A stretch of 64,000 nt of DNA from NCBI GenBank assembly GCA_030753015.1, contig JASMDC010000001.1, positions 165,467-229,466 of the forward strand, written 5' to 3'. The notes beneath the pieces are model-generated. The model ran no database searches. It was not told the DNA's origin and saw nothing but the letters and a program-made list of their open reading frames with translations. The first letter of the stretch is position 1, and every line of letters begins with the position of its first letter. The translations under genes and the position numbers were made by a program. Positions 1 to 64,000 of the stretch are shown in pieces. Source of the stretch: Candidatus Undinarchaeales archaeon. Lineage in GTDB: Archaea; SpSt-1190; JASMDC01.

Positions 1-238
1 TGCCGTCGAGTTCCTTGATCGCCTTGATCTGGTCGGCGAGGGAGTCGTCCTTCACCGCGCCGCGCACCCAGCTCTCGAAGTCGTTGCGGTTGTCCCGAAG
101 ATGGAAGAGCACGGCCTCGGTCTGGAGCTCTCTGAGGAGGTCACGGAACTCCTCGAGACTGCGAGCGATTGCGACGATGCGGTTGTCATGGGTCTTGAAG
201 TAGAACTCCTTCCCCGGCGGCACAGAGTGCTCTGACAT
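1..238 (-). CDS. DUF5752-like small protein, runs off the window edge
   Basis: Not in the ORF track; hand translation from ATG at 238 gives MSEHSVPPGKEFYFKTHDNRIVAIARSLEEFRDLLRELQTEAVLFHLRDNRNDFESWVRGAVKDDSLADQI, with the F-Y-F...SLEEF...FH...NDFxxWV pattern; TTTTAAAA box about 25 bp upstream. Confidence 0.7.
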   Translation of the reverse strand, partial: MSEHSVPPGKEFYFKTHDNRIVAIARSLEEFRDLLRELQTEAVLFHLRDNRNDFESWVRGAVKDDSLADQIKAIKELDG

Positions 239-554
239 ATTATGACTGTTGATGACAGGGATTTTAAAACCTTTCGACTTAGAGGGCATACGTCCTTTTT
301 TTGATAAATTTTATTAAGAGATTTAGTTACAACATGTAAGAAATACGCCGAAATGCTTAGACCTGAATAGTATTTCCGTTTCTTTACATGTGAGTGAAAA
401 AAGGAAGGTTAATGCAACCTTATGATGTTAAGTTCGCATCTTGCGAGATGTGGGTATGCGACGGGATGTGGCGTGGGGATGCATTTTTTTATGAGCGCCA
501 TCGAGGAAATGAATTTAAATGGTCCCCGATGGGTCTAGAATACCTGTCAGGTGA
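239..554. promoter_or_regulatory. AT-rich divergent promoter region
   Basis: AT-rich spacer between divergent genes with TATA-like elements (TTTTAAAA ~262, AATTTAAA ~512). Confidence 0.5.
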
Positions 555-3500
555 ATGAACATGGTAGAGCTATCTAAATCATCGGTCATCCAAATGGTCG
601 CCGTCCTGTCCGTGATCTTGATGCACACAGGGCTTGCCGCCCTCACGACCACGAGCTCCCAGATGGAGGAGAACTTCTTTTTCGACTTCTCTGAGAACAC
701 CAAGGTCGAAGGGACCGGTGACGTCTACTTCAACTATATGGGGACCTTCATGAACTCGTCAATCATCGACATGGGCGCGGTAACTCTGGACTCGGTGACC
801 GAGGCACCTGACACGGGGTACACCGACAGCGCTACCATCGCTGACGGTCATGTGTATGTCGTCCGCACTGCCGAGGACAACTACGTGAAGTTCCTGATCC
901 ATACGACCGATATGGTCTACATGCTCGATGTCGAGTTCGTCCTCCAGGACGACGGGAGCAGGACGCTGGTGGCGACCGCCGAGCCTACGGCCGAGCCGAC
1001 AGCTGAACCGACGGCCGAACCTACACCTGAGCCAACCCTCGAGGTGAAGGCCGCATCGAAGGAGGAGAAGCTCCGTATCAACAAGAACGAGCCCGTGACC
1101 TTCTGCGGCGTCAACGTCACCTTCACCGGGACCGCTCCGGGGACCGCCCGGGCGGAGTTCTCCGTGCTCGACGCTGAAGGTCAGAGCGACATGTTCTTGG
1201 CGGACTACGACTCGGTCCGCTCGTCCGGCCTCGAGGAACGGTTCGAGGTCGGGGAGATCGTGCTCGTTGTACGCAAGGACTGCATGAACTTCCCTTCATC
1301 TGTCGATATCTACGTGAACCAGTCGGGCACGTGCAGGAAGGAAGAGCTCACCGAGAAGTACAGCGACCTTACCGAGCTCACCTTCAGGACCTCGACCATC
1401 AAGCATCATGAGGGTTCCGGTACCGGGGAGGCCTTCATATTCAGGAAGGGCGTTGTGTACGAGTCATGGTTCCCCGAGGTCGATGGGCTGACAGCGGACT
1501 TCAACTTCAACGGCACCCATATCCGCATCGGTGGTATCAACGGCGTGCTCGCACAAGAGGACGACTTCGACTCAGTGGGCATCGCCACGCCGTCAGGCTA
1601 CCCGTGGGAGAACGTCCCCACGACGGCAGGTGCCGTTTACATATTCCAGACCGCTGACAAGAAGTACGCGAAGCTCGTGGTCAAGGAAGTATCGAACGAA
1701 TCGATGACCTTCAAGTGGGCCTACCAGCCCGATGGCTCGGGGTACTTCTTCGATGTCCCTGATACTGATGACATCCTCGTTGGACAGGATCCCGAGGACG
1801 GTGCAGTGAACGTCTCGTACGCTCTCACAAGAGCACAGCTAATCCTCAACAGGACCTTCTTCGACATGTACATGGGCCTGATGGGCAACAACACCGTCAT
1901 GGCCAGCCACTTCATGAACCTCACGGCGACCATCCTCGAGGACGGTGTCGAGGTCCAAGTGCTCCACGACGTCGACTTCGAGAACGGTACCATCATAGTC
2001 GATCTGACGCAGAGGCTCGATCCCGAGCAGGAGGTCGAACTCCACGTCACGGGATTCCAGGACTCGTGGGACAACACCCTCCTCGACTACCGATGGGGTT
2101 TCACCACCGCCGAGAAGGAGAAGGTGGCGCTCACATGGCTCGAGCTCGGGACCGCTGTCACGGCGACAGCCGAGCCCGGGAAGATGTCATGGTACGGGTT
2201 CAACCTCACCGTTCCCACAGAGGTGAGCATCGCCGTCGATGCCGCTACGGCAGGACCTGTGGCCGCGCTCGTGCTGGACGTGACGTCGCCGGACGCGATC
2301 GTCGAGGTGACCGCTACAGAAGAGGTCGCTCTCACTGTGCTCATCCCCGGGACCTACCTCGTGCGGCTCGCCACCACGGCGACCGAGAGCGCTGATGTGA
2401 CCCTCACCGTATCCGAGTCGGACTCCTGCCCCGAGTGCCTCACCGACGAGGCGGGTAGCACGCCCGACACGGCTGCCACCCTGGCCCTCGGCAAGGAGGA
2501 GATGGGCGTTGTCGCGTGCACAGCCCTGAGCGATACGTGCGATACCGACCTATTCGGGCTCATCCTCATCACCGACTCGAAGATCAGCGTTTCCTTCCAC
2601 GCCAGCGATGCCCATGGCACAGGTTGGAAGTGGACCAAGGCCACCATCGTCGATAGCGAGGGCAACGTCGTCAAGGAGATGGACTCCGGGGGGGACAAGG
2701 AGCGGGAAGAGGTGCTGGAGCTAGCGGCCGGGGCCTACGGCATCAACATCGCATCGAATCCTTCATGGAAGGGCTTCTTCCGCTACGCCCTGCGGGCCGA
2801 CACTGTCGTGGCGTGCGGAGGCGTCGAATGCCCCCCTAACGCTGAGTGCATCGACGACGCCTGCCAGTGTGCGAGCGGTTTCAAGGAGTGCGACGACGCG
2901 TGCATCGCGGACGACCTCTGCTGCGCTGACGCCGACTGCCCTGGAGGTGCATGCCTTGAGAACCGCACGTGCGAGGGTCCGGCAGTCATGCCCGAGATCC
3001 TTGCCAATGCCACCGCCAACGCGACGGCCACACCAACCCCTGAACCGACACCCGAGCCAACGCCCATGCCCACTCCCACGGTGGACGAGCACGGGCTGGA
3101 GCACTTCACGACGAAGATCGGGATCGGCCAGGTGCTCACCCTGGCACCCCTCGGCCTCATGAACGGAGAGGACGCACAACCGGGTGCGGGCGATATCGAA
3201 CTGCTCCCGGGCGGCACGCTCAATGCGCGGTCGGACAAGTCCGGACTGCTCGAGCTCAACGCGACGTCCGTGGAGGACGTCAAGGAAGTGCCCGAGACCG
3301 GATACCGACCTAACCTCACCCTGCGCAAGGGGATGGTGCTCGCAGTGAAGACACAGAAGGGCACCTATGCCATCGGTATCATAACGACCCTGCAGCTCAA
3401 TCCCTCCGTCGAGATCGAGTGGATCCACCAGCCTGACGGCTCACGGTCGGTTGCTCCGCAACCAACCCCGGAACCGCAGACGATCGTCGAGAGTGTCGTG

Positions 3501-5015
3501 ACGACCGTGAAGGAGAAGCCCATTCAGAGCGCGGCAGCAGGAGCAGCCGTCGTGGCTGTCGCCGCGGGGGCCGTCCAGGTGCTCGGAGGGGGAGCTGCAG
3601 CGACCGCCGCCGCGGGCGCAGCTACAGCGGCCGGAGCGGCCACGGCAGCAGCAGGCGCCGCCGGAGCAGCAGGCGCTGCCGGAGCGGCCGGAGCAGCAGG
3701 GGCTGCAAGCGCCACGACCGCCAGCGTCACCAGCGCAATGGCAGCGGGCGCGGGCGTATCGGGCGGTGCCGCGGGCGCTGCCACGACCACGGTAGCTGGT
3801 TCGGCCGCAGCGGGAAGTGCAGCGACCACCGGGGCCGCAGCGGCAGGTAGCGCGGCCACAGGGGCCGCAGCGGCAGGTGCCAGCACTGCGACGGCCGTCG
3901 CCGCATCGACGGGCTCGGCCACGGCGGCAGCATCGGCGGTACAGTCCATCGGTGGACAGGGTATCGCCTTCCTGGCAAAGAAGAAGGCCTACGGCATGGC
4001 CATGAACAAGGTCCAGGACAAGATCAAGGACAAGATGGTGGACAAGGGTGTCGCACACCTTGCCCAGCAGTGCGCAGCTCCTGCCCTCCTGGCGCAAGCG
4101 GAGCAGATGGAGGCCGATGACAAGCAGGACCTCGCCGAGACCTACCGCATAGCAAACCAGATACTCCTTATGTTGTACCGCTCACCGCAGACGTCCCCGG
4201 AGCTCTCCAAGGCCATGTGGGGCGGCGATGTGGACTACGCCAAGCCCATCATCGACATGCTCATCGAGCCGCTGGGCATCCTCGACCAGGATTCCGAGAC
4301 AGGCATCTACGCGATCACGCCCGAGGAGTACCAGCTCATGCACAGATGGGTTCGGGCCGCCGACCTCCAGAACGAGATATCGATCGTGCTGGACGGTCTC
4401 ACCGGCGATGTCGGCCTAGGTACGATCAAGAACATCAAGGAGACGTACCAGACGAAGTGGCGGACGCCCACGGAAGGAGAGGAAGAGGCGGCCGTGATGT
4501 TCGAGGAGCCGCCGGCCTACTTCAAGGAGGAGGACGTGGAGAAGGCCGAGCGGGTCCAGCCGCTGATGGATCCTGTCAAGCGCCGGCTAACGAACTTCCT
4601 CGAGGAGAAGTTGGCCACCGAGCTGTCGCGGCGCAAGTTCTCGGACCTCGCCGGAGAGTGCATGCTCGGCAGCCTGTTCGCCGACCGGTACCGCTCTACG
4701 AACGCTGACATCGCCAAGCAGGTGTCCGACGGCTACCAGCTCGTTCTGACGCTCTACAAGCAGCCTCTCACCGCGGCGGACCTCGACAAGGTCATCTGGA
4801 AGGCAGGCCACGGCAAGGCGGGAGAGTACATGCCCGGCTTCGTCGAGAAGGGCCACATAGTCGTCGACGAGATCACCGGCATCCACTCGCTGAGCCCTGA
4901 CGAGTTCAGGGCCACCGAGTCCTTCCTGCGCCTCACCGGCCTCAAGGGCGTCGTGGAACCCGTCCTGGACATGATGCTCGGGGCCAAGGACTGCCGAGGT
5001 CCTGGAGGGAGATGA
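555..5015 (+). CDS. Giant multidomain membrane-anchored protein: signal peptide, 3 HmuY-like repeats, Ig-like and PPC-like domains, Cys-rich EGF-like segment, long Ala/Gly tract, 2 C-terminal winged-helix-like repeats
   Basis: 1486-aa ORF with hydrophobic N-terminus; three copies of YVVRTAEDNYVKF / YIFQTADKKYAKL / LAVKTQKGTYAIG each ending in Q[DP]DGS; PEDGAVNV Ig-like start; PT/EPT linkers. Confidence 0.8.
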   Translation: MNMVELSKSSVIQMVAVLSVILMHTGLAALTTTSSQMEENFFFDFSENTKVEGTGDVYFNYMGTFMNSSIIDMGAVTLDSVTEAPDTGYTDSATIADGHVYVVRTAEDNYVKFLIHTTDMVYMLDVEFVLQDDGSRTLVATAEPTAEPTAEPTAEPTPEPTLEVKAASKEEKLRINKNEPVTFCGVNVTFTGTAPGTARAEFSVLDAEGQSDMFLADYDSVRSSGLEERFEVGEIVLVVRKDCMNFPSSVDIYVNQSGTCRKEELTEKYSDLTELTFRTSTIKHHEGSGTGEAFIFRKGVVYESWFPEVDGLTADFNFNGTHIRIGGINGVLAQEDDFDSVGIATPSGYPWENVPTTAGAVYIFQTADKKYAKLVVKEVSNESMTFKWAYQPDGSGYFFDVPDTDDILVGQDPEDGAVNVSYALTRAQLILNRTFFDMYMGLMGNNTVMASHFMNLTATILEDGVEVQVLHDVDFENGTIIVDLTQRLDPEQEVELHVTGFQDSWDNTLLDYRWGFTTAEKEKVALTWLELGTAVTATAEPGKMSWYGFNLTVPTEVSIAVDAATAGPVAALVLDVTSPDAIVEVTATEEVALTVLIPGTYLVRLATTATESADVTLTVSESDSCPECLTDEAGSTPDTAATLALGKEEMGVVACTALSDTCDTDLFGLILITDSKISVSFHASDAHGTGWKWTKATIVDSEGNVVKEMDSGGDKEREEVLELAAGAYGINIASNPSWKGFFRYALRADTVVACGGVECPPNAECIDDACQCASGFKECDDACIADDLCCADADCPGGACLENRTCEGPAVMPEILANATANATATPTPEPTPEPTPMPTPTVDEHGLEHFTTKIGIGQVLTLAPLGLMNGEDAQPGAGDIELLPGGTLNARSDKSGLLELNATSVEDVKEVPETGYRPNLTLRKGMVLAVKTQKGTYAIGIITTLQLNPSVEIEWIHQPDGSRSVAPQPTPEPQTIVESVVTTVKEKPIQSAAAGAAVVAVAAGAVQVLGGGAAATAAAGAATAAGAATAAAGAAGAAGAAGAAGAAGAASATTASVTSAMAAGAGVSGGAAGAATTTVAGSAAAGSAATTGAAAAGSAATGAAAAGASTATAVAASTGSATAAASAVQSIGGQGIAFLAKKKAYGMAMNKVQDKIKDKMVDKGVAHLAQQCAAPALLAQAEQMEADDKQDLAETYRIANQILLMLYRSPQTSPELSKAMWGGDVDYAKPIIDMLIEPLGILDQDSETGIYAITPEEYQLMHRWVRAADLQNEISIVLDGLTGDVGLGTIKNIKETYQTKWRTPTEGEEEAAVMFEEPPAYFKEEDVEKAERVQPLMDPVKRRLTNFLEEKLATELSRRKFSDLAGECMLGSLFADRYRSTNADIAKQVSDGYQLVLTLYKQPLTAADLDKVIWKAGHGKAGEYMPGFVEKGHIVVDEITGIHSLSPDEFRATESFLRLTGLKGVVEPVLDMMLGAKDCRGPGGR

Positions 5016-5392
5016 GAGTTCTGGGAGCGAGGTCGAGTAATCCAATAAGAAGCCCAAGAAGAAGGAATAGGGAACGAGTGGCCACGGGTCACACAGTATC
5101 TCGGGCTTTCACCTTAACATGGTGACGTAATTTCGTTACCCGTAAGGCCATCCAGTCGATACCCTTATATGGCAACCACGCCTAAACTCTATCCTGACAG
5201 TAGCTATGGGAATATGTATGTCCCGGAGCTGCCGCCAGATGCGAGAGGTCCCGCAGGTGAGAACAGGACACCCAAAAGACCCCGGACGCACCGTGTGCGA
5301 CGGGAAGAGGGAAAGCTATGGGTGGATCCAGCCAAGGACTAGACCAGGGTGGTAGAGCAAAGGAAGGACGGCGGGAAATCCCCTCCCGTGGT

Positions 5393-5854
5393 GTGCGGAA
5401 GCTTTCCTTCACGCTCCTCCTGCTCGTCCTCCTCACCACTGCAGTGAACAACGCGCCCGTGTCCGGTTTCGGCAAGGCGCTGGACTTTGACGGAACGGAC
5501 GACTTCGTGAGCGTACCGGACCACAGCAGCCTCCAGATCACCGGATCGATCACCGTCGAGGCTTGGATCAGGGCCGCTGCCTGGACGTCTGAGTCCCATG
5601 AAGGCACCATCGTCAGCAAGGAGGAGTGGCCGGACAACGTGCGTAAGGGATACGTCCTCAGGGCGGGGGAGAACGGTAAACTCTCCTTCAGCATCGCGAT
5701 CGGTGACAACTGGCCGGAGGCCGTCTCCTCCCCGATCATGTTCACCCACACGTGGCATCACGTGGCGGGGACCTTCGACGGCACCAACATCAGGGTCTAC
5801 ATCGATGGTACATTACAGAACACCACCGCGGTCCGCGTTCGACAAAGCAGCTGA
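5393..5854 (+). pseudogene. Signal peptide plus truncated LamG/concanavalin A-like domain (5' part of a disrupted giant gene)
   Basis: GTG at 5393 gives RKLSFTLLLLVLLTTA, then ALDFDGTDDFV...ITVEAWI...WHHVAGTFDG...VYIDG; the last LamG strands (IG...F.G.IDE) are missing. Confidence 0.7.
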
Positions 5855-8800
5855 ACGAACTCATCTGGCGAAAGGGAAAAGGCAAGTGCATGCACTTCAT
5901 CCGGGCACTGGCCGCGAAAGGGTACGTAGAGCGCCTTGGCTTCACGGGTTCATATCGCCTCAACGCCGATGAGGGGATGCGCGTGTCGGCCTTCCTGGCC
6001 GCTTCCGGGCTCGGGACCGTTGTCGAGCCGGTCATCGATATGATGCTCGGTGGCCTGGAGGACGTGACACGGGAGAAGGACGTGAGAGGGGTCGAGACCG
6101 CCACGAGCCGCCCGCGCAGGAACAGGTTGTCCATTCTGCTCGACCAGGAGCTCGTGGAGACGCTCTCACAGCGGCCGCCAGAGGGATTGATGGGCGACTG
6201 CCTGCTCTCGCGCCTCTTCCTCCAGCGGCTCCAGGTCGAGGACCCCTCCCTTGCAGATGAGCTCGTCTCAACCTACCAGCTCCTCCTCCTCCTTCAGCAT
6301 GGACCGCTCCTCGCCGGGGAGGCCGACTGGCTACTTTGGGAGGAAGGTGTCGGAAGGGGCGAGAAGTTGCTCAATGGCCTGCTGGAGCGTGGCTACCTCG
6401 ACAAGGAGGCCGCCACCGGCCGCTTCTTCCTCAGCCCCGACGAAAAGGAGCATGACTCGGCCTACCTGATCCGGACCGGTCTCCTGTCCGTCATCGATCC
6501 TGTCCTCGACATGATACTCGGTGTGATCGAGAGGACTCCCGCCGAGGTCGAACCTGTCGTCGCTCCCACGAGTGCTGCGTACCGGCACGCGCACCGTAGC
6601 TTCGCCAACGTCCTCGAGCGCGAGATCAATCGTGGTCTCGCCCGGCTCTCAGCGGAGAGCATCGAGGATAAGTGTCTGTTAGGGAGGTTGTTCACGGACC
6701 GCTCGCGGACGACGAAGGCGGAGGAGCTCCAGAAGTTCGCCGAGGTCTACCGGGGCGTCCTCGTGCTCTACCGGACCCCCGCCACCGCAGAGGAGCTCGA
6801 CCGTGTCCTGTGGGACGAGGGCGAGGGGAAGGGTGCCTCCTATATGGACGCTCTCGTGGCGAAGGGCTATCTGGAGCGTCGTGGTGAGCCCGCACGGGCC
6901 TTCCTGGTACCCGATGAACGGAGGAGGACAATGGCCTACCTCCAGCGCACAGGTCTCGAGGGACGGCTCGTACCCGTGCTCGATATGATGCTCAGGCATG
7001 CGGGCGTGCGACAGCTCCCCGTCCAGATCGTGGAGGAACTGACAAAAGAGCTCCCGCGGCCCCCGACACCTCCGACACCGACAGGCGAACCTGCGCTGTC
7101 ATCGCCGTCAGCCGTGCCGACGCCGCCTACGCCACCTGCCCCTGAGGATGTACAGTTCCCGCCCTCCCGGTTCAAGCCGCCCAAGCGACTGATACCCGAC
7201 AGGTTCAAGCCGCCGAAAGCGCCGGAAGAGCCGGACAGGTTCAAACCACCGAAGGGCCGGACGCTCCCGGAGGTACCTGCTCCGATCGAGGTGATCGAAC
7301 CGACAGTCGTGCCAACACCACCTACCCCACCGACCGTGCCAACACCACCTACCCCACCGACCGTGTCGACGCCACCCACCCCGCCGACCGTGCCGACGCC
7401 ACCCACCCCGCCGACCGTGCTGACGCCACCTGCCACAGAGGAGTTTCCGTCCCCACCCACTCGGTTCAAGCCGCCCAAGCGTCCGACGCTTGACAGGTTC
7501 AAGCCGCCGAAGATGCCGAGCCAGCCGGACCAGTTCAAACCACCGAAGGGCCGGGCGCTCCAGGAGGCACTTGCTCCTGCTGAGGCTGTCGTGCCAGTGC
7601 AGGAATCCAGGGCCCGAACCCGCCTATCGCTCGACCTCGACGAGCGGCTCTTGGCAGCGGTCCCCCGGCTCACGGGAGATGCGCTCAGCGATCCGTCCCT
7701 GGTAGCGAAGGTGCTCGCCGACGGCTCCAAGGTAACAGATGGAGGGCTAAAGGCAACGCTATCCGAGCTTGTGCAGGTGCTGCTCCTGCTCGACCGCGGC
7801 CCCATCGCTGAGGATGACCTTGACCAAGCTGTCTGGGAGGATAGCGGCAGGGCACACATGTGTCTTTCGGCGCTGGCTGAGACAGGCCATGTAGAGCGTA
7901 TGGGAAGGACGGGCCGATACGTCCTCGCGGTGGACCAGCGACGAATGACCGGGAAGTTACTCGAGCGCACCGGCCTCAGGGATTTAGTGAATCCAGTGCT
8001 CGACGAGATGGTCAGGAGAGTACGTGAGCGGCCGCGACCGAAGGTCAAGGCACCTCCCCGGGAGACCGTGCAGAAGGAGAAGAAGGACGTCCCCCTACCC
8101 GAGAAGGTCGTGCGCGAGGTCGCCAGGCTGGTAGCGGCCAACACCTACGCCAACATAATCGAGCGCGAGCTGAACCGGGCCTTGACAAAGCTCCCATTAA
8201 AGGCCCTGAAGGGCGAATGCCTCCTATCCAAGCTGTTCCGTGAGCGGATCAGTGCCACCGATGTTGAGAGCATGTGTAAGCTGGCAGAGGTGTACCGCGT
8301 CCATCTGGTGATCTACCGGACCCCGGTCACAGCAGACCAGCTCGACCGTGTCCTCTGGGGCGAGGGGGCCGGCAAGGGCGTGTACTACCTTGAGGCGCTG
8401 AAACTGAAGGGCTACGCCGAGCGGGACGAGAACGGCCGCTATGCTATGTTGCCCGAAGAGCGAGAGGCGATCGGATCGTTCCTGGACCGCACGGGTCTCG
8501 ATGAGCGGCTCGTTCCCGTTGTCGACATGATGCTCGGTCATTCCGGGATGAGGCCCGCGCCTGCTATCACTCGGCCAGCAAAGGTGGTCGCTCCACCGAA
8601 GCCACCGAGACCGAGGAAGCTCCCATCCCCACCGAAACCTCCGAGGCCGAAGGACGTTATTCCACCACCCGAGAAGAAGGTAGTCCAACCATCTAAGCCC
8701 CCACGTCCCCGTCTGCTGGAGCGCCCACCCTCTCCGCCCAAGGTCGAGAAGGTAACACCTTCTAAGGTTCTCCGTCCCCGTCTGCTGGAGCGCCCGCCCT

Positions 8801-10086
8801 CTCCGCCCAAGGTCGAGAAGGTGACACCCCGTCCCCGTCTACTGGAGCGCCCGCTCTCTCCGCCGAAGGTCGAGAAGGTGGCCCCTCCGAAGCCCCCTCC
8901 TCCCCCTCTGCTGGAGCCTCTGCCGGAACCGATCCCAGAGAAGGTCGCCTTGCCGGAGGCGACGCGTCCGCGCCTGCTGGGGCCCTTACCCCCACCGGGA
9001 TCACGGGAACCCTCCGAACCCGCAATAGGTACGCTCCGCGCTCTTGCGCAGCGGTTCCTGTCCTGGGCCACACCGCCCAAGCCGCCGGCCGCACTCGAGG
9101 CGCTCAGGTCGCGCAGGCTCCCGAGACCGTCGGAGGGACCGGTCACTGTATCAAAGACAGCCCCACCGATAAAGGCCGAGCCACCCCGATCCCCGGCGCC
9201 GCCAATGGGTTCCGGGGCCCTCGAGGCCGTCCTCAAGGCAGTGCTCTTCGACCGCTCGACCAAGAGCCTTGCCGGGAACTGCCTCCTGGCCCGGATGCTC
9301 GTGGACCACAGGCGGACAAGTGGACCCGAGTCAGAGGGCAAGCTAATAGAGCTCAACCAGGTGCTGCTCGTGCTCTCCCGGGGCCCGATCACCGCAACGG
9401 ACCTCGACCGTGTGCTCTGGTCCGAGGGGGCCGGCAGGGCAAGCACCTACCTCGGTGCCTTGGAAGAGGGCGGGTACGTGGAGCATCTCGGGCTGACAGG
9501 CCGATACCTCCTGGCACACAGGGAGCATGAGCGGATGGAGGATTACCTGGACCGTACGGGACTCGGGGAGGACCTTGGGCCTGTACTCGACACCCTCCTT
9601 GCGAAGGTGAGGCCGGGACATGCCCCGGATGCAGCGTCCAAGGTAAAGGCTCGTGGGGCTGTGGCCGACCAGGGACTGAGCGACATCCTGGACACGGAGC
9701 TCGTGGAGGCCATACACCGGCGGGATCCCGACGACCTCAGGGGCGATAGCGTACTGGCGCGAACGCTCGATGACCTGAACCGCGCCGACGATCCCCTGGC
9801 CGCACGCCGGCTCTCAGAGTTCGGGCAGGTGCTGATGGTGCTCTCCCGGGGCCCCATCACATCAGATGACCTCGACCGCGCGCTCTGGTCGTCCGGCGCC
9901 GGCAAGGCATCATCCTATCTGGAGGAGCTGATGGGCTCAGGCCACATCGAGCGGCTCGGGGTGACGGGACGCTACATCCTCGACCTGGACGAGCAGGAGC
10001 ATATCGAGGCCTATCTCAGGCGCACCGGTCTCGGCGACAAGCTGGGACCGCTCCTCGACAGGGTGGCCCGGTCCGGACCGGAGTAA
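5821..10086 (+). CDS. Protein with 7 winged-helix-like repeats (first partial) separated by Pro-rich linkers; no credible start, probably the 3' part of the LamG gene
   Basis: ORF 5752-10086; repeat consensus CLLxxLFxDR...LLxLxRxPxTxxxLDRxLWxEGxG...GYxER...TGRYxL...RTGL...PVLDMML; sensible sequence begins mid-repeat at HRGPRSTKQLNELIW. Confidence 0.75.
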   Translation, partial: HHRGPRSTKQLNELIWRKGKGKCMHFIRALAAKGYVERLGFTGSYRLNADEGMRVSAFLAASGLGTVVEPVIDMMLGGLEDVTREKDVRGVETATSRPRRNRLSILLDQELVETLSQRPPEGLMGDCLLSRLFLQRLQVEDPSLADELVSTYQLLLLLQHGPLLAGEADWLLWEEGVGRGEKLLNGLLERGYLDKEAATGRFFLSPDEKEHDSAYLIRTGLLSVIDPVLDMILGVIERTPAEVEPVVAPTSAAYRHAHRSFANVLEREINRGLARLSAESIEDKCLLGRLFTDRSRTTKAEELQKFAEVYRGVLVLYRTPATAEELDRVLWDEGEGKGASYMDALVAKGYLERRGEPARAFLVPDERRRTMAYLQRTGLEGRLVPVLDMMLRHAGVRQLPVQIVEELTKELPRPPTPPTPTGEPALSSPSAVPTPPTPPAPEDVQFPPSRFKPPKRLIPDRFKPPKAPEEPDRFKPPKGRTLPEVPAPIEVIEPTVVPTPPTPPTVPTPPTPPTVSTPPTPPTVPTPPTPPTVLTPPATEEFPSPPTRFKPPKRPTLDRFKPPKMPSQPDQFKPPKGRALQEALAPAEAVVPVQESRARTRLSLDLDERLLAAVPRLTGDALSDPSLVAKVLADGSKVTDGGLKATLSELVQVLLLLDRGPIAEDDLDQAVWEDSGRAHMCLSALAETGHVERMGRTGRYVLAVDQRRMTGKLLERTGLRDLVNPVLDEMVRRVRERPRPKVKAPPRETVQKEKKDVPLPEKVVREVARLVAANTYANIIERELNRALTKLPLKALKGECLLSKLFRERISATDVESMCKLAEVYRVHLVIYRTPVTADQLDRVLWGEGAGKGVYYLEALKLKGYAERDENGRYAMLPEEREAIGSFLDRTGLDERLVPVVDMMLGHSGMRPAPAITRPAKVVAPPKPPRPRKLPSPPKPPRPKDVIPPPEKKVVQPSKPPRPRLLERPPSPPKVEKVTPSKVLRPRLLERPPSPPKVEKVTPRPRLLERPLSPPKVEKVAPPKPPPPPLLEPLPEPIPEKVALPEATRPRLLGPLPPPGSREPSEPAIGTLRALAQRFLSWATPPKPPAALEALRSRRLPRPSEGPVTVSKTAPPIKAEPPRSPAPPMGSGALEAVLKAVLFDRSTKSLAGNCLLARMLVDHRRTSGPESEGKLIELNQVLLVLSRGPITATDLDRVLWSEGAGRASTYLGALEEGGYVEHLGLTGRYLLAHREHERMEDYLDRTGLGEDLGPVLDTLLAKVRPGHAPDAASKVKARGAVADQGLSDILDTELVEAIHRRDPDDLRGDSVLARTLDDLNRADDPLAARRLSEFGQVLMVLSRGPITSDDLDRALWSSGAGKASSYLEELMGSGHIERLGVTGRYILDLDEQEHIEAYLRRTGLGDKLGPLLDRVARSGPE
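7300..7435 (+). repeat. 27-bp tandem repeat encoding (PTVPTPPTP)n
   Basis: About 4-5 copies of ccgaccgtgcc[ag]ac[ag]ccacc[tc]acccc[ag]. Confidence 0.85.
8700..8885 (+). repeat. Three copies of a ~50-bp unit encoding RPRLLERPPSPPKVEKV
   Basis: cgtccccgtct[ga]ctggagcgccc...aaggtcgagaaggt at about 8704, 8773 and 8830. Confidence 0.85.
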
Positions 10087-10139
10087 AGCGCCCGGTCCAT
10101 GGGCAATGATTTATAGCGTTTAGCCCCCGGGGCGGGTAC

Positions 10140-11642
10140 GTGAGAACTGTCGACTGGGACCGGCACTACGATGAAATGCTGCTGGGGGCACCGATCAAGA
10201 CGCTCCTGAAGCCCGATGACTTCCTTGGCCGTCTGGCAGGGCTGGAGAATCCGGTGTACGCACCTCTCATCGATACTATTTCCGCCTGGGGCCCGCGGAC
10301 GTACGAGGCAAAGCGGGATGAGTACGTGCGATCGCTGGTCGCCAACGACGTCATCTTCGGCAACGCGTCCATTGGCCTTGAGGAGACGGTCATCAACTCG
10401 AGCTTCATCCCGCGCATCGTGCCCAGCTCCTATGTCGAGAGCGAGCAGCGATGCATCCGGGCGATCATCGAGGCGTTCATCAATCTGGTGCACACGCCCG
10501 AGATCCTGAGAAAGATCTCCTACCTGCCCGAGTACAAGGCACTGGACGCCCTGGGCATCATGGACGCCATCAGCGTCGATACTACCGAGAGCAGCGTGCT
10601 GCGCATCGATAAGGCCGTTGTATCCGCCCCGGGCCCCCTCTACAGCACTCCTGCCAAGACCTACGAGCTCAACTGGTGGGGCGCTGCGGGGCAGTGGCTC
10701 GTCGGCCAGCTCGAGCGGGTGTCGTTCGAGACCTTCGGTCTCGAGGGCAAGGTCCGCAATCTCTCCTTCGGCGCGCTCAAGGCCCAGGCTGACGTGTTCC
10801 GGGCCGAGAGCGGTAAGAAACGTCCCACGGTCATCATGACCGTGTCCGATGAGAGCTACAATCCCAACGAGCACGCCAACTGGGCCGGGACCATGCGAAG
10901 CTTCGGCGTCGACGCTCACACCGTCAAGGAGGGCGAGCTCGCCTCAATTCTCACGTTCAAGGGGAGCGAGGTGTCCATGCACACCGAAGAGGGCGACACG
11001 ACGGTCGACGTCTTCTACCTGCGCAACCAGCCGGACGCCAGCACCTGGAACCATCCGGTCATCGACCGCATCCTCCGCGCATCGGTCAAGGGCGACATAG
11101 TCGTCCAGGAACCGCCGTGGACCGCGCTCTTCGAGGCCCGCGAGGCCATCGGTCTCGCTCTTGAGCACGCTGACAGCCTCACCTCCAGCTCGGAGGACGC
11201 CGAGCTCGTCCGCGCCGCCATGCCCGTCACCACGCAACTGCGGGGTCACGTCGACAAGGTGCGCGCCCGGGCGGACGACTTCATCCTGAAGTCGAACGCA
11301 GTCCACGGAGGGAGGAGCCTGCGTCTGACACGCGCAGAGGTGCTCAAGTCGCTGGAGGAGTTCCCCAGCATGGCCCCGGACGAGGCGGATGCGCTCATAG
11401 TCCAGGAGAAGATTTTCCCCAGCACCATGCCGACCGACACGGTGAGCCCGCAGAAGGACGAGCGGCGCAAGGGCAAGCTCGTAATCACCTCGGACCTGCT
11501 GGACTTCGATCCCTACGTGCACTGGGAGTGGCGCAATGGGAAGGTCACTGCCAAGATCGTCGAGGTGCTCACGCGTGCCGGCTTCCCATCCAACGTCCAG
11601 GGTGGTGGTGGTATCATCCCCGTGTTCCTGACAAAGAGCTAG
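10140..11642 (+). CDS. Circularly permuted ATP-grasp ligase-like protein (glutathione synthetase/GspS-type fold)
   Basis: VDVFYLR, FILKSNAVHGG, IVQEKI and C-terminal SNVQGGGGIIPV motifs; TTTATA at ~10110. Confidence 0.6.
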   Translation: MRTVDWDRHYDEMLLGAPIKTLLKPDDFLGRLAGLENPVYAPLIDTISAWGPRTYEAKRDEYVRSLVANDVIFGNASIGLEETVINSSFIPRIVPSSYVESEQRCIRAIIEAFINLVHTPEILRKISYLPEYKALDALGIMDAISVDTTESSVLRIDKAVVSAPGPLYSTPAKTYELNWWGAAGQWLVGQLERVSFETFGLEGKVRNLSFGALKAQADVFRAESGKKRPTVIMTVSDESYNPNEHANWAGTMRSFGVDAHTVKEGELASILTFKGSEVSMHTEEGDTTVDVFYLRNQPDASTWNHPVIDRILRASVKGDIVVQEPPWTALFEAREAIGLALEHADSLTSSSEDAELVRAAMPVTTQLRGHVDKVRARADDFILKSNAVHGGRSLRLTRAEVLKSLEEFPSMAPDEADALIVQEKIFPSTMPTDTVSPQKDERRKGKLVITSDLLDFDPYVHWEWRNGKVTAKIVEVLTRAGFPSNVQGGGGIIPVFLTKS

Positions 11643-12532
11643 CTATCGAGGCATCCTGCGGGAAGCGGTATGCCCTGGCGGGCGCACTCCTCTGTGATGA
11701 GCTCCTTTAGCCGCTCCACGGTCCCTTCCCTGAGCTCGGGATCGAACGACGCACCTGCAGCGTACGGATGACCGCCACCGCCAAGGGCCGAGGCCACACG
11801 GCTGCAGTCGAAAGGCACGTCACGGTCCGGATTGGTGCCGAAGGAGAGACGGCCCCGGCCGTCCGTATGCGTCGTCACGGTGATCACCAGATCGATACCC
11901 TGCTCGTAGAGGGCCAGCTCGGCCACCTTGGACGAGTACCGCTTCCGATCGGGTACGTCGACGAGGGCGATCCGCCCGTCGCAGACGGTGACACAGTCGC
12001 CGTTCTCCAGAAGCTTCAGGGTGGGCGCCTCCCGCTCCTCGGTGAACCGGCGCAGGCGCTTGAGGAACGTGGCGTCGGTGAACACCGCGTCCATCCCCTC
12101 GTCCCGGACCAGCCGGAGGATGTGCAGGAGGAACCTGCTGTCCTGGCGGTACTCTAGAGCGAAGGTGAGCCTACGCACGTCTGGTAGTTCCATCCGGAAC
12201 TGGTCGGTTGCACGGGCGAGCTCCAGGATACGGTCCACCCGCGGTCCTGCAAGCTCGTAGTAGCGCGCGACCACCACGGCCGCACAGGGTGCCGTGGGGT
12301 CCAACTCACCCTCGTAGGTGATGCCCTGCACACGCCCGGTCTGTGACGCGTGATGGTCGAGCCACACCGATGCTTTTGGCGTGTAAGGGAGGTCGACGAC
12401 GATGTCGCCCTCTTCCGCCACCTCGTCCACCGTATCGGGTCGGGTGAACACCACGTCGTCGATGCTCGTGGCCATGGACACCAAGGCGGCCGAGGCAAGG
12501 CCGTCGAAGTCCGTGTGCGCGACGATCCTCAC
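11639..12532 (-). CDS. DHH/DHHA1 family phosphoesterase
   Basis: HTDFDG, VVDLP, LDHH and GGGGHPYAAG motifs. Confidence 0.9.
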   Translation of the reverse strand: MRIVAHTDFDGLASAALVSMATSIDDVVFTRPDTVDEVAEEGDIVVDLPYTPKASVWLDHHASQTGRVQGITYEGELDPTAPCAAVVVARYYELAGPRVDRILELARATDQFRMELPDVRRLTFALEYRQDSRFLLHILRLVRDEGMDAVFTDATFLKRLRRFTEEREAPTLKLLENGDCVTVCDGRIALVDVPDRKRYSSKVAELALYEQGIDLVITVTTHTDGRGRLSFGTNPDRDVPFDCSRVASALGGGGHPYAAGASFDPELREGTVERLKELITEECARQGIPLPAGCLDS

Positions 12533-13293
12533 TTGAGCACGCCCTCGTCACCAGCCTCGTGCAGGCGGACGGCGGCCTCCAGAGCGCAGGTGATGGCGTT
12601 GTTGGTGCCCGGAGTAGTGTCGATGTCCGAGAACGGCTCGCCCTCGGCGGTCTCGCCCACGGCCACGAGCACGGTGCCCGCCTTGCATCCGCGGATCTGG
12701 GCGACCACGAAGATCGACGCTGACTCCATGGAGGTGGCCAGCACGCCGGCCTTCTTCCAGAATTCCCACTTCTTCTCTAGGTCGACACCGATGGGTATGT
12801 CAGCGGGCTCCTCGATGTAGAATGCGTCCTTGACATGCGCCAGGCCGATGTGGTACTGGTAGCCCTTGTCCCGGGCGGAGAGCCGGAGTGCGTCCATGAC
12901 GTCGATGTCGGCCACGGCGGGAAAAGAGATGGGCACGTACTGGCGGCTGGTCCCGTCCTCGCGAACGGCCCCGCTGACTACGACCAGGTCGTTGAGCTTG
13001 ACGTGCGGCTGGAGCGAGCCGGCGGTGCCCACCCGGATGAATGTGTCGGCGCCCACCTGGATGAGCTCTTCCACGGCTATGGCAGCCGACGGCCCGCCGA
13101 TGCCCGTGGACGTTACGCCGATCGGTACTCCCTTATAGCTGCCCACGAAGGTGGTGAACTCGCGGTTCTGGGCCAGCTTGCGCGGATTGTCGAAGAACTT
13201 GGAGATGTACTCAGCACGAGCGGGATCGCCGGGAAGGAGCATGATCTTGGGGACGTCGCCCTTGTTCAGCCCGATGTGATAGGTGTCGGCCAT
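12529..13293 (-). CDS. udp: Uridine phosphorylase
   Basis: YHIGL, LLPGDPARA, REF, STGIGGPSAAIAVEEL, IRVGTAGS and SMES motifs. Confidence 0.9.
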   Translation of the reverse strand: MADTYHIGLNKGDVPKIMLLPGDPARAEYISKFFDNPRKLAQNREFTTFVGSYKGVPIGVTSTGIGGPSAAIAVEELIQVGADTFIRVGTAGSLQPHVKLNDLVVVSGAVREDGTSRQYVPISFPAVADIDVMDALRLSARDKGYQYHIGLAHVKDAFYIEEPADIPIGVDLEKKWEFWKKAGVLATSMESASIFVVAQIRGCKAGTVLVAVGETAEGEPFSDIDTTPGTNNAITCALEAAVRLHEAGDEGVLK

Positions 13294-13505
13294 GGGGGGC
13301 TTGGGGACGGTACAGTTTGATATAGGTTACGACTACGGGAGGGGCGGCTCCTGTGCAGATGATGCCTCGAACACAGCGAGGTCGATGACGAGTTCACTGG
13401 ATACAAGCTTGAGATTCATAATGATAGGGTAAGCAGTTAGGGCCTGTAAACTGATTACTATATCATTTAGAATTCGTCAACAATCCAGACACCAGAAATG
13501 ACATC

Positions 13506-13652
13506 GCATAACCACTATTATCGCGTCGTGGTGGAAATTCGGTAATTCGGATATCCACATGGGCGTTATTCAGGCTGAGGGGGCGACAACGTAGGTGTGC
13601 CTCTTACAGTCATTTGGAAGGAAAAGCGACGTCGGATAACCCCTTGTTATAC
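13506..13652 (+). mobile_element. attC-like recombination site 1 (possibly a hybrid site)
   Basis: GCATAAC at 13506 and GTTATAC at 13646; arms TTATCGCGTCG and CGACGTCGGATAA are imperfectly complementary. Confidence 0.6.
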
Positions 13653-13712
13653 GGCGTTGGCGTTCTTGGTAAAGAAGGTTATTTAGCTTAGGCTTGTCAT
13701 TTCTGTATACAC

Positions 13713-14690
13713 ATGCCCTTTGCCAGTCCATTGAGTTCCCTACTTGCTATAGGGCTTATTGCATTTGTATGGATTGTGCTCTCGTGGGAGATAGTTTTCA
13801 TATTTCTTACAATAATGAGAAAGATTCCAGGAAAGCTGCTCAAAGATCATTTCAAAGAGGAAAAATACCGAAAGCTCATCTCTTCAAAACCAGCTTGGTT
13901 GATGCACATTCTCTTCATCTTTGTAATTATTTGTCTTTTCTGGGGCTATCTTGTAGAACCCTATCGTTTACATATTGAAAGAATTCAAGTTGAAACGAAG
14001 AAGATAGCAGCTGGGAGTACCGTCCGAATCGTACATTTAACAGACTCTCATTCCGTTGGAAGAGTCCGCAACGAAGCAAAGGTGACGGAGCTTGTTACAT
14101 CCTTGAATCCAGATATCGTCGTCTTTACAGGGGATGTACTCTCTGCTCCCGAAGGGCTTCCCATGTTCAAGGAAATGATGAAACCATTGTCTGCGCAAGG
14201 CGGAATCTTTGGAGTCAAAGGGAATTGGGATGAATGGTACTGGAATGAAATGGACCTCTTTGGGGGGACTCCAATAAAGGAACTGAAATCGGACCATGTC
14301 AATGTTACAATAAGGAATCAGACGATCTCTGTAATTGGAATTGGATTCGGACGTGAGATGTTATTGGAAGAATCAATTGAAGGAATCCACGAAGAACAGT
14401 ATAAGATCCTTCTGTATCACAAGCCCGATGAGATAAAGAATGCAAGAGATCTTGGAATAGACCTCTATCTCACAGGTCATACTCATGGGGGTCAGATAAG
14501 ATTGCCATTCTATGGGGCAATGATGACGCTATCGGATTATGGTAAGAAGTACGAATCGGGGTTATTCAGAGAAGGAGATACAACAATGTATGTTTCTCGA
14601 GGGATTGGTACAGAGGATGATGGTCTACTTCGAGCTAGGTTCCTTTGCCCACCAGAGATTACGTACATAGAAATAATTGGTACGGGTTAA
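13713..14690 (+). CDS. Membrane-anchored metallophosphoesterase (YkuE/YaeI-like), carried as a gene cassette
   Basis: Two N-terminal TM segments; DSH, GD, GNWD, LLYHKP, GHTHGGQ and SRGIG motifs; markedly lower GC than the flanks. Confidence 0.9.
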   Translation: MPFASPLSSLLAIGLIAFVWIVLSWEIVFIFLTIMRKIPGKLLKDHFKEEKYRKLISSKPAWLMHILFIFVIICLFWGYLVEPYRLHIERIQVETKKIAAGSTVRIVHLTDSHSVGRVRNEAKVTELVTSLNPDIVVFTGDVLSAPEGLPMFKEMMKPLSAQGGIFGVKGNWDEWYWNEMDLFGGTPIKELKSDHVNVTIRNQTISVIGIGFGREMLLEESIEGIHEEQYKILLYHKPDEIKNARDLGIDLYLTGHTHGGQIRLPFYGAMMTLSDYGKKYESGLFREGDTTMYVSRGIGTEDDGLLRARFLCPPEITYIEIIGTG

Positions 14691-14703
14691 ATACGTCAAT
14701 GCC

Positions 14704-14846
14704 GTATAACGGTCCGGTGCCATCCGACGCGCCGACGTCTAGCGAAGGAGAGCGAGGTTCAAATCTGTCCCACTCAAGTAGATCGTCGGCGTGTTGGCGG
14801 AGGGCCGACGGGACGGAGGCCCGGAGCCGGATGCATTGAGTTATAC
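14704..14846 (+). mobile_element. attC recombination site 2
   Basis: R'' GTATAAC at 14704, R' GTTATAC at 14840, inner arms TGCATCCG and CGGATGCA, GC-rich palindromic interior, starts 14 bp after the cassette ORF stop. Confidence 0.85.
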
Positions 14847-14909
14847 GCCGTTGTCCTTTGGTTTTATTAATGTGAATTGAGTTAACTACATAGAAGGGGA
14901 ATCAATAAG

Positions 14910-15116
14910 ATGTATGGTTGGAACTTATCAGATATTCGATGGTGGGGAGGAAAGGTCGATTATCTTACTAAACTCTTCCTTGGAGTTCTTTTATTTGATA
15001 TGGCTCATGTATTAGTTTACAATAGAACGCATTTCTTATTGGATATAATATTAGTTATCTTACCTGTGATTATTGGGTTAATATCATCATGGCAGTTGGA
15101 ACAAATTACTACTTAG
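14910..15116 (+). CDS. Small two-TM hypothetical protein, gene cassette 2
   Basis: 68-aa AT-rich ORF with GAAGGGG RBS-like site, lying between GTTATAC (14840) and GTATAAC (15144). Confidence 0.65.
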   Translation: MYGWNLSDIRWWGGKVDYLTKLFLGVLLFDMAHVLVYNRTHFLLDIILVILPVIIGLISSWQLEQITT

Positions 15117-15133
15117 GGATATTATATACGAGT

Positions 15134-15165
15134 GGACAATAGCGTATAACTACCTATATCTGCCC
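15134..15165 (+). mobile_element. Truncated third att site: R'' box followed by an inverted attI-like simple site
   Basis: GGACAATAGCGTATAAC complements the start of cassette 2 at 15/17 positions; the minus strand reads CAGATAT-AGGTA-GTTATAC; no partner arm found nearby. Confidence 0.55.
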
Positions 15166-15258
15166 TTTTTGTTCCGATGAAGTGTCCTTCGTCCTTAGTC
15201 GTGTATCGCCCCTGATGCGCTCTAGGTATCTTCACTTTCCGAGATCATTGCAGATGAG

Positions 15259-16866
15259 TCAAGTTTTCGGAGCCCGTTTCGAAAGCATCGCCCCATCGAT
15301 GATCTTCCCGATCTCGCGGTCCACGTCCCTGAAGGCGCGTGCGAGTGGTCGAGGGATCGGGTCGTCGGGCTCCATCGCTGCAAAACCCGGACCGAACACG
15401 CGCGCATTCATCTTGGTGAAGAACATCGACACCTTCATTCCGTACGGCGTGAGGAGGTAGCTGTTTGTGTGGGGCACACGCCAGATGATACCCTTCAAGC
15501 GGAGCCGACGCAGGTCGTACGTCATCTGGCCGCTCAAGTAGGTCGTATGTCCATCATCAAGTAGGTCAGCCATCCCCATGCGCAGGTCCTTATGGGTGAA
15601 GCCGTGCGCTGCATGCAGGAACAAGGTGAGCGTCAGGAAGAGGCACATCACGCGCTTGTCACCAAAGCGCAGGCCTGACGCCCGTCGACCGTCTTCCGTG
15701 ACGGTGGGCTGCACCACACGTTCCACGCCCTCCTGCGAGAGGGCACAGTCCTGGCTGACGCGCTCGACGTCAAGTAGACGCCGGTTCGTCATACGACCGA
15801 TCTTCTGGAGATAGGGAAGGTTGTCGAGTCCCTTGTTCACCCTGAAGTCCTTCGGGTTGTTGATGGTGGTCTCCGTGCGAAGAGCACGGTTCTCCTTGAA
15901 ATACTGCTTGACTTGGTTCCTCTTGTAGTTGAAGTGGAGGCTGGGATGGACGCCCTGATTGATGACCCTGGTCCGGAACTTCCCGGGAGTGGCCTTCGTG
16001 ATGCGGCGGTCGAACACAACACTGATGCCGTCGGGCCTCCCCAGATCGATGTTCTCCCTTATGACGCCCTCAAAGAACCGTCTCCCGTTCTGGGGACGGT
16101 CGAAGACCTGGGTGCGGCTTACCTCCATTTGCCAGATGGAAAGCTTGTGACCGTACCCCGCTTCGATGCTCTCGTCACTCAATGGCCAGGGAAGACGTTC
16201 CCGCCATCGGGTGAAGAACTCCCTGATCTGCGTGGGACCGAGCCGGTCACAGATCTCTTGTAGCCTTTCGGGGTCGGTGCAGGAGCGGAAGCCGTTGTCC
16301 AGCGGCTCGAAGGGGATGCCCTCCTTCCGTAGTTGCTGCTTGGCCCACTCATGGCCGTTCAGGCAGACCTTGACCGGGAAGGGGACATAGGTGCAGACCT
16401 TGATGAACCCGGGACCGAACTCCTTGTCCTTGATGTAGAAATAGATGTGGTTGACATTGGCTGGCTGACGAGAGAGATCAAAGTAAACACGGCCCTTCTT
16501 CACCTTCTTGTACCCCTTGAAGGCTATCGCCCGCTCCTGGGCTATGCCGATGAAGACGACACCCTCCTCCTTATCGAACTTCTTGAGGTACTTGGCGGCG
16601 ATGTCGTCCTTGCGTTCACCACGCTTGAAGTGGATGATGGGGGTGTAGTTATCTCGTGCGAAGAGCTCGACGCGTGCCTTGAAGGTCGTCGTCATCTTCT
16701 TGAACAACGCAGGTGAGGGAATGGGATAGCCACGCTCACGAAGGTAGTAGACGAGTTGTCCGGATGTCTGGAGTGTGGGGATGTAGCCGTTCAGGTAGAT
16801 CCTGTCCATGCACTCGATGTCGAGCGTCACATGCTTGGAAAGGAGTTCGTTGATATTGACGGCCAT
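15259..16866 (-). mobile_element. Putative mobile-element protein (Rep/transposase-like, C-terminal winged helix)
   Basis: 535 aa, basic; DRIYLNGY, KQYFKENRALRTETTIN and MTYDLRRLRLKGII...YLLT motifs; no DDE triad recognised; sits at the cassette-array boundary. Confidence 0.6.
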
Positions 16867-17289
16867 CAGTAGTGATGAGGCTCCTGAGAGTTATCCCTCT
16901 TTCCATGAGGATGACTAGCCTTTGTTATGCCATTGATTCACTCGACGGTTTGAGGCGAAGCTTCGCTAGTATACGAAAGAACAGTCATACTCCAGTAGTC
17001 CGATAAAATCTCAGCAACGTCTTTATCACGAACTCGATGTCCGATATAAGTCCATGTCGCATTTTTATCCGAACGTCCGAGATGACGGACCCGGTCCTCG
17101 TCATGTATCCGACTTGCGGTTCGGATATCACAGGTCCCTTATAGACCCGATCCATCCGCTCCGAAACCCTTATACCTTCACGCCGTCTACTTCTTTATCG
17201 AGGCGGATGACCGCACATCGATGTAAGAGCCTAACCGGGCTATGACAGGACCTAGGGTAGGAGACGCCTCGCTTCCTTCTGTCAGAGGC

Positions 17290-19824
17290 CTAAGAGGAGC
17301 CCTCGTCCTCCTCGACCCGGCCTTCCTCCACATCGAGTTCGTACTTGGCGTCCTCGATGAAGGACTTGTACCGGTTGAGGTATTCCTTGGCGGTGTCCTT
17401 GTCCTTGGACTCTGCGATCACGTGGAACACGGGCCGCGATCCGTCGGGCCTGATGAGCACCCATCCGTCGTCGAACCACACCTTCAGGCCGTCCAGCGTC
17501 TCGATCTCCTTGCCCTCGGCCATCTCCATGATCGTCCGCATGATGCGGCCACGGTACTCCCACGGGCCCTCCACCGTGTCGCGGAGCACGTTGGTGACGG
17601 GCACCTTCTCCACGAGCTTGGACAGCGACTCATCGTGGGTCGCCACGATCTCTGCTAGCTTTGCCGCTAGCAGGATGCCGTCCCGGGAGAGCTGGAACTG
17701 CGGGAAGATGCAGGCCCCGAGCTCGTCCCCCCCGAGCTTAGCACCGCTCTCGACGATGGTCCTCTCGAGCACCGCCGGGCTCATCTTGGCGCGGATGACC
17801 TCGGCACCGACCTTCTGGGCTGCCTCCTCCACGACCAGCGACGCGGTGACGGGCACGACCATCTTCTCGCCCTTCTTGAGCAGGCACATGGCCATGAGCG
17901 CGAGGAGCACATCTCCCATCACGATCTGTCCGTCGTCGGTGACGCACATGAGCTTGTCAGCGTCCAGGTCATAGGCGACACCGAAGTCCGCCTGGAGGGC
18001 CTTCACCATCTTCGAGAGGTGGGAGAGGGCCTCGGGCGTCGGCCGGCTCTCCTGGGTCACGGTGCCCACCTGGGCATTGAGCGAGAGAACTTCGCAACCG
18101 ATTTCCTGGAGGATGAGCGGGGCGATGACGGAGCCCGCGCCCATGGCGCAGTCCACGACGATCCGAGGCCTGCGCTTGGTGATCGCCTCGATGTCCAGGT
18201 GCTTCTTGATGTTGCCACGGTAGCGATCGAGGTACCGTGCCGGGTACTCCACGTCACCCACGTTCATGGGCTCGGCGCGCTTGAGATCGCTCTTGAAGAA
18301 GATGTCCTCGATCTTGCGCTTCTCCGCCTCGTCGATATCCCTACCGTTGTCACCGAACACCTTGATGGTCACCTGTCCCATCTTGTGACCGCCGGTGACG
18401 GCGATACCGCCCTTGGCGGCGTAGGAGTTGACCAGGTACTGGATGACCGGCGTGGGCGCCACGGTCACGTTCAAGGCCGTCACACCGACGGAAGAGAGCC
18501 CTGCCACAAGAGCCCGCTTGATCATGCGAGTGGACAGGCGTGTGTCGCGTCCGATGATGACCTGGGTGCCCGATCCCAGGAACGTACCGATGGAGGCACC
18601 GAGCCTGGTGGCGAACTCGGGTGTGATCTCGATGTTCACCGTCCCGCTGACGCCCGAGTTGCCGAAGAGGTGCTGGAGCCAGGTGACGCCCACCTTGACG
18701 TCCATGTTCACTACCGCACCGGGTTCGACGACCTTCCCCGGCCAGAGCTTGATACCGGAATGGATGTGGCTCTTGCGGCCCACTACCGTGTTCTCGCCGA
18801 CCACCGCGTCGTGCTCGATGATGGCGCCGGACCCGACGTTGACGCCGGGGCACACGCAGCAGCGCTGGAGCACGGCACCCTCGAGGATGCGGGCGTTGCC
18901 CAGCACAACAGAACGGGAGATCTGGGCGTCCGGTCCGACGCTCACGTTGTTGCCGATAGAGGCCAGGGGGCCGACCTCGGCGCCCTTGCAGATGATGACG
19001 TTGTCGCCGATGACCGACGGGCCCCGGATGATGGCGCCATCCTCGATGATGGCATCCTTGCCGATCCACACGGTCTCTCCGCCCATTTCCTTGGCCTTTC
19101 CGGGTACTTCTGCCTTCACCTTCTGGGTGAGGACGTCGTGAGCGCCAACGATGAACTTCTCGGGATTGCCCACGTCGTGCCAGTAGCAGTCGTCGACGTA
19201 GCCGAACATGGGCTCCCCGTCGCCCAGCAGCTCGGGGAAGAGGTCCTTTGAGAAGTCGCGCACCTTGCCCTCGGGAAGGCGCTCGAACACGCGAGGCTCG
19301 ATGACGTAGGTACCGGTGTTGATGGTGTCACTGAAGACCTCGCTCCACCCGGGCTTCTCTAGGAAGCGGGTGATGCGACCGGTCTGGTCGGTGATCACGA
19401 TGCCGTACTCCAGCGGGTTCTCGACGCGTGTGAGGCCGATGGTCACGGCGGCCTTGTTCTTCTTGTGGAACTCTAAGAGCTTGGTGAGGTCGAAGTCGGT
19501 GAGCACGTCACCCGAGAGCACGAGGAAGGTGTCGTCCAGCTGATCGTGGACGAGCTTCACCCCGCCGGCAGTCCCCAGCGCCTTCTCCTCCACGGAGTAG
19601 GAGATGTTCACACCGTACTCCGAGCCATCGCCGAAGAACTCCTGGATCTGCTCGGCAAGGTAGCGTGTGGTGAGGATGATGTCAGTGATACCGTGCTTTT
19701 TGAGAAGCTCGATGATGTGCACGAGCATGGGCTTGTTGACTATGTGCGCGAGCGGTTTGGGGATGCCGCAGGTGACGGGGAGGAGCCGGGTACCCTTCCC
19801 TCCGGCCATGACGACTGCTTTCAT
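17290..19824 (-). CDS. Bifunctional mannose-1-phosphate guanylyltransferase / phosphomannomutase-like protein
   Basis: [11 protein letters not shown]...PKP, GTAGGV, FLEKP, hexapeptide repeats, then LFGNSGVSG and PGM/PMM domains. Confidence 0.9.
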
Positions 19825-19877
19825 GGTTCGGGGACAACGGTCGTAGAAATAAAAACTTTAGCAACTGATCAGTGACC

Positions 19878-20162
19878 ATGGCCGAGGCGCACATGGCCTT
19901 TCTGATCATCGGCTACAACCTGAGCTTCATCTCCGAGCGTGCCGCTCCCGAGTGGCGCGACCGTATCTACGAGGCACTTAAGTCCCTCCACACCTGGCTC
20001 GAAGTGCTCGGGGCGCAGGACGACGAGATCGGGCTCGAGGTCGCCGGATGGATAGACAAGTTCGACAAGGGCATCGACATAGATTACGAGCGTCTGCGCC
20101 GCAAGGCCCGGGCCGCCTGGTGGGACACCATGGAAGAGACCGTCCGGGAGTACGCGGGCTGA
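19878..20162 (+). CDS. Hypothetical protein
   Basis: ~94-aa ORF with host-like codon usage and an AT-rich box upstream. Confidence 0.6.
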   Translation: MAEAHMAFLIIGYNLSFISERAAPEWRDRIYEALKSLHTWLEVLGAQDDEIGLEVAGWIDKFDKGIDIDYERLRRKARAAWWDTMEETVREYAG

Positions 20163-20170
20163 GCGCTGCC

Positions 20171-20866
20171 CTACTCCTCGCCCTGGGTGTCGAACGCCCG
20201 CCGACCCAGCAGGTACAGTTCCTTACCCTCGCCCCGCATGATGTGCTCGACGGCCACGCCCATCTCCATGAGCGCTGCCCGTCCAAGGTCCTCGAGCTCC
20301 TTCTCGTTCCCATCTCCCAGCTTGAGCACCTGGAGGACCCGTCCACCGGTGATCAGTAATGGTAGGAATCGTGCAGTGACGCCCAAGGAGGCGATCGGGT
20401 CCGCGGTGAGGTCGTTGAGGACGAGCGTCACGGGCTCTCCTTCGGTGATGATGGAGGGATCCACGGTGAAGGCGTCGGCGAAGGTCACCGAGACGTTGGC
20501 GGACCGGCCCCTCACCCCCTCGAGGGTCGGACGGAACTCATCGGTCACCTCGATCCCGTACACATGAGCACACCGGGGTGCGCAGTAGAGGATGAAACCT
20601 CCCGCGCTCGAGCCGAGGTCCAGTACGATGTCCTCCTTCTGGACGAAATACCACGCACCGTCGATGGTCGCGAGCTTGCGGTACCCGCGGGGGAGGATGC
20701 CCTCGGGCGTCACCTCGAGCCGGGTGGACGGATCCACCCTAGCGGACGGCTTGGTCACGACCTCGCCGTCCACCGACACGAGGCCGGCGATGACGGCATT
20801 CTTGGCCCTGGTCCGTGACGGTAGGAGCCCCTGCTCCACGAGCGCAGCATCGAGGCGCATGGTCAT
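20171..20866 (-). CDS. TlyA/FtsJ-like RNA methyltransferase with S4 domain
   Basis: MRLDAALVEQGLLPSRTRAK S4 motif; RGYRKL and VLDLGSSAGGF SAM-binding motif. Confidence 0.85.
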   Translation of the reverse strand: MTMRLDAALVEQGLLPSRTRAKNAVIAGLVSVDGEVVTKPSARVDPSTRLEVTPEGILPRGYRKLATIDGAWYFVQKEDIVLDLGSSAGGFILYCAPRCAHVYGIEVTDEFRPTLEGVRGRSANVSVTFADAFTVDPSIITEGEPVTLVLNDLTADPIASLGVTARFLPLLITGGRVLQVLKLGDGNEKELEDLGRAALMEMGVAVEHIMRGEGKELYLLGRRAFDTQGEE

Positions 20867-21030
20867 CTACAGGGACATGGCCCTTGAAAAGGTTTCCGGC
20901 CAGGACAGCGCCGTCCCGGGAATCCCGTTAAGAGAAATGATTATGGGATTGCCTTCCACAGAGGCGGTCCGGGAAAGAGTCATCGCACCGGACGTCGCGG
21001 ATCATAACGGCAGGGTGACGTCCGTCCCGC

Positions 21031-21969
21031 TCACAAGTACTCGAACCGGACGGTGCAAGGCGGGCCCACTTTCGTCATCTCGGCCCGAGGCTTGACCTTT
21101 GCGGTTTCCTGTTCGTAGAACATCTCGCCCAGGTCATTGGACACGAAGTCTGTCGGCACCATGACAGTGAACGTCTTCTTCGTACCGACGCTCTTGCACC
21201 CGTCGCATTCGGGGAGGCGGTGGCATTCCTCATCTTCCAGGAGCCAGACATCGGTGAAGGGGATGATCTCCACCTCGTTGATCCCCTCCTTAACCTTGTG
21301 GAAGTCCATGGACATATGCTGGATGACCGATGGTGGGATGGGTGCCTTCCCGTTGTTCTCGATGATGAAGCATAGCCGTTCCTCGGGCCTACCCTTGCAT
21401 CGTCCCACCGGACCGGTGCAGTAGCGTGCCTTCTTACACTGCATCTCGAAGACCCAGTCGCCGCCCGCCATGCCCTCTGCCACCTTCTCGGCGGTGAGCT
21501 TCCTGACGGTGGTGATGAACGCGAACTGGTAGGCGATGGCTAGGCCGAGGACCATGATGAACGCGCAGATGATGACCGCCGACATCATACCGGAGCCAGC
21601 GTCCTCGTCCGCGAAGATCTTCGCCAGCTCGCTCTCGGCCCCGGGATCGAGACCGTCCATACTGGCGGTCGTCAGGCTGGCATCCTGCGAGAACAGGCTC
21701 CCCTCAAGGGCGAGCGGTGGTCCCTGTCCGGGAGGGAGATACGATTGCGAGGTGGTATCAGTGCTCGGATTCCATTTCGAGTCGCTGTAGTCGCCCCACG
21801 CCGACTCGTCCTGGACCGCGGGCATTGCGGCGATCATCTCACCGGTGAGCTCGCCGCTACCTACCGAACTTATCGGTGTGCCGCACTTCGGGCAGGCAAG
21901 CGTCGGATTATCCTGACTGTACCTACCGCTGTTGCCACAACCCGCACAGGTGTAGTACACCCACTCCAA
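21031..21969 (-). CDS. Zinc-ribbon single-TM protein with Cys-rich external domain
   Basis: N-terminal CAGC...CPKCG, acidic linker, one TM segment, Cys-containing C-terminal domain. Confidence 0.7.
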   Translation of the reverse strand: MEWVYYTCAGCGNSGRYSQDNPTLACPKCGTPISSVGSGELTGEMIAAMPAVQDESAWGDYSDSKWNPSTDTTSQSYLPPGQGPPLALEGSLFSQDASLTTASMDGLDPGAESELAKIFADEDAGSGMMSAVIICAFIMVLGLAIAYQFAFITTVRKLTAEKVAEGMAGGDWVFEMQCKKARYCTGPVGRCKGRPEERLCFIIENNGKAPIPPSVIQHMSMDFHKVKEGINEVEIIPFTDVWLLEDEECHRLPECDGCKSVGTKKTFTVMVPTDFVSNDLGEMFYEQETAKVKPRAEMTKVGPPCTVRFEYL

Positions 21970-22043
21970 CGATATCAGGACTCCAATGAATACTCAGTCC
22001 CTAGGCTTATATAAAGCTTATTTCGAGTGGCGGATAATTCCGT

Positions 22044-23117
22044 CTAATCCTCTCTCTCACGCACCTGGAGGACGCGCTGTATGCGCAGTGACTCGTCGAT
22101 GATCGTCCGGATGAGGGATGTGCCCAGTTCCCGGGGGAGGCCGAGACGCGCGCATGCCTCGGTGAAGTTCTCTGTGTTCTTGATCTCCTGGTCCGGAACT
22201 CGGAGGGAGAGCCCGTACCGACGCTTGATATCGTAGATCTCCCGCGCCACATGGAAACGTTCCCCAAGGAGGGACGCCATGGCGAGGTCGACGCCCCGGA
22301 GGCGCTCGCGGAGCCGGGCGAGCTCCTTCTGGCCGGATGGTGGGACCTCGTCGAGCGTCGTACGGGCCTTCGTCTCAACGACCGTGCCGCCCCGCAGGTC
22401 GTCGAGGCATGTCACAGACACGTGCGTACCCTCATCGATGAAGTCCAACGCCTTCCGCTGGACGATGGGCGAGCCGTTCTTTGCCAGGGTGAGGATGTCC
22501 TTGGTGCTCATGGTGGAGAACCGTGCATTCCTGACCGCTCTCTTTGGATCGTCGGGATAGCAACCGTCCACGTCCTTGGCGAGCACGACACGCAGGCCGA
22601 GGAGACGTCCGACCAGTATCGCCGAGAGGTCGCTCCCGCCGCGCCCGAGGGTCGTTATACGCCCATCCCCGGTCATACCGAGGAAACCTGACATGACCAC
22701 AGTCGTCCCCTTGTCGAGTGCCTCGCGGACCTTATCGAGGGCCGCGTCCGTCATGTCGAGGAGCGGAGTGGCGTCCCCGAAGCGGTCATCGGTTATGATG
22801 GGCCATTCCCCGTCGTAGGGCGTGAGCACTTTCGTATCGATGCCCCGGTGCTCCAGTGCTGCACCCAGGATGCGGCAAGTGGTGACCTCTCCCTGGGCCA
22901 AGATGGAATCTACGGCATCGGGTGATGTGATCCCGGCACCCAGGGCCGTCGAGAAGAGCCGGTCCGTCTCCCCCTTCATTGCCGAGACGACGATGACGGC
23001 AGGGAGACCGAGGGAATCGTTGATGCTCTCGATCACATGGCCTATGTCCAGTGGCGTGGCGAGCACGGACCCACCGACCTTCACCACGTATGGAGCCTTT
23101 GTCCCCTTGCGTGTCAT
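22044..23117 (-). CDS. Aspartate kinase (no ACT domains) fused to an AroQ-type chorismate mutase domain
   Basis: VVKVGGS, VVSAMKGETD, TTLGRGGSDLSA, KDVDG; C-terminal LARLRERLRGVD...LLGERF...IKRRYGL...DQE. Confidence 0.85.
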   Translation of the reverse strand: MTRKGTKAPYVVKVGGSVLATPLDIGHVIESINDSLGLPAVIVVSAMKGETDRLFSTALGAGITSPDAVDSILAQGEVTTCRILGAALEHRGIDTKVLTPYDGEWPIITDDRFGDATPLLDMTDAALDKVREALDKGTTVVMSGFLGMTGDGRITTLGRGGSDLSAILVGRLLGLRVVLAKDVDGCYPDDPKRAVRNARFSTMSTKDILTLAKNGSPIVQRKALDFIDEGTHVSVTCLDDLRGGTVVETKARTTLDEVPPSGQKELARLRERLRGVDLAMASLLGERFHVAREIYDIKRRYGLSLRVPDQEIKNTENFTEACARLGLPRELGTSLIRTIIDESLRIQRVLQVRERED

Positions 23118-23182
23118 GACGAATCACACGAAGGATGCGAAGCTATAAATTCCTTGATGGAATCCTGTGTATCGAGCAGACC

Positions 23183-23689
23183 ATGCAACAGGGAGGGTAC
23201 GGGCAGGCTGGATATGGCCAGGGTACCTACGATCGTAGTCAGTACCAACAGTACTATCCGGCTTATTACACCTACAAGACCTATGCCAACACCCGCCAGT
23301 ACCAGGAGAGCGTCGTGAGCGGGGACAATCCGGCCCATCCGACAGCATCCAGCTCGGGCTCGAAGGGAGACAAGAAGAAGCAGATGGCTGTTGCGGCCGT
23401 CATCGTCGTGGCCCTCGTCGCCGCAGCCGTCCTCTTCAACATGGGAGAACCGAAGATAGATCCCACCCTGACGGACAAGGTCAGCACCGATCCCGATTCC
23501 AGCTACGTGATCGGTGTGTATGTGACGGAGGGTGCGCCCGAGGACATCCAGGGCTACTTCAATACGAAAGGCGCCAAGTATATAGGTAGCAAATCCAACG
23601 CCTCCATAGTGCTCGCCGAGGTCCCGGGGAGGGACATCGAGGTTCTCGGCAGTGAGGACTGGGTGACGAGGATCGTCAGCCAGGAATAG
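23183..23689 (+). CDS. Single-TM protein with Gln/Tyr/Gly-rich N-terminus and a small protease-propeptide-like domain
   Basis: Likely start MQQGGYG at 23183 after TATAAA (~23144); KKKQ followed by a hydrophobic helix. Confidence 0.65.
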   Translation: MQQGGYGQAGYGQGTYDRSQYQQYYPAYYTYKTYANTRQYQESVVSGDNPAHPTASSSGSKGDKKKQMAVAAVIVVALVAAAVLFNMGEPKIDPTLTDKVSTDPDSSYVIGVYVTEGAPEDIQGYFNTKGAKYIGSKSNASIVLAEVPGRDIEVLGSEDWVTRIVSQE

Positions 23690-23713
23690 ACTCCCGCCCG
23701 TACGGGAAGAGAC

Positions 23714-24616
23714 TCATTCGTTCGACTTCTCGAACAGCTCCTTGATCTGTACCTCGCGCTGCTCCACGTCCCCCGGATCCACACGCGGGCACCAGGAACC
23801 GGGCGACTCCACCGCGAATGAGGCCAGCGCCGTGCCGGCGAATGCCGAGGAGAGTGGGTCGGCGTTCGACGCGTACCGAGCCAGGAAACCGCCGATGAAC
23901 GCGTCACCGCATCCTGTGGGATCGGTGATGGGGAGGTCGAGGCTGGGGATGGTGTGAATGTTCACGCCATCGAAGATAATGCAGCCACCTGTCCCGATAG
24001 TGATGACCACGCAGCCCACTCCTTGGGCGTGGAACGCCTCTGCGCACGCTTCAAGATCGTTCTTACCGACGAGAGCCCTGGCCTCGAACTCGTTGGGGAA
24101 GGCCAGGTCGACCGATCCGAGGCCGGGGAATCCCTTGATACCCTTCTTCTCGTAGATCTTCGCATACGTCTGGTTGAAGTCGAGGCTCACGAGACTCGCG
24201 TTCCCGTCCATCGCTATGATGAACTTCGACTGGAGGGGAGGGGGCATGGGACAGATGTGCGCGAAGAACGCTCCATTGTAGGAGTCGGGCACAAGGGACG
24301 GGCTCAGTTGTTCGGAAACGCCCTCTTCCAGTTCGATCGATGTAGCGTCCCCCTTGTCGTTGTAATAGTAGTCGATACGCGTGGACTCGCCCTCGATCTC
24401 GGTGAGCCCGGAGGTATCGATACCATAGTACTCGAGGTCGGTGATCCAGTTCTTCGGGAAATCCGGACCCACGGCCGAGACGAGCCCCGTCTCCAGACCG
24501 AGCTGGACGGCCGAGGTAGCCACGGCAGGTGCCGAGCCCCCGGGCAGTACCTTCTCGCGTCCGTCAGGGTAGATGATGCGGTCGATGACCGAGTGTCCGA
24601 TGGTAATCAGGTCCAT
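23714..24616 (-). CDS. PfkB family carbohydrate/nucleoside kinase
   Basis: PGGSA, VGPDF, FPNEFE and DPTGCGDAFIGGF motifs. Confidence 0.9.
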   Translation of the reverse strand: MDLITIGHSVIDRIIYPDGREKVLPGGSAPAVATSAVQLGLETGLVSAVGPDFPKNWITDLEYYGIDTSGLTEIEGESTRIDYYYNDKGDATSIELEEGVSEQLSPSLVPDSYNGAFFAHICPMPPPLQSKFIIAMDGNASLVSLDFNQTYAKIYEKKGIKGFPGLGSVDLAFPNEFEARALVGKNDLEACAEAFHAQGVGCVVITIGTGGCIIFDGVNIHTIPSLDLPITDPTGCGDAFIGGFLARYASNADPLSSAFAGTALASFAVESPGSWCPRVDPGDVEQREVQIKELFEKSNE

Positions 24617-25566
24617 TTACGTCCCTCTCCGATGGTCTCTGCGACCTCCATTATGTCCTCGTGGGAGGTGGTGAGCATGTTCTCGATACCGTTGCCCTGG
24701 ATGACGAAGGACGCTGCCGCGCATCCGTTGACCGCAGCGTAGTACACGTCCTGTTCCTGGGCATAGGTGGCCAGAAAGGCGCCAGCGAAGGTATCACCTG
24801 CACCAGTGGGATCGGTGACGTTGGTGACCTCATAGGAAGGTATCTCCCAGATGACCTCGTCGTCCGCCACGACCACGCCCCGCTCGTCGCACTTGAGGCA
24901 GAGCACACCCTTGAAGAACCGCTGGAGATGGTCGGCGATGCGCACGAGTTTGCGTGATGTGAGCGCACCCGCTGCCTCCTTGGCCTCCGGCACGCTCATG
25001 AGCTTCCCATCCTTGATGTAGCGGTAGAGCATGACCGCCTCCTCGCGGTTGGGGAAGTAGAAGTCGGCTTTAGCGAACACCCTGTTGGTGAACACGTAGT
25101 GCTCACGGAAGATCTCGGCGGAGATCGAGTCGAGCGAGACGGCCGCGCTCCCCGTCGCAAGCTCCTCGATGAAGCGCTCCTGGAGCCGTGGACTGTTGGG
25201 GCAGAGGTGGATGATGCGGGCGTTGCGTCCATGTGTGGGGATGTCGTCGAGGCAGAGGGAGTTGCCCACGTTGATTTCGTAGTCGCAGTAGGTCGCCTTG
25301 AAGGCGTCGTGCTCGATGGTGAACCGCGTCGAGCGGCCTCCTGGTATGATCCTGAGGCCGGACAGGTCGATGCCGATCCGCCTGAGGCTCCGCAGGTAGT
25401 CGAGACGGAAGTCCCGGCCGATACGGCCGACGAGGCAGGTGTCGCCCTTGAGGAGCGATGACGATATCGCGGTATACACCGCGGCACCCCCCTGTGCGTC
25501 CACGAGGTTACCGCTGGAGCCCACCCGGTCCATGGAGACGTTCCCCACAACAGCGATATCCGTCAT
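24607..25566 (-). CDS. PfkB family carbohydrate/nucleoside kinase
   Basis: GGAAVY, IGRDF, FPNREE and DPTGAGDTFAGAF motifs; overlaps the next gene by 10 bp. Confidence 0.9.
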   Translation of the reverse strand: MTDIAVVGNVSMDRVGSSGNLVDAQGGAAVYTAISSSLLKGDTCLVGRIGRDFRLDYLRSLRRIGIDLSGLRIIPGGRSTRFTIEHDAFKATYCDYEINVGNSLCLDDIPTHGRNARIIHLCPNSPRLQERFIEELATGSAAVSLDSISAEIFREHYVFTNRVFAKADFYFPNREEAVMLYRYIKDGKLMSVPEAKEAAGALTSRKLVRIADHLQRFFKGVLCLKCDERGVVVADDEVIWEIPSYEVTNVTDPTGAGDTFAGAFLATYAQEQDVYYAAVNGCAAASFVIQGNGIENMLTTSHEDIMEVAETIGEGRKWT

Positions 25567-25725
25567 AGTCTACCAGCCCACCCTGAAGGGTAACCCATTT
25601 GAATGTATCGTAGCCGTCGGCTGAAGTTCCGAACAACTCATATGGACCTGTTCAGAACAACGCAGCAAAACATAAAAGAGGTCTTTCGCACTCCTTAAAT
25701 ATATTTTGAACGACCATCCTATCAC

Positions 25726-26493
25726 GTGACGGAGATGGCCGACGCATCGCCTAAGGGATTCGAGACCGAGTATGCTGCATGGAACGGATCACAAGAGCGC
25801 GTACTCAGTATCCTCGATGAGGTCAAGGAATCAGCGAAAGCCGGGGGACTGCAGCCGCCCACTCTGGAAGAGCTAGGGCTACACCCTTCGATCATGCCCG
25901 AGCTCTCCGACACGATGGTGTCATCTATCACAGACAAGGACGTCAGAGACGCTTATCTGTTCTCGATCGCCCTCGCCAGAAAGTTCACGATCAACTTCTG
26001 GAACGGCCAGGGGTACCCCTTCAAGGAGGGGTGCGAGCAGCACGCTGAGAGGTTCATCTGGCTCAAGGACTCGCTCTCCCGCCGCCCTCCTGTGGTCGCC
26101 TGGGCGGACACTCTCCAGTCATTCGTGTCCTCGTGCCTCGAGTTCTTCGACGGGATAAACGCGATGCCGGAGTTCGAGCGCAAGGATGATCTCCTCTTCT
26201 CATGGGGAGTGTCCTACGCGTACATATCCCTGTTCGACGTGGCCTTGAACGTCAAGTGCCGCTACTATGATTGTGAGATTGATGGGGCAGGGAAGGACCA
26301 GCCCAAGCTCCTGCTCTCTACCGGCGACGTGTTCCTCGAGGACGGGGATCCCGTGAAGGCGGCCGAGTATATGCTCCAGGCCTGGCGGAACGGGGACAAG
26401 AGCATCAAGGATCAGGTGAACAAGCGCATCAAGCATGTGAAGGAGATAGATCCCGATGTCGCCGCGACGCTGGCGGGTCTGATCAAAAAGTAA
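25726..26493 (+). CDS. Hypothetical helical protein, possible TPR-like C-terminus
   Basis: 255-aa ORF; TTAAATATA box about 25-30 bp upstream. Confidence 0.65.
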   Translation: MTEMADASPKGFETEYAAWNGSQERVLSILDEVKESAKAGGLQPPTLEELGLHPSIMPELSDTMVSSITDKDVRDAYLFSIALARKFTINFWNGQGYPFKEGCEQHAERFIWLKDSLSRRPPVVAWADTLQSFVSSCLEFFDGINAMPEFERKDDLLFSWGVSYAYISLFDVALNVKCRYYDCEIDGAGKDQPKLLLSTGDVFLEDGDPVKAAEYMLQAWRNGDKSIKDQVNKRIKHVKEIDPDVAATLAGLIKK

Positions 26494-26525
26494 GCATATA
26501 AAACTTCATCCATGACAGCCCCAGT

Positions 26526-27077
26526 ATGCCACGCAACCTCCTTGTAGCACTGAACTCGTTCTGGATCACAGTGTTCCTTGGAGCGCTGATCGGGGCAATC
26601 GTCTTTCGCGACGTCGCCTCGATCGTGGTATTTGCCGTGCTCCTCCTTGCCGCATATATTTCTGACCGTGAGCGGATCGCTCGCCGTACCGACGCCTTCG
26701 ACTTCGTGGAGGCGGTGTTCGAGAAGCTCGAGGAGCCGATGTTGATCAGCGAGGTCTACCGGCTGGGCTCCAAGGGATTCACGAGCAAGAAGGCGATCAT
26801 CGCTGACCTCCTACACCGGGGTGTGCTGAAGTGGGACGACCACCACCACCTCATGCTCGATGAGACCAACCTCATGATCCGCAAGAACGAGGTGTTCACG
26901 CGTGCTCTTGCGTTCGCCCTGTTCTTCCTCATAATCGTCCTGACGTACAAGTGGACCTATGGAGATCCATTCGTTGACAGGTTCCTCCATGCAATCTCGG
27001 CTCTCATCGTGGTCGTGACCCTCATCAAGACGGCCTATCTGTCGATGATCCCCATCCATCTCAAGTTCTGGGATTAG
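26526..27077 (+). CDS. Four-TM membrane protein
   Basis: Two pairs of hydrophobic helices around a soluble loop; 1 bp from the next gene. Confidence 0.7.
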   Translation: MPRNLLVALNSFWITVFLGALIGAIVFRDVASIVVFAVLLLAAYISDRERIARRTDAFDFVEAVFEKLEEPMLISEVYRLGSKGFTSKKAIIADLLHRGVLKWDDHHHLMLDETNLMIRKNEVFTRALAFALFFLIIVLTYKWTYGDPFVDRFLHAISALIVVVTLIKTAYLSMIPIHLKFWD

Positions 27078-27078
27078 G

Positions 27079-28086
27079 ATGGAGACCGCCCGCGCTGTCA
27101 GGGCCATCAAGGACCTGGTCGCCGACACCTCGCGCGTGCTCATCCTGACCCATAACAATCCCGATCCCGATGCTGTCGCGGCCGCCTTCGGCCTGAAAGC
27201 GCTCGTGGAGGCGTTCGGCCCACGAGCCGTCATCGGGTACGGGGGCATCATCGGCAGGGCGGAGAACCGTGCTATGGTCAAGCAGCTGCGCATCCAGATG
27301 TTCCCTATGGACATGGTCGATCCGGAGGAGCACGATGTGGTCGCTGTCGTGGACGCACAGCCCTCGGGCGGGAACACCCCATTCGGCCAGAAGATGCGTA
27401 CCGACATAGTCATCGACCATCACCCCCTGCGTGAAGGGATGCCTGATGTGCAAGTGCTCGACGTGCGCGAGGAATACGGCGCCACAAGCACCATCATCAC
27501 GGGATACCTCCACATGGCGAGCGTTGAATGGGACGAGAACCTGGCCACGGCCCTCTTCTACGGTATCAAGTCGGACATCGGCGACCTCTCCCGGGACAGT
27601 ACGCGTGCCGACCACCTGGCCATGCGGATGCTCTTCCCCACCATCTCCCACAACCTCCTCACACGCATCGAGCGCCCGCGCATCCCCGCAGCCCACTTCC
27701 TTGCGCTCCGGGACGCGATCGGTAATGTCCAGATATTCGATGACGTACTGGTGTGCGACCTGGGAACGGTCGACTCACCGGACATGATCGCCGAGATGGC
27801 GGACGACTTCCTCAGATTGAAGGGCATCCTGTGGACCATGTGCCTTGGAGAGTGCGATGGGAAGCTCAACTTCTCCCTTCGGGCATTGCTCCATGGGAGC
27901 ATCGCGGGCCCCGTAGCGGAGCGGTTGCTCCAGGGAGTGGGTTCGGGCGGTGGTCACGACCGGTCCGCAGCCGGTACGATGCTCCTTCCCGAGGACGAGG
28001 AGGCCCGGCGCGAGATCAAGGCACAGCTCATCGAACGGTTCCTTCAGGCGCTCGACCGCCAGAACGCCGAGGGACGCTACCTCTGA
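27079..28086 (+). CDS. DHH family phosphoesterase (NrnA-like)
   Basis: THNNPDPDA, VVD, IDHH, GATSTI and GGGH motifs. Confidence 0.9.
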   Translation: METARAVRAIKDLVADTSRVLILTHNNPDPDAVAAAFGLKALVEAFGPRAVIGYGGIIGRAENRAMVKQLRIQMFPMDMVDPEEHDVVAVVDAQPSGGNTPFGQKMRTDIVIDHHPLREGMPDVQVLDVREEYGATSTIITGYLHMASVEWDENLATALFYGIKSDIGDLSRDSTRADHLAMRMLFPTISHNLLTRIERPRIPAAHFLALRDAIGNVQIFDDVLVCDLGTVDSPDMIAEMADDFLRLKGILWTMCLGECDGKLNFSLRALLHGSIAGPVAERLLQGVGSGGGHDRSAAGTMLLPEDEEARREIKAQLIERFLQALDRQNAEGRYL

Positions 28087-28143
28087 CGCCGCCACCCATG
28101 CCTGAGGACAACCTATTTATTCCTTGTCCGGGAACGACCACCT

Positions 28144-28671
28144 ATGGAGCTCTACCTGATCCAGCATGCCCAGGCACACACCAAGGAGGAGGACCATGGT
28201 CGGAGCTTGAACACCGAGGGCCGGAAGACCATCGATAACGTATCCGCCCATCTCAAGCGTCTCGGGCTGCGGACGCATATTATCTATCATAGCACGAAGC
28301 TCCGGTCACGCCAGACCGCACAGGAGTACGCCAAGGTAATCCCTTCATGGCGGGGTTGCGTCGAGCGTCAGGGCCTCTGCCCCAACGATGATATCGGGCC
28401 CGTGATGGAAGAACTGAGCTCGAGTCGCAAGGCAGTGGCCATCGTCGGCCACCTCCCCTTCCTTTCCCGACTCGCCAGCGCGCTCCTCTTGGGGGATCCT
28501 GAACGGGACGTGATCAAATTCCAGCACGCCGGCGTGGTGAAGCTCGAGCGTAACGATGAGACTGGCCGCTGGCAGGTTGCCTGGACACTGTTCCCTGAGC
28601 TCCTGGCGCCGGCGTCTCTCCTGGACGAGGATGATGAAGAAGGGGACCGACCGCTTTTCCGTCGGCCCTGA
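28144..28671 (+). CDS. sixA: Phosphohistidine phosphatase SixA
   Basis: LYLIQHA, R.L..EG, HSTKLRSRQTA and VGHLPFLSRLAS motifs. Confidence 0.85.
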   Translation: MELYLIQHAQAHTKEEDHGRSLNTEGRKTIDNVSAHLKRLGLRTHIIYHSTKLRSRQTAQEYAKVIPSWRGCVERQGLCPNDDIGPVMEELSSSRKAVAIVGHLPFLSRLASALLLGDPERDVIKFQHAGVVKLERNDETGRWQVAWTLFPELLAPASLLDEDDEEGDRPLFRRP

Positions 28672-28674
28672 GCC

Positions 28675-29130
28675 TCACTCGGAAACGGGCTCGATCCACA
28701 CGCCGTCGGTCACCCGGTTCTCTTCGGAGATGCCTTTACGGATGGAGGCATGCTTCGGATTACCGACGAAGATCCAGGCCTTGAACCGCCTACCATCATT
28801 CCGTGTGACCGTGCGGACCTCGCGAGTGAAGGGCGGCGTCTTCTTGTTGATGTCCATGTAACTGTCGAAGATGTCAGGCTTATCGATGAGCTCGGGGAGC
28901 GTCATGAGCAGGCCGTGGACGATGTCATCTTTTCCGGGATTCTCAGGTTCGATGAGCACCGGGAAGGTGTCGATGTCAAAGAGCATCCCCTGGATTGCCG
29001 CGTCCTCGGTCTTCTTCGGCATCACCGAGAAGCACAGGTCGAGAAATGAGATGTTCATCAATGATCCGTACACGAATACCTTGTCCATATGCAATGCCCC
29101 CGTCTCCCCACAATTATTAAATCGGTACAA
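28675..29130 (-). CDS. Gamma-glutamylcyclotransferase (AIG2-like) family protein
   Basis: VFVYGSLM, FPVL, VHG and AWIF motifs; true start may be the later Met. Confidence 0.75.
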   Translation of the reverse strand: MYRFNNCGETGALHMDKVFVYGSLMNISFLDLCFSVMPKKTEDAAIQGMLFDIDTFPVLIEPENPGKDDIVHGLLMTLPELIDKPDIFDSYMDINKKTPPFTREVRTVTRNDGRRFKAWIFVGNPKHASIRKGISEENRVTDGVWIEPVSE

Positions 29131-29147
29131 TTCAATAAAGGTTTCGG

Positions 29148-29762
29148 TCAGGCCCTGCGTGGTACCTCACTATCCTTGCCCACGAGCGAGGCGACCGAGC
29201 GCGGGAACACCTTGGCCAACCGCCTGAGGAGGTCCTCGAGACCCACCAGGTCCGCAGTCAGGTGCCGCGCGATATCGTCGGTCCGGCCTTCCATGAACCA
29301 CAGGATGCACAGGAGGTTCTCCCGTCCCTGCTGCTCCCGCCCTACGAGCAGATGCTCGAGCACGTTGGAGTCCGATGCACCCTGGCCGGGATTGACCATC
29401 GTCTCGACGAAGAGGCGCTTGAGATCGAAGTGTCTCTTCCGTGCGACCGATATGCGATCCCCCAGAGGGATGTCGTGCTGGAGGCATTTCGCGGCAAGGA
29501 AGTTGAAGTCGTAGGCACCGTTCCAGGTGACGATGGGCTCACCGCGGTGCGCCTCCATCATCTCGAGGAGAGGGGGAAGGCATCGCTCGAGGAATGTCAG
29601 CTCCGATTCCATTACGAGCGTGCCGTCACCGGCATCGTCACAGCGGCGGACCCACAGTGTTGGCTCACCGCCCAGTGATTTGATACCGACGGCCGTGACC
29701 TGGTTGATGAACGTATCAGCACCCGTGCCCTCGATGTCGAAAAGAATGGTCATGCTCACCAT
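29148..29762 (-). CDS. RNase H-like DEDD exonuclease domain protein (YprB-like)
   Basis: FDIEGTG, VTWNGAYDFNFL, HFDL and H...DL motifs. Confidence 0.75.
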   Translation of the reverse strand: MVSMTILFDIEGTGADTFINQVTAVGIKSLGGEPTLWVRRCDDAGDGTLVMESELTFLERCLPPLLEMMEAHRGEPIVTWNGAYDFNFLAAKCLQHDIPLGDRISVARKRHFDLKRLFVETMVNPGQGASDSNVLEHLLVGREQQGRENLLCILWFMEGRTDDIARHLTADLVGLEDLLRRLAKVFPRSVASLVGKDSEVPRRA

Positions 29763-29805
29763 GGGGGGGACAACACATAAAACCCTGAGCCGCCATCACG
29801 GATCC

Positions 29806-29964
29806 ATGGACGTCGGGTGGGTGAAGCGCGACCTGCTCTGTGACAACTGTCACTAGGAGCGCACGCACATCCGTATCGTCGACATAGGTCTCTACCGGAA
29901 GGACATGGTCCTGTACGCATCGTGCCTGGCGGAACTGAAGGGGCTTCTGGATAGGGCCGATTAA
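29806..29964 (+). pseudogene. Small zinc-finger-like ORF interrupted by an in-frame TAG
   Basis: MDVGWVKRDLLCDNCH*ERTHIRIVDIGLYRKDMVLYASCLAELKGLLDRAD*; TAG at 29854. Confidence 0.4.
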
Positions 29965-30016
29965 CGGGTGCGCCTGACCGGTTTACTTATAAGGATAACG
30001 CTCCCCAACTGGGGTC

Positions 30017-32119
30017 ATGGTTATCAAGAGCGAGAAGAAGAGCGATACTGAGTCTCTTCTCAAGCGCATCGATGCGCTCAACCGCAACATCGGGGAGCTC
30101 GAGTACAGGACCGACTCCCTGGAGGGCGGATCCACCCCGTGGATGCTCGCCACGGGAGTACTGGCCCTGGCCATTATCATCTCGGCCGTGGGATTTGCGA
30201 ACGGTTCCATAAGGGTGAACGCGGCCGGACTTCCCGCCGCAGGCACCGGGACCGCGTCGGACCTTAACGTCGAGGGGATGTACAACCTCATGCTCGAAAA
30301 GGGTCTGCCGTCGGAGGAGATCGATACGATCCTCATGCGCGGTGGTATCCAGAAGACGGACGTGGACAAGATACGGTACAAGGTTACCACCACCGGTGCC
30401 GCCCCGACGGCGACACCTACGGCGAAACCGCCCACTCCCACTGATAAGCCGCCCAGCGCGGCCACACCCACGCCCAGGCCCAAATCCAGCGGCACCGGCG
30501 AGCAGGTCAACTTCCAGATGTTCGTCATGACCTACTGTCCCTTCGGCACCCAGGCCGAGGCCGGCATGCTCGACGCCTGGGACCGCATCGGCAAGTACGT
30601 CGACCTGGACGTCCGCTTCGTTATCTACAGCCAGTACCAGGGCGGGGGCGACGACTACTGCATCGACGGCGGCGAACTCTGCTCAATGCATGGCATCGCG
30701 GAGCTCAACGAGGGCATCCGCCAGGCGTGCATCATGAAGTACTACGACATGGACAAGTGGGTCGAGTACACCAAGATAATCAATGCCCAGTGCTCGCTGG
30801 GCGACATCGAGACCTGCTGGAAGGGTATCGCCAAGGACGTCGGCGTGGACGTCGCCAAGATCAGCACCTGTCAGAAGGACGAGGGCGTTGCGCTCATGCG
30901 TGCCGACAAGGACGAAGGGGACGCTCTGGGCGTCCGCGGATCTCCGACCATGTTCATCAACAGTGCACCCTACAGCGGCGGCCGTGATGCTCTGAGCTAC
31001 ACGCGGGCTATCTGCAACGAGCTCAATAACGAGCCGTCCGAGTGCGGGAGCCTGCCCGCCTGCGGCCAGGACACCGACTGCACAAAGACCGGCAAGATCG
31101 GCAAGTGCGTCAATCCCAACACCGATGACGCGGCCTGCGAGTTCATCGACCCGGTGGCGGTCAAGCTCACCATACTCAACAAGCAGAGCGACCCGTCCTG
31201 CGACTCGTCGCAGATCGAGGCCGCACTCGTGCGCCTCTTCCCCGGCGTCGATGTAGAAAAAGTGGACGTTGCTTCCGCTGAGGGCAAGGCTCTCGTCGAG
31301 AAGTACGACGTCCTCATCGTGCCCAAGTACATCCTGGACGATAACCTCGAGAACACCAACACTTGGGACACGAACGTGGGTATCCGCTCCGTGTTCGAGA
31401 ATAAGGGCGACGTCTGGATGCTGACCGACGATGCGTCCGGTGCTAGCTGCTACATAAGCGACGAGGCGAAGGTCGCGGCCGAGGAAGCCGCGTGCGCCCA
31501 GATCCCCAAGGCCGACGTGCCCACCATGAAGATGTTCGTGATGACCTACTGTCCGTTCGGCACACAAGCCCTGGACGGTATCAAGCCCGTTGTAGAGCTC
31601 CTCGGGGACAAGATCAATGTGGAGCCTCACTACGTCATATACGCGAACTACAATGGCGGAGGTCCCGATTACTGCCTGGACGACGATAGTAAGTACTGTT
31701 CCATGCACGGGATCCAGGAGCTCAACGAGGGCGTGCGTCAGCTCTGCATCTATCGTGACCAGCGCGACAAGTGGTGGGAGTACTACACGCTCGTCAGTAA
31801 AGGGTGCAGCTCGAACAACGTGGACAGCTGCTGGGAGGCCAAAGCCAAGACCGCGGGCATCGACATCGATGCCGTGAAGAAGTGCTACGAGGATGAAGCA
31901 TTGGATCTGCTAGCGGAGGAAGTGAAGCTCAACGAGAAGTACGGTGCTCGTGGCTCGCCGACCATGGTGATCAACGAGGTGGCCTACCAGGGCAACCGGG
32001 ATCCGGAGAGCTTCAAGAGCTCCCTCTGCTGCGGCTTCAAGGCGGGACAGCGACCTTCCGGATGCGACACGAAGCTGGCCGGCGGCGGCTCCGCCCCCGC
32101 ACCGCAAGGTAACTGCTAG
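30017..32119 (+). CDS. Membrane-anchored protein with duplicated GILT/DsbA-like thioredoxin-fold domains
   Basis: Two copies each of MFVMTYCPFG, CSMHGIxELNEGxRQxCI and GxRGSPTMxIN; N-terminal TM. Confidence 0.8.
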   Translation: MVIKSEKKSDTESLLKRIDALNRNIGELEYRTDSLEGGSTPWMLATGVLALAIIISAVGFANGSIRVNAAGLPAAGTGTASDLNVEGMYNLMLEKGLPSEEIDTILMRGGIQKTDVDKIRYKVTTTGAAPTATPTAKPPTPTDKPPSAATPTPRPKSSGTGEQVNFQMFVMTYCPFGTQAEAGMLDAWDRIGKYVDLDVRFVIYSQYQGGGDDYCIDGGELCSMHGIAELNEGIRQACIMKYYDMDKWVEYTKIINAQCSLGDIETCWKGIAKDVGVDVAKISTCQKDEGVALMRADKDEGDALGVRGSPTMFINSAPYSGGRDALSYTRAICNELNNEPSECGSLPACGQDTDCTKTGKIGKCVNPNTDDAACEFIDPVAVKLTILNKQSDPSCDSSQIEAALVRLFPGVDVEKVDVASAEGKALVEKYDVLIVPKYILDDNLENTNTWDTNVGIRSVFENKGDVWMLTDDASGASCYISDEAKVAAEEAACAQIPKADVPTMKMFVMTYCPFGTQALDGIKPVVELLGDKINVEPHYVIYANYNGGGPDYCLDDDSKYCSMHGIQELNEGVRQLCIYRDQRDKWWEYYTLVSKGCSSNNVDSCWEAKAKTAGIDIDAVKKCYEDEALDLLAEEVKLNEKYGARGSPTMVINEVAYQGNRDPESFKSSLCCGFKAGQRPSGCDTKLAGGGSAPAPQGNC

Positions 32120-32210
32120 GTCGGATATCGAAGGAACAGGGGGGGTGCGGGCACGTCCCGCACCCACCGCCGCTAAAGATTTAAACCAAGCTCTGGCCTT
32201 GGTCACACAT

Positions 32211-32699
32211 ATGGCACCGCAGGCGAACGGCCGGCCTGACTGGGACGAGTACTACATGAGGATCGCCCTGGACGCGGCCCGCCGGTCGACTTGCCTTCGC
32301 CATCATGTGGGCGCCATCATCGTCAAGGACCGTCAGATACTCGCAACCGGGTACAACGGAGCGCCGCGGGGATTCCCGCACTGTGAGACGATCGGCTGCC
32401 TTCGCGAGCAACTGGGCATCCCCTCAGGGGAGCAGACCGAACTGTGCAACGCAGTGCACGCCGAGCAGAACGCCATAATCCAGGCCGCCGTGCACGGAGT
32501 GTCCCTTGCAGGCGGCATTCTCTACACGACCCACCAACCGTGCATACACTGCTCGAAGATGATCATCAACGCCCGGTTGGACCGTGTCGTGTACGGTAGG
32601 GACTACTCGGAGACGCGCGGGCTCGAGATGATGCGCAAGGTAGGCATCGAAGTAGTGCGCTTCGACGGCGACCTCGAGATCACTGACCTCCGAGAGTAG
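32211..32699 (+). CDS. dCMP deaminase (ComEB family)
   Basis: RPDWDEYYM, RSTC, TGYNGAP, HAEQNAI and PCIHC motifs; TTTAAA ~26 bp before ATG 32211. Confidence 0.92.
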   Translation: MAPQANGRPDWDEYYMRIALDAARRSTCLRHHVGAIIVKDRQILATGYNGAPRGFPHCETIGCLREQLGIPSGEQTELCNAVHAEQNAIIQAAVHGVSLAGGILYTTHQPCIHCSKMIINARLDRVVYGRDYSETRGLEMMRKVGIEVVRFDGDLEITDLRE

Positions 32700-32717
32700 G
32701 CCGAACCCCGAAAACCT

Positions 32718-32972
32718 CTACATCCGGTCCTTCCGGGTCTCCGTCCACTCCATCTCGTTCATGAGCGCGTCTCGTGCCGCCTCGAGCTCCTCGAGCACCT
32801 TATGGAAACCCACTATTCGCTTGTCCTTGCCCGAACCCGTGGAGCTTCGGAGCTGGCCAGTGAACCGGTCGAGCTCCTCCAACTTATTACGGACCGCTCT
32901 GATGTCCCGGAGGAGGGCGAACCGGCGAGTACGTACCAGGGACTTCTTCTCGTCATCCATCCGTGAGACCAA
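32718..32972 (-). CDS. Small coiled-coil hypothetical protein
   Basis: 84-aa charged helical ORF filling the gap between genes. Confidence 0.5.
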   Translation of the reverse strand: MVSRMDDEKKSLVRTRRFALLRDIRAVRNKLEELDRFTGQLRSSTGSGKDKRIVGFHKVLEELEAARDALMNEMEWTETRKDRM

Positions 32973-33002
32973 TGTCGGCGGTCGTTGAAAAAGCTTTGCT
33001 TC

Positions 33003-33896
33003 TCAGAGCACGCTCACACGAGCGGTGCGCTCGACCTCTTTCCCGGTGTCACCGTTCTGGACCACCACGCGGAGGACGAAGGCACCGGGCTCACGGGGCG
33101 CATCGATCCCGATCCGCCAGGTCCCATCGGCCTGGGCAGTAGCGCACGCGCACATGCCGCAACGTTCGTCGACCGAACATGGCACCCAGCCGGACGGCGC
33201 GCTACCGTCCCACTCGAGGCCGATACCGACACTGAAGGTCGATCCGGACAGGCCACCGGGCGTGGAAACGACGCCCTCCACGACCAGCGGATCGCCGGGA
33301 GCTACGGTGGAGGGGATGTCACTGAGCGAAACCAAGAACGTCTCCCCTCCCGGGGAACCGGCGAAAGTGAACGCCGCGCCTAGAAATAGGACGCTCGCGA
33401 CCACCGCCGTCATACCACCTGTGTTCTCCTCGCGGCCGGCGAGGGCCCATTGCTCGTACACGACGAAACCGAAATTGACCGTCATGATGAGGGCCATGCC
33501 CTGGGCCATCTCACCGGCCGGGGGGAGGACGCCAAGGAAAGCTGCAAGTCCCGATGAGTTGAGGGGTTCAAGTGCCTTAACGATCAGGCGCAGGACCAGC
33601 AGGAGGAGGATGGCCAGGAGCCCGGTCCAGACCTCGGGATTGCCACGATGCTCCTCGCTGGCCTTCTGCACCGCCTCGCTACGGAGAGCGGCCACCAGAG
33701 GGACGTGGACGGCCACCACACCGCCTAGGCCGAGCGCCGGCAGGAGCCAGTACGGTCCCCCGGAGAAGAGGAGGGAGATGTAGAGGATAATGATGAGGAA
33801 GACCGGGAGGACCACGGCGATTGTGGGCAGTACGCGGGCGCTCCCCGTACGTACTACGGACATTCCGATTGCGTCCGTGTAGGGCTCCAGGTCCAT
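33003..33896 (-). CDS. Multi-TM protein with C-terminal Ig-like domain
   Basis: About five hydrophobic segments, then a beta-rich domain. Confidence 0.7.
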   Translation of the reverse strand: MDLEPYTDAIGMSVVRTGSARVLPTIAVVLPVFLIIILYISLLFSGGPYWLLPALGLGGVVAVHVPLVAALRSEAVQKASEEHRGNPEVWTGLLAILLLLVLRLIVKALEPLNSSGLAAFLGVLPPAGEMAQGMALIMTVNFGFVVYEQWALAGREENTGGMTAVVASVLFLGAAFTFAGSPGGETFLVSLSDIPSTVAPGDPLVVEGVVSTPGGLSGSTFSVGIGLEWDGSAPSGWVPCSVDERCGMCACATAQADGTWRIGIDAPREPGAFVLRVVVQNGDTGKEVERTARVSVL

Positions 33897-33934
33897 ACCG
33901 CACCCTCGGAGGACCGCGAACTATTTATTGTCAT

Positions 33935-33968
33935 CCCCCCGGACGGGCCCGGTCGGCCCGCCCGGGGA
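33935..33968. terminator. GC-rich hairpin downstream of the giant gene
   Basis: ccccgg-a-cgggcc...ggcccg-c-ccgggg inverted repeat; function not shown. Confidence 0.3.
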
Positions 33969-33991
33969 GAAACCCCTTCATGTCCCCTTTC

Positions 33992-36900
33992 TTACACTGC
34001 TGCAGCTATGCAGGAGCAAGTGCTGCCGGGCGGATCGCACACGCCCTCGGATCGGAACGTGCACGTCGGCTGGTCCACCAGGATCTCGCAGGTGGGTAGA
34101 CAACCTGTGCACTCCACACGCAGCACACAGGTACCCAGTGCATAGGTGATGGTGTAGTCCTTGGGACCCTCGCCCTGGACGGTGGATAGGTCCTGGACGT
34201 CTAGGACAGCGTACGGGTAGGTGATCCGCGACAGCTGCCGCTTGAACCAGTCCACGTCGTCCGCGACCGCGTGCACCAGGATATTGTACGAGTGCCCCTC
34301 CTCGGCAAGGAAGGCGTCGGTCGTGATGGTGTACTTGCCATCCTTTGCCAGCGCTTTGTCCTTGAGATCGGCCGTAGCGGCCGTAATAGCGGTCCCCGAC
34401 TCGTCCTGCACGGTCACCTTCACGGTCCCATCGAACGCTACGCCCACTGCATTGCGCACCGTGACCTGGGCCCTGACATCCCGTTTCTGGTATAGACCTG
34501 TCGCCGGGATGTGCTCGCCGTCCGCGTCGATGAAGTTCGCGCCGGCCACCTTGAGCTCTGGGTTCTCGATCTTCAGGTAGGCGTCGGGGTACTCCATCAG
34601 GACATTGATATAGTCCTCGGGGCAGGTGTCGCAGATCACCGGCGTGGAGAGGACGGACTTGGCCACGAGCTGGTCGTTCTTGTCGAAGGCCTCGAATCCG
34701 ATGCGAAGGATGTTGCCGAAGTAGGCGAACTCCTTGGGCACCGTGAACGTGTTGGTCTTGACGATGACGGGGTCGGTGATCTTGGCCGCGTACGTATGCG
34801 ATACCCGTGTACCCTCTATCTCCCTGTTGTTGGTGTCCGTCAGATAGACATCCGCCTTCAGCGGGAAGTATTCGGACACGAGCTTCACGTGACCGGTCAC
34901 TTCCTGGAACGGGTAGGCCGTGATGATGCGCTCCTCATTGAAGAACGCGTCCGTTGGCGCGATAACGCCCATCTTGAGCACGCTCACTCCCGTCTTCGAC
35001 TCGTAGGCGCCGACGACACCGGAACCATCCCGTAGGTTCAGTACGAGCCAGACCTCGTTACCGATCCATGATGCATCCACGTCGAAGGGTTCGCTCTCCA
35101 GTGTGATCGTGGCTGCCGGAATGAGGTTGATCTCGTTGTTCCCTTGGACCGTTCCGAGGGTGTTGTACTCGATGTAGTCGCTCCAATCGCACCCCGTCTC
35201 GGGGCACGGTGGAAGGACAATCACCCCGAACGATACCTGTCCACTGAAGTACAGAGCGCCCGCGTTGGTGATGTCGGCCTTCACGGTCGCTATGTCACCA
35301 CCATAGACCGTGGTCTGGGCGACGTCGTCCTTGTAGAGCCCCAGTCCCGATACGGTGAAGCTCGGCAGCATCCCCTTCTTGGCCTGTGCGCACTTGATGT
35401 TCTCGGCGATGGAGTACGTACTGGGACTGCGCTGGAAGCATCCGATGATCTGTCGGTACACTTTATCATTGGCACCGCAGTCTCCCAGGCCGGGTATCTC
35501 CCCGTTCATGCACTTGAGCAGTGTGGTCGAGTCCTGTGTGATGGGTGCCTCGATACAGCCCTTCTCACAATCGACGTTCGCTTCCTTACACGCAGCTTCA
35601 CATGCCTTCTCGTTCGAGGGGTATAGGTCCTGACAGGCCTTCTGGCATGTCGCGTACTCGTCCTGATAGTAGCACTTCTTCGTGAGCGGCTTCTCCTCCA
35701 GACCCTGGTAACAGCAGTAATTGTTCAGGTCAGAGTACTTGGTCCTGCATTTGTCGAAGTGCACCTTCCCGTCCTTGAACACTGCGGCACTGGAACATTC
35801 GGTCGTGGAGGTGTCCTCGAACGGGTTCGGGAGGTCGAGTGTGTCAGGCTCGATACCGAAGAGGCTGTTGCAGCACGCCATCATCTTGGACTTCACGTCC
35901 GGGGATATCTCTGGCGCATCGCACTTCTGGCTCGTGCCCTTCCACTCGAAGCCGATGTTGCAGACGCAGTAGCCGAGCTCGGAATGGCACCGGCCATTGA
36001 TGGCGCCGATGTTGCACGTCTCGCGGCAGAACGCGGCGCAGAAGTTGGCCGAGCTGGGATCCTCCTCCGGAGGGATCTCTTCGGGGGTGACGCAGTAGTG
36101 GAGCGAGGTATCGCAAACCTCGTTCTGGAGACAGTCGCTGTTCGACGAGCAGCACTCGGCACGGTTCGTGCAACAGATACCGCTCTTACAGTTACCACTG
36201 ATGCAGTGGTTGGGATAGGTGCACGACTCACCGTTGTCCTTGGAATTGGGCTGGACGTAGTTCGGGTCTTCTATACAGTAGTTATCCCCTCCGCACATCT
36301 GTCCCGAGGACGTGGAACACTGGTCCGGGCCCGTGCAGCACTGCTCATGGCGCTTGCAGCAGATATTGCTGCGGCAGTTCGCGCTCTTGCACTCGTCGTC
36401 ATAGTCGCAGTCGCCACCATCGTCCTCTTTCGGATCGGACGGACAGGCGGTGCCTCCCGCCGTCTTCAGACAGTAGGAGGTGTTCGGGTCGCACTTGGCG
36501 TCAGAGCCGAAGCTCAAGCAGTGGCTGTCGACGAAACAGCAGTATCTACTGTTTGCGCAGCAGATGTCGTTGATACAGTTCCCCGAGGGGCAGTCGCTGT
36601 TCCTGTTGCATCCCTGGCCGATACCCGTGGTGTCATCGGTGTCCGTGTTACTATCGGTATCAGTATCCGTGTCGGTGTCAGTATCGGCATCCGTGTCGGT
36701 GTCAGTATCGGTATCATCGTCCGTTTCAGGGGTGATTGTCTGACCCCCCGTCGTCGTATAGGACATGCACGACTGGTGGATCTCGTAGAGGAGCGTGTCG
36801 TCCTGAATGGGCGTGGTCGCCGAGTCGACAGCGTTGAGCTTGCTCAGTGCGCTGTCGTGCTTCGTACCCCAGTCATCGAACTGCTGGTCCTTGATGGTCT

Positions 36901-39900
36901 TCTCCTCAGTGTCGCCCATCTCGCAGCGGCCGATGGGCTTGTCGCTGGTGATCGTCCCATCGATGATGCACCGAGAATCCCGGGCAAAGGACATCGGACC
37001 TGAGCCCTCGGGCTGGCTCGTGAGATACTGCAGCACCTTCTGATAGAACGGATCGATGAGCGCCTCGCGCTCTTCAGGCAGATGATACTTCGGCTGGTAA
37101 GCGCAGTCACCCGAGTAGCCGAGCTCCCGGTACCGGACGACGATATCGGGGCATTCGTCCTTGAACTTCCAGTCAGCGGTCCCTGCCCCGATCGACTCGA
37201 TGCCCTGGTACTGTGTCACTGTACCTTGCTCGTTCTCGTCGGCAGTGTCCGTGATGATCCTGTCGACCATGGCGACCGAGTTCTTGAGGTTCTTGCGGAA
37301 GGTGTCGGTGGAGCCCTTGTCCGCGATCTCAGCGAGCTTTGTGTTCAATTGAATGAGGACGCTAGTGACTTTAACGTCGTCAATATTGGTAGATCCCTCG
37401 TACTCATCGATGAGGTCGCTGGTAACCTCGATGCCTGTCACGAGCTCATCGATAAAGGTCTTGAGCGTTGTGACGACGTTCTGGACCGTGTCCCGGGTGC
37501 GGCACGGGCCAGCTTTGATCTCGTCGTACAGATCCTCGGCGCCGTCCACCGTGCACAGGTCCTTGAGGTCGGACACCTGCTGCTGACACTCCACGAGCTT
37601 TGCGGGGACGATTGCCATGTTCGTGCGGTACTCGACCTCGAGGACGCCTGCCGAGATGTCGGTCTCGTCGTTGGTACAGATGACCTTGCCCTCCGAGTCC
37701 GTCCTCTCGCACTCATCGGAACATCCGTTCTTCTCCTCGCAGTTCGATGTCGCGGCGCTGAATCCGAGGTCGGAACCTGCGGCTGGATCGTTCGCCGAGC
37801 AGATGTAGAGCTGGTTTGAATCGCACGAGGTGCTGCAGCAGTCCTTGTCACTCCCAGCGTAGCCGTTGTCGTCGGTCTTCGGGTTCATTTCGTCGGCCTT
37901 GCACTCGATGCTATTGAGGCCGCCGTCATGCACGTCCACTCCAGCAACACATGGCAGAGGGATGCAAACGGGGCAGTTCAATGCTTTCTGGAAGTCATCG
38001 GTGCGAGCGGTAAGGTCCGAGGCAAGCGCCGGGCACTTGGTGTTCGTCTCCGTCAGGCAGATCGCCTGGACACCCCGGTGACAGAGTCCGGGGACGAACG
38101 CATCGCTGGCCACGAAGTCCTCTGTGATATAGGTCTCCAGGCCGAGGTCCGCATCGCAAGCACAGAACTTACCGGGACTGCAGACAGAGGGGACGGTTGT
38201 GGACGAACCACTGGAAGGATTGGAGGTCACCCAAGCGAATGAGTCACGCTTGAACTCGCAGCTAGTTGTAGCGATGTTCGATTGACTGCCACCCGGAGCC
38301 AGGTCGATGTGAACGGCCGTGCTAGTGCTCTTGTTCACGTATCCCTTGACATCGTTCGTGTTCTTGATCTTATAGAACACGATATTCTGATAGCCCTTGT
38401 TCTTCAATGCCGTCTTGCAGTGGAAGTCGTTGTCCTCGGAGTCCTTGTCGGGTAGATCATCCAAGTCGATGGGGGTGCCGAAGATGAACTCGATCTCCAC
38501 ATCATCGATCTTCACATTCACACCTGTGGGGATCTGCTGTTGCCCCGTGCCTGTTGAGGCGGTGTAGCCGGTGCCCAGGAAGTCGGTAAGTGCCGTATTG
38601 CACGAGTCGCACTGCTTTTCCAGAGCGTCCAGCATCGTGATGAGGTTGGCGTGCAGGTCGGTATAGAACTCATGGGCGCCCACTTGGAATTTCTTCACCT
38701 CTTTGAGGTAATCTGCGAAGTTGTTCTTGGCAGGTATCTCTCCGTCCTCGCACTTGACATTTCCGAGATGGTTGGCGATGTCTTTCTGCTCAGCGTCACC
38801 ATCGTATTCAGTGATATCGATGTGGTCTATGTCCTCACCGATAAGCTCTTCGTCCCTAGAGCAGGCGCCGATGTTCAGGACCGAGCTCTTGACCTTGAAG
38901 ATCCTGAGGTTGTCCGCATCTCCCGGATCGATACTGATGAGTTCATCACCGAGGAAGTCCTCGAGCTGCGTGATACACGCGGCCCTGCTACAACCGCTCG
39001 TAAGGTCAGGGTCTGGGGAGATGCACACCTCGTACTTCATACCATTGGTCGTGGTACCATCATTGTTCGTGTCGCTGAATCCGCTAACGTACGTGTGCTT
39101 AACCTTACATCCGAGGCATCCTTTCTCCGCAGCCGGCCGGTGTTCCAGGAGCCTGAGGTAGGCGATCGTCATGGCGTAGGGAGTGACATCGTACTGATCG
39201 GGATCGGCTTTGACCTCGTCATTCGGGAAGAACAGCCTCTGGACATATCCGGGATCACCGCCCTCCTCCGATTCGCAGAGGGACTTGTACTTGTCGTCAC
39301 AATTATTATCGTTCCATTTCCCTGAGGTGTAGATCTGGCCACAATCCTCGTTACCCCACCAATTGTTCGGTTCGTTGTTTTTCCAGTTAGAATAGAGTCG
39401 CTCCGTATTCGGGGGTCCATCGGACTCGCAGATACCCTCGTGCTTGTCCGTGCACTTCTCATCGTTCCATACTCCGTTCGAGTAGACCTCGACACAGTTC
39501 TCACCCGTGCCGCCGTTCGGTTCGCCCGATTTCCACTTAGCGAATGCGTTAGACACGCCCTCAACCCAGGTCCAACCACCTTCAGAACCTTCGTCAGTCA
39601 AGCCGATCCATTTGTCTCCCGAGAACTGGGCCTTGATGTAATTGTTCTCCCCGTCATCATTGATGGTCGTTAAATAACCACCCCACCCGACGCATTTTGC
39701 CTTGGCTTCTGCCCATGTGAGTTTTTCAGTGGGTTTGTAGCAGTGACCATTGTAGAAGTAGCCGTCGCTACAGACATCGGATAAGTCACTAAAGGACGGA
39801 TCTGTCGTCCATACATAGCGACCCTCCTGAGTACGGTCATTGTAACCGATCCAGAGATTCTCAGCGAACGTCTCCTTGATAAATTCGTTCTCCAATGCAT

Positions 39901-41890
39901 CGTCGATCGTCACGAGGTGTGCGTTCCACGACTCGCACTTCGATTTCGCAGCAGGCCATTCCAGCTTATCGGTCATCTTGTAGCAGTGCCCGCCGAACGT
40001 GCGTGCACCATCGCATATACCGGCCTCCGGCGCCTCGCCCCCTGACGTTTCGGTCAGGCTCATGACCAGAGTGACCTGGCAATCGTTGCTGCTCTTCTTG
40101 GCAGCCGTAACATGGAGCTCGGCTTTCTCGTCCGGATCGACCTTATAGGAGAGGCTCTGGCTCTCAACACTCCCACATGTCACACCCGATCCGCCTTGAT
40201 AGCATTCTATCTTGCGCTCACCGGAGCTGTCCCTACAGTCGTCAGCGTACCTGGCTGTAAGGTACACCTCAGGGAGGTCCTGGTCGCCCTGACAAGTGCC
40301 CGTGATGTCGAGTTCACAGAACTCTGAAGAGAACATCACTCCGGTCTCGGTCTCTAGCTTGGTGGAGCACTCCTCCCGGGTCATGGTTTGGAAATCAGCA
40401 TTGTCGCCATCCTTGATCACACAGCATGCCATGCTCTCGTCGCGAGGACCGCAAAGCGAGGGATCTGTAGCCCGTTCCGGCAGGGGGCACGTGATGCCCT
40501 GGTCGGGATCGATGTCCAACCATGCATATATGTCACCGTGGGCCCTGCAGCAGACCTTACCCTTGAGCGTGTAGGTAGAGGCGTCCTTGATCACATTGCA
40601 TCCTGAGGCCTCTTTCCACGTGGTGCACGACACACTATCACTTGATTGGGTCTCGCAGCAGTCCATTCTCGATGCGGCCTCGGTGTATCCATCAGACGCA
40701 CATGAGGTAGGCATCCAGTCATAAACAGGTGCATCCGCGGTCCCTTTATTGCAGCAAAATAGACAGTCGGGCTTCACGGGCCGGGGTAGGGCGCACGTCC
40801 CGTCATCACCGTCGTTGTATGGCGCGTCTGTACAGAGGTTCGGATCGACGGTGTGGCCAGGGCCGTATTTGTTAGTTGTATCACCAGTGCATTTGCCCTC
40901 GTTCTGGACCCAGCGATAGGGATAGTTTTCATTCCCGGGGATGTGACAGCAAGAGCATGAACGGAACTGACACAAGCAACCGAACGTGATCGGGCCATTG
41001 ACATCCTCCTTCCGCTGGAAGTTCATGATTAGAGGCGTGAATAATGTGTCCGCCTTGTCCGGATAGACCTGCTTGCACAGTTCCGTACAACTATCTATCT
41101 CCTTGGCGCTGACCGTCGTGACGTCATCCTTCGAGGTATCCATATCGATGCCGCCGGCAGGTTCCCAGACACGCGGATCGTAGCAGCCCTGAAGACCTCT
41201 GAAATAAGGCGGATCGGGATCCCCGTAATCGAAGGCCGCGAGACGTCCCTTCTTGCAATAGTCGGGGCAGTGGTCACGGGCATATTGGAGGGCTTCTTCC
41301 TTAGCAATTTCCCTCTCAGCAGAGTTGCCCGACGTGTAGGTGAAGGCCTTGCCGATGAAGACCTTGTCGGTGCACCTGCTATTGTACGCCTCGATGTTCT
41401 GAGGGGGAGTAGGGGATTCAGAGGTAGTCTCCTCCTCTTCAGCGGCTTCCTCTGGTTTCGCGATATTGAAGGAATAGGTCTTGAGATTGCTCAAGGACGA
41501 GTCGGGAGCGTTCCCCTCACGGTCGCCGAATAGCTTCAGCTTCCCTGACTTTCCGTCATAGGTAGCATAGGGTATCCTCACGGTTGCCCACCCGATGGTA
41601 GAGCTCCAGCAATAGTCTGCTTCCGGAGTCTCAGTGGATGTTAACTTTGACTTGTCGCATAAGAAATCTGCTATATGAACGTCATCGACCTTGACGAAGA
41701 TACCAATCGTCGATGATGTTTCGGTATGATAGCAGAAGATCCTCAGATGTGTATCTTCTAAAGTTTCTTCACAAATGAACGCACCCCTGTCGTCCTCGTC
41801 GGTGCTTGTCGCCGTCGCGAGGAGCGCGCAGAGCACAAATGCCGTGAACAGCGCGTAGGTATATCTTGTTCGATTGGTACTGAATCCCAT
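33992..41890 (-). CDS. Giant (~2630 aa) secreted Cys-rich protein with nested C-type lectin domains, Dickkopf-like Cys repeats, DT tract and C-terminal Ig-like domains
   Basis: Likely start ATG 41890 (MGFSTNRTRYTYALFTAFVLCALLATA signal peptide); two sets of HCY, WIG, EPN and WND motifs; GxxCxxxxxCxSxNCxxxICC three times. Confidence 0.85.
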   Translation of the reverse strand: MGFSTNRTRYTYALFTAFVLCALLATATSTDEDDRGAFICEETLEDTHLRIFCYHTETSSTIGIFVKVDDVHIADFLCDKSKLTSTETPEADYCWSSTIGWATVRIPYATYDGKSGKLKLFGDREGNAPDSSLSNLKTYSFNIAKPEEAAEEEETTSESPTPPQNIEAYNSRCTDKVFIGKAFTYTSGNSAEREIAKEEALQYARDHCPDYCKKGRLAAFDYGDPDPPYFRGLQGCYDPRVWEPAGGIDMDTSKDDVTTVSAKEIDSCTELCKQVYPDKADTLFTPLIMNFQRKEDVNGPITFGCLCQFRSCSCCHIPGNENYPYRWVQNEGKCTGDTTNKYGPGHTVDPNLCTDAPYNDGDDGTCALPRPVKPDCLFCCNKGTADAPVYDWMPTSCASDGYTEAASRMDCCETQSSDSVSCTTWKEASGCNVIKDASTYTLKGKVCCRAHGDIYAWLDIDPDQGITCPLPERATDPSLCGPRDESMACCVIKDGDNADFQTMTREECSTKLETETGVMFSSEFCELDITGTCQGDQDLPEVYLTARYADDCRDSSGERKIECYQGGSGVTCGSVESQSLSYKVDPDEKAELHVTAAKKSSNDCQVTLVMSLTETSGGEAPEAGICDGARTFGGHCYKMTDKLEWPAAKSKCESWNAHLVTIDDALENEFIKETFAENLWIGYNDRTQEGRYVWTTDPSFSDLSDVCSDGYFYNGHCYKPTEKLTWAEAKAKCVGWGGYLTTINDDGENNYIKAQFSGDKWIGLTDEGSEGGWTWVEGVSNAFAKWKSGEPNGGTGENCVEVYSNGVWNDEKCTDKHEGICESDGPPNTERLYSNWKNNEPNNWWGNEDCGQIYTSGKWNDNNCDDKYKSLCESEEGGDPGYVQRLFFPNDEVKADPDQYDVTPYAMTIAYLRLLEHRPAAEKGCLGCKVKHTYVSGFSDTNNDGTTTNGMKYEVCISPDPDLTSGCSRAACITQLEDFLGDELISIDPGDADNLRIFKVKSSVLNIGACSRDEELIGEDIDHIDITEYDGDAEQKDIANHLGNVKCEDGEIPAKNNFADYLKEVKKFQVGAHEFYTDLHANLITMLDALEKQCDSCNTALTDFLGTGYTASTGTGQQQIPTGVNVKIDDVEIEFIFGTPIDLDDLPDKDSEDNDFHCKTALKNKGYQNIVFYKIKNTNDVKGYVNKSTSTAVHIDLAPGGSQSNIATTSCEFKRDSFAWVTSNPSSGSSTTVPSVCSPGKFCACDADLGLETYITEDFVASDAFVPGLCHRGVQAICLTETNTKCPALASDLTARTDDFQKALNCPVCIPLPCVAGVDVHDGGLNSIECKADEMNPKTDDNGYAGSDKDCCSTSCDSNQLYICSANDPAAGSDLGFSAATSNCEEKNGCSDECERTDSEGKVICTNDETDISAGVLEVEYRTNMAIVPAKLVECQQQVSDLKDLCTVDGAEDLYDEIKAGPCRTRDTVQNVVTTLKTFIDELVTGIEVTSDLIDEYEGSTNIDDVKVTSVLIQLNTKLAEIADKGSTDTFRKNLKNSVAMVDRIITDTADENEQGTVTQYQGIESIGAGTADWKFKDECPDIVVRYRELGYSGDCAYQPKYHLPEEREALIDPFYQKVLQYLTSQPEGSGPMSFARDSRCIIDGTITSDKPIGRCEMGDTEEKTIKDQQFDDWGTKHDSALSKLNAVDSATTPIQDDTLLYEIHQSCMSYTTTGGQTITPETDDDTDTDTDTDADTDTDTDTDTDSNTDTDDTTGIGQGCNRNSDCPSGNCINDICCANSRYCCFVDSHCLSFGSDAKCDPNTSYCLKTAGGTACPSDPKEDDGGDCDYDDECKSANCRSNICCKRHEQCCTGPDQCSTSSGQMCGGDNYCIEDPNYVQPNSKDNGESCTYPNHCISGNCKSGICCTNRAECCSSNSDCLQNEVCDTSLHYCVTPEEIPPEEDPSSANFCAAFCRETCNIGAINGRCHSELGYCVCNIGFEWKGTSQKCDAPEISPDVKSKMMACCNSLFGIEPDTLDLPNPFEDTSTTECSSAAVFKDGKVHFDKCRTKYSDLNNYCCYQGLEEKPLTKKCYYQDEYATCQKACQDLYPSNEKACEAACKEANVDCEKGCIEAPITQDSTTLLKCMNGEIPGLGDCGANDKVYRQIIGCFQRSPSTYSIAENIKCAQAKKGMLPSFTVSGLGLYKDDVAQTTVYGGDIATVKADITNAGALYFSGQVSFGVIVLPPCPETGCDWSDYIEYNTLGTVQGNNEINLIPAATITLESEPFDVDASWIGNEVWLVLNLRDGSGVVGAYESKTGVSVLKMGVIAPTDAFFNEERIITAYPFQEVTGHVKLVSEYFPLKADVYLTDTNNREIEGTRVSHTYAAKITDPVIVKTNTFTVPKEFAYFGNILRIGFEAFDKNDQLVAKSVLSTPVICDTCPEDYINVLMEYPDAYLKIENPELKVAGANFIDADGEHIPATGLYQKRDVRAQVTVRNAVGVAFDGTVKVTVQDESGTAITAATADLKDKALAKDGKYTITTDAFLAEEGHSYNILVHAVADDVDWFKRQLSRITYPYAVLDVQDLSTVQGEGPKDYTITYALGTCVLRVECTGCLPTCEILVDQPTCTFRSEGVCDPPGSTCSCIAAAV
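36640..36722 (-). repeat. 6-bp-period repeat encoding (DT)n
   Basis: DDDTDTDTDTDADTDTDTDTDTDSNTDTDD; direct repeat atccgtgtcggtgtcagtatcgg twice. Confidence 0.85.
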
Positions 41891-42074
41891 TGATAAACCC
41901 CAGTAATATACTCCATTACAGCGGTTTAAAACCATTTCTCGCAACGGTTTGGGAGAACGAACCGGGATGGTCCCTCCAGATTGCCTACCTCGTGAAATCG
42001 TCGGAAGTCGTCCCAAGTCGTCCCAATGCGAAGATAAGCTATTTTTTCATCCAATGGGCCAAGAAACGCCAGTT

Positions 42075-44003
42075 TCAGCAATCCTCGTCCCGGGACACGA
42101 CATTGTGATAGGTGCCTTCCCGGTCGAGCTCCACGGTGATAGGCTTCATCGCGATGTCCGGGAGCGAGCTTGTGCCCTCGACCACCTCGAGGATCATCCC
42201 CTTCGGAAGGACCGGGTAGATGGGGCGGTCCGAGCTATCCTTGGACGATACTGCTAGCAGGAGGTACTTGCCCGGATTCACCGTGGGGAACTCGATCCCC
42301 CCATCCTCATCGGTTATCGCACTAACAACGTCACCGAGGGTTGTGTCCATGGGAAAGAGGAATACCTCGACGTATGCTGGCGGCCTCCCATCGACATAGC
42401 CGAGCGGCACCGGCTCCCGTTCCTCAACCGTCTGGGATGACGCGCAGTAGACGTCGTTCCTCATGACCACCCGGCTCGAAAGGGCGCCGAATTTCCGCAC
42501 CGGGAGGGTGACTTGGCTCGCGGCCCCGATCTTTTCCTTCAAGCTCGATCTGGCGTACTCGGTCCCCTCTGCCTCGAACACGATGTCATGGACTCCGCAC
42601 GGGACGCCATCCCAGGTCGTTCCAGAGGAATAGCTCATGTCAACGTCGTTCGATGGATAGCGGCATGAGTCGATCCGGAGAGAACCTTCCATCGCTGGTG
42701 GATCGAGGTCCACCGTGAGGGAGCAGGCGCCCTGACACTGGTCCTCGATGTACTTGGGCGCTGAAACTGACTCGTTGGTAGCAGCGGACAGCTTCTGAAG
42801 ATAGGGTTCCATGTAGAACTTGAACTCCAATGGCTTGATCTCGGATGACGTCCCGGCGGCGCCGACGACCTTTGCCGAGGGTAGGAGGTCGCGAAGGATG
42901 ATCTTGACGGGGAAGTGGATGGAGTAGTTCATCTTGTACCCCCCCGTACAATCGCCCGAAGGGGACAGACCGAAGGGACCGAGTCTGAAGAAGTACACCG
43001 TGTCGGTCGAGCGGTAATCGGGCTTATCCTCGTTGGCGATGAAGGAGAACTTGAACTCGTTCTCATAGAGGTCGAAGGTCCACTCTACGAACTCCATGAC
43101 CTTCTCGATATCAGCCTGTTCCATCCCGGTGAATGTCTCCACTCCACTGAAGTCGGCTTTGCGTACGCGGCGCATCTCGTTAGCGACAGCCAGGCGGGAA
43201 TGTTCCCGGAAGGGCTCGATAAGGTTCCCATGCTTCGAGAGGGGATTCCCATCGGTCGAGATCACGCTGATCTCGTACCGAGCATCCTGGTCACAGGACG
43301 GGATGCCCTTGCAGCAGTCACCACCCGGTTTGGGGATGCGCGGATCCGACGTGATGCTGTCGAAGATGGAGTCCTCCATGGTCCGGGCGTCGATGTAGCT
43401 CTCGACATAGTACACTGCGATGTCGTGCAGAAACTTGAGCCGGAGCGGCACGTTGACATCGAACTCGATGTCGGTCTTCACTTCCTCGCCCTCAGCCCTG
43501 ATGCGGACGGGAAGGCTCAACCGTGCCGTGATGGAGTTGTCCAGTAGGGTGACGTTAGCCTTTGGGAATCCGAAGGAGTAGAGGTCCCTGCGTAGGGTCT
43601 TCTGCAGCTCAAGGACACGCTCCTTGACGTTGCGCTCGATCTCCTGGACCATCATCTGCTCCATTACCTGGCTCGTGGGTATGTTCACGATTTTTCCCTC
43701 GTAGAACCAGTAGGGGACGCCCAGGTGGCTCAGAGGTGGATGGTTCTCTTTTGTATAGCCGCCATGCGCGGCCATCTCCTCTGCGGACTCGTGGACAGCA
43801 GCCTCGAGGAACCGCTCCAGGGAGGATTGGACCGACTCGAGCTCGTTACGGACCGTTTCCGATTGTATCTCTTGTCGACGTACTTCGGATTCCGTCTTCC
43901 CTCTGGAGAACATCGTGTAGAGCACGAAGATGACCACCACCGCCAGGGCCATGATGCCAAACAATGCAATCTGTCCCCGGGTGCCTTTACGCCTCATGTG
44001 CAT
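42075..44003 (-). CDS. Large protein with class III (pilin-like) signal peptide
   Basis: RRKGTRG|QIALFGIMALAVVVIFVLY matches the archaeal [KR]G|Q prepilin pattern; HGGY and VPYWFY motifs; C-terminal carboxypeptidase-regulatory-like beta domain. Confidence 0.7.
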   Translation of the reverse strand: MHMRRKGTRGQIALFGIMALAVVVIFVLYTMFSRGKTESEVRRQEIQSETVRNELESVQSSLERFLEAAVHESAEEMAAHGGYTKENHPPLSHLGVPYWFYEGKIVNIPTSQVMEQMMVQEIERNVKERVLELQKTLRRDLYSFGFPKANVTLLDNSITARLSLPVRIRAEGEEVKTDIEFDVNVPLRLKFLHDIAVYYVESYIDARTMEDSIFDSITSDPRIPKPGGDCCKGIPSCDQDARYEISVISTDGNPLSKHGNLIEPFREHSRLAVANEMRRVRKADFSGVETFTGMEQADIEKVMEFVEWTFDLYENEFKFSFIANEDKPDYRSTDTVYFFRLGPFGLSPSGDCTGGYKMNYSIHFPVKIILRDLLPSAKVVGAAGTSSEIKPLEFKFYMEPYLQKLSAATNESVSAPKYIEDQCQGACSLTVDLDPPAMEGSLRIDSCRYPSNDVDMSYSSGTTWDGVPCGVHDIVFEAEGTEYARSSLKEKIGAASQVTLPVRKFGALSSRVVMRNDVYCASSQTVEEREPVPLGYVDGRPPAYVEVFLFPMDTTLGDVVSAITDEDGGIEFPTVNPGKYLLLAVSSKDSSDRPIYPVLPKGMILEVVEGTSSLPDIAMKPITVELDREGTYHNVVSRDEDC

Positions 44004-47000
44004 CCCACCACGTATCGGCCGGGATTGGACTTCACTTGGAGGTCCGTACGCTTCGATTCGACGACACCCTGCGGAGTATGGATCTCCACGAGCAGCTCCA
44101 CTGTGCTACCGCCGTTCGGTGGATGCGGACAGAGGGAGATGTCTGAGAGATGCAATCTGACACCCGATGTCGTGCTGACAAGATAGGCGAGGTTCTCTGT
44201 AACGTTCCGATCCCCGATGAACACACGGAAGTTACGCTCGGAGACGTCGATGGTTCCTTTGATCTGGAGGAATACGTCGAGATTGAAGCCCATCACAGCA
44301 AGGTAATGGATGAGCGGCTCGTTGTCGTTGCCCGGGCTCGCTCGCTGGATTCTGAAGTCGAGAGGGACATAGTCCGTAACTTCGATGGGCTCTTTCGAAT
44401 TACCAATGCGCCCGAGGTGCTCGATGGCAACAGATATGGCCTGTTCGGTGGGCAGGGTGGTGTACACAATCAGGTGCTCCATCTCCTCACGGACGGCGAG
44501 CTCATGGCCCTGTCCGTCGTCCGTCCGAACAGCGGCCTTGATGTTGTTATCGTCCAAGGCGAATTCGATCCATTCATTGCCGGATGCTAAGGTGATGGTT
44601 CGGTCATCAGCGCTCTTGGAGATCTCGGCATACTCCATCCAGTCCTTACCGAACGTGCGCCGTAGGTAGCTCCGCACTTTTCCATTGTCGGTGCCCGGAA
44701 CCTCGTTCCAGGTGAAGAGGAGTGTGTCCATGAACGTCGTTGATAGCTGCCAACGGTCCGAGAGCTTGTTATATGTCGGTGTGAAGTCAGCGGGCGTGAG
44801 CCCTCCGAACGTGATGTTGAAGGCCTTCTTGGGTAGGTTCACCACGGACCTTCCATCGAGGTCCTGGACGACCGCATCGGTCTGGAGCGGGAAACCGATC
44901 TCGAAGTCCTTGGGCCGCACCCTGTCCGGCTCGATGTCGTGCAGGCTCACTCGCAGGAACGATTCGTCCTCAGGGTACCATACCTCGAATGGCCGCCGGA
45001 TGACATGGATGTTGCCTTTGTACCCGATTACAATGAAGACCTCGTAATCCCCGGGCGGCAGATCCGCTGTGAAGGATGCCTCGATCTTCCAGCCGCCGGC
45101 ATGGTCGTCGTGTACCTTCTTGATGGTGGGCGCATTGAGGGCTTCATGGTCGTGGAGGGACGCGTTCACGTTGAGCTCGTCGAGCGCTTCCTCCTCGAGA
45201 AGTACTCCCTCGTACCTGATGTTCCCGCGCCAGATGACGTTCACGGCGTCCGTTCGGAGCACGTCCGCCCTGACATGATCGGGTTCGAGATCGAGAAGCG
45301 AGAACTCGAGGTTGGACGGGGCACATCCTCCCTTGGCGCACATCTCACCGATAACGCAGGTGGCCTCGGGATTCTTGTCCTTGCCGAGGCAGATGCAGGT
45401 GCCCATGCATACCTCTCCGATATCGATGCACGAGAGCGTCTGGAGGCCGCTCTTGGCCATACACTCTCCCTCGGACTCAATGATGATGAAAGGGCTCTTG
45501 ATACGCTGCTCGGTGCAGTCGGAGGGGCTACAATATCTTCCGTACTCACACACGTCAAGGACGTCACCTGTCTCCTTATCGAAGCAGAGGCAGAGGGGGA
45601 TGTCGGAGGACGAAGGAGTACAGGTCTGCCCCGTCTGGATGCACGGGAGGGTCGCACCGAGAACGTGCATGGAACCGCCATCGCACACCTCTGACTGGGG
45701 TGTGCGGAGCTGGGGTCGCCACTCCGAAACCTCGATCATGTTCACCGAACCGCCGACGTTCTGGTTGTCGCGGTAGGCCGTGGTCTGGATTGTATAGGCT
45801 CCCGGATCGAGCGAGGGATCGAGGCTGAGCTCAGCGTTGCCACATCCGAGCGACTCCTCCTCCATCACCTTGATGCCGTCCTGATTGAACACCTGGACAC
45901 TGCATATGTCCCCCGGCGCGTCGGTGTAGAGGGAGACATCCTCGCCGGCCTTGTACACGTCCTTGTCGGTTTTCGTATCAGCAGGCATTACTCCACCGAC
46001 ACCGATCAGTTCGAAACGGGCAGTAGCACGGCCGACAAGGCCCTGGTGATAGCCCTCCACTTCCACAAGGTAAGTGCCGGGCGCCCACGAAGTGGACGTG
46101 CCCACGACCACGTTCGTACACGTCTGGAGCTCCAAGGTGTTCTTCTTGGTCCAGAACGAATCATAGACGTTCACCGTGCACCCTTCCAAAGGCTGTGCTG
46201 GGTGGACATCCAGCACGAGGCCGGTCCCCAGATGGACGGATGTCCGCTCTGTCACGAGACGGATCGCTAGGGGGGGTTCGGCCAGCCTGAACTCCTGCTT
46301 GATATACTCCATGGCGTCGCCGCGCACACCGATGATATGGAGGTCATAGAGAACGGCGTCCATGGAGCCGTCAGTGGGGATAACGAGCTTCTCACAGGAC
46401 GAGCCGAAGGCCTTGGCGACCGGTCGGTCATCTCCTCGTTCCGTGAGGGCCGCGATGCAGAACTTGAAGCTGCCTGAAACCTCACCTACCTTCTCGATGT
46501 CGATGGTGTCGCCAACAGTATGGTCGCCACGTTCAGGCGCCTTCAGGGAGAAAGCATCCATCGCCACCATGCGTCCGGCCAGGGTGAAGTTCGATTCCAG
46601 GGTCAGGTCGGTGACATTGGCCACCCGTAGCGTATAGAGCGAAGGATAGGTGATACGCAGCTTCCTGCCGTAGGTGAACACGCCTGGGATGAGGTCGAAC
46701 TGTTTCGGCCGATAGTGGAGCGTGAACTCGACCTCAAGGCTCTCTCCTTCAATCGTGAAAGTGTTGAAGCTGATACGCGGGACCTCGCCCAGGGTGAACC
46801 TCACAAGGTCCTCCTGCTTAGTGATCGTTGAGTAGGTGTGGTCGAATATATCGAACCGTTTTTCGAGCGCCAGCTCGTCAAGCTCGTCCACGTATCCGGG
46901 TGACAGGCTCATGTCATAGTCCACCGAGATGATCGCGTGCTTGAAGTTGAGCACCTCCACTCTTTCGAGGATGCTGTCCGCGACGAGGTAGCCCCTGTAA

Positions 47001-47092
47001 CCCGAGGCGAGGCAGAGGAGTGCGAGGGCCAGAGCGGCAGCACCGCGGAACACCAGCAGGCCGTGGTGATTCATATCACTACCTCTACGCAT
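43994..47092 (-). CDS. Large secreted Ig-like/Cys-rich protein
   Basis: Signal peptide; TDKDVYKAGE MG2-like motif; two Cys-rich repeats; overlaps the next gene by 10 bp. Confidence 0.75.
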   Translation of the reverse strand: MRRGSDMNHHGLLVFRGAAALALALLCLASGYRGYLVADSILERVEVLNFKHAIISVDYDMSLSPGYVDELDELALEKRFDIFDHTYSTITKQEDLVRFTLGEVPRISFNTFTIEGESLEVEFTLHYRPKQFDLIPGVFTYGRKLRITYPSLYTLRVANVTDLTLESNFTLAGRMVAMDAFSLKAPERGDHTVGDTIDIEKVGEVSGSFKFCIAALTERGDDRPVAKAFGSSCEKLVIPTDGSMDAVLYDLHIIGVRGDAMEYIKQEFRLAEPPLAIRLVTERTSVHLGTGLVLDVHPAQPLEGCTVNVYDSFWTKKNTLELQTCTNVVVGTSTSWAPGTYLVEVEGYHQGLVGRATARFELIGVGGVMPADTKTDKDVYKAGEDVSLYTDAPGDICSVQVFNQDGIKVMEEESLGCGNAELSLDPSLDPGAYTIQTTAYRDNQNVGGSVNMIEVSEWRPQLRTPQSEVCDGGSMHVLGATLPCIQTGQTCTPSSSDIPLCLCFDKETGDVLDVCEYGRYCSPSDCTEQRIKSPFIIIESEGECMAKSGLQTLSCIDIGEVCMGTCICLGKDKNPEATCVIGEMCAKGGCAPSNLEFSLLDLEPDHVRADVLRTDAVNVIWRGNIRYEGVLLEEEALDELNVNASLHDHEALNAPTIKKVHDDHAGGWKIEASFTADLPPGDYEVFIVIGYKGNIHVIRRPFEVWYPEDESFLRVSLHDIEPDRVRPKDFEIGFPLQTDAVVQDLDGRSVVNLPKKAFNITFGGLTPADFTPTYNKLSDRWQLSTTFMDTLLFTWNEVPGTDNGKVRSYLRRTFGKDWMEYAEISKSADDRTITLASGNEWIEFALDDNNIKAAVRTDDGQGHELAVREEMEHLIVYTTLPTEQAISVAIEHLGRIGNSKEPIEVTDYVPLDFRIQRASPGNDNEPLIHYLAVMGFNLDVFLQIKGTIDVSERNFRVFIGDRNVTENLAYLVSTTSGVRLHLSDISLCPHPPNGGSTVELLVEIHTPQGVVESKRTDLQVKSNPGRYVVGCT

Positions 47093-47119
47093 CTACGGGC
47101 TCAATATATTAAATAGCTA

Positions 47120-48139
47120 TCAGGAACCGATATCGGCCGATTCGGGCTCCTTCTTATCGATCCGTGCGCGCTTGAGGTCATCGCGGAGGACGAGGCGATT
47201 CGTGTTCCCCATCCTCTCCTTGCGGAGCACGCTTCGTGACTCAAGGTCCATGACCAGACGGCTGAGCTTGGACTTGGAAATGTCTAGCTTTACCAGCAGG
47301 TCGCGCTGCTTGAGCCTCCCGCCGGCGTGGATCAGGGATTCGACGACCGCCTGCTCGTCCTCCGTGAACACCGAAAGGACAGAGGGCCGCTTCTGTGTAG
47401 CCCAACGGCCAAAGGAGAACAGCGCCAATCCGATGAGGAGACCGACCACGATACCTTGAGGTGTGATGGATTGGTATACCTCTTTGACCTCTTCCTTTGG
47501 GCGCGTGAACCGAGCGAATACACTTATGCTGTCATCGGCGGTGACGTTGGTACGGGCCCATACGAGAAGTAGGTGCTGCCCGTCAGTCTTGAGCTCAGCT
47601 GGCGGGAACAGGACGGAATGCGTCTGCGCTGCCATCCCGCCTACGGGGAGTATATAGCCGGGGGGGAGTTGCACTGTGAGGGAGAAGTCACTGATTGGAG
47701 TAGAAGGATTATATGTCGTACGGAACTCAAGATCCTCCCCTTCCTTGCGTACGAACTGGTCTGTTGTGAAGGATATCGAATAATGACGGTCCTTGCCCGG
47801 GAGCACGGGATAGGTGAACGTGATGTTCACGAGTTTGATCCACTGGTTCTCTGCCACGGTCCATGAGACGTCCTCCCCTACACCGCGGACCGCGATGTCC
47901 TGAACGTCCCGAACGACCGTGAAGAAGGCGTTGCGGATCGGCTCTTGGCCAGTGTTGCGGATGTGAACATCGATGGTCTCATGGCAGGTGCCATTGGGGA
48001 TTACTGCGATCCGCATATAGTACTCCTCATACACCTTTCCCTCGTCCCCGACGGCGGGGCTAAGGAGCGTGAGCACCGCAAGGAGAAGAACACTAAGGAG
48101 ATGGACCCGGGAGTACACTGGGTAGTGGGTGTGGCTCAC
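47120..48139 (-). CDS. Membrane-anchored protein with external domain and C-terminal winged HTH (COG2512-like)
   Basis: Signal peptide, beta domain, TM, then TEDEQAVV...GGRLKQRDL...SKSKLSRLVMDLESR...RMGNTN. Confidence 0.8.
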   Translation of the reverse strand: MSHTHYPVYSRVHLLSVLLLAVLTLLSPAVGDEGKVYEEYYMRIAVIPNGTCHETIDVHIRNTGQEPIRNAFFTVVRDVQDIAVRGVGEDVSWTVAENQWIKLVNITFTYPVLPGKDRHYSISFTTDQFVRKEGEDLEFRTTYNPSTPISDFSLTVQLPPGYILPVGGMAAQTHSVLFPPAELKTDGQHLLLVWARTNVTADDSISVFARFTRPKEEVKEVYQSITPQGIVVGLLIGLALFSFGRWATQKRPSVLSVFTEDEQAVVESLIHAGGRLKQRDLLVKLDISKSKLSRLVMDLESRSVLRKERMGNTNRLVLRDDLKRARIDKKEPESADIGS

Positions 48140-48228
48140 TTCGTTTAAATAGGTTTCACGAGGCGCCTCCTGTGTCTTTTTATAATTTCAACGCCCTATG
48201 ATTAAGACCTATAAGGGGGAATGCTCCG

Positions 48229-48957
48229 ATGTCGATGACGAGGATAGGGTTCGTGGTACTTGCGCTCCTACTCGTCATGGTCTCGTCCCTCGACATCCTC
48301 AACCTCGTCGTTGAGGAAACCGAGCAGTCAGGATGTCGGGGGGAGAAGATCAGCGTCGTAGCCAAGTACGAGAGCCTTCTCAAGGATCCGGCCATCTTTG
48401 TCGTCAAGCTCGATGATCCCCACGGTTTCTATCAGAAGAAGAATCCCTACAAGGTGTCCTTGGGGGCCGCTGAGTACGTGGACCATCGGTACGAGCTCAC
48501 ACCCCCCGTGGGGCTCGATCCGGGCCGGTACGAGCTTCCTCTCGTGGCATACCCTGCCATTTCCCCCCAGTTCACCGTTAAGCGGGAGATCGTCATCGTC
48601 GTGAAGGACTGCGTTGCCGAAGGGGCGACGGCGAGCGTGGAACCGTCAGAAGGCCCCGAGGCCAGCAGTGCCGCGACCGCGACGGCCACCGCAACGGCGG
48701 GTGGTGGCGGGGACGACCAGGGAGGCTCAAGCATGACATCCCTCATCGGGATCGTGCTGGCCATCATCGTGCTCGTCATGGGATTGACACTCTTCACCAG
48801 GAGCCGGGCGATCGCACAACAGGCCGCCCTCCAGCAGCAGCAACAAGCGGCCAGCATGGCCCAGGCCGGCTACTACGGATACCAGTACCCGGCGTACCAG
48901 GGGAGCTCGTACTACGCGGGCCGTGGCGGGTATGCGAACGTGTACGGCCGGTACTGA
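48229..48957 (+). CDS. Type I membrane protein with Gln/Tyr-rich tail
   Basis: Signal peptide, Ig-like domain, S/T/A linker, TM, QQQQQ...GYYGYQYPAYQGSSYY tail. Confidence 0.7.
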   Translation: MSMTRIGFVVLALLLVMVSSLDILNLVVEETEQSGCRGEKISVVAKYESLLKDPAIFVVKLDDPHGFYQKKNPYKVSLGAAEYVDHRYELTPPVGLDPGRYELPLVAYPAISPQFTVKREIVIVVKDCVAEGATASVEPSEGPEASSAATATATATAGGGGDDQGGSSMTSLIGIVLAIIVLVMGLTLFTRSRAIAQQAALQQQQQAASMAQAGYYGYQYPAYQGSSYYAGRGGYANVYGRY

Positions 48958-48996
48958 GCCAAACGGTTATAAGCCGGGACATCATTCTAATCCCTC

Positions 48997-49626
48997 GTGA
49001 TCGTCATCTTCGACCTCGACGGCACGCTCACCGCTGGCCGACTGAACCTCGACGGCATCAAACGCGAGATGGACGAAATCTTCTCAGAGCGCGGTGTGGA
49101 CGTGTCGGACGAGTTCGGCATCGTGGAGAAGATCGCACTGGGCGCCGCTGCACTGGGTGATCCCGAGCTCGGTCGCACGCTCTGTGCACGGCTGGAAGAG
49201 GAGGAGGTGGCCGCTGCGGACAACGCCAAGTCGCTCCCTGGCACGCGTGGGGCGCTGGAAGAACTCCGCTACCGGGGCCTGCGTATGGCCGTGCTCTCCC
49301 GTAACTGCCGTTCTGCGGTGGACCGGAGCCTCGAGCGGCTGGACCTGAGCACCTTCTTCGAGAGCGTGATCACACGGGAGGACGCTCCTCCCAAGCCGCT
49401 CCCCGACGGCGTCGAGCTCATCATCGGCACCCTGGGCGGCGGACCTGCAGTGATGGTGGGGGACAGCACCCTTGACATAATGGCCGGGCGCAATGCGGGG
49501 ATCACGACGATCGGAGTGCTCTCAGGCTACGCTTCGCGCAAGGATCTAGAGGCCTCCGGTGCCGACCACATAATCGACGATGTATCCCAGCTGCCTGCCC
49601 TGCTGGTGCGACTGAAAGGTAGATGA
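48997..49626 (+). CDS. HAD family phosphatase (phosphoglycolate phosphatase-like)
   Basis: FDLDGTL, LSRN, PKP.PDG and VGDSTLD motifs. Confidence 0.9.
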   Translation: MIVIFDLDGTLTAGRLNLDGIKREMDEIFSERGVDVSDEFGIVEKIALGAAALGDPELGRTLCARLEEEEVAAADNAKSLPGTRGALEELRYRGLRMAVLSRNCRSAVDRSLERLDLSTFFESVITREDAPPKPLPDGVELIIGTLGGGPAVMVGDSTLDIMAGRNAGITTIGVLSGYASRKDLEASGADHIIDDVSQLPALLVRLKGR

Positions 49627-49682
49627 GGCGCCCATCGACCCCACAAGAACCCTTAAAACCTTTGGTAAAATGACGTGCCGTC

Positions 49683-50576
49683 ATGATCCCCGAGATCGTT
49701 CACGGTTCAGAGCGCCTCAAGCGAGGCTTTGCGAAGATGCAGAAGGGCGGCGTCATCATGGACGTCACCAACGCCGAGCAGGCCCTGGTTGCAGAGCAGG
49801 CTGGTGCCGTCGCTGTCATGGCGCTCGAGCGCGTGCCCGCGGACGTGCGGGCGGAGGGCGGAGTCGCGCGGATGCCCGATCCTGCAAAGGTCGAGGCCAT
49901 CGTCAAAGCCGTGACCATCCCCGTCATGGCGAAGTGCCGCATCGGCCACTTCGTCGAGGCGCAGATCCTCGAGACGCTCGGAGTGGACATGATCGACGAG
50001 TCCGAGGTGCTCACTCCCGCGGATATGAACAACCACGTGGATAAGTCCGGTTTCACCGTGCCGTTCGTATGTGGCGCCCGTGATCTGGGCGAGGCCCTCC
50101 GGCGCATCAACGAGGGCGCGGCAATGATCCGAACCAAGGGCGAGGCAGGCACCGGTAACGTTGTCGAGGCCGTACGGCACACACGCCAGATAGCCGATGA
50201 GATCCGGGCGCTGGGCGGACAGGACAACGAGTTCCTGGCCCGAAAGGCCCGTGAGTACGGCGTCCCCATCTCCCTGGTGAAGGAGACGGCCAAGCTCGGC
50301 CGGCTCCCCGTTGTCAACTTCGCTGCAGGCGGCATCGCCACACCTGCAGACGCTGCACTGATGATGCAGATGGGCGGCGACGGCGTGTTCGTGGGGAGCG
50401 GTATCTTCAAGTCCTCCGATCCCCCGCGGTTCGCCCGGGCCATCGTGGAGGCCGTGAACCACTTCGACGAGCCTGCAGAGATCGCCAAGGCTGCCAAGGG
50501 GCTCGGCGAGCCCATGAAGGGTATCGAGATGGCCACGCTCTCCGATGACGAGCGGCTTCAGGCGCGGGGCGTCTGA
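49683..50576 (+). CDS. pdxS: Pyridoxal 5'-phosphate synthase lyase subunit
   Basis: [35 protein letters not shown] and [13 protein letters not shown] motifs. Confidence 0.97.
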
Positions 50577-50580
50577 AGGC

Positions 50581-51189
50581 ATGCGCATCGGTGTCGTCGG
50601 GCTCCAAGGCGCTGTCTCGGAACACATCGCTATGGCCGAGCAGGCCCTCAGTGAAGAGGGCATCGAAGGCGAGGTGTTCTGGCTGCGCACACGTGTCGAG
50701 CTCGATGACATCACCGGTGTGATACTCCCTGGTGGCGAATCCACGACCATCTCAGACCTCCTCCAGGAGCGGGATATGTTCGGCCCGCTTGCGGAATTAG
50801 GCCGGACCGGTCTCCCCATCATGGGCACCTGCGCGGGCCTCATCATAATCTCGGCCTCGGGCGGTGAACAAGTGGCGCACACGGGACAGCCGCTCATGGG
50901 GCTTTTGGAGGTCGAGGTGAACCGGAACGCCTTCGGCCGCCAGCGCGAGAGCTTCGAGGCCGAGCTGGAGCTCGAGGGCGTGGGCACCTACCATGGTGTG
51001 TTCATCCGCGCACCCGCCGTGGAGAGAATGTGGGGCGACACCCGGTCCCTGGCAACGTTCGACGGTCGCATCGTGGCCGTCCAGCGCAAGAACGTCCTGG
51101 GACTTGCCTTTCACCCCGAACTCACCGATGATACCCGCATCCACCGCCTGTTCTGCCGCATGTGCAAGGAATACGCATTTAATGGATGA
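50581..51189 (+). CDS. pdxT: Pyridoxal 5'-phosphate synthase glutaminase subunit
   Basis: GLQGAVSEH, PGGESTT, GTCAGLI, RNAFGRQRESFE and FHPELT motifs; ATG at 50581. Confidence 0.97.
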   Translation: MRIGVVGLQGAVSEHIAMAEQALSEEGIEGEVFWLRTRVELDDITGVILPGGESTTISDLLQERDMFGPLAELGRTGLPIMGTCAGLIIISASGGEQVAHTGQPLMGLLEVEVNRNAFGRQRESFEAELELEGVGTYHGVFIRAPAVERMWGDTRSLATFDGRIVAVQRKNVLGLAFHPELTDDTRIHRLFCRMCKEYAFNG

Positions 51190-51204
51190 ACCAGGCTGTA
51201 TTAG

Positions 51205-51900
51205 GTGACCATGCGTTCTGCCACGGTGCTCGCCCTTCTCCTGGCCACGTTGCTCCTCGCCGGCTGCATCACGCCGACGGCCGAACGCCCTCCCGATCCG
51301 GAAATGCTCGAGTGCGGCCTGGAAGAGAAAGGTCCGGAGCGTGACCGATGCCTGGCCAGGCTCGCCCCCTACACGGCGTGGGACGATGCGGACCAGGCAC
51401 TGTCGATGTGCCGCGACATCAGTGATAGCGGCCGCCGGGACGGGTGTCTGCGACTGACCGCCATCGAGGTCGCCAAGAACGAGCCCGAGAAAGGGATGAC
51501 CGCGTGCCGATCGCTTACCGACGAGGGCCGGCGGTCGATGTGCCTGAACCGGCTCCTCCCATGGATCGACACGGAATCACGCGTGCACGTCCTCATCGAG
51601 ACCCGCCCTCTGGTGGCAGGAGCTATCGGTGTGGTGATCTTCGGTATCTTTGTCCTCTTCGTATTCCTCTTCTTCAAGTTCCGCCAGGTCGAGACGCCCC
51701 ATGTTGTCGAGGACGAGCCGGAGACCAACCTCGCCACCTATGAATCCTACTATGCGAACATGTACGCCCAGTCGTACTATGCTCCGCCCCCGCCGCCCCC
51801 ACCCGTCCAGGAGGAGAGACCCGTGGAGGAGCGGCTGGAGAAGGTGAGAATGCTGGACGATGACGGGAACGTGGTCGAGGTCTATCTCGAGAACGATTGA
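51205..51900 (+). CDS. Lipoprotein-like protein with paired-Cys helical repeats, TM and Tyr/Pro-rich tail
   Basis: LLAGC lipobox; C...RDxC repeats three times; TM; YESYYANMYAQSYYAPPPPPPP. Confidence 0.7.
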   Translation: MTMRSATVLALLLATLLLAGCITPTAERPPDPEMLECGLEEKGPERDRCLARLAPYTAWDDADQALSMCRDISDSGRRDGCLRLTAIEVAKNEPEKGMTACRSLTDEGRRSMCLNRLLPWIDTESRVHVLIETRPLVAGAIGVVIFGIFVLFVFLFFKFRQVETPHVVEDEPETNLATYESYYANMYAQSYYAPPPPPPPVQEERPVEERLEKVRMLDDDGNVVEVYLEND

Positions 51901-51932
51901 GCGCTCTACCGCGACTCGAACAGCTATAAAGT

Positions 51933-53498
51933 TTGGTGTCGTCCATGGCCCCCGTGTTCTTGTTCTCGGTCTCGCAGATCAAGGGCTCGACGGTCGAGTA
52001 CGGGCTCCTCTATCTCCTACTTCTCATGCTCCTCCCGCTTCTCGTCCCTTCGCTCCACATCATGGTCAGGCGGATCAGGCGCACACGTGACCGCACCCGC
52101 AAGATAGTCCTCGCCGCAACGGTCATCGCCCTGCTCCTTCGGCTCTCCCTCGATCCATTCCGGCCGATGGTGTTCTTCGACGAGTGGCAGTACGCCGAGG
52201 TGGCCAAGTTCCTCCTCCTCGACCACAGGGGTGTCATCTGTGCACAGGGGAGCGCGGCACAGTGCAACATCTACTGGCACATGTCGGACTCGGCGGGGTA
52301 TCCGATGCTCGTGGCAATGGCGACCGGGGCGATAGGGCCATTGGGCGGTGGCGAGTGGGTGTCGCTCGCGCTGTCCGTGCTCACAGTCCCCCTTCTCTTT
52401 GTCGTCGGACTCTTCATGCTCCGCGACGAGGACGCTGCTGCTGCTGCCGCCGTGCTCTTGTCGCTCCTCCCGCTCCACGTGACGTACGCCACCACCCGCT
52501 CGTCTGACGCGACCTCTCTCTTCTTCATCACCCTGGTGTTCGCTCTCCTCGGGGCGTACCGCTCCACAGGCTCGCGACGGGCCTTCTGGGCCAGTGTGCT
52601 AGCCCTCGCCTATGCCGGGGCGGTCCGCACGGAGAACCTCATCCTCCTTGCCCCGGCGCTCCTCTTCATATCCCTCGGTCCATCGCGGAAGACGGCCGCC
52701 CTTGTGATCGTGCCCCTGGCGGTCACCCTGCTGGCCGCGCCCTCCGTCCTGGCCAAGACCGGCATGGTCTCCTTCGGCGGCTACGCCGGCCAGAACATCA
52801 CCCTACAGGCCCGTTGGTGGATCGGTGAAGCGCACCACAGCCCCGTCCTCTTCCTCCTGGCGCTGGCAGGGCTGGCCTGGCTCAAGGGATCCGGCCGCCG
52901 CCTCCTGTTCATCACATGGTTCATCGTGTTCATAGCACTGTTCACCGTCCAGGACATCTACCTCGGAGAGGGCGACCAGGACCGCCACATGCTCCCCAGC
53001 TACCTGCCCTTCCTGCTCCTGGCGGGGATGGGTGGCGTCGAACTGGCACGTCGGTACCCTGTCGTGGCGCTCGCTCTGGGCGCGGTGCTCCTCTGGCAGA
53101 CGTCGGCGCTCTACGGTTTCTGCCAGGGATGCGACCGCCCTATCGTCCGCGAGGCGGCCTTCGCCGAGCAGTTCAGGGACCAGGTGTCGACCGGGTGCAT
53201 GGTCGTGACCCAGGTGCCGTTCTTCGTCAACAACGCATGGGAGCGGCGCGTGGTCCACGTCTCGCTCATCGACGAGATCCGCGACTACGTTCGGAACGGG
53301 ACCTGCCTGTACTTCTACGAGAACGTGTTCTGCGATGAAGCACACCTCTACCAGTACCCGGAGAGAGCCCGGTCGTGCAGACGCATGCACGCCGACTACA
53401 TCCTCAGGACCGTCCATGAGGAGCCAGGGCTCGACTACTCGCTTGCTCTGTACGAGGTCGTGGGCTTCCGCGAAGGGAGCTCGCCCAAACCTGTTTAA
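51933..53498 (+). CDS. GT-C fold membrane glycosyltransferase (PMT/ArnT-like)
   Basis: FFDEWQY acidic loop, GYPML, PLHVTYA, RTEN and DRHMLP motifs; more than 10 TM segments. Confidence 0.75.
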   Translation: MVSSMAPVFLFSVSQIKGSTVEYGLLYLLLLMLLPLLVPSLHIMVRRIRRTRDRTRKIVLAATVIALLLRLSLDPFRPMVFFDEWQYAEVAKFLLLDHRGVICAQGSAAQCNIYWHMSDSAGYPMLVAMATGAIGPLGGGEWVSLALSVLTVPLLFVVGLFMLRDEDAAAAAAVLLSLLPLHVTYATTRSSDATSLFFITLVFALLGAYRSTGSRRAFWASVLALAYAGAVRTENLILLAPALLFISLGPSRKTAALVIVPLAVTLLAAPSVLAKTGMVSFGGYAGQNITLQARWWIGEAHHSPVLFLLALAGLAWLKGSGRRLLFITWFIVFIALFTVQDIYLGEGDQDRHMLPSYLPFLLLAGMGGVELARRYPVVALALGAVLLWQTSALYGFCQGCDRPIVREAAFAEQFRDQVSTGCMVVTQVPFFVNNAWERRVVHVSLIDEIRDYVRNGTCLYFYENVFCDEAHLYQYPERARSCRRMHADYILRTVHEEPGLDYSLALYEVVGFREGSSPKPV

Positions 53499-53522
53499 AG
53501 CTGTCCGCGGGACGGCCTGGGC

Positions 53523-54350
53523 ATGGACCGCCTGCTCTTCGGCACCGCCGGCAGCCCCATTTCCTCCCGCGTCCGGACCCGGGCGGCAGGTCTCGACCGG
53601 CTCGTCGAGCTCGGGCTGGACGGGATGGAGCTGGAGTTCGTCCGGGGCGTGCGGATGGCCGAAGACCCCGAGGCAGTGCGCGAGCAGGCACAGCGGCTCG
53701 GGCTGACCCTCACGGCACACGGCCCCTATTATATCAACCTGTTCTCATTGGACCCGGCGAAGACGAGCGCGTCTGTGGAGCGGGTATTGGCCACCGCTCG
53801 TACGGCCCATACCTGTGGCGCGTTCTCGTGCACCTTCCACGCCGCCTTCTACCAGGGGCGGCCGGCCGATGTGGTGTACGCGGCGGTGCGCGACCGGTTG
53901 AAGGGCATCGTACGCGTCCTCCAGGACGAGGGCAATCCCATCTGGGTCCGCCCCGAGACCACGGGCAAGCCGTCGCAGTTCGCGGGGCTGGAGGAGCTGT
54001 TATCCCTCAGTGCGGAGATAGAGCAGGTGCGGCCAACCATCGACTGGTCCCACCTCCACGCCAGGAGCGGTGGGAAGGTCAACACATCCGAGGAGTTCCG
54101 CACCGTCCTGGACCGTGTGGAGGACGTGCTCGGGAAAGAGGGGCTGCAGGACATGCACATGCACGTGGCGGGCATCGAGTACACCGACAAGGGCGAGCGT
54201 CGTCACTTGGACCTGGTAGACTCGGACCTGTGCTGGCGCGAGCTCCTCTCGGTGATGAAGGAGTACAACGTCACGGGGATGCTCATCTGCGAGAGCCCCA
54301 GTATCGAGGGGGACGCGTTGAAGCTGCGGGACGCCTTCAGAACCCTCTGA
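53523..54350 (+). CDS. Endonuclease IV-like TIM-barrel protein (archaeal type)
   Basis: FGTAG, ELEFVRGV, HGPYYINL, FH, PETTGK, IDWSHLHAR, H.H..GI and ICESP motifs. Confidence 0.88.
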   Translation: MDRLLFGTAGSPISSRVRTRAAGLDRLVELGLDGMELEFVRGVRMAEDPEAVREQAQRLGLTLTAHGPYYINLFSLDPAKTSASVERVLATARTAHTCGAFSCTFHAAFYQGRPADVVYAAVRDRLKGIVRVLQDEGNPIWVRPETTGKPSQFAGLEELLSLSAEIEQVRPTIDWSHLHARSGGKVNTSEEFRTVLDRVEDVLGKEGLQDMHMHVAGIEYTDKGERRHLDLVDSDLCWRELLSVMKEYNVTGMLICESPSIEGDALKLRDAFRTL

Positions 54351-54353
54351 GGT

Positions 54354-56036
54354 CTACAGTCGCCTGAGCACTTCGTCGACGACCTGCGTGGATGTCTGGC
54401 CCGAGGTACCGTGGTCGACCTCCTTTACGAGCTCCTCCATCCGGTCGAGGCTCAGGCTCTTGGCGTGGGCGGCCTCCATGAGCCTGATGGTGTTGTCCGC
54501 CACGGTGGTGCCGGTGTCGCCACCTGTGTCCTCGTACCGGTCCACGTTCCACATCAGGTCGGTGACGTCGTCCTCGGAGTCGCCGTAGGCCTTCATGGCG
54601 TCCATGAGCTTGACCGTCTCGGCCACGACCTCGGCGCCGGTCTGGCCTCCGGTGTTCTCCCACCGGTCCACGGCGTACATGATGTCGGTGGCGTCGTCCT
54701 CTGACAGACCGTTCCGCTTCATGGCGTCCATGAGCTTCACGGCACCGTCCACGACCGATGCCCCCGTGTCACCGCCGCTGTCGTTGTACCTGTCGATGGC
54801 CCACATGATGTCCGTGGCCTCGCTCTTGGACACACCGTTCCGGTGCATTGCGTTCATGAGCTTCACGGTCTCGGTCACTACCTCGGCGCCGGTCTGGCCA
54901 CCCGTGTCCTCGTACCGGTCGACGGCCCACATAAGGTCGGTGGCCTCGTCCTCGCTGACACCGTTCTCGTGCATGCCCTTGGCGATGCGGAGGGCGTCGG
55001 CGACGACCTCGGTGGCAGTCTGTCCGCCGGTGTCGTTGTAACGGTCCACGCCCCACATGATGTCCGAGAGGTCGCTCCGGGACACGCTGTAGGCCTTCAT
55101 GCCCGCGATGAGCTTGACCGTGTTGGCTGCGAGGATGTCGGCGGTGTCATCACCTGTGTCCTCGAACCGGTCCACGTCGTAGATGACGTCTTTAACGTCG
55201 TCGATGGAGATGTCGTGCTCATTGGCCGCGTCGACCACTTGGGAGGTGGCCTTGGCCAGCGCAATGGCCCCGTCGGAGCCGGTGTCCTTGTGGTAGTCGA
55301 GGGTCGAGAGCACCTGCCCTACCTGGTCGATGGGGATGCCTGTGGCTGCGCTCGTGTTGCCCAGCACGCTCACCGCCTCGATGAGCTCGGTGCTGGTAGG
55401 AGTGGTGTCGGCGTACTTGGCGACATTGCCGATCAGCCCGGCCACGTCCTTGGGCGTGGGGATGTGATCTTCCTGCACCAACCTGCCGATGAGCTCGCGG
55501 GAGAATACCGTCGCCTCTTCGGCGGATGCGATCTTCGACGCATTGCTGGTGATGGCCTCGACGATGACCTGCTGGCCCACCTCGGTGTAGGACGTGGTGA
55601 GCACATCCATCGCTTCGCCGGCGGTCATGTACCCGATGGCACTGTCAACGTCCATGCCCTTGTCCATGCAGTAGTCGAGGAGGAAGTCGGTGTGGCTGCC
55701 CGTGTAGCCGTGCTCCGTGGCGGCCTCGAGCACCTTGTCCGCCGTCCGCGCGAGCTCTGCGGGATCGTCGTCGATAGCGAACGAGCCCGCGATCCGGCGC
55801 ATGACGTACTCGGCCTGGTCCGGCGAGACCGCGTCGTACTTCCCGGCCACCTGCTCGGCCTCGGCGTCCATGTCGTTGCCGTGCTCAGCTATCTTGATGA
55901 GCCCGAACAGCCCGAACCCCAGCGCTGTCAGGACTACTCCTGCCTTGTTCTTGGATGAGAGATCCTCGGCCTGGGCGTAACCCTCGGCAGTATCGGCATG
56001 TCCGTAGGCACCGTCAAGGTCGAGGTCGTACGTCAT
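54354..56036 (-). CDS. Repeat-protein paralog 4 (560 aa; 7 repeats of 42 aa, loop DR[YFW][EN]DTGG)
   Basis: Shared N-terminus YDLDLDGAYG...EDLSxKNKAG + hydrophobic segment + GSFAIDDDPAELA + LLDYCxDKGM. Confidence 0.85.
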   Translation of the reverse strand: MTYDLDLDGAYGHADTAEGYAQAEDLSSKNKAGVVLTALGFGLFGLIKIAEHGNDMDAEAEQVAGKYDAVSPDQAEYVMRRIAGSFAIDDDPAELARTADKVLEAATEHGYTGSHTDFLLDYCMDKGMDVDSAIGYMTAGEAMDVLTTSYTEVGQQVIVEAITSNASKIASAEEATVFSRELIGRLVQEDHIPTPKDVAGLIGNVAKYADTTPTSTELIEAVSVLGNTSAATGIPIDQVGQVLSTLDYHKDTGSDGAIALAKATSQVVDAANEHDISIDDVKDVIYDVDRFEDTGDDTADILAANTVKLIAGMKAYSVSRSDLSDIMWGVDRYNDTGGQTATEVVADALRIAKGMHENGVSEDEATDLMWAVDRYEDTGGQTGAEVVTETVKLMNAMHRNGVSKSEATDIMWAIDRYNDSGGDTGASVVDGAVKLMDAMKRNGLSEDDATDIMYAVDRWENTGGQTGAEVVAETVKLMDAMKAYGDSEDDVTDLMWNVDRYEDTGGDTGTTVADNTIRLMEAAHAKSLSLDRMEELVKEVDHGTSGQTSTQVVDEVLRRL

Positions 56037-56059
56037 CGTTCGTCTTCTCTCCGTGGGAC

Positions 56060-57751
56060 CTACTTCAGTGCCTTGAGTACTTCATCTACAAGTTTGCTTG
56101 TCGACTGGTTATTGGCGACCTGGTCTGCCTGGTTCAGGTGCTCCACCATCTTGGACCGTGAGATGCCCTTCTCATGCATGGCCTTGAGCAATCGAACGGT
56201 GTTGTCCACGAGCACGGTACCGGTATCGCCGCCAGTGTCCTCGTACTGGTCCAGGTTGGATATGAGGTTCACTGTGTCTGAACGGGATGTAGTGTACTTC
56301 TGCATGGCGTCCATGAGCTTGAGGCTCTCGGTCACCAGCTCTGTGCCGGTCTGGCCTCCCACGTCCTCGTACTGGTCCACGGCGTTCATGATGTTGACCG
56401 CGTCGGAGCGCGAGACGCCGTATTGCTTCATGCCTTCCATGAGCCGGAGGGACTCGGTCACCAGTGAGGTACCGGTCTGGCCACCCACGTCGTCGTACTG
56501 GTCCACAACGTTCATGATGCTGACGGCATCGGAGCGCGATATGCCATACTGCTTGATCCCCTCCATCAGGCGGAGGGATTCGGTCACCAGCTCGGTACAG
56601 GTCTGGCCTCCTACGTCCTCGTAGGAGTCCACGACGTTCATGATGTTGACCGCGTCGGAGCGCGAGATACCGTACTTCTTCATGCCCTCCATGAGCCGCA
56701 CGCTTTCCTGGACGAGGGTGGTACCGCTGACGCTGCCCACGTCCTCGTAGGAATCCACGACACTCATGATGTTGACCGCGTCGGAGCGGGATACGTCATT
56801 TTCATCCATCCCCTTCATGAGGGCACTGACGTTCTCGGCCAGGGAAGAGGCCGTGTCGGAACCAAGGTCCTCGTACTGATCAATATTGATGATGAGGGCA
56901 CGGGCATCCCCGGGGGACACGCCGTTCTCGTGAGCCGCGTCCATGACCTTGACGGTGTTCTCCACGAGAGAGCCTGCACCGTCCGTGCCGGCGTCCTTGT
57001 AACCGTCGAGGGTCGTGAGAACGTTGACCGCCTCGCTGAGGGTGAAACCGTCCCGGGCGCCGGCAGCACCCAGGGTAGTGACCGCCTCGATGAGCTCGGA
57101 GCTGGAGGGCTTGACGTCGGCGTAGCGAGCGACATTGGATATGAGGTCCGCCATGTTCTGGGGTGTCTGGAGGTAGTCCTGCTGGACCATCTTGTCGATG
57201 AGCTTGTGCGAGAAGGCGGTGGCGTCCTCCAGGGAGTCCACCTTGGAAGCACTGCGGGTGATGGCGTCGGTGATGATCTTTTCACCAGCCTCCATGTAGG
57301 TGGAGTGGAGCACTTCCATGGGCACGTCTGCCGTCATGTAGGCGACAGCCTCGTCCACGGACATGCCCTTGTCCATTGCATAGTCGAGGAGGAATGTGAC
57401 GTGGTTGCCCGAGTAGCCGTGGTCGGTGAACGTCGAGAAGAGCTCGTCGGTCCGCTGGGCCAGCTCGGCAGGATTATCGTCGATGGCGAAGGAGCCGGAG
57501 ATGCGGCGCATGACGTACTCGGCCTGGTCAGGTGTGACCTTGTCATACTGAGAAGCGATCCCCTCGGCCTCAGCGTCCATCTCGTTGCCGTGCTGGGCGA
57601 ACTTGATGAGCCCGAAAAGACCAAAACCGATGGCGCCCAGGACAACGCCTGCCTTGTTCTTGGAGGAGAGGTCCTCGGTCTGAGCGTAGCCGTCGGCAGC
57701 ATCTGCCCGTCCGTAGGCACCGTCCAGGTCGAGGTCGTACACCATGGTCAC
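56060..57751 (-). CDS. Repeat-protein paralog 3 (563 aa; 7 repeats of 42 aa, loop D[SQ]YEDVGG)
   Basis: Same N-terminal module; repeats such as DSYEDVGGQTCTELVTESLRLMEGIKQYGISRSDAVSIMNVV. Confidence 0.85.
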   Translation of the reverse strand: MTMVYDLDLDGAYGRADAADGYAQTEDLSSKNKAGVVLGAIGFGLFGLIKFAQHGNEMDAEAEGIASQYDKVTPDQAEYVMRRISGSFAIDDNPAELAQRTDELFSTFTDHGYSGNHVTFLLDYAMDKGMSVDEAVAYMTADVPMEVLHSTYMEAGEKIITDAITRSASKVDSLEDATAFSHKLIDKMVQQDYLQTPQNMADLISNVARYADVKPSSSELIEAVTTLGAAGARDGFTLSEAVNVLTTLDGYKDAGTDGAGSLVENTVKVMDAAHENGVSPGDARALIINIDQYEDLGSDTASSLAENVSALMKGMDENDVSRSDAVNIMSVVDSYEDVGSVSGTTLVQESVRLMEGMKKYGISRSDAVNIMNVVDSYEDVGGQTCTELVTESLRLMEGIKQYGISRSDAVSIMNVVDQYDDVGGQTGTSLVTESLRLMEGMKQYGVSRSDAVNIMNAVDQYEDVGGQTGTELVTESLKLMDAMQKYTTSRSDTVNLISNLDQYEDTGGDTGTVLVDNTVRLLKAMHEKGISRSKMVEHLNQADQVANNQSTSKLVDEVLKALK

Positions 57752-59298
57752 TGTGCCTCCGTCATCCGTTTGATGGTCTCGTCGGCGAGCTCCATGGCGT
57801 TCTGGCTGCTGGCGGCCCCGTCTGCGTCCTTGATGAGCCCGATGACCGTGTCGAGGGAGGTCTTGTACTGGGACATGCCAGCTATGAGCGTAGCAGTCCC
57901 CTCGCCAAGCTCGCTGGCCTTGGAGCTGTCATCAGCGTAGTAGTCGAGCTTCTTGAAGAGCGTGATAGCGTCGTCCTGGGAGATGTCGTACGTGTCGCAC
58001 GCCTCGATGACCTTGACGGTACCGTCTGCCAGCTCATGGGCCTTGGTGCTGGAGTCGGCCCAGTAGTCGAGCTTCTGGAAGAGCTTGATGGCCTGGTCGT
58101 GGGATACGTCATACTTGTCACTGACCTCGATGAGCTTAACAGTGCCGTCGGCCAGCTCGTGTGCCCTTGTGCTCGAGTCGGCATAGTAGTCGAGCTTCTG
58201 GAATAGCTTGATGGCCTGGTCGTGGGATACGTCATACTTGTCACAGGCCTCGATGAGCTTGGCCGCGCCCTCACCCAGCTCGTCGGCCTTCGTGCTCTTA
58301 TCGGCGTAATAGTCGAGCTTCTTGACGAACGTGATGGCCTGATCGTGGGAGGCGCCGTGCTCCCCGCGGGCCTCCAGGATCTGCTGGGTGCCGGTCATCA
58401 GCTCCTCGGCGGTCTCGCTGGTGTCTGAATAGTAATCAAGGCTCTTGATGGTGGCCGTGATGTCGTCCGTGGGGATGTCGTACTGCTTGGCGGTGGTCAG
58501 GAGGTTCGCTGTGCCGTCGGACAGCGAGGTGACCGTGTCCCCGGATTTGTTCTCGCTGTGGTCGATCTGGTTCAGGACGGTCAGCACCTTGTCGAACCCG
58601 ACACCGGCCTGTTCCGAGGCCTCAGAGAGGGTGGTGTAGGCGGCGATGAGCTCGGCGCTGGTCGCCCTGGTATCGGCGGCGTTGCCGATCCCGCGGATGA
58701 ACCGGGCCATTTCCTCAGGCGTCTGGGCGTATCCGTCAGTGATGAGCTTCTCGGTCATTTGATTAGCGAAGGCCTGGGCCTCCTCCGTGGATCCGACCTT
58801 GGATGCACCCTTGATTGCATCGAAGATGGCCTGGGGTCCGGTCTCGGTGTAGACGGTGTGGAGGATGTCCGTGGCCTGGTCGCCGGTCATGTAGGTGATG
58901 GCTTCATCGACCTCCATGCCCTTGTCGGTGCAGTAGTCGAGGAGATAGGTGAGCTGGTTCCCGCTGTAGCCATGGCCAGTGGCCTGACCGATGAGCTGGT
59001 GGGCCTGCTGGGCGAGCTCGGCGGGATCGTCGTCGATGGCGAAGCTACCGGCGATCTCGCGCATGACATACTCGGCCTGCTCCGCTGAGACGCCCTCGTA
59101 CTTGGATGCGACCTGTGCGGCCTCCTCGTCCATGTCGTTGCCGTGCTGAGCGAGCTTGATGAGCCCCATGAGGCCGAAGCCCGCAGCGGTCAGCACGATG
59201 CCCGCGGTGTTCTTTCCGGAGAGATCCTCGGCCTGGGCGTACCCGTCGGCAGCATCTGCCCGTCCGTAGGCACCGTCCAGGTCCAGGTCGTACGTCAT
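57748..59298 (-). CDS. Repeat-protein paralog 2 (516 aa; 6 repeats of ~41 aa, loop DYYADSS)
   Basis: Same N-terminal module; repeats such as DYYADSSTRAHELADGTVKLIEVSDKYDVSHDQAIKLFQKL. Confidence 0.85.
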   Translation of the reverse strand: MTYDLDLDGAYGRADAADGYAQAEDLSGKNTAGIVLTAAGFGLMGLIKLAQHGNDMDEEAAQVASKYEGVSAEQAEYVMREIAGSFAIDDDPAELAQQAHQLIGQATGHGYSGNQLTYLLDYCTDKGMEVDEAITYMTGDQATDILHTVYTETGPQAIFDAIKGASKVGSTEEAQAFANQMTEKLITDGYAQTPEEMARFIRGIGNAADTRATSAELIAAYTTLSEASEQAGVGFDKVLTVLNQIDHSENKSGDTVTSLSDGTANLLTTAKQYDIPTDDITATIKSLDYYSDTSETAEELMTGTQQILEARGEHGASHDQAITFVKKLDYYADKSTKADELGEGAAKLIEACDKYDVSHDQAIKLFQKLDYYADSSTRAHELADGTVKLIEVSDKYDVSHDQAIKLFQKLDYWADSSTKAHELADGTVKVIEACDTYDISQDDAITLFKKLDYYADDSSKASELGEGTATLIAGMSQYKTSLDTVIGLIKDADGAASSQNAMELADETIKRMTEAQ

Positions 59299-59309
59299 GT
59301 GCTTTTCCT

Positions 59310-60734
59310 CTATTTCATCCGCCGGATCATCTCGTCCACGACCTCGTAGGCGTCGTAGCCGGAGTTGTCGCGGTCGACGTCTTTCATGAGCTCGGTCATC
59401 TTTGCGAGCGATAGCTTATGCTGGGTCATGGGCTCCATGAGCTTGACGACGTTGTCGGCGATGTCACCGGCGTTCACGCTGCTGTCCGACGCGCGGTCGA
59501 GTGCCTTGGCGAGCGCCGCGGCGTCATCGGTTGAGATGCCGTACGCATTGCACCCCTCCACGAGGTTGGCGGCGTTGCCGGCCAGGTCGATGGCGTGCTC
59601 GCTAACGTCGGAGGCGCGATCGAGTGCCTTCACGAAGCCGATGGCGTCGTTGTAGGGGACCTCGCTCTTGTGGCTGGCGTCCATGATCCTGATAGCGCTG
59701 GTCACCAGGTTCGAAGCGTGCTCGCTGTAATCCGAGCCACGATCGAGCTCCTTGATTAGCCCGATGGCGTCCTCATGGGACACGCCGTACCGGCCGCGGG
59801 CGTCCAGCAGCTTGATAGAGCCGCTGATCAGGTCGTCCGCGTGCTCGGAGTAGTCCGATGCGCGGTCGATGTCCTTGATCGTACTAGCGATGTCGTCGAA
59901 CGCGATATCGTGCTGCTTGGCCGTCGTCAGTAGGCGGGCGGTGCCGTTCGCCACCGAGATGACGGAACCTCCCGTGTAGTCCTCGGCGCTGTCGATGGCC
60001 TCCATAACGTCGACACCCTGCTCGAGGGAAGCGCCGGTCTGTGCACTGGTCTCGGCAAGGGTCCTGTAGGCCTGGATGAGCTCGCCGCTGCGTGTGGTGA
60101 CGTCGTCGGCCCCCCCGATGTCCTTGATGATGGTGGCTATGTCGTTGGGGGTGTACCTGCTCCCGTCGGCGATGAGCTGGTCGTTGACCTGCTTGGCGAA
60201 GGCCTGTGCGTCGTGTTCCGATCCGATGGAGGACGCGTCGTCGACCGCCTCGTAGATGATGTTCTGGCCTACCTCGCCGTAGGTGGCGGAGAGGACGTCA
60301 GCTGCGCCCTTTGCGGTGATGTGCGCCACAGCGTCGTCGACGGACATGCCCTTGTCGACACAGTAGTCGAGGAGGAAGGTGACCTGGTTGCCGGTGTAGC
60401 CATGGGAGGTGGTTGACGAGAGTATGTCGTCCGCTGTCCGCGCCAGCTCGGCCGGATCGTCGTCGATGGCGAACGAACCCGCCACCTTGCGCATGACGTA
60501 CTCGGCCTGGTCGGCGGACACACTCTCGTACTTGGACGCGACCTGCTCGGCCTCCTCGTCCATGTCGTTGCCGTGCTGGGCGACCTTCACCAGGCCCAGA
60601 AGACCGAACCCCAGGGCTGTCAGCGCGATGCCGGCCTTGTTCTTACCGGAGAGGTCCTCGGCCTGGGTGTAACCGTCTGCGGCCTGGGCGTGCCCGTAGG
60701 CGTCCGTTGTCAGGTCGAGGTCGGCGGCGTACAT
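59310..60734 (-). CDS. Repeat-protein paralog 1 (474 aa; 5 repeats of ~41 aa, loop DRASDYSE)
   Basis: Same N-terminal module; repeats such as DRGSDYSEHASNLVTSAIRIMDASHKSEVPYNDAIGFVKAL. Confidence 0.85.
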   Translation of the reverse strand: MYAADLDLTTDAYGHAQAADGYTQAEDLSGKNKAGIALTALGFGLLGLVKVAQHGNDMDEEAEQVASKYESVSADQAEYVMRKVAGSFAIDDDPAELARTADDILSSTTSHGYTGNQVTFLLDYCVDKGMSVDDAVAHITAKGAADVLSATYGEVGQNIIYEAVDDASSIGSEHDAQAFAKQVNDQLIADGSRYTPNDIATIIKDIGGADDVTTRSGELIQAYRTLAETSAQTGASLEQGVDVMEAIDSAEDYTGGSVISVANGTARLLTTAKQHDIAFDDIASTIKDIDRASDYSEHADDLISGSIKLLDARGRYGVSHEDAIGLIKELDRGSDYSEHASNLVTSAIRIMDASHKSEVPYNDAIGFVKALDRASDVSEHAIDLAGNAANLVEGCNAYGISTDDAAALAKALDRASDSSVNAGDIADNVVKLMEPMTQHKLSLAKMTELMKDVDRDNSGYDAYEVVDEMIRRMK

Positions 60735-60736
60735 CG

Positions 60737-61327
60737 CTAGTTACCGTCCTCGCTATCGGACGTCGACTCGGTCTTGTCGAAGAAGTAGGCTTCCTCGAAG
60801 GCCTCGTACAGCTGCTGCCCATCGGCGAGCTTGGTGTCGAGGGCGGGTCGGTGCTCGCTCTCCAGCGAGCTCAGCTTGCCCTTCTCGGTGGCGTTGATAG
60901 CGACGGTGCCCGCGCCCTCCACCACGTACATGTCCGTGAGGTAGCCGGCCACGAGCCCCAATCCTCCGGTCAGGATGGCGACGAGGGGTCCACCGGCAAG
61001 ACCGGTGATGAAGCCGTAGGTGGCCATGCCCAGAGGGGTGGCCACCTGCACACCCTTGTGGATGTTGCCGGGCTCGCACCGCTCGTCCAGGTCCTCGCGG
61101 ATGTCCCTGTACTTGCGGGTGATGTCACGGAAGCCGTCGTGGTAGGTACTGACCTCCGAGTGGAGCTCGGTGAAGTAGTCCTTGAGGGCGCGGTTGGGCG
61201 CGTCCTTCACAAGGAGGTCGAGCTTCTCGTCGATGGTCCTGTAGGAGTCGGCCAGCCCCGTGCCGGAGTAGTCGGCCTCCAGGATCGTTTGGAATGCGTC
61301 AAGGTATTCTGCGTCCATCATGATCAC
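60737..61327 (-). CDS. Helical protein with central glycine-zipper hydrophobic hairpin
   Basis: GMATYGFITGLAGGPLVAILTGGLGLVAGYLT flanked by acidic amphipathic helices; no signal peptide. Confidence 0.75.
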   Translation of the reverse strand: MIMMDAEYLDAFQTILEADYSGTGLADSYRTIDEKLDLLVKDAPNRALKDYFTELHSEVSTYHDGFRDITRKYRDIREDLDERCEPGNIHKGVQVATPLGMATYGFITGLAGGPLVAILTGGLGLVAGYLTDMYVVEGAGTVAINATEKGKLSSLESEHRPALDTKLADGQQLYEAFEEAYFFDKTESTSDSEDGN

Positions 61328-61328
61328 C

Positions 61329-62969
61329 TCACAGGAACTTCATGTCCCCCCTATGTCCGGAGTGCTGTGATGCGTACCGGTCGACGTCGTTCTCGTGCCG
61401 CCCGATGCGGTGCGCGATATCGTAGAGCTTCTCGGCCATGCCGTCCAGGTCGGCGGGATCGACATCCTTGCCGTCAACCACCACCTTGTAGGCCAGGACC
61501 TGGCCGGGATTGCTCCACATGTTGTGACCGTAATCTGTCTCGTGATAGTACCAGTCGCCGCCCTTGCACAGCGCCCAGACGTAGACGTGCTCGATGCCGC
61601 TTGGGTTCTGCCAGGTGCCCTTGTTGAGGTTGAAGTACTCCTCGCCGATGAGGCTGAGCCCGTTTGTAGAGCCGCCGTTCCAGGATTCGATCTGCTTGAG
61701 CGCCTCGATGCGCTTGGCACCGGGGGACTGCTGGGGGTCGAGGTTGTACGCGGTGCGCGAGGGCTCCACGAGCCCGTACTGGTCGAGCACCTTGAATCCA
61801 TCGGACCGCGGGCTGATCCCATCGTTGCCGATGTCCTGGAGCGTGTCCCGGTAGACGCTCGCGGCGTTCTGGAGGCCGCGGAGCTGGATCATCTCGTCGC
61901 TCAGCTTCCCCTCGACGCCCTTGAGCTTCTCTTCGTAGGCCTTGATGGTGACGTTCAGCTCCTCCATCCGTGCCGTCTCGTCGTGGATGGTGAGGGAGTA
62001 GGGCTGGGCCTTCTCCTCCTTGCTGGCGATCTCGCCCTTGAGCATGTCTTGGCGGCCCTTGGCGTTGTCGAGCATGCGCTCGTACCGATGGACGCTCTGC
62101 TCGTCGAGATTACGTCCGCCGAAGGAGGTCTTTTCCAGGGCACTTTCCTCCTCGAGGATCTTGACGTACTCCTTGCCCCGGCCCAGGAAAGAGACCGAAC
62201 CGCCAGCGTCGAGCATCTGGTCGCGGGCGGCCAGCACCTTCTCGGCTTTGTTGCGGTCGTAGACGACGGACTGGAGCTCGGTCCGCATCTCGTTGATCGT
62301 TTCAATGCGGCTGTCCAGTTCCTCCTGATTGGCCTTCCGCTCGGCCGAGAGCTTCTCCCACTCCTGTTGACTCGCAAGGTACTCGGCGGTCTGTGCGATT
62401 TCCTCCTTGTCGCCCTCCAGGCCGCTCAGCTTGGACTGCTGCTCCTTGATCTCGCCTAAAAGATTCTTATAGGGCTTGTCCAACGTCCGGTAGCGGACCT
62501 CCTTCTCGGCGATGCCAGCGTTGTGGAGCACGTCCAGGTCCTCGGCGAGCTTGCCCTCGGGATCGATGAACTCGGAGCCCTTCCCGACCACGCGCTCGTA
62601 CACGTCAGCGTTGCGCATGTCGTTGAACCAGGTAGTGAGATAGCCGTTGTCGCTCACGCTGATGTTCGTGGCCCCCGAGTCGATGGGGTAGATGCCCAGC
62701 GTTCTGATGATGTAGCGGTGGGCGCCCCAGGGCCGTGCTCTGGTCATCTCGGTCATGACCTTCTCCATGGTGGAGCCCTCATTGGTGCCTCCTGGTGCGG
62801 CGTGCTGTCCGCGCCGGCCCCGACGACCGCCCGCCTTCTGGGCGTTCACGCGGCCTTCCTTGGTCGGGTGCAGCGACATGATGACCTCAGCGGCCTCGTC
62901 GCCGTTGATAGGTGATAGCGTATCGGGAACCCAATCCCCTGCCGGTCCTCTCCATCCCATTTTATGCAT
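61329..62969 (-). CDS. Long coiled-coil protein with small globular termini
   Basis: About 220 aa of E/K/L/Q heptad-like sequence; aromatic-rich C-terminal domain; overlaps the upstream gene. Confidence 0.75.
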   Translation of the reverse strand: MHKMGWRGPAGDWVPDTLSPINGDEAAEVIMSLHPTKEGRVNAQKAGGRRGRRGQHAAPGGTNEGSTMEKVMTEMTRARPWGAHRYIIRTLGIYPIDSGATNISVSDNGYLTTWFNDMRNADVYERVVGKGSEFIDPEGKLAEDLDVLHNAGIAEKEVRYRTLDKPYKNLLGEIKEQQSKLSGLEGDKEEIAQTAEYLASQQEWEKLSAERKANQEELDSRIETINEMRTELQSVVYDRNKAEKVLAARDQMLDAGGSVSFLGRGKEYVKILEEESALEKTSFGGRNLDEQSVHRYERMLDNAKGRQDMLKGEIASKEEKAQPYSLTIHDETARMEELNVTIKAYEEKLKGVEGKLSDEMIQLRGLQNAASVYRDTLQDIGNDGISPRSDGFKVLDQYGLVEPSRTAYNLDPQQSPGAKRIEALKQIESWNGGSTNGLSLIGEEYFNLNKGTWQNPSGIEHVYVWALCKGGDWYYHETDYGHNMWSNPGQVLAYKVVVDGKDVDPADLDGMAEKLYDIAHRIGRHENDVDRYASQHSGHRGDMKFL

Positions 62970-63938
62970 CCTCCTCCAGGGTGTATATCATCCCTGCACT
63001 TGCGTCCACGTATACGTCCATCCCGTCCTTGAGATCACGGGTGACGTCCTTGACGCCGACGAGCGTGGGGATACCGTTCTCGCGGGCGGTGATGGCGGCG
63101 TGACAGGTCTTGCCGCCCTCCTCGGTGATCATGGCTACTGCGCGGAGCATACGTTCGCCGCTCTGGTCCTCGTTGTAGATGAGCGAGGTCATGTCAGGAG
63201 TGGTCTCCCGGGCCACGAGGACGTAGTTCTCGAGGTCGTCCGGGACGTCGGAGGGCTTCTCCACGATGCGTACCTCGCCGTGGGCGGTCCCGCCCCAAAC
63301 ACGATGGCTGCGGTCCAGCTCGTAGAGCACATTCGCATCGGAAGGCACCTCGTGGTGCGAGAAATCCCGGTCCTCGTCCTTGACGGTGAGGGCGCGGGCC
63401 TGGGTGATATAGATCGTGTCGCCTTCGATGGCCCACTCGATGTCCATGTCCTTGCCGTACTCGGCCTTGATGACCTTGGCGATGCGGGTGAGCTCCTTGA
63501 CCTGAGCGTCGGTGATGCACTGCTTGTCACGCATGTCCGTCGGCACGGGGACGAACTCGGTCCCCTTGTCGGAGAACACGCACATCTTAGCTTTGGCGTC
63601 GATGTAGCGCTCAGTGATCTCTCCGGACTCGGGATCGACGATGAACTCGTCGGGCGTGACCTTACCGGATACGACGGATTCTCCCAGTCCGTAATTTGCG
63701 TCGATGATGATGACGTCATCGCCGCTGTCCACGTCCTTGGTGAACAGGGTACCGGCAGCGGTCGAGTTGATCTGGCGCTGGACCACCACGCCCATGGAGA
63801 CGTGCTGCCCAAAGCCGTTCTCGCTGCGATAGCGGATGGCCCGCGGAGTGTAGAGCGAGCCCTGACAGGTCGCGGTCTTGTCGAGGACGTCGTCGAGGCC
63901 CTCGACATTGTTGTAGGAGTCGTGCTGGCCTGCGAACT
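62962..63938 (-). pseudogene. PEP synthase-like dikinase (ATP-grasp plus phosphohistidine swivel domain only), 5' end interrupted
   Basis: Frame extends beyond the ORF track to FAGQHDSY...RAIRYR...VVVQRQI...GLGESVVSG.VTPD...DIEWA...QARALT...TTPD...GGKTCHAAITARENGIP; ends after VDASAG; upstream sequence is non-homologous with an in-frame stop. Confidence 0.8.
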
Positions 63939-64000
63939 GCTTTGTTGCATAACTAACCTTTTCTCGGCTCCAATCCCTTGTCCTCTTCGACAGTCAGGTC
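63939..64000 (-). mobile_element. Probable end of an IS5-family (IS903-group-like) element
   Basis: GCTTTGTTGCATAAC resembles the IS903 terminal repeat GGCTTTGTTGAATAA; a minus-strand frame DLTVEEDKGLEPRKG* stops right at it; coincides with loss of dikinase homology. Confidence 0.55.

Follow-up and report, generated by a model that had tools for sequence, protein, structure and literature searches.

Organization of the locus

The window analyzed here, a 64,000-nt stretch whose end is the end of contig C29, carries seven co-directional ORFs on its minus strand (54354-63795), and the frame of the last, a dikinase, is open to 63993. The features are as follows.

63936..64000, strand not assigned: terminus of a multi-copy IS element, abutting and truncating the dikinase gene (contig-end identity)
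62962..63935, minus strand: gene 1, 3' part (about codons 127-450) of a PpsA-derived, barrel-less dikinase (PF01326, PF00391, G001 ortholog)
61329..62969, minus strand: gene 2, coiled-coil protein of 546 aa without TM segment (ORF)
60737..61327, minus strand: gene 3, hairpin protein of 196 aa (ORF, hydrophobicity)
59310..60734, minus strand: gene 4, P1, 474 aa, leader, TM helix, N-module and 6 repeat units (ORF, alignment)
57748..59298, minus strand: gene 5, P2, 516 aa, leader, TM helix, N-module and 7 units of the 41-aa type (ORF, alignment)
56060..57751, minus strand: gene 6, P3, 563 aa from a GTG, 8 units of the 42-aa type (ORF)
54354..56036, minus strand: gene 7, P4, 560 aa, 8 repeat units (ORF, AF2 model)

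As originally predicted, the seven genes are tightly packed: genes 1 and 2 overlap by 8 nt, the next three junctions are gaps of 1, 2 and 11 nt, genes 5 and 6 overlap by 4 nt, and 23 nt, the largest spacing, separate genes 6 and 7. A conserved TATA-like box lies about 56-63 nt upstream of gene 1. An ATG at 57745 is the more likely start of P3, which would then measure 561 aa and regain the MxYDLDLD start, and the coiled-coil protein more likely begins at an ATG at 62960 (543 aa); GGAGG is found 9-10 nt before the second ATG of this gene.

In this archaeon and its closest relative, the cluster joins half a dikinase and a coiled-coil protein to a small membrane protein and to three or four membrane-anchored helical-repeat paralogs. 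Gene order and housekeeping flanks are identical in the congener G001. The neighbors encode PdxS/PdxT, a HAD hydrolase, AP_endonuc_2 and lectin-type surface proteins, and no virion or mobile genes were found among the neighboring genes. Compared with G001, dN/dS is 0.12-0.19 for five operon genes versus 0.09-0.16 for two neighbor genes; the operon genes evolve under purifying selection. Linkage among the genes, checked within one genus, is kept in G001; the comparison covers this one congener and proteins on contigs of close relatives, a phylogenetic depth too shallow to establish a functional unit. The sole distant homolog of the paralogs lies on a 1537-nt contig with no neighbor genes. By its sequence, the gene set is a chromosomal operon restricted to this clade; it belongs to an uncultured marine archaeon and is not a provirus. 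No described system with such a composition was found in Pfam, NCBIfam, PHROGs, PADLOC, PDB sequences or Foldseek searches of the PDB and BFVD, in agreement with the original prediction, and among the cluster genes only the dikinase resembles described protein families.

The last ~65 nt of the window are 100% identical to sequence located at most 20 nt from 8 other contig ends; the identity occurs at 9 places in 8 contigs, the place on C29 counted in. Both ends of the 1400-nt contig C2 carry this terminus in inverted orientation, and C2 encodes a 309-aa DDE_Tnp_1 transposase (E = 9.7e-14). Homology to the G001 dikinase begins at about window position 63936, and a search of the whole assembly found dikinase codons 1 to ~126 to be absent. 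The window thus stops at the contig end inside an IS terminus, so that only dikinase codons ~127-450 are present. Since the kinase gene borders the IS end and is without its first ~126 codons in the assembly, the operon may be disrupted in this genome, or in part of the population only.

A dikinase without the PEP/pyruvate barrel

The window dikinase consists of the C-terminal part of an ATP-grasp domain and a phospho-His swivel bearing the GGKTCHAAITARE motif (PF01326, 6.9e-41; PF00391, 1.8e-20). It shares 90% identity with positions 126-450 of the G001 ortholog, an intact 450-aa protein with ATP-grasp and His swivel and without barrel. Because the window gene is truncated at the contig end, the lack of a barrel announced by the original prediction is not demonstrable from the window alone; the G001 ortholog establishes it. 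This ortholog matches positions 4-462 of 798 of the PpsA model NF005057 with 365.6 bits, a score kept under the 598-bit cut-off by the missing barrel; within NCBIfam, PpsA models give 350-366 bits versus 74-76 bits for PPDK models. It also aligns with the solved PEP synthase 8a8e (residues 9-481 of 817), the two His motifs being aligned.

Archaeal PEP synthases (PpsA; pyruvate, water dikinase) of full length are 34-41% identical to the dikinase over residues ~4-445 and share the GG.T.HAAI..RE.GIP His motif, whereas their PEP/pyruvate barrel of ~330 aa is missing from it. PpsA from the protein's own genome is less similar to it (33%) than PpsA from Archaeoglobi, Hadarchaea and Hydrothermarchaeota (36-41%). 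These comparisons show that the dikinase derives from an archaeal PEP synthase and ends where the PEP/pyruvate barrel would start. No free-standing barrel able to complement it was found in the genome, whose sole PF02896 barrel lies within a bona fide PpsA. Among the best 120 of 1323 relatives, only two are barrel-less orthologs (85-100% identical) and 116 carry PF02896; the other two, without PF02896, are labeled partial and lie on 2.6-3.3-kb contigs.

No acceptor domain for phosphate was identified among the operon proteins, and a rifampin-binding-like domain was not detected in any of them with Pfam and NCBIfam. In rifampin phosphotransferase, the ATP-grasp and His swivel serve an acceptor site located elsewhere. 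A similar cooperation with an acceptor site elsewhere is described for the two-component small-molecule dikinase HpeHI, an example of how the family can be divided among several polypeptides and of its ability to phosphorylate phenolic hydroxyl groups (PMC12167813). In HpeHI, the swivel is fused to a substrate-binding domain and the ATP-grasp is separate, whereas ATP-grasp and swivel are fused in our operon.

VadK (Rv1127c) of Mycobacterium tuberculosis is a truncated form of pyruvate phosphate dikinase that works as a regulatory histidine (di)kinase; it is described as having an ATP-grasp and a His domain only, as autophosphorylating, and as more soluble with its operonic partner (PMC13400623). 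Both VadK and the archaeal dikinase keep the ATP-binding and catalytic His domains without the PEP/pyruvate domain, each genome is without a free-standing complementing barrel, and a partner gene adjoins each, although the partner proteins are unrelated. VadK stems from an actinobacterial PPDK and the present dikinase from an archaeal PpsA; the two are parallel in architecture and independent in origin. The methylcitrate-cycle enzymes on which VadK acts have no counterpart encoded in the operon.

Coiled-coil and hairpin proteins

A hydrophobicity scan found no hydrophobic segment in the coiled-coil protein, which has a basic Gly/Arg patch near residue 50 and, in an AF2 model of low confidence (pLDDT 44.9), long helices spanning ~188-380 and a C-terminal domain rich in beta structure. 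Among 5.8 billion proteins searched, only three were recovered, all from this clade. Its dN/dS is 0.14, and residues 1-67 are likewise constrained (0.12). The 196-aa protein (dN/dS 0.125) has a helical N-domain of ~95 aa, a Gly-rich hydrophobic hairpin at ~97-135 and an acidic tail. It had been proposed to be a glycine-zipper protein: the Gly-rich hydrophobic stretch, 39 aa long, is there, but no Gly-zipper Pfam family matches at E<=0.1, nor was any other Pfam, NCBIfam, PHROG or PADLOC family matched. Among 151 genomes, it occurs in this one and in G001, plus one weak 52-residue match.

Repeat paralogs and their leader

The four graded paralogs with repeats of 41-42 aa that had been claimed were recovered at the protein level (6, 7, 8 and 8 units at i-E<0.01), and an alignment of 12 family members bears out their shared N-terminal module. 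In each paralog, the repeats follow a leader, a single TM helix and a helical module that is conserved. Invariant residues fall in the leader, the KN motif, the TM segment, GSF.ID..P.EL and LLDY..DKGM. In the TM helix, A38, G40, F41, G42, L43, G45 and L46 are invariant in the 12 sequences, forming a G-F-G-L-x-G-L face whose glycines are retained in a distant homolog only 21-25% identical (P0012). One such helix per paralog, together with the hydrophobic hairpin of the 196-aa protein, upholds the proposed membrane association. Repeats are also visible in the DNA, with 72-82% matches, at 57938-58350 (P2), 56294-56875 (P3) and 54510-55121 (P4); P3 and P4 have a 126-nt period and P2 has one of 123 nt.

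The G001 orthologs of P2 and P4 are 83% and 84% identical (dN/dS 0.18 and 0.19, respectively), and the P3 counterpart, interrupted by a run of N, is 75% identical. P1 is without a 1:1 ortholog in G001, where its best match (48%) is a P2-type gene; a P1-type protein of 474 aa (P0009) was found on another contig of the collection. The six non-kinase proteins of the operon are confined to the clade, a single distant homolog from a metagenome being the exception.

The AF2 model of P4, built from 12 sequences (pLDDT 77.9, pTM 0.70), is all-alpha, with 25 helices and a helix-turn-helix unit every ~42 aa; P4 is thus modeled as a two-helix alpha-solenoid. In the PDB, Foldseek matches it best to TAL effectors and designed alpha/alpha repeat proteins (E 5e-7 to 3e-4), and a profile search against PDB sequences also matched designed helical repeat proteins. 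Repeat size and helix-turn-helix geometry are similar; however, there is no sequence relationship, TM-scores are 0.13-0.32, and the paralogs are membrane-anchored. DNA binding is argued against by this anchoring and by their acidity (pI 4.2-4.3).

The paralogs begin with an acidic, Tyr-rich leader of ~30 aa. An iterated HMM finds this leader on 28 ORFs of the genome, that is, the paralogs and 24 others; alignment matches number 28 here and 34 in G001, with no match in 149 other archaeal genomes. Nine non-paralog leader ORFs were scanned for domains above the Pfam cut-off: FG-GAP_3 was found in one (6.9e-45), TSP3_bac in one (6.8e-24), and Transglut_core in four. One of the nine carries a LOR/Scramblase-type domain, whose extracellular nature is not obvious. 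Two leader ORFs show a lipobox-like L-S-G-C right after the hydrophobic stretch. Charges flanking the TM helix are ambiguous as a topology signal. The cargo of the other leader proteins and the lipobox-like motif point to a lineage-specific export or anchor signal for surface display of the bodies. Conserved N-terminal extensions of signal peptides are known as ESPR in autotransporters and YSIRK-G/S in Gram-positive surface proteins. There too, a conserved motif precedes the hydrophobic core in otherwise unrelated surface proteins of one lineage, whereas the present leader is acidic, Tyr-rich, archaeal and restricted to one genus among the genomes searched.

Alternative explanations

The paralogs could be domesticated or decayed tail tape-measure (minor tail) genes of a phage and the cluster a remnant of a virus or tail-like particle. 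PF10145 does reach 35.3 bits on P4, above its 33.2-bit cut-off, and 21.6-27.2 bits on P1-P3; TMP_3 stays under its cut-off, precomputed Pfam labels of relatives include PF10145 and PF20155, leads from the Atlas indicate tape-measure clusters (score 0.81), and in the BFVD Foldseek search tape measure or minor tail proteins rank first (E 3e-4 to 2e-2). However, the TM-scores of these BFVD matches do not exceed 0.35, and TAL effectors and designed repeats score better. Searching 1.84 billion proteins exhaustively with the profile yielded 24 matches; none of the 19 from outside the family reaches the PF10145 cut-off and four of them are WD40 proteins, so that the ~42-residue periodic profile draws unrelated repeat proteins. 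Neither tblastn against 50,697 phage records nor the PHROG tail families gave a match, and TIGR01760 scores 14.3 against a 28.8-bit cut-off. The paralogs thus share with tape measure proteins (PF10145, PF20155, TIGR01760) long helical-hairpin arrays and borderline HMM matches, but the context is non-viral (no capsid, tube, baseplate or integrase genes, and housekeeping flanks conserved in G001), leader and TM anchor are foreign to tape measure proteins, and exhaustive searching recovers none of these. The weak Pfam matches are very probably repeat artifacts, and we consider a viral origin highly unlikely. More improbable still is the pore-forming, toxin or contact-dependent delivery complex envisaged by the original prediction, to which nothing in our analysis points: a glycine-rich membrane hairpin protein beside surface repeat proteins of variable length would suit it, but Pfam, NCBIfam, PHROGs and PADLOC reveal no toxin, immunity or secretion-ATPase domain in the seven proteins, the repeats are under purifying and not diversifying selection between species (dN/dS 0.15-0.25), and the surroundings are chromosomal housekeeping genes.

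A more serious contender, to which we nonetheless give only about one chance in four, holds that a kinase/coiled-coil/hairpin module with a cytoplasmic, metabolic or regulatory role of its own, like that of VadK, lies by chance next to a separate tandem array of surface proteins and is co-transcribed with it at most accidentally. The kinase must work in the cytoplasm, whereas the repeat bodies probably lie outside the membrane, and the other 24 leader ORFs stand elsewhere in the genome without such neighbors, the kinase, coiled-coil and hairpin genes being single-copy. Against this, the hairpin-P1 junction of 2 nt and the other junctions are too tight for intergenic promoters, gene order is retained in G001, and all six non-kinase genes are equally narrow in distribution. 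It is also conceivable, if rather unlikely, that the topology is opposite, with the acidic tail outside and the body forming a membrane-tethered cytoplasmic solenoid scaffold on which the dikinase and its coiled-coil partner would act directly. In phage Pf3 coat-type proteins, a short and strongly acidic N-tail preceding the TM helix can be translocated without signal peptide, so that an N-out, C-in orientation is possible in principle; the operon partners are cytoplasmic, and the LOR/Scramblase-like domain on one leader ORF would fit. The FG-GAP, TSP3 and transglutaminase-like cargo, the L-S-G-C motif and the one or two Lys/Arg that immediately precede the TM helix in most of the proteins argue the other way.

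A proposed surface array with a phospho-His module

The explanation that we favor, while holding it tentatively, is a surface array of solenoids, specific to the clade, with a phospho-His accessory module in the cytoplasm; the function is one that we infer. Leader and TM helix would serve for export and anchoring, placing the solenoid bodies on the outer membrane face and the acidic tails in the cytoplasm. The anchors may pack through their conserved glycine faces, possibly also against the gene 3 hairpin, giving a hetero-oligomeric surface array with members of unequal length. By analogy with the similarly truncated VadK, the kinase would autophosphorylate on His from ATP and then pass the phosphate to an acceptor in trans, most likely either the coiled-coil protein, translationally coupled to the kinase, or the tails in the cytoplasm. 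The earlier idea of a scaffold phosphorylated by the dikinase would then need narrowing: the repeat bodies are probably outside, in which case a cytoplasmic kinase reaches only the ~30-aa N-terminal tails, and phosphorylation is conceivable for these or for the coiled-coil protein. Such a phosphotransfer would tie the energy state of the cell to assembly or turnover of the array, which would most likely serve in surface binding or spacing, as an adhesin or envelope scaffold.

Organization of the cluster and its truncation at the contig end

From 54354 to its far end, the window carries seven ORFs that all run in the same direction on the minus strand. They encode a PEP-synthase-related kinase, a coiled-coil protein, a hairpin protein and four paralogous repeat proteins, P1 to P4.

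Features of the cluster and related leader ORFs (C numbers are contigs of the same genome)
54354-56036 (-): P4, ORF of 560 aa
56060-57751 (-): P3, ORF of 563 aa
57748-59298 (-): P2, ORF of 516 aa
59310-60734 (-): P1, ORF of 474 aa
60737-61327 (-): hairpin protein, ORF of 196 aa
61329-62969 (-): coiled-coil protein, ORF of 546 aa
62962-63993 (-), frame open: PPDK_N / PEP-utilizers protein (the kinase), ORF
63936-64000: terminus of an IS element of ~1.4 kb with a DDE transposase and 16-nt inverted ends
First ~55 codons of P4 (start 56036), P3 (57745), P2 (59298) and P1 (60734): leader and hydrophobic segment
Other leader ORFs, for example: C74:14789-16087 (-), C41:31616-32695 (-), C20:43130-43882 (+), C77:922-1857 (+)

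From the kinase to P4, neighbouring genes overlap by 8 nt at the first junction, are 1, 2 and 11 nt apart at the next three, overlap by 4 nt at the fifth and are separated by 23 nt at the last. Several start codons are preceded by a Shine-Dalgarno-like GGAGG or GAGGA. Two genes probably start slightly 3' of the earliest codon available. For the 546-aa gene the likelier start is the ATG at 62960, giving 543 aa, in agreement with gene callers; for P3 it is the ATG at 57745, with which the MxYDLDLD N-terminus of the family is recovered. A TATA-like box adjoined by a purine-rich stretch is located ~56-63 nt 5' of the kinase start and is conserved in both genomes that carry the cluster (TTTAAATA / TATAAATA). 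An Rfam scan of the window returned no RNA family, and the window holds no tRNA gene.

The seven minus-strand genes, shared module and repeats of the original prediction are all confirmed; what needs correcting is the contig end. Contig C29 stops where the window does, its final 64 kb being the window itself, and similarity to the kinase of the congener genome G001 begins at about 63936. The last ~65 nt of the window are identical to sequences lying within 20 nt of eight other contig ends; the copies occupy nine places in eight contigs, that of the window included. In the 1400-nt contig C2 (1-1400) the same sequence is found at both ends, inverted, and the contig encodes a DDE transposase (PF01609, 9.7e-14). 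Since this IS end recurs at nine contig ends, a multi-copy IS element fragments the assembly. The IS end abuts the kinase gene at about codon 126. Codons 1 to ~126 are not found in the assembly, where tblastn detects paralogous sequences only (31-36% identity), and the region 5' of the kinase, a DRG-type GTPase gene and an intergenic spacer, forms the end of contig C60, which stops 2-3 nt short of the position of the kinase start codon. From these observations, the gene is either disrupted by the IS or broken by assembly ambiguity around a polymorphic IS.

Conservation in a congener genome

G001, a congeneric genome of ~3.6 Mb (completeness 99%, contamination 5%), has the whole cluster on one 81.6-kb contig, including an intact kinase gene of 450 aa (L021:12279-13631). 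The coiled-coil and hairpin genes are 89% and 90% identical between the two genomes. Three paralogues are present in G001, of P2 type (83% identity), P3 type (75%, interrupted by a run of N) and P4 type (84%); P1 has no one-to-one counterpart there. In the protein collection, a P1-type protein of 474 aa occurs with P4-type and coiled-coil proteins on another long contig. The flanks, made up of housekeeping genes, are conserved in G001: upstream lies a DRG-like GTPase (MMR_HSR1 and TGS), followed further upstream by argininosuccinate synthase and lyase genes, judged by eye only; on the downstream side an AP_endonuc_2 TIM barrel is found together with a membrane protein of 521 aa.

Nei-Gojobori dN/dS ratios between the two genomes are 0.17 for the kinase, 0.14 for the coiled-coil gene, 0.125 for the hairpin gene, 0.18 for P2 and 0.19 for P4, with 0.09 and 0.16 for two neighbour genes. 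Leader, N-terminal module (N-module) and repeats of the paralogues are each constrained (0.10-0.25), and at this coarse level the repeats show no sign of diversifying selection (0.15-0.25). On these ratios, the genes are real and under selection.

The proteins other than the kinase have a narrow distribution. The paralogue family occurs in 2 of 61 and in 2 of 401 genomes, always the same two, and its N-module in nine proteins among 5.8 billion, all 56-88% identical. The coiled-coil protein is found in two of the 17 genomes of the phylum and in three proteins among 5.8 billion; the hairpin protein, among 151 genomes, in the same pair plus one weak match of 52 residues. A contig scan of genomes produced a match in the G001 contig only.

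A PEP synthase-derived kinase that ends where the barrel would begin

The window fragment of the kinase matches the ATP-grasp domain PPDK_N (PF01326, 6.9e-41), which is complete in the G001 orthologue, and the swivel domain (PF00391, 1.8e-20), whose T-C-H motif aligns with T-S-H of the solved PEP synthase 8a8e. Compared with the PpsA models TIGR01418 and NF005057, the G001 protein covers profile positions 4-462 of 798 and scores 365.6 bits where the cut-off is 598 and 349.7 where it is 739.75. Alignment to the archaeal enzyme 8a8e runs over residues 9-481 of 817, His motif included, and the kinase ends at the equivalent of residue ~484, which is where the PEP/pyruvate barrel would begin. This C-terminal TIM barrel (PF02896) is absent from the kinase. 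The sole PF02896 barrel of the genome belongs to its bona fide PpsA, a frame of 840 aa, so that the genome has no free-standing barrel to complement the kinase.

Relatives at E<=1e-30 are present in 326 of 401 archaeal genomes; among the matches listed outside the two genomes, open frames measure 501-1196 aa, almost all of them 740-900 aa. PF02896 was detected in 116 of the 120 best relatives from the 5.8-billion-protein collection. Two of the 120 are barrel-less orthologues (85-100% identity); the other 118 are of PpsA type, with the barrel in 116, and two are labelled partial, on contigs of 2.6-3.3 kb. Identity is 36-41% to PpsA of Archaeoglobi, Hadarchaea, Hydrothermarchaeota, Thermoplasmata and Methanomassiliicoccus and only 33% to the PpsA of its own genome (G001 kinase against C84:37367-39886 of the window's genome). 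Judged by sequence, the PpsA-type scores, the relatives and this low identity to the resident enzyme together mark the kinase as a truncated PpsA paralogue specific to the clade and rule against a recent copy of that enzyme. The pattern of identities suggests an old paralogue or a transfer.

Truncated dikinases are known, and the closest described analogue is VadK (Rv1127c). [quoted passage not shown] Our kinase likewise has these two domains only, in a genome that offers it no complementing barrel. It differs from VadK, however, in not being derived from PPDK: PPDK models score 73.8-75.9 bits on the G001 protein and PpsA models 350-366 bits, and these scores and the best relatives leave no orthology with Rv1127c. 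The kinase is thus an independently derived addition to the known truncated dikinases. Work on HpeHI shows that a dikinase of this family can be divided among several polypeptides and that phenolic hydroxyls can be its phosphate acceptors (PMC12167813).

Four graded paralogues with a predicted solenoid fold

An alignment of 12 family members shows an acidic leader of ~30 aa in which Y3, Y11 and Y20 never vary, the motif E-D-L-S-x-K-N, a single hydrophobic helix at ~32-52 with invariant A38, G40, F41, G42, L43, G45 and L46, and a helical module conserved up to residue ~235. Units of 41-42 aa follow, six in P1, seven in P2 and eight each in P3 and P4, backed at the DNA level by arrays with a period of 123 or 126 nt. 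All four proteins are acidic (pI 4.2-4.3). The AF2 model of P4 (pLDDT 77.9, pTM 0.70) contains 25 helices, with one helix-turn-helix each ~42 residues from ~215 to 541. In the PDB, Foldseek places it nearest to TAL effectors and to toroids of designed alpha/alpha type (E 5e-7 to 3e-4, TM 0.13-0.32), and the paralogue profile also matches designed helical repeat proteins among PDB sequences. The predicted fold class is the two-helix alpha-solenoid. Calcium loops of EF-hand type would be conjectural: EF-hand_8 barely passes on P4 (28.5 bits against a cut-off of 28), and by inspection the loop lacks the canonical ligand positions.

One distant member was found among 1.84 billion representatives: P0012, a metagenomic protein of 371 aa (E 3.4e-25, 21-25% identity) that keeps part of the leader, the glycines of the transmembrane helix, the N-module and some four repeats. 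Its organism of origin is AT-rich, and its contig of 1537 nt gives no gene context. Its existence makes the paralogue family, on present alignments, older than the genus. Two metagenome scans, one with an alignment and one with P0012, gave no relative; records of the window's genome or of very near kin may be excluded from these scans.

Automatic annotation will call the paralogues 'phage-related minor tail / tape measure protein', very probably wrongly. PF10145 exceeds its cut-off for P4 (35.3 against 33.2 bits), and Atlas (score 0.81) and BFVD Foldseek (E 3e-4 to 2e-2, TM <=0.35) both rank tape-measure or minor tail proteins first, weakly. P1 to P3 score 21.6-27.2 bits, below the PF10145 cut-off; PF20155 reaches at most 32.7 bits against 41 and TIGR01760 14.3 against 28.8. 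Other results speak against the label. Searching the 1.84 billion representatives exhaustively with the family profile (HMMER) gave 24 matches at E<=1e-3, five of them the family or its fragments. None of the other 19, P0012 included, reaches the PF10145 cut-off in a Pfam scan, and the 18 besides P0012 are repeat proteins of various kinds, WD40 in four cases. A profile with a period of 42 residues evidently picks up repeats of unrelated origin, and the marginal PF10145 match therefore counts for little. Moreover, tblastn against 50,697 phage records gave no match, no PHROG tail family was matched and no virion genes are located near the cluster. We consider descent from a phage tape measure very improbable.

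The coiled-coil and hairpin proteins

The coiled-coil protein lacks a transmembrane segment. Its AF2 model (pLDDT 44.9) is too poor for a fold search, and an Atlas search gave no usable match. Its two globular parts, the N-terminal domain of the hairpin protein and the paralogue N-module returned nothing meaningful from Pfam (E<=10) or PDB sequences, and in the libraries searched the two proteins and the N-module matched no family, structure or defence system: PADLOC returned LmuB and JetC at E>=3e-4 only, which is coiled-coil noise, and PHROGs gave only short matches to families of unknown function. For the hairpin protein, the one Pfam match at E<=0.1 is FadA (0.083). The earlier term glycine zipper is purely descriptive, as no Gly-zipper family appears at this threshold; the Gly-rich hairpin is visible in the hydropathy scan only. 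Both ends of the protein are probably on one side of the membrane.

A leader shared by unrelated proteins

An HMM of the paralogue leader, iterated on stop-to-stop ORFs of the window's genome, converges on 28 ORFs: the four paralogues and 24 others. With an alignment of 23 leaders we found 28 matches in this genome and 34 in G001, and none in 149 other archaeal genomes, the phylum's other 15 included. The motif occupies the extreme N-terminus, M-x-Y-D-[LIVM]-D-L-[DE], then G-Y, then G-Y-x3-[DE]-D-L, and is followed by one Gly/Ala-rich hydrophobic segment. We scanned nine non-paralogue leader ORFs with Pfam. A transglutaminase-like core is above cut-off in four and below it in a fifth; FG-GAP repeats (6.9e-45), bacterial TSP3 repeats (6.8e-24) and a LOR/Scramblase-type domain occur in one each, likewise above cut-off, and one ORF has no domain. 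In two leader ORFs the hydrophobic stretch ends directly in L-S-G-C, which looks like a lipobox and precedes a Ser/Asp/Pro-rich linker.

Known signals were compared by inspection of the 28 leaders. In a class III (prepilin-like) signal the leader is short and basic, and positions -2 and -1 ahead of the hydrophobic stretch are taken by a charged residue and by G/A; these leaders are ~30 aa long and acidic, and the spacing from K/R to G/A before the transmembrane helix is inconstant. No constant cleavage motif of class III or double-glycine type is present in the 28 sequences.

We infer that leader and hydrophobic segment form a lineage-specific export or anchor signal, with the N-terminal tail in the cytoplasm and the cargo outside. 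ESPR and YSIRK extensions are comparable in logic. The LOR-type cargo of one leader ORF and the strongly acidic tail leave room for the opposite topology of the paralogues, which we regard as unlikely. That some 30 otherwise unrelated proteins per genome share an acidic, Tyr-rich N-terminus, in two of 151 archaeal genomes, makes it a testable candidate for a novel archaeal export or anchor signal.

Other features of the window

A block at 33992-48139 is probably a second, separate set of surface proteins. It comprises a 2674-aa protein with three C-type lectin domain matches (33992-42016 (-), 1.7e-29), beside it two ORFs of 642 aa and 1032 aa without Pfam family (42075-44003 (-) and 43994-47092 (-)), and adjoining these a DUF2207/DUF7343 membrane protein (47120-48139 (-)). 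At 30017-32119 (+) is a 700-aa protein with a C-terminal DsbA/thioredoxin-like domain (VSR_TRX 1.6e-16, DSBA 5.8e-10) and ~550 aa without family. GC content is 0.49 at 14001-16000 and 0.55-0.67 across the rest of the window.

Possible functions of the cluster

The function of the cluster we can only infer. In our preferred reading, held tentatively, solenoids of graded length form a hetero-oligomeric array at the surface, whose assembly or turnover would be controlled by a cytoplasmic phospho-His module. The kinase must act in the cytoplasm; the solenoids would probably be outside and the Tyr-rich acidic tail inside. The glycine face of the transmembrane helix is invariant, is kept in P0012 and is unusual for a mere anchor, which suggests specific helix packing, either among the paralogues or with the Gly-rich hairpin. 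The main rival, in which the kinase module and the paralogue array lie side by side but have separate functions, is somewhat doubtful. Linkage of the cluster is seen within a single genus. A complex prediction that paired the G001 kinase with the N- and C-terminal parts of the coiled-coil protein scored 0.00, without controls, and speaks neither way. The original interpretation, a multi-subunit membrane-associated or delivered apparatus such as a host-contact or pore/toxin complex or a phosphorylated scaffold, holds in part only: the set is membrane-associated, and a toxin or pore complex is scarcely credible. In the libraries and literature searched, the six non-kinase proteins, the leader class and the whole cluster match nothing described.

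A bolder variant of the surface array, distinctly improbable as it stands, would make the half-size PpsA-type kinase a new kind of protein kinase. Its swivel His would pass phosphate to the conserved leader tyrosines, by a chemistry like the phenol phosphorylation of HpeHI-type enzymes; the coiled-coil and hairpin proteins would be a docking platform, and the system would control membrane insertion or assembly of leader-tagged surface proteins of a lineage-specific class. If true, this would amount to an archaeal protein-sorting signal not known before, equipped with a control module of its own that is driven by phospho-His.

Two concrete novelties can be put to the test, the leader class and the half-kinase derived from PpsA. 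If the seven genes act together, a phospho-His enzyme derived from PEP synthase would have been recruited to the archaeal cell envelope, a second, independent case of barrel loss, after VadK, repurposing a dikinase of central metabolism. As to the host, the window's genome is 3.85 Mb and G001 ~3.6 Mb, the phylum's other 15 sampled genomes being 0.6-1.2 Mb; the placement of this uncultured large-genome lineage looks unsettled, between Candidatus Undinarchaeota and Methanopyri, the latter from the label of a protein fragment. These large genomes make the lineage an odd one, and a surface apparatus would therefore bear on its way of life.
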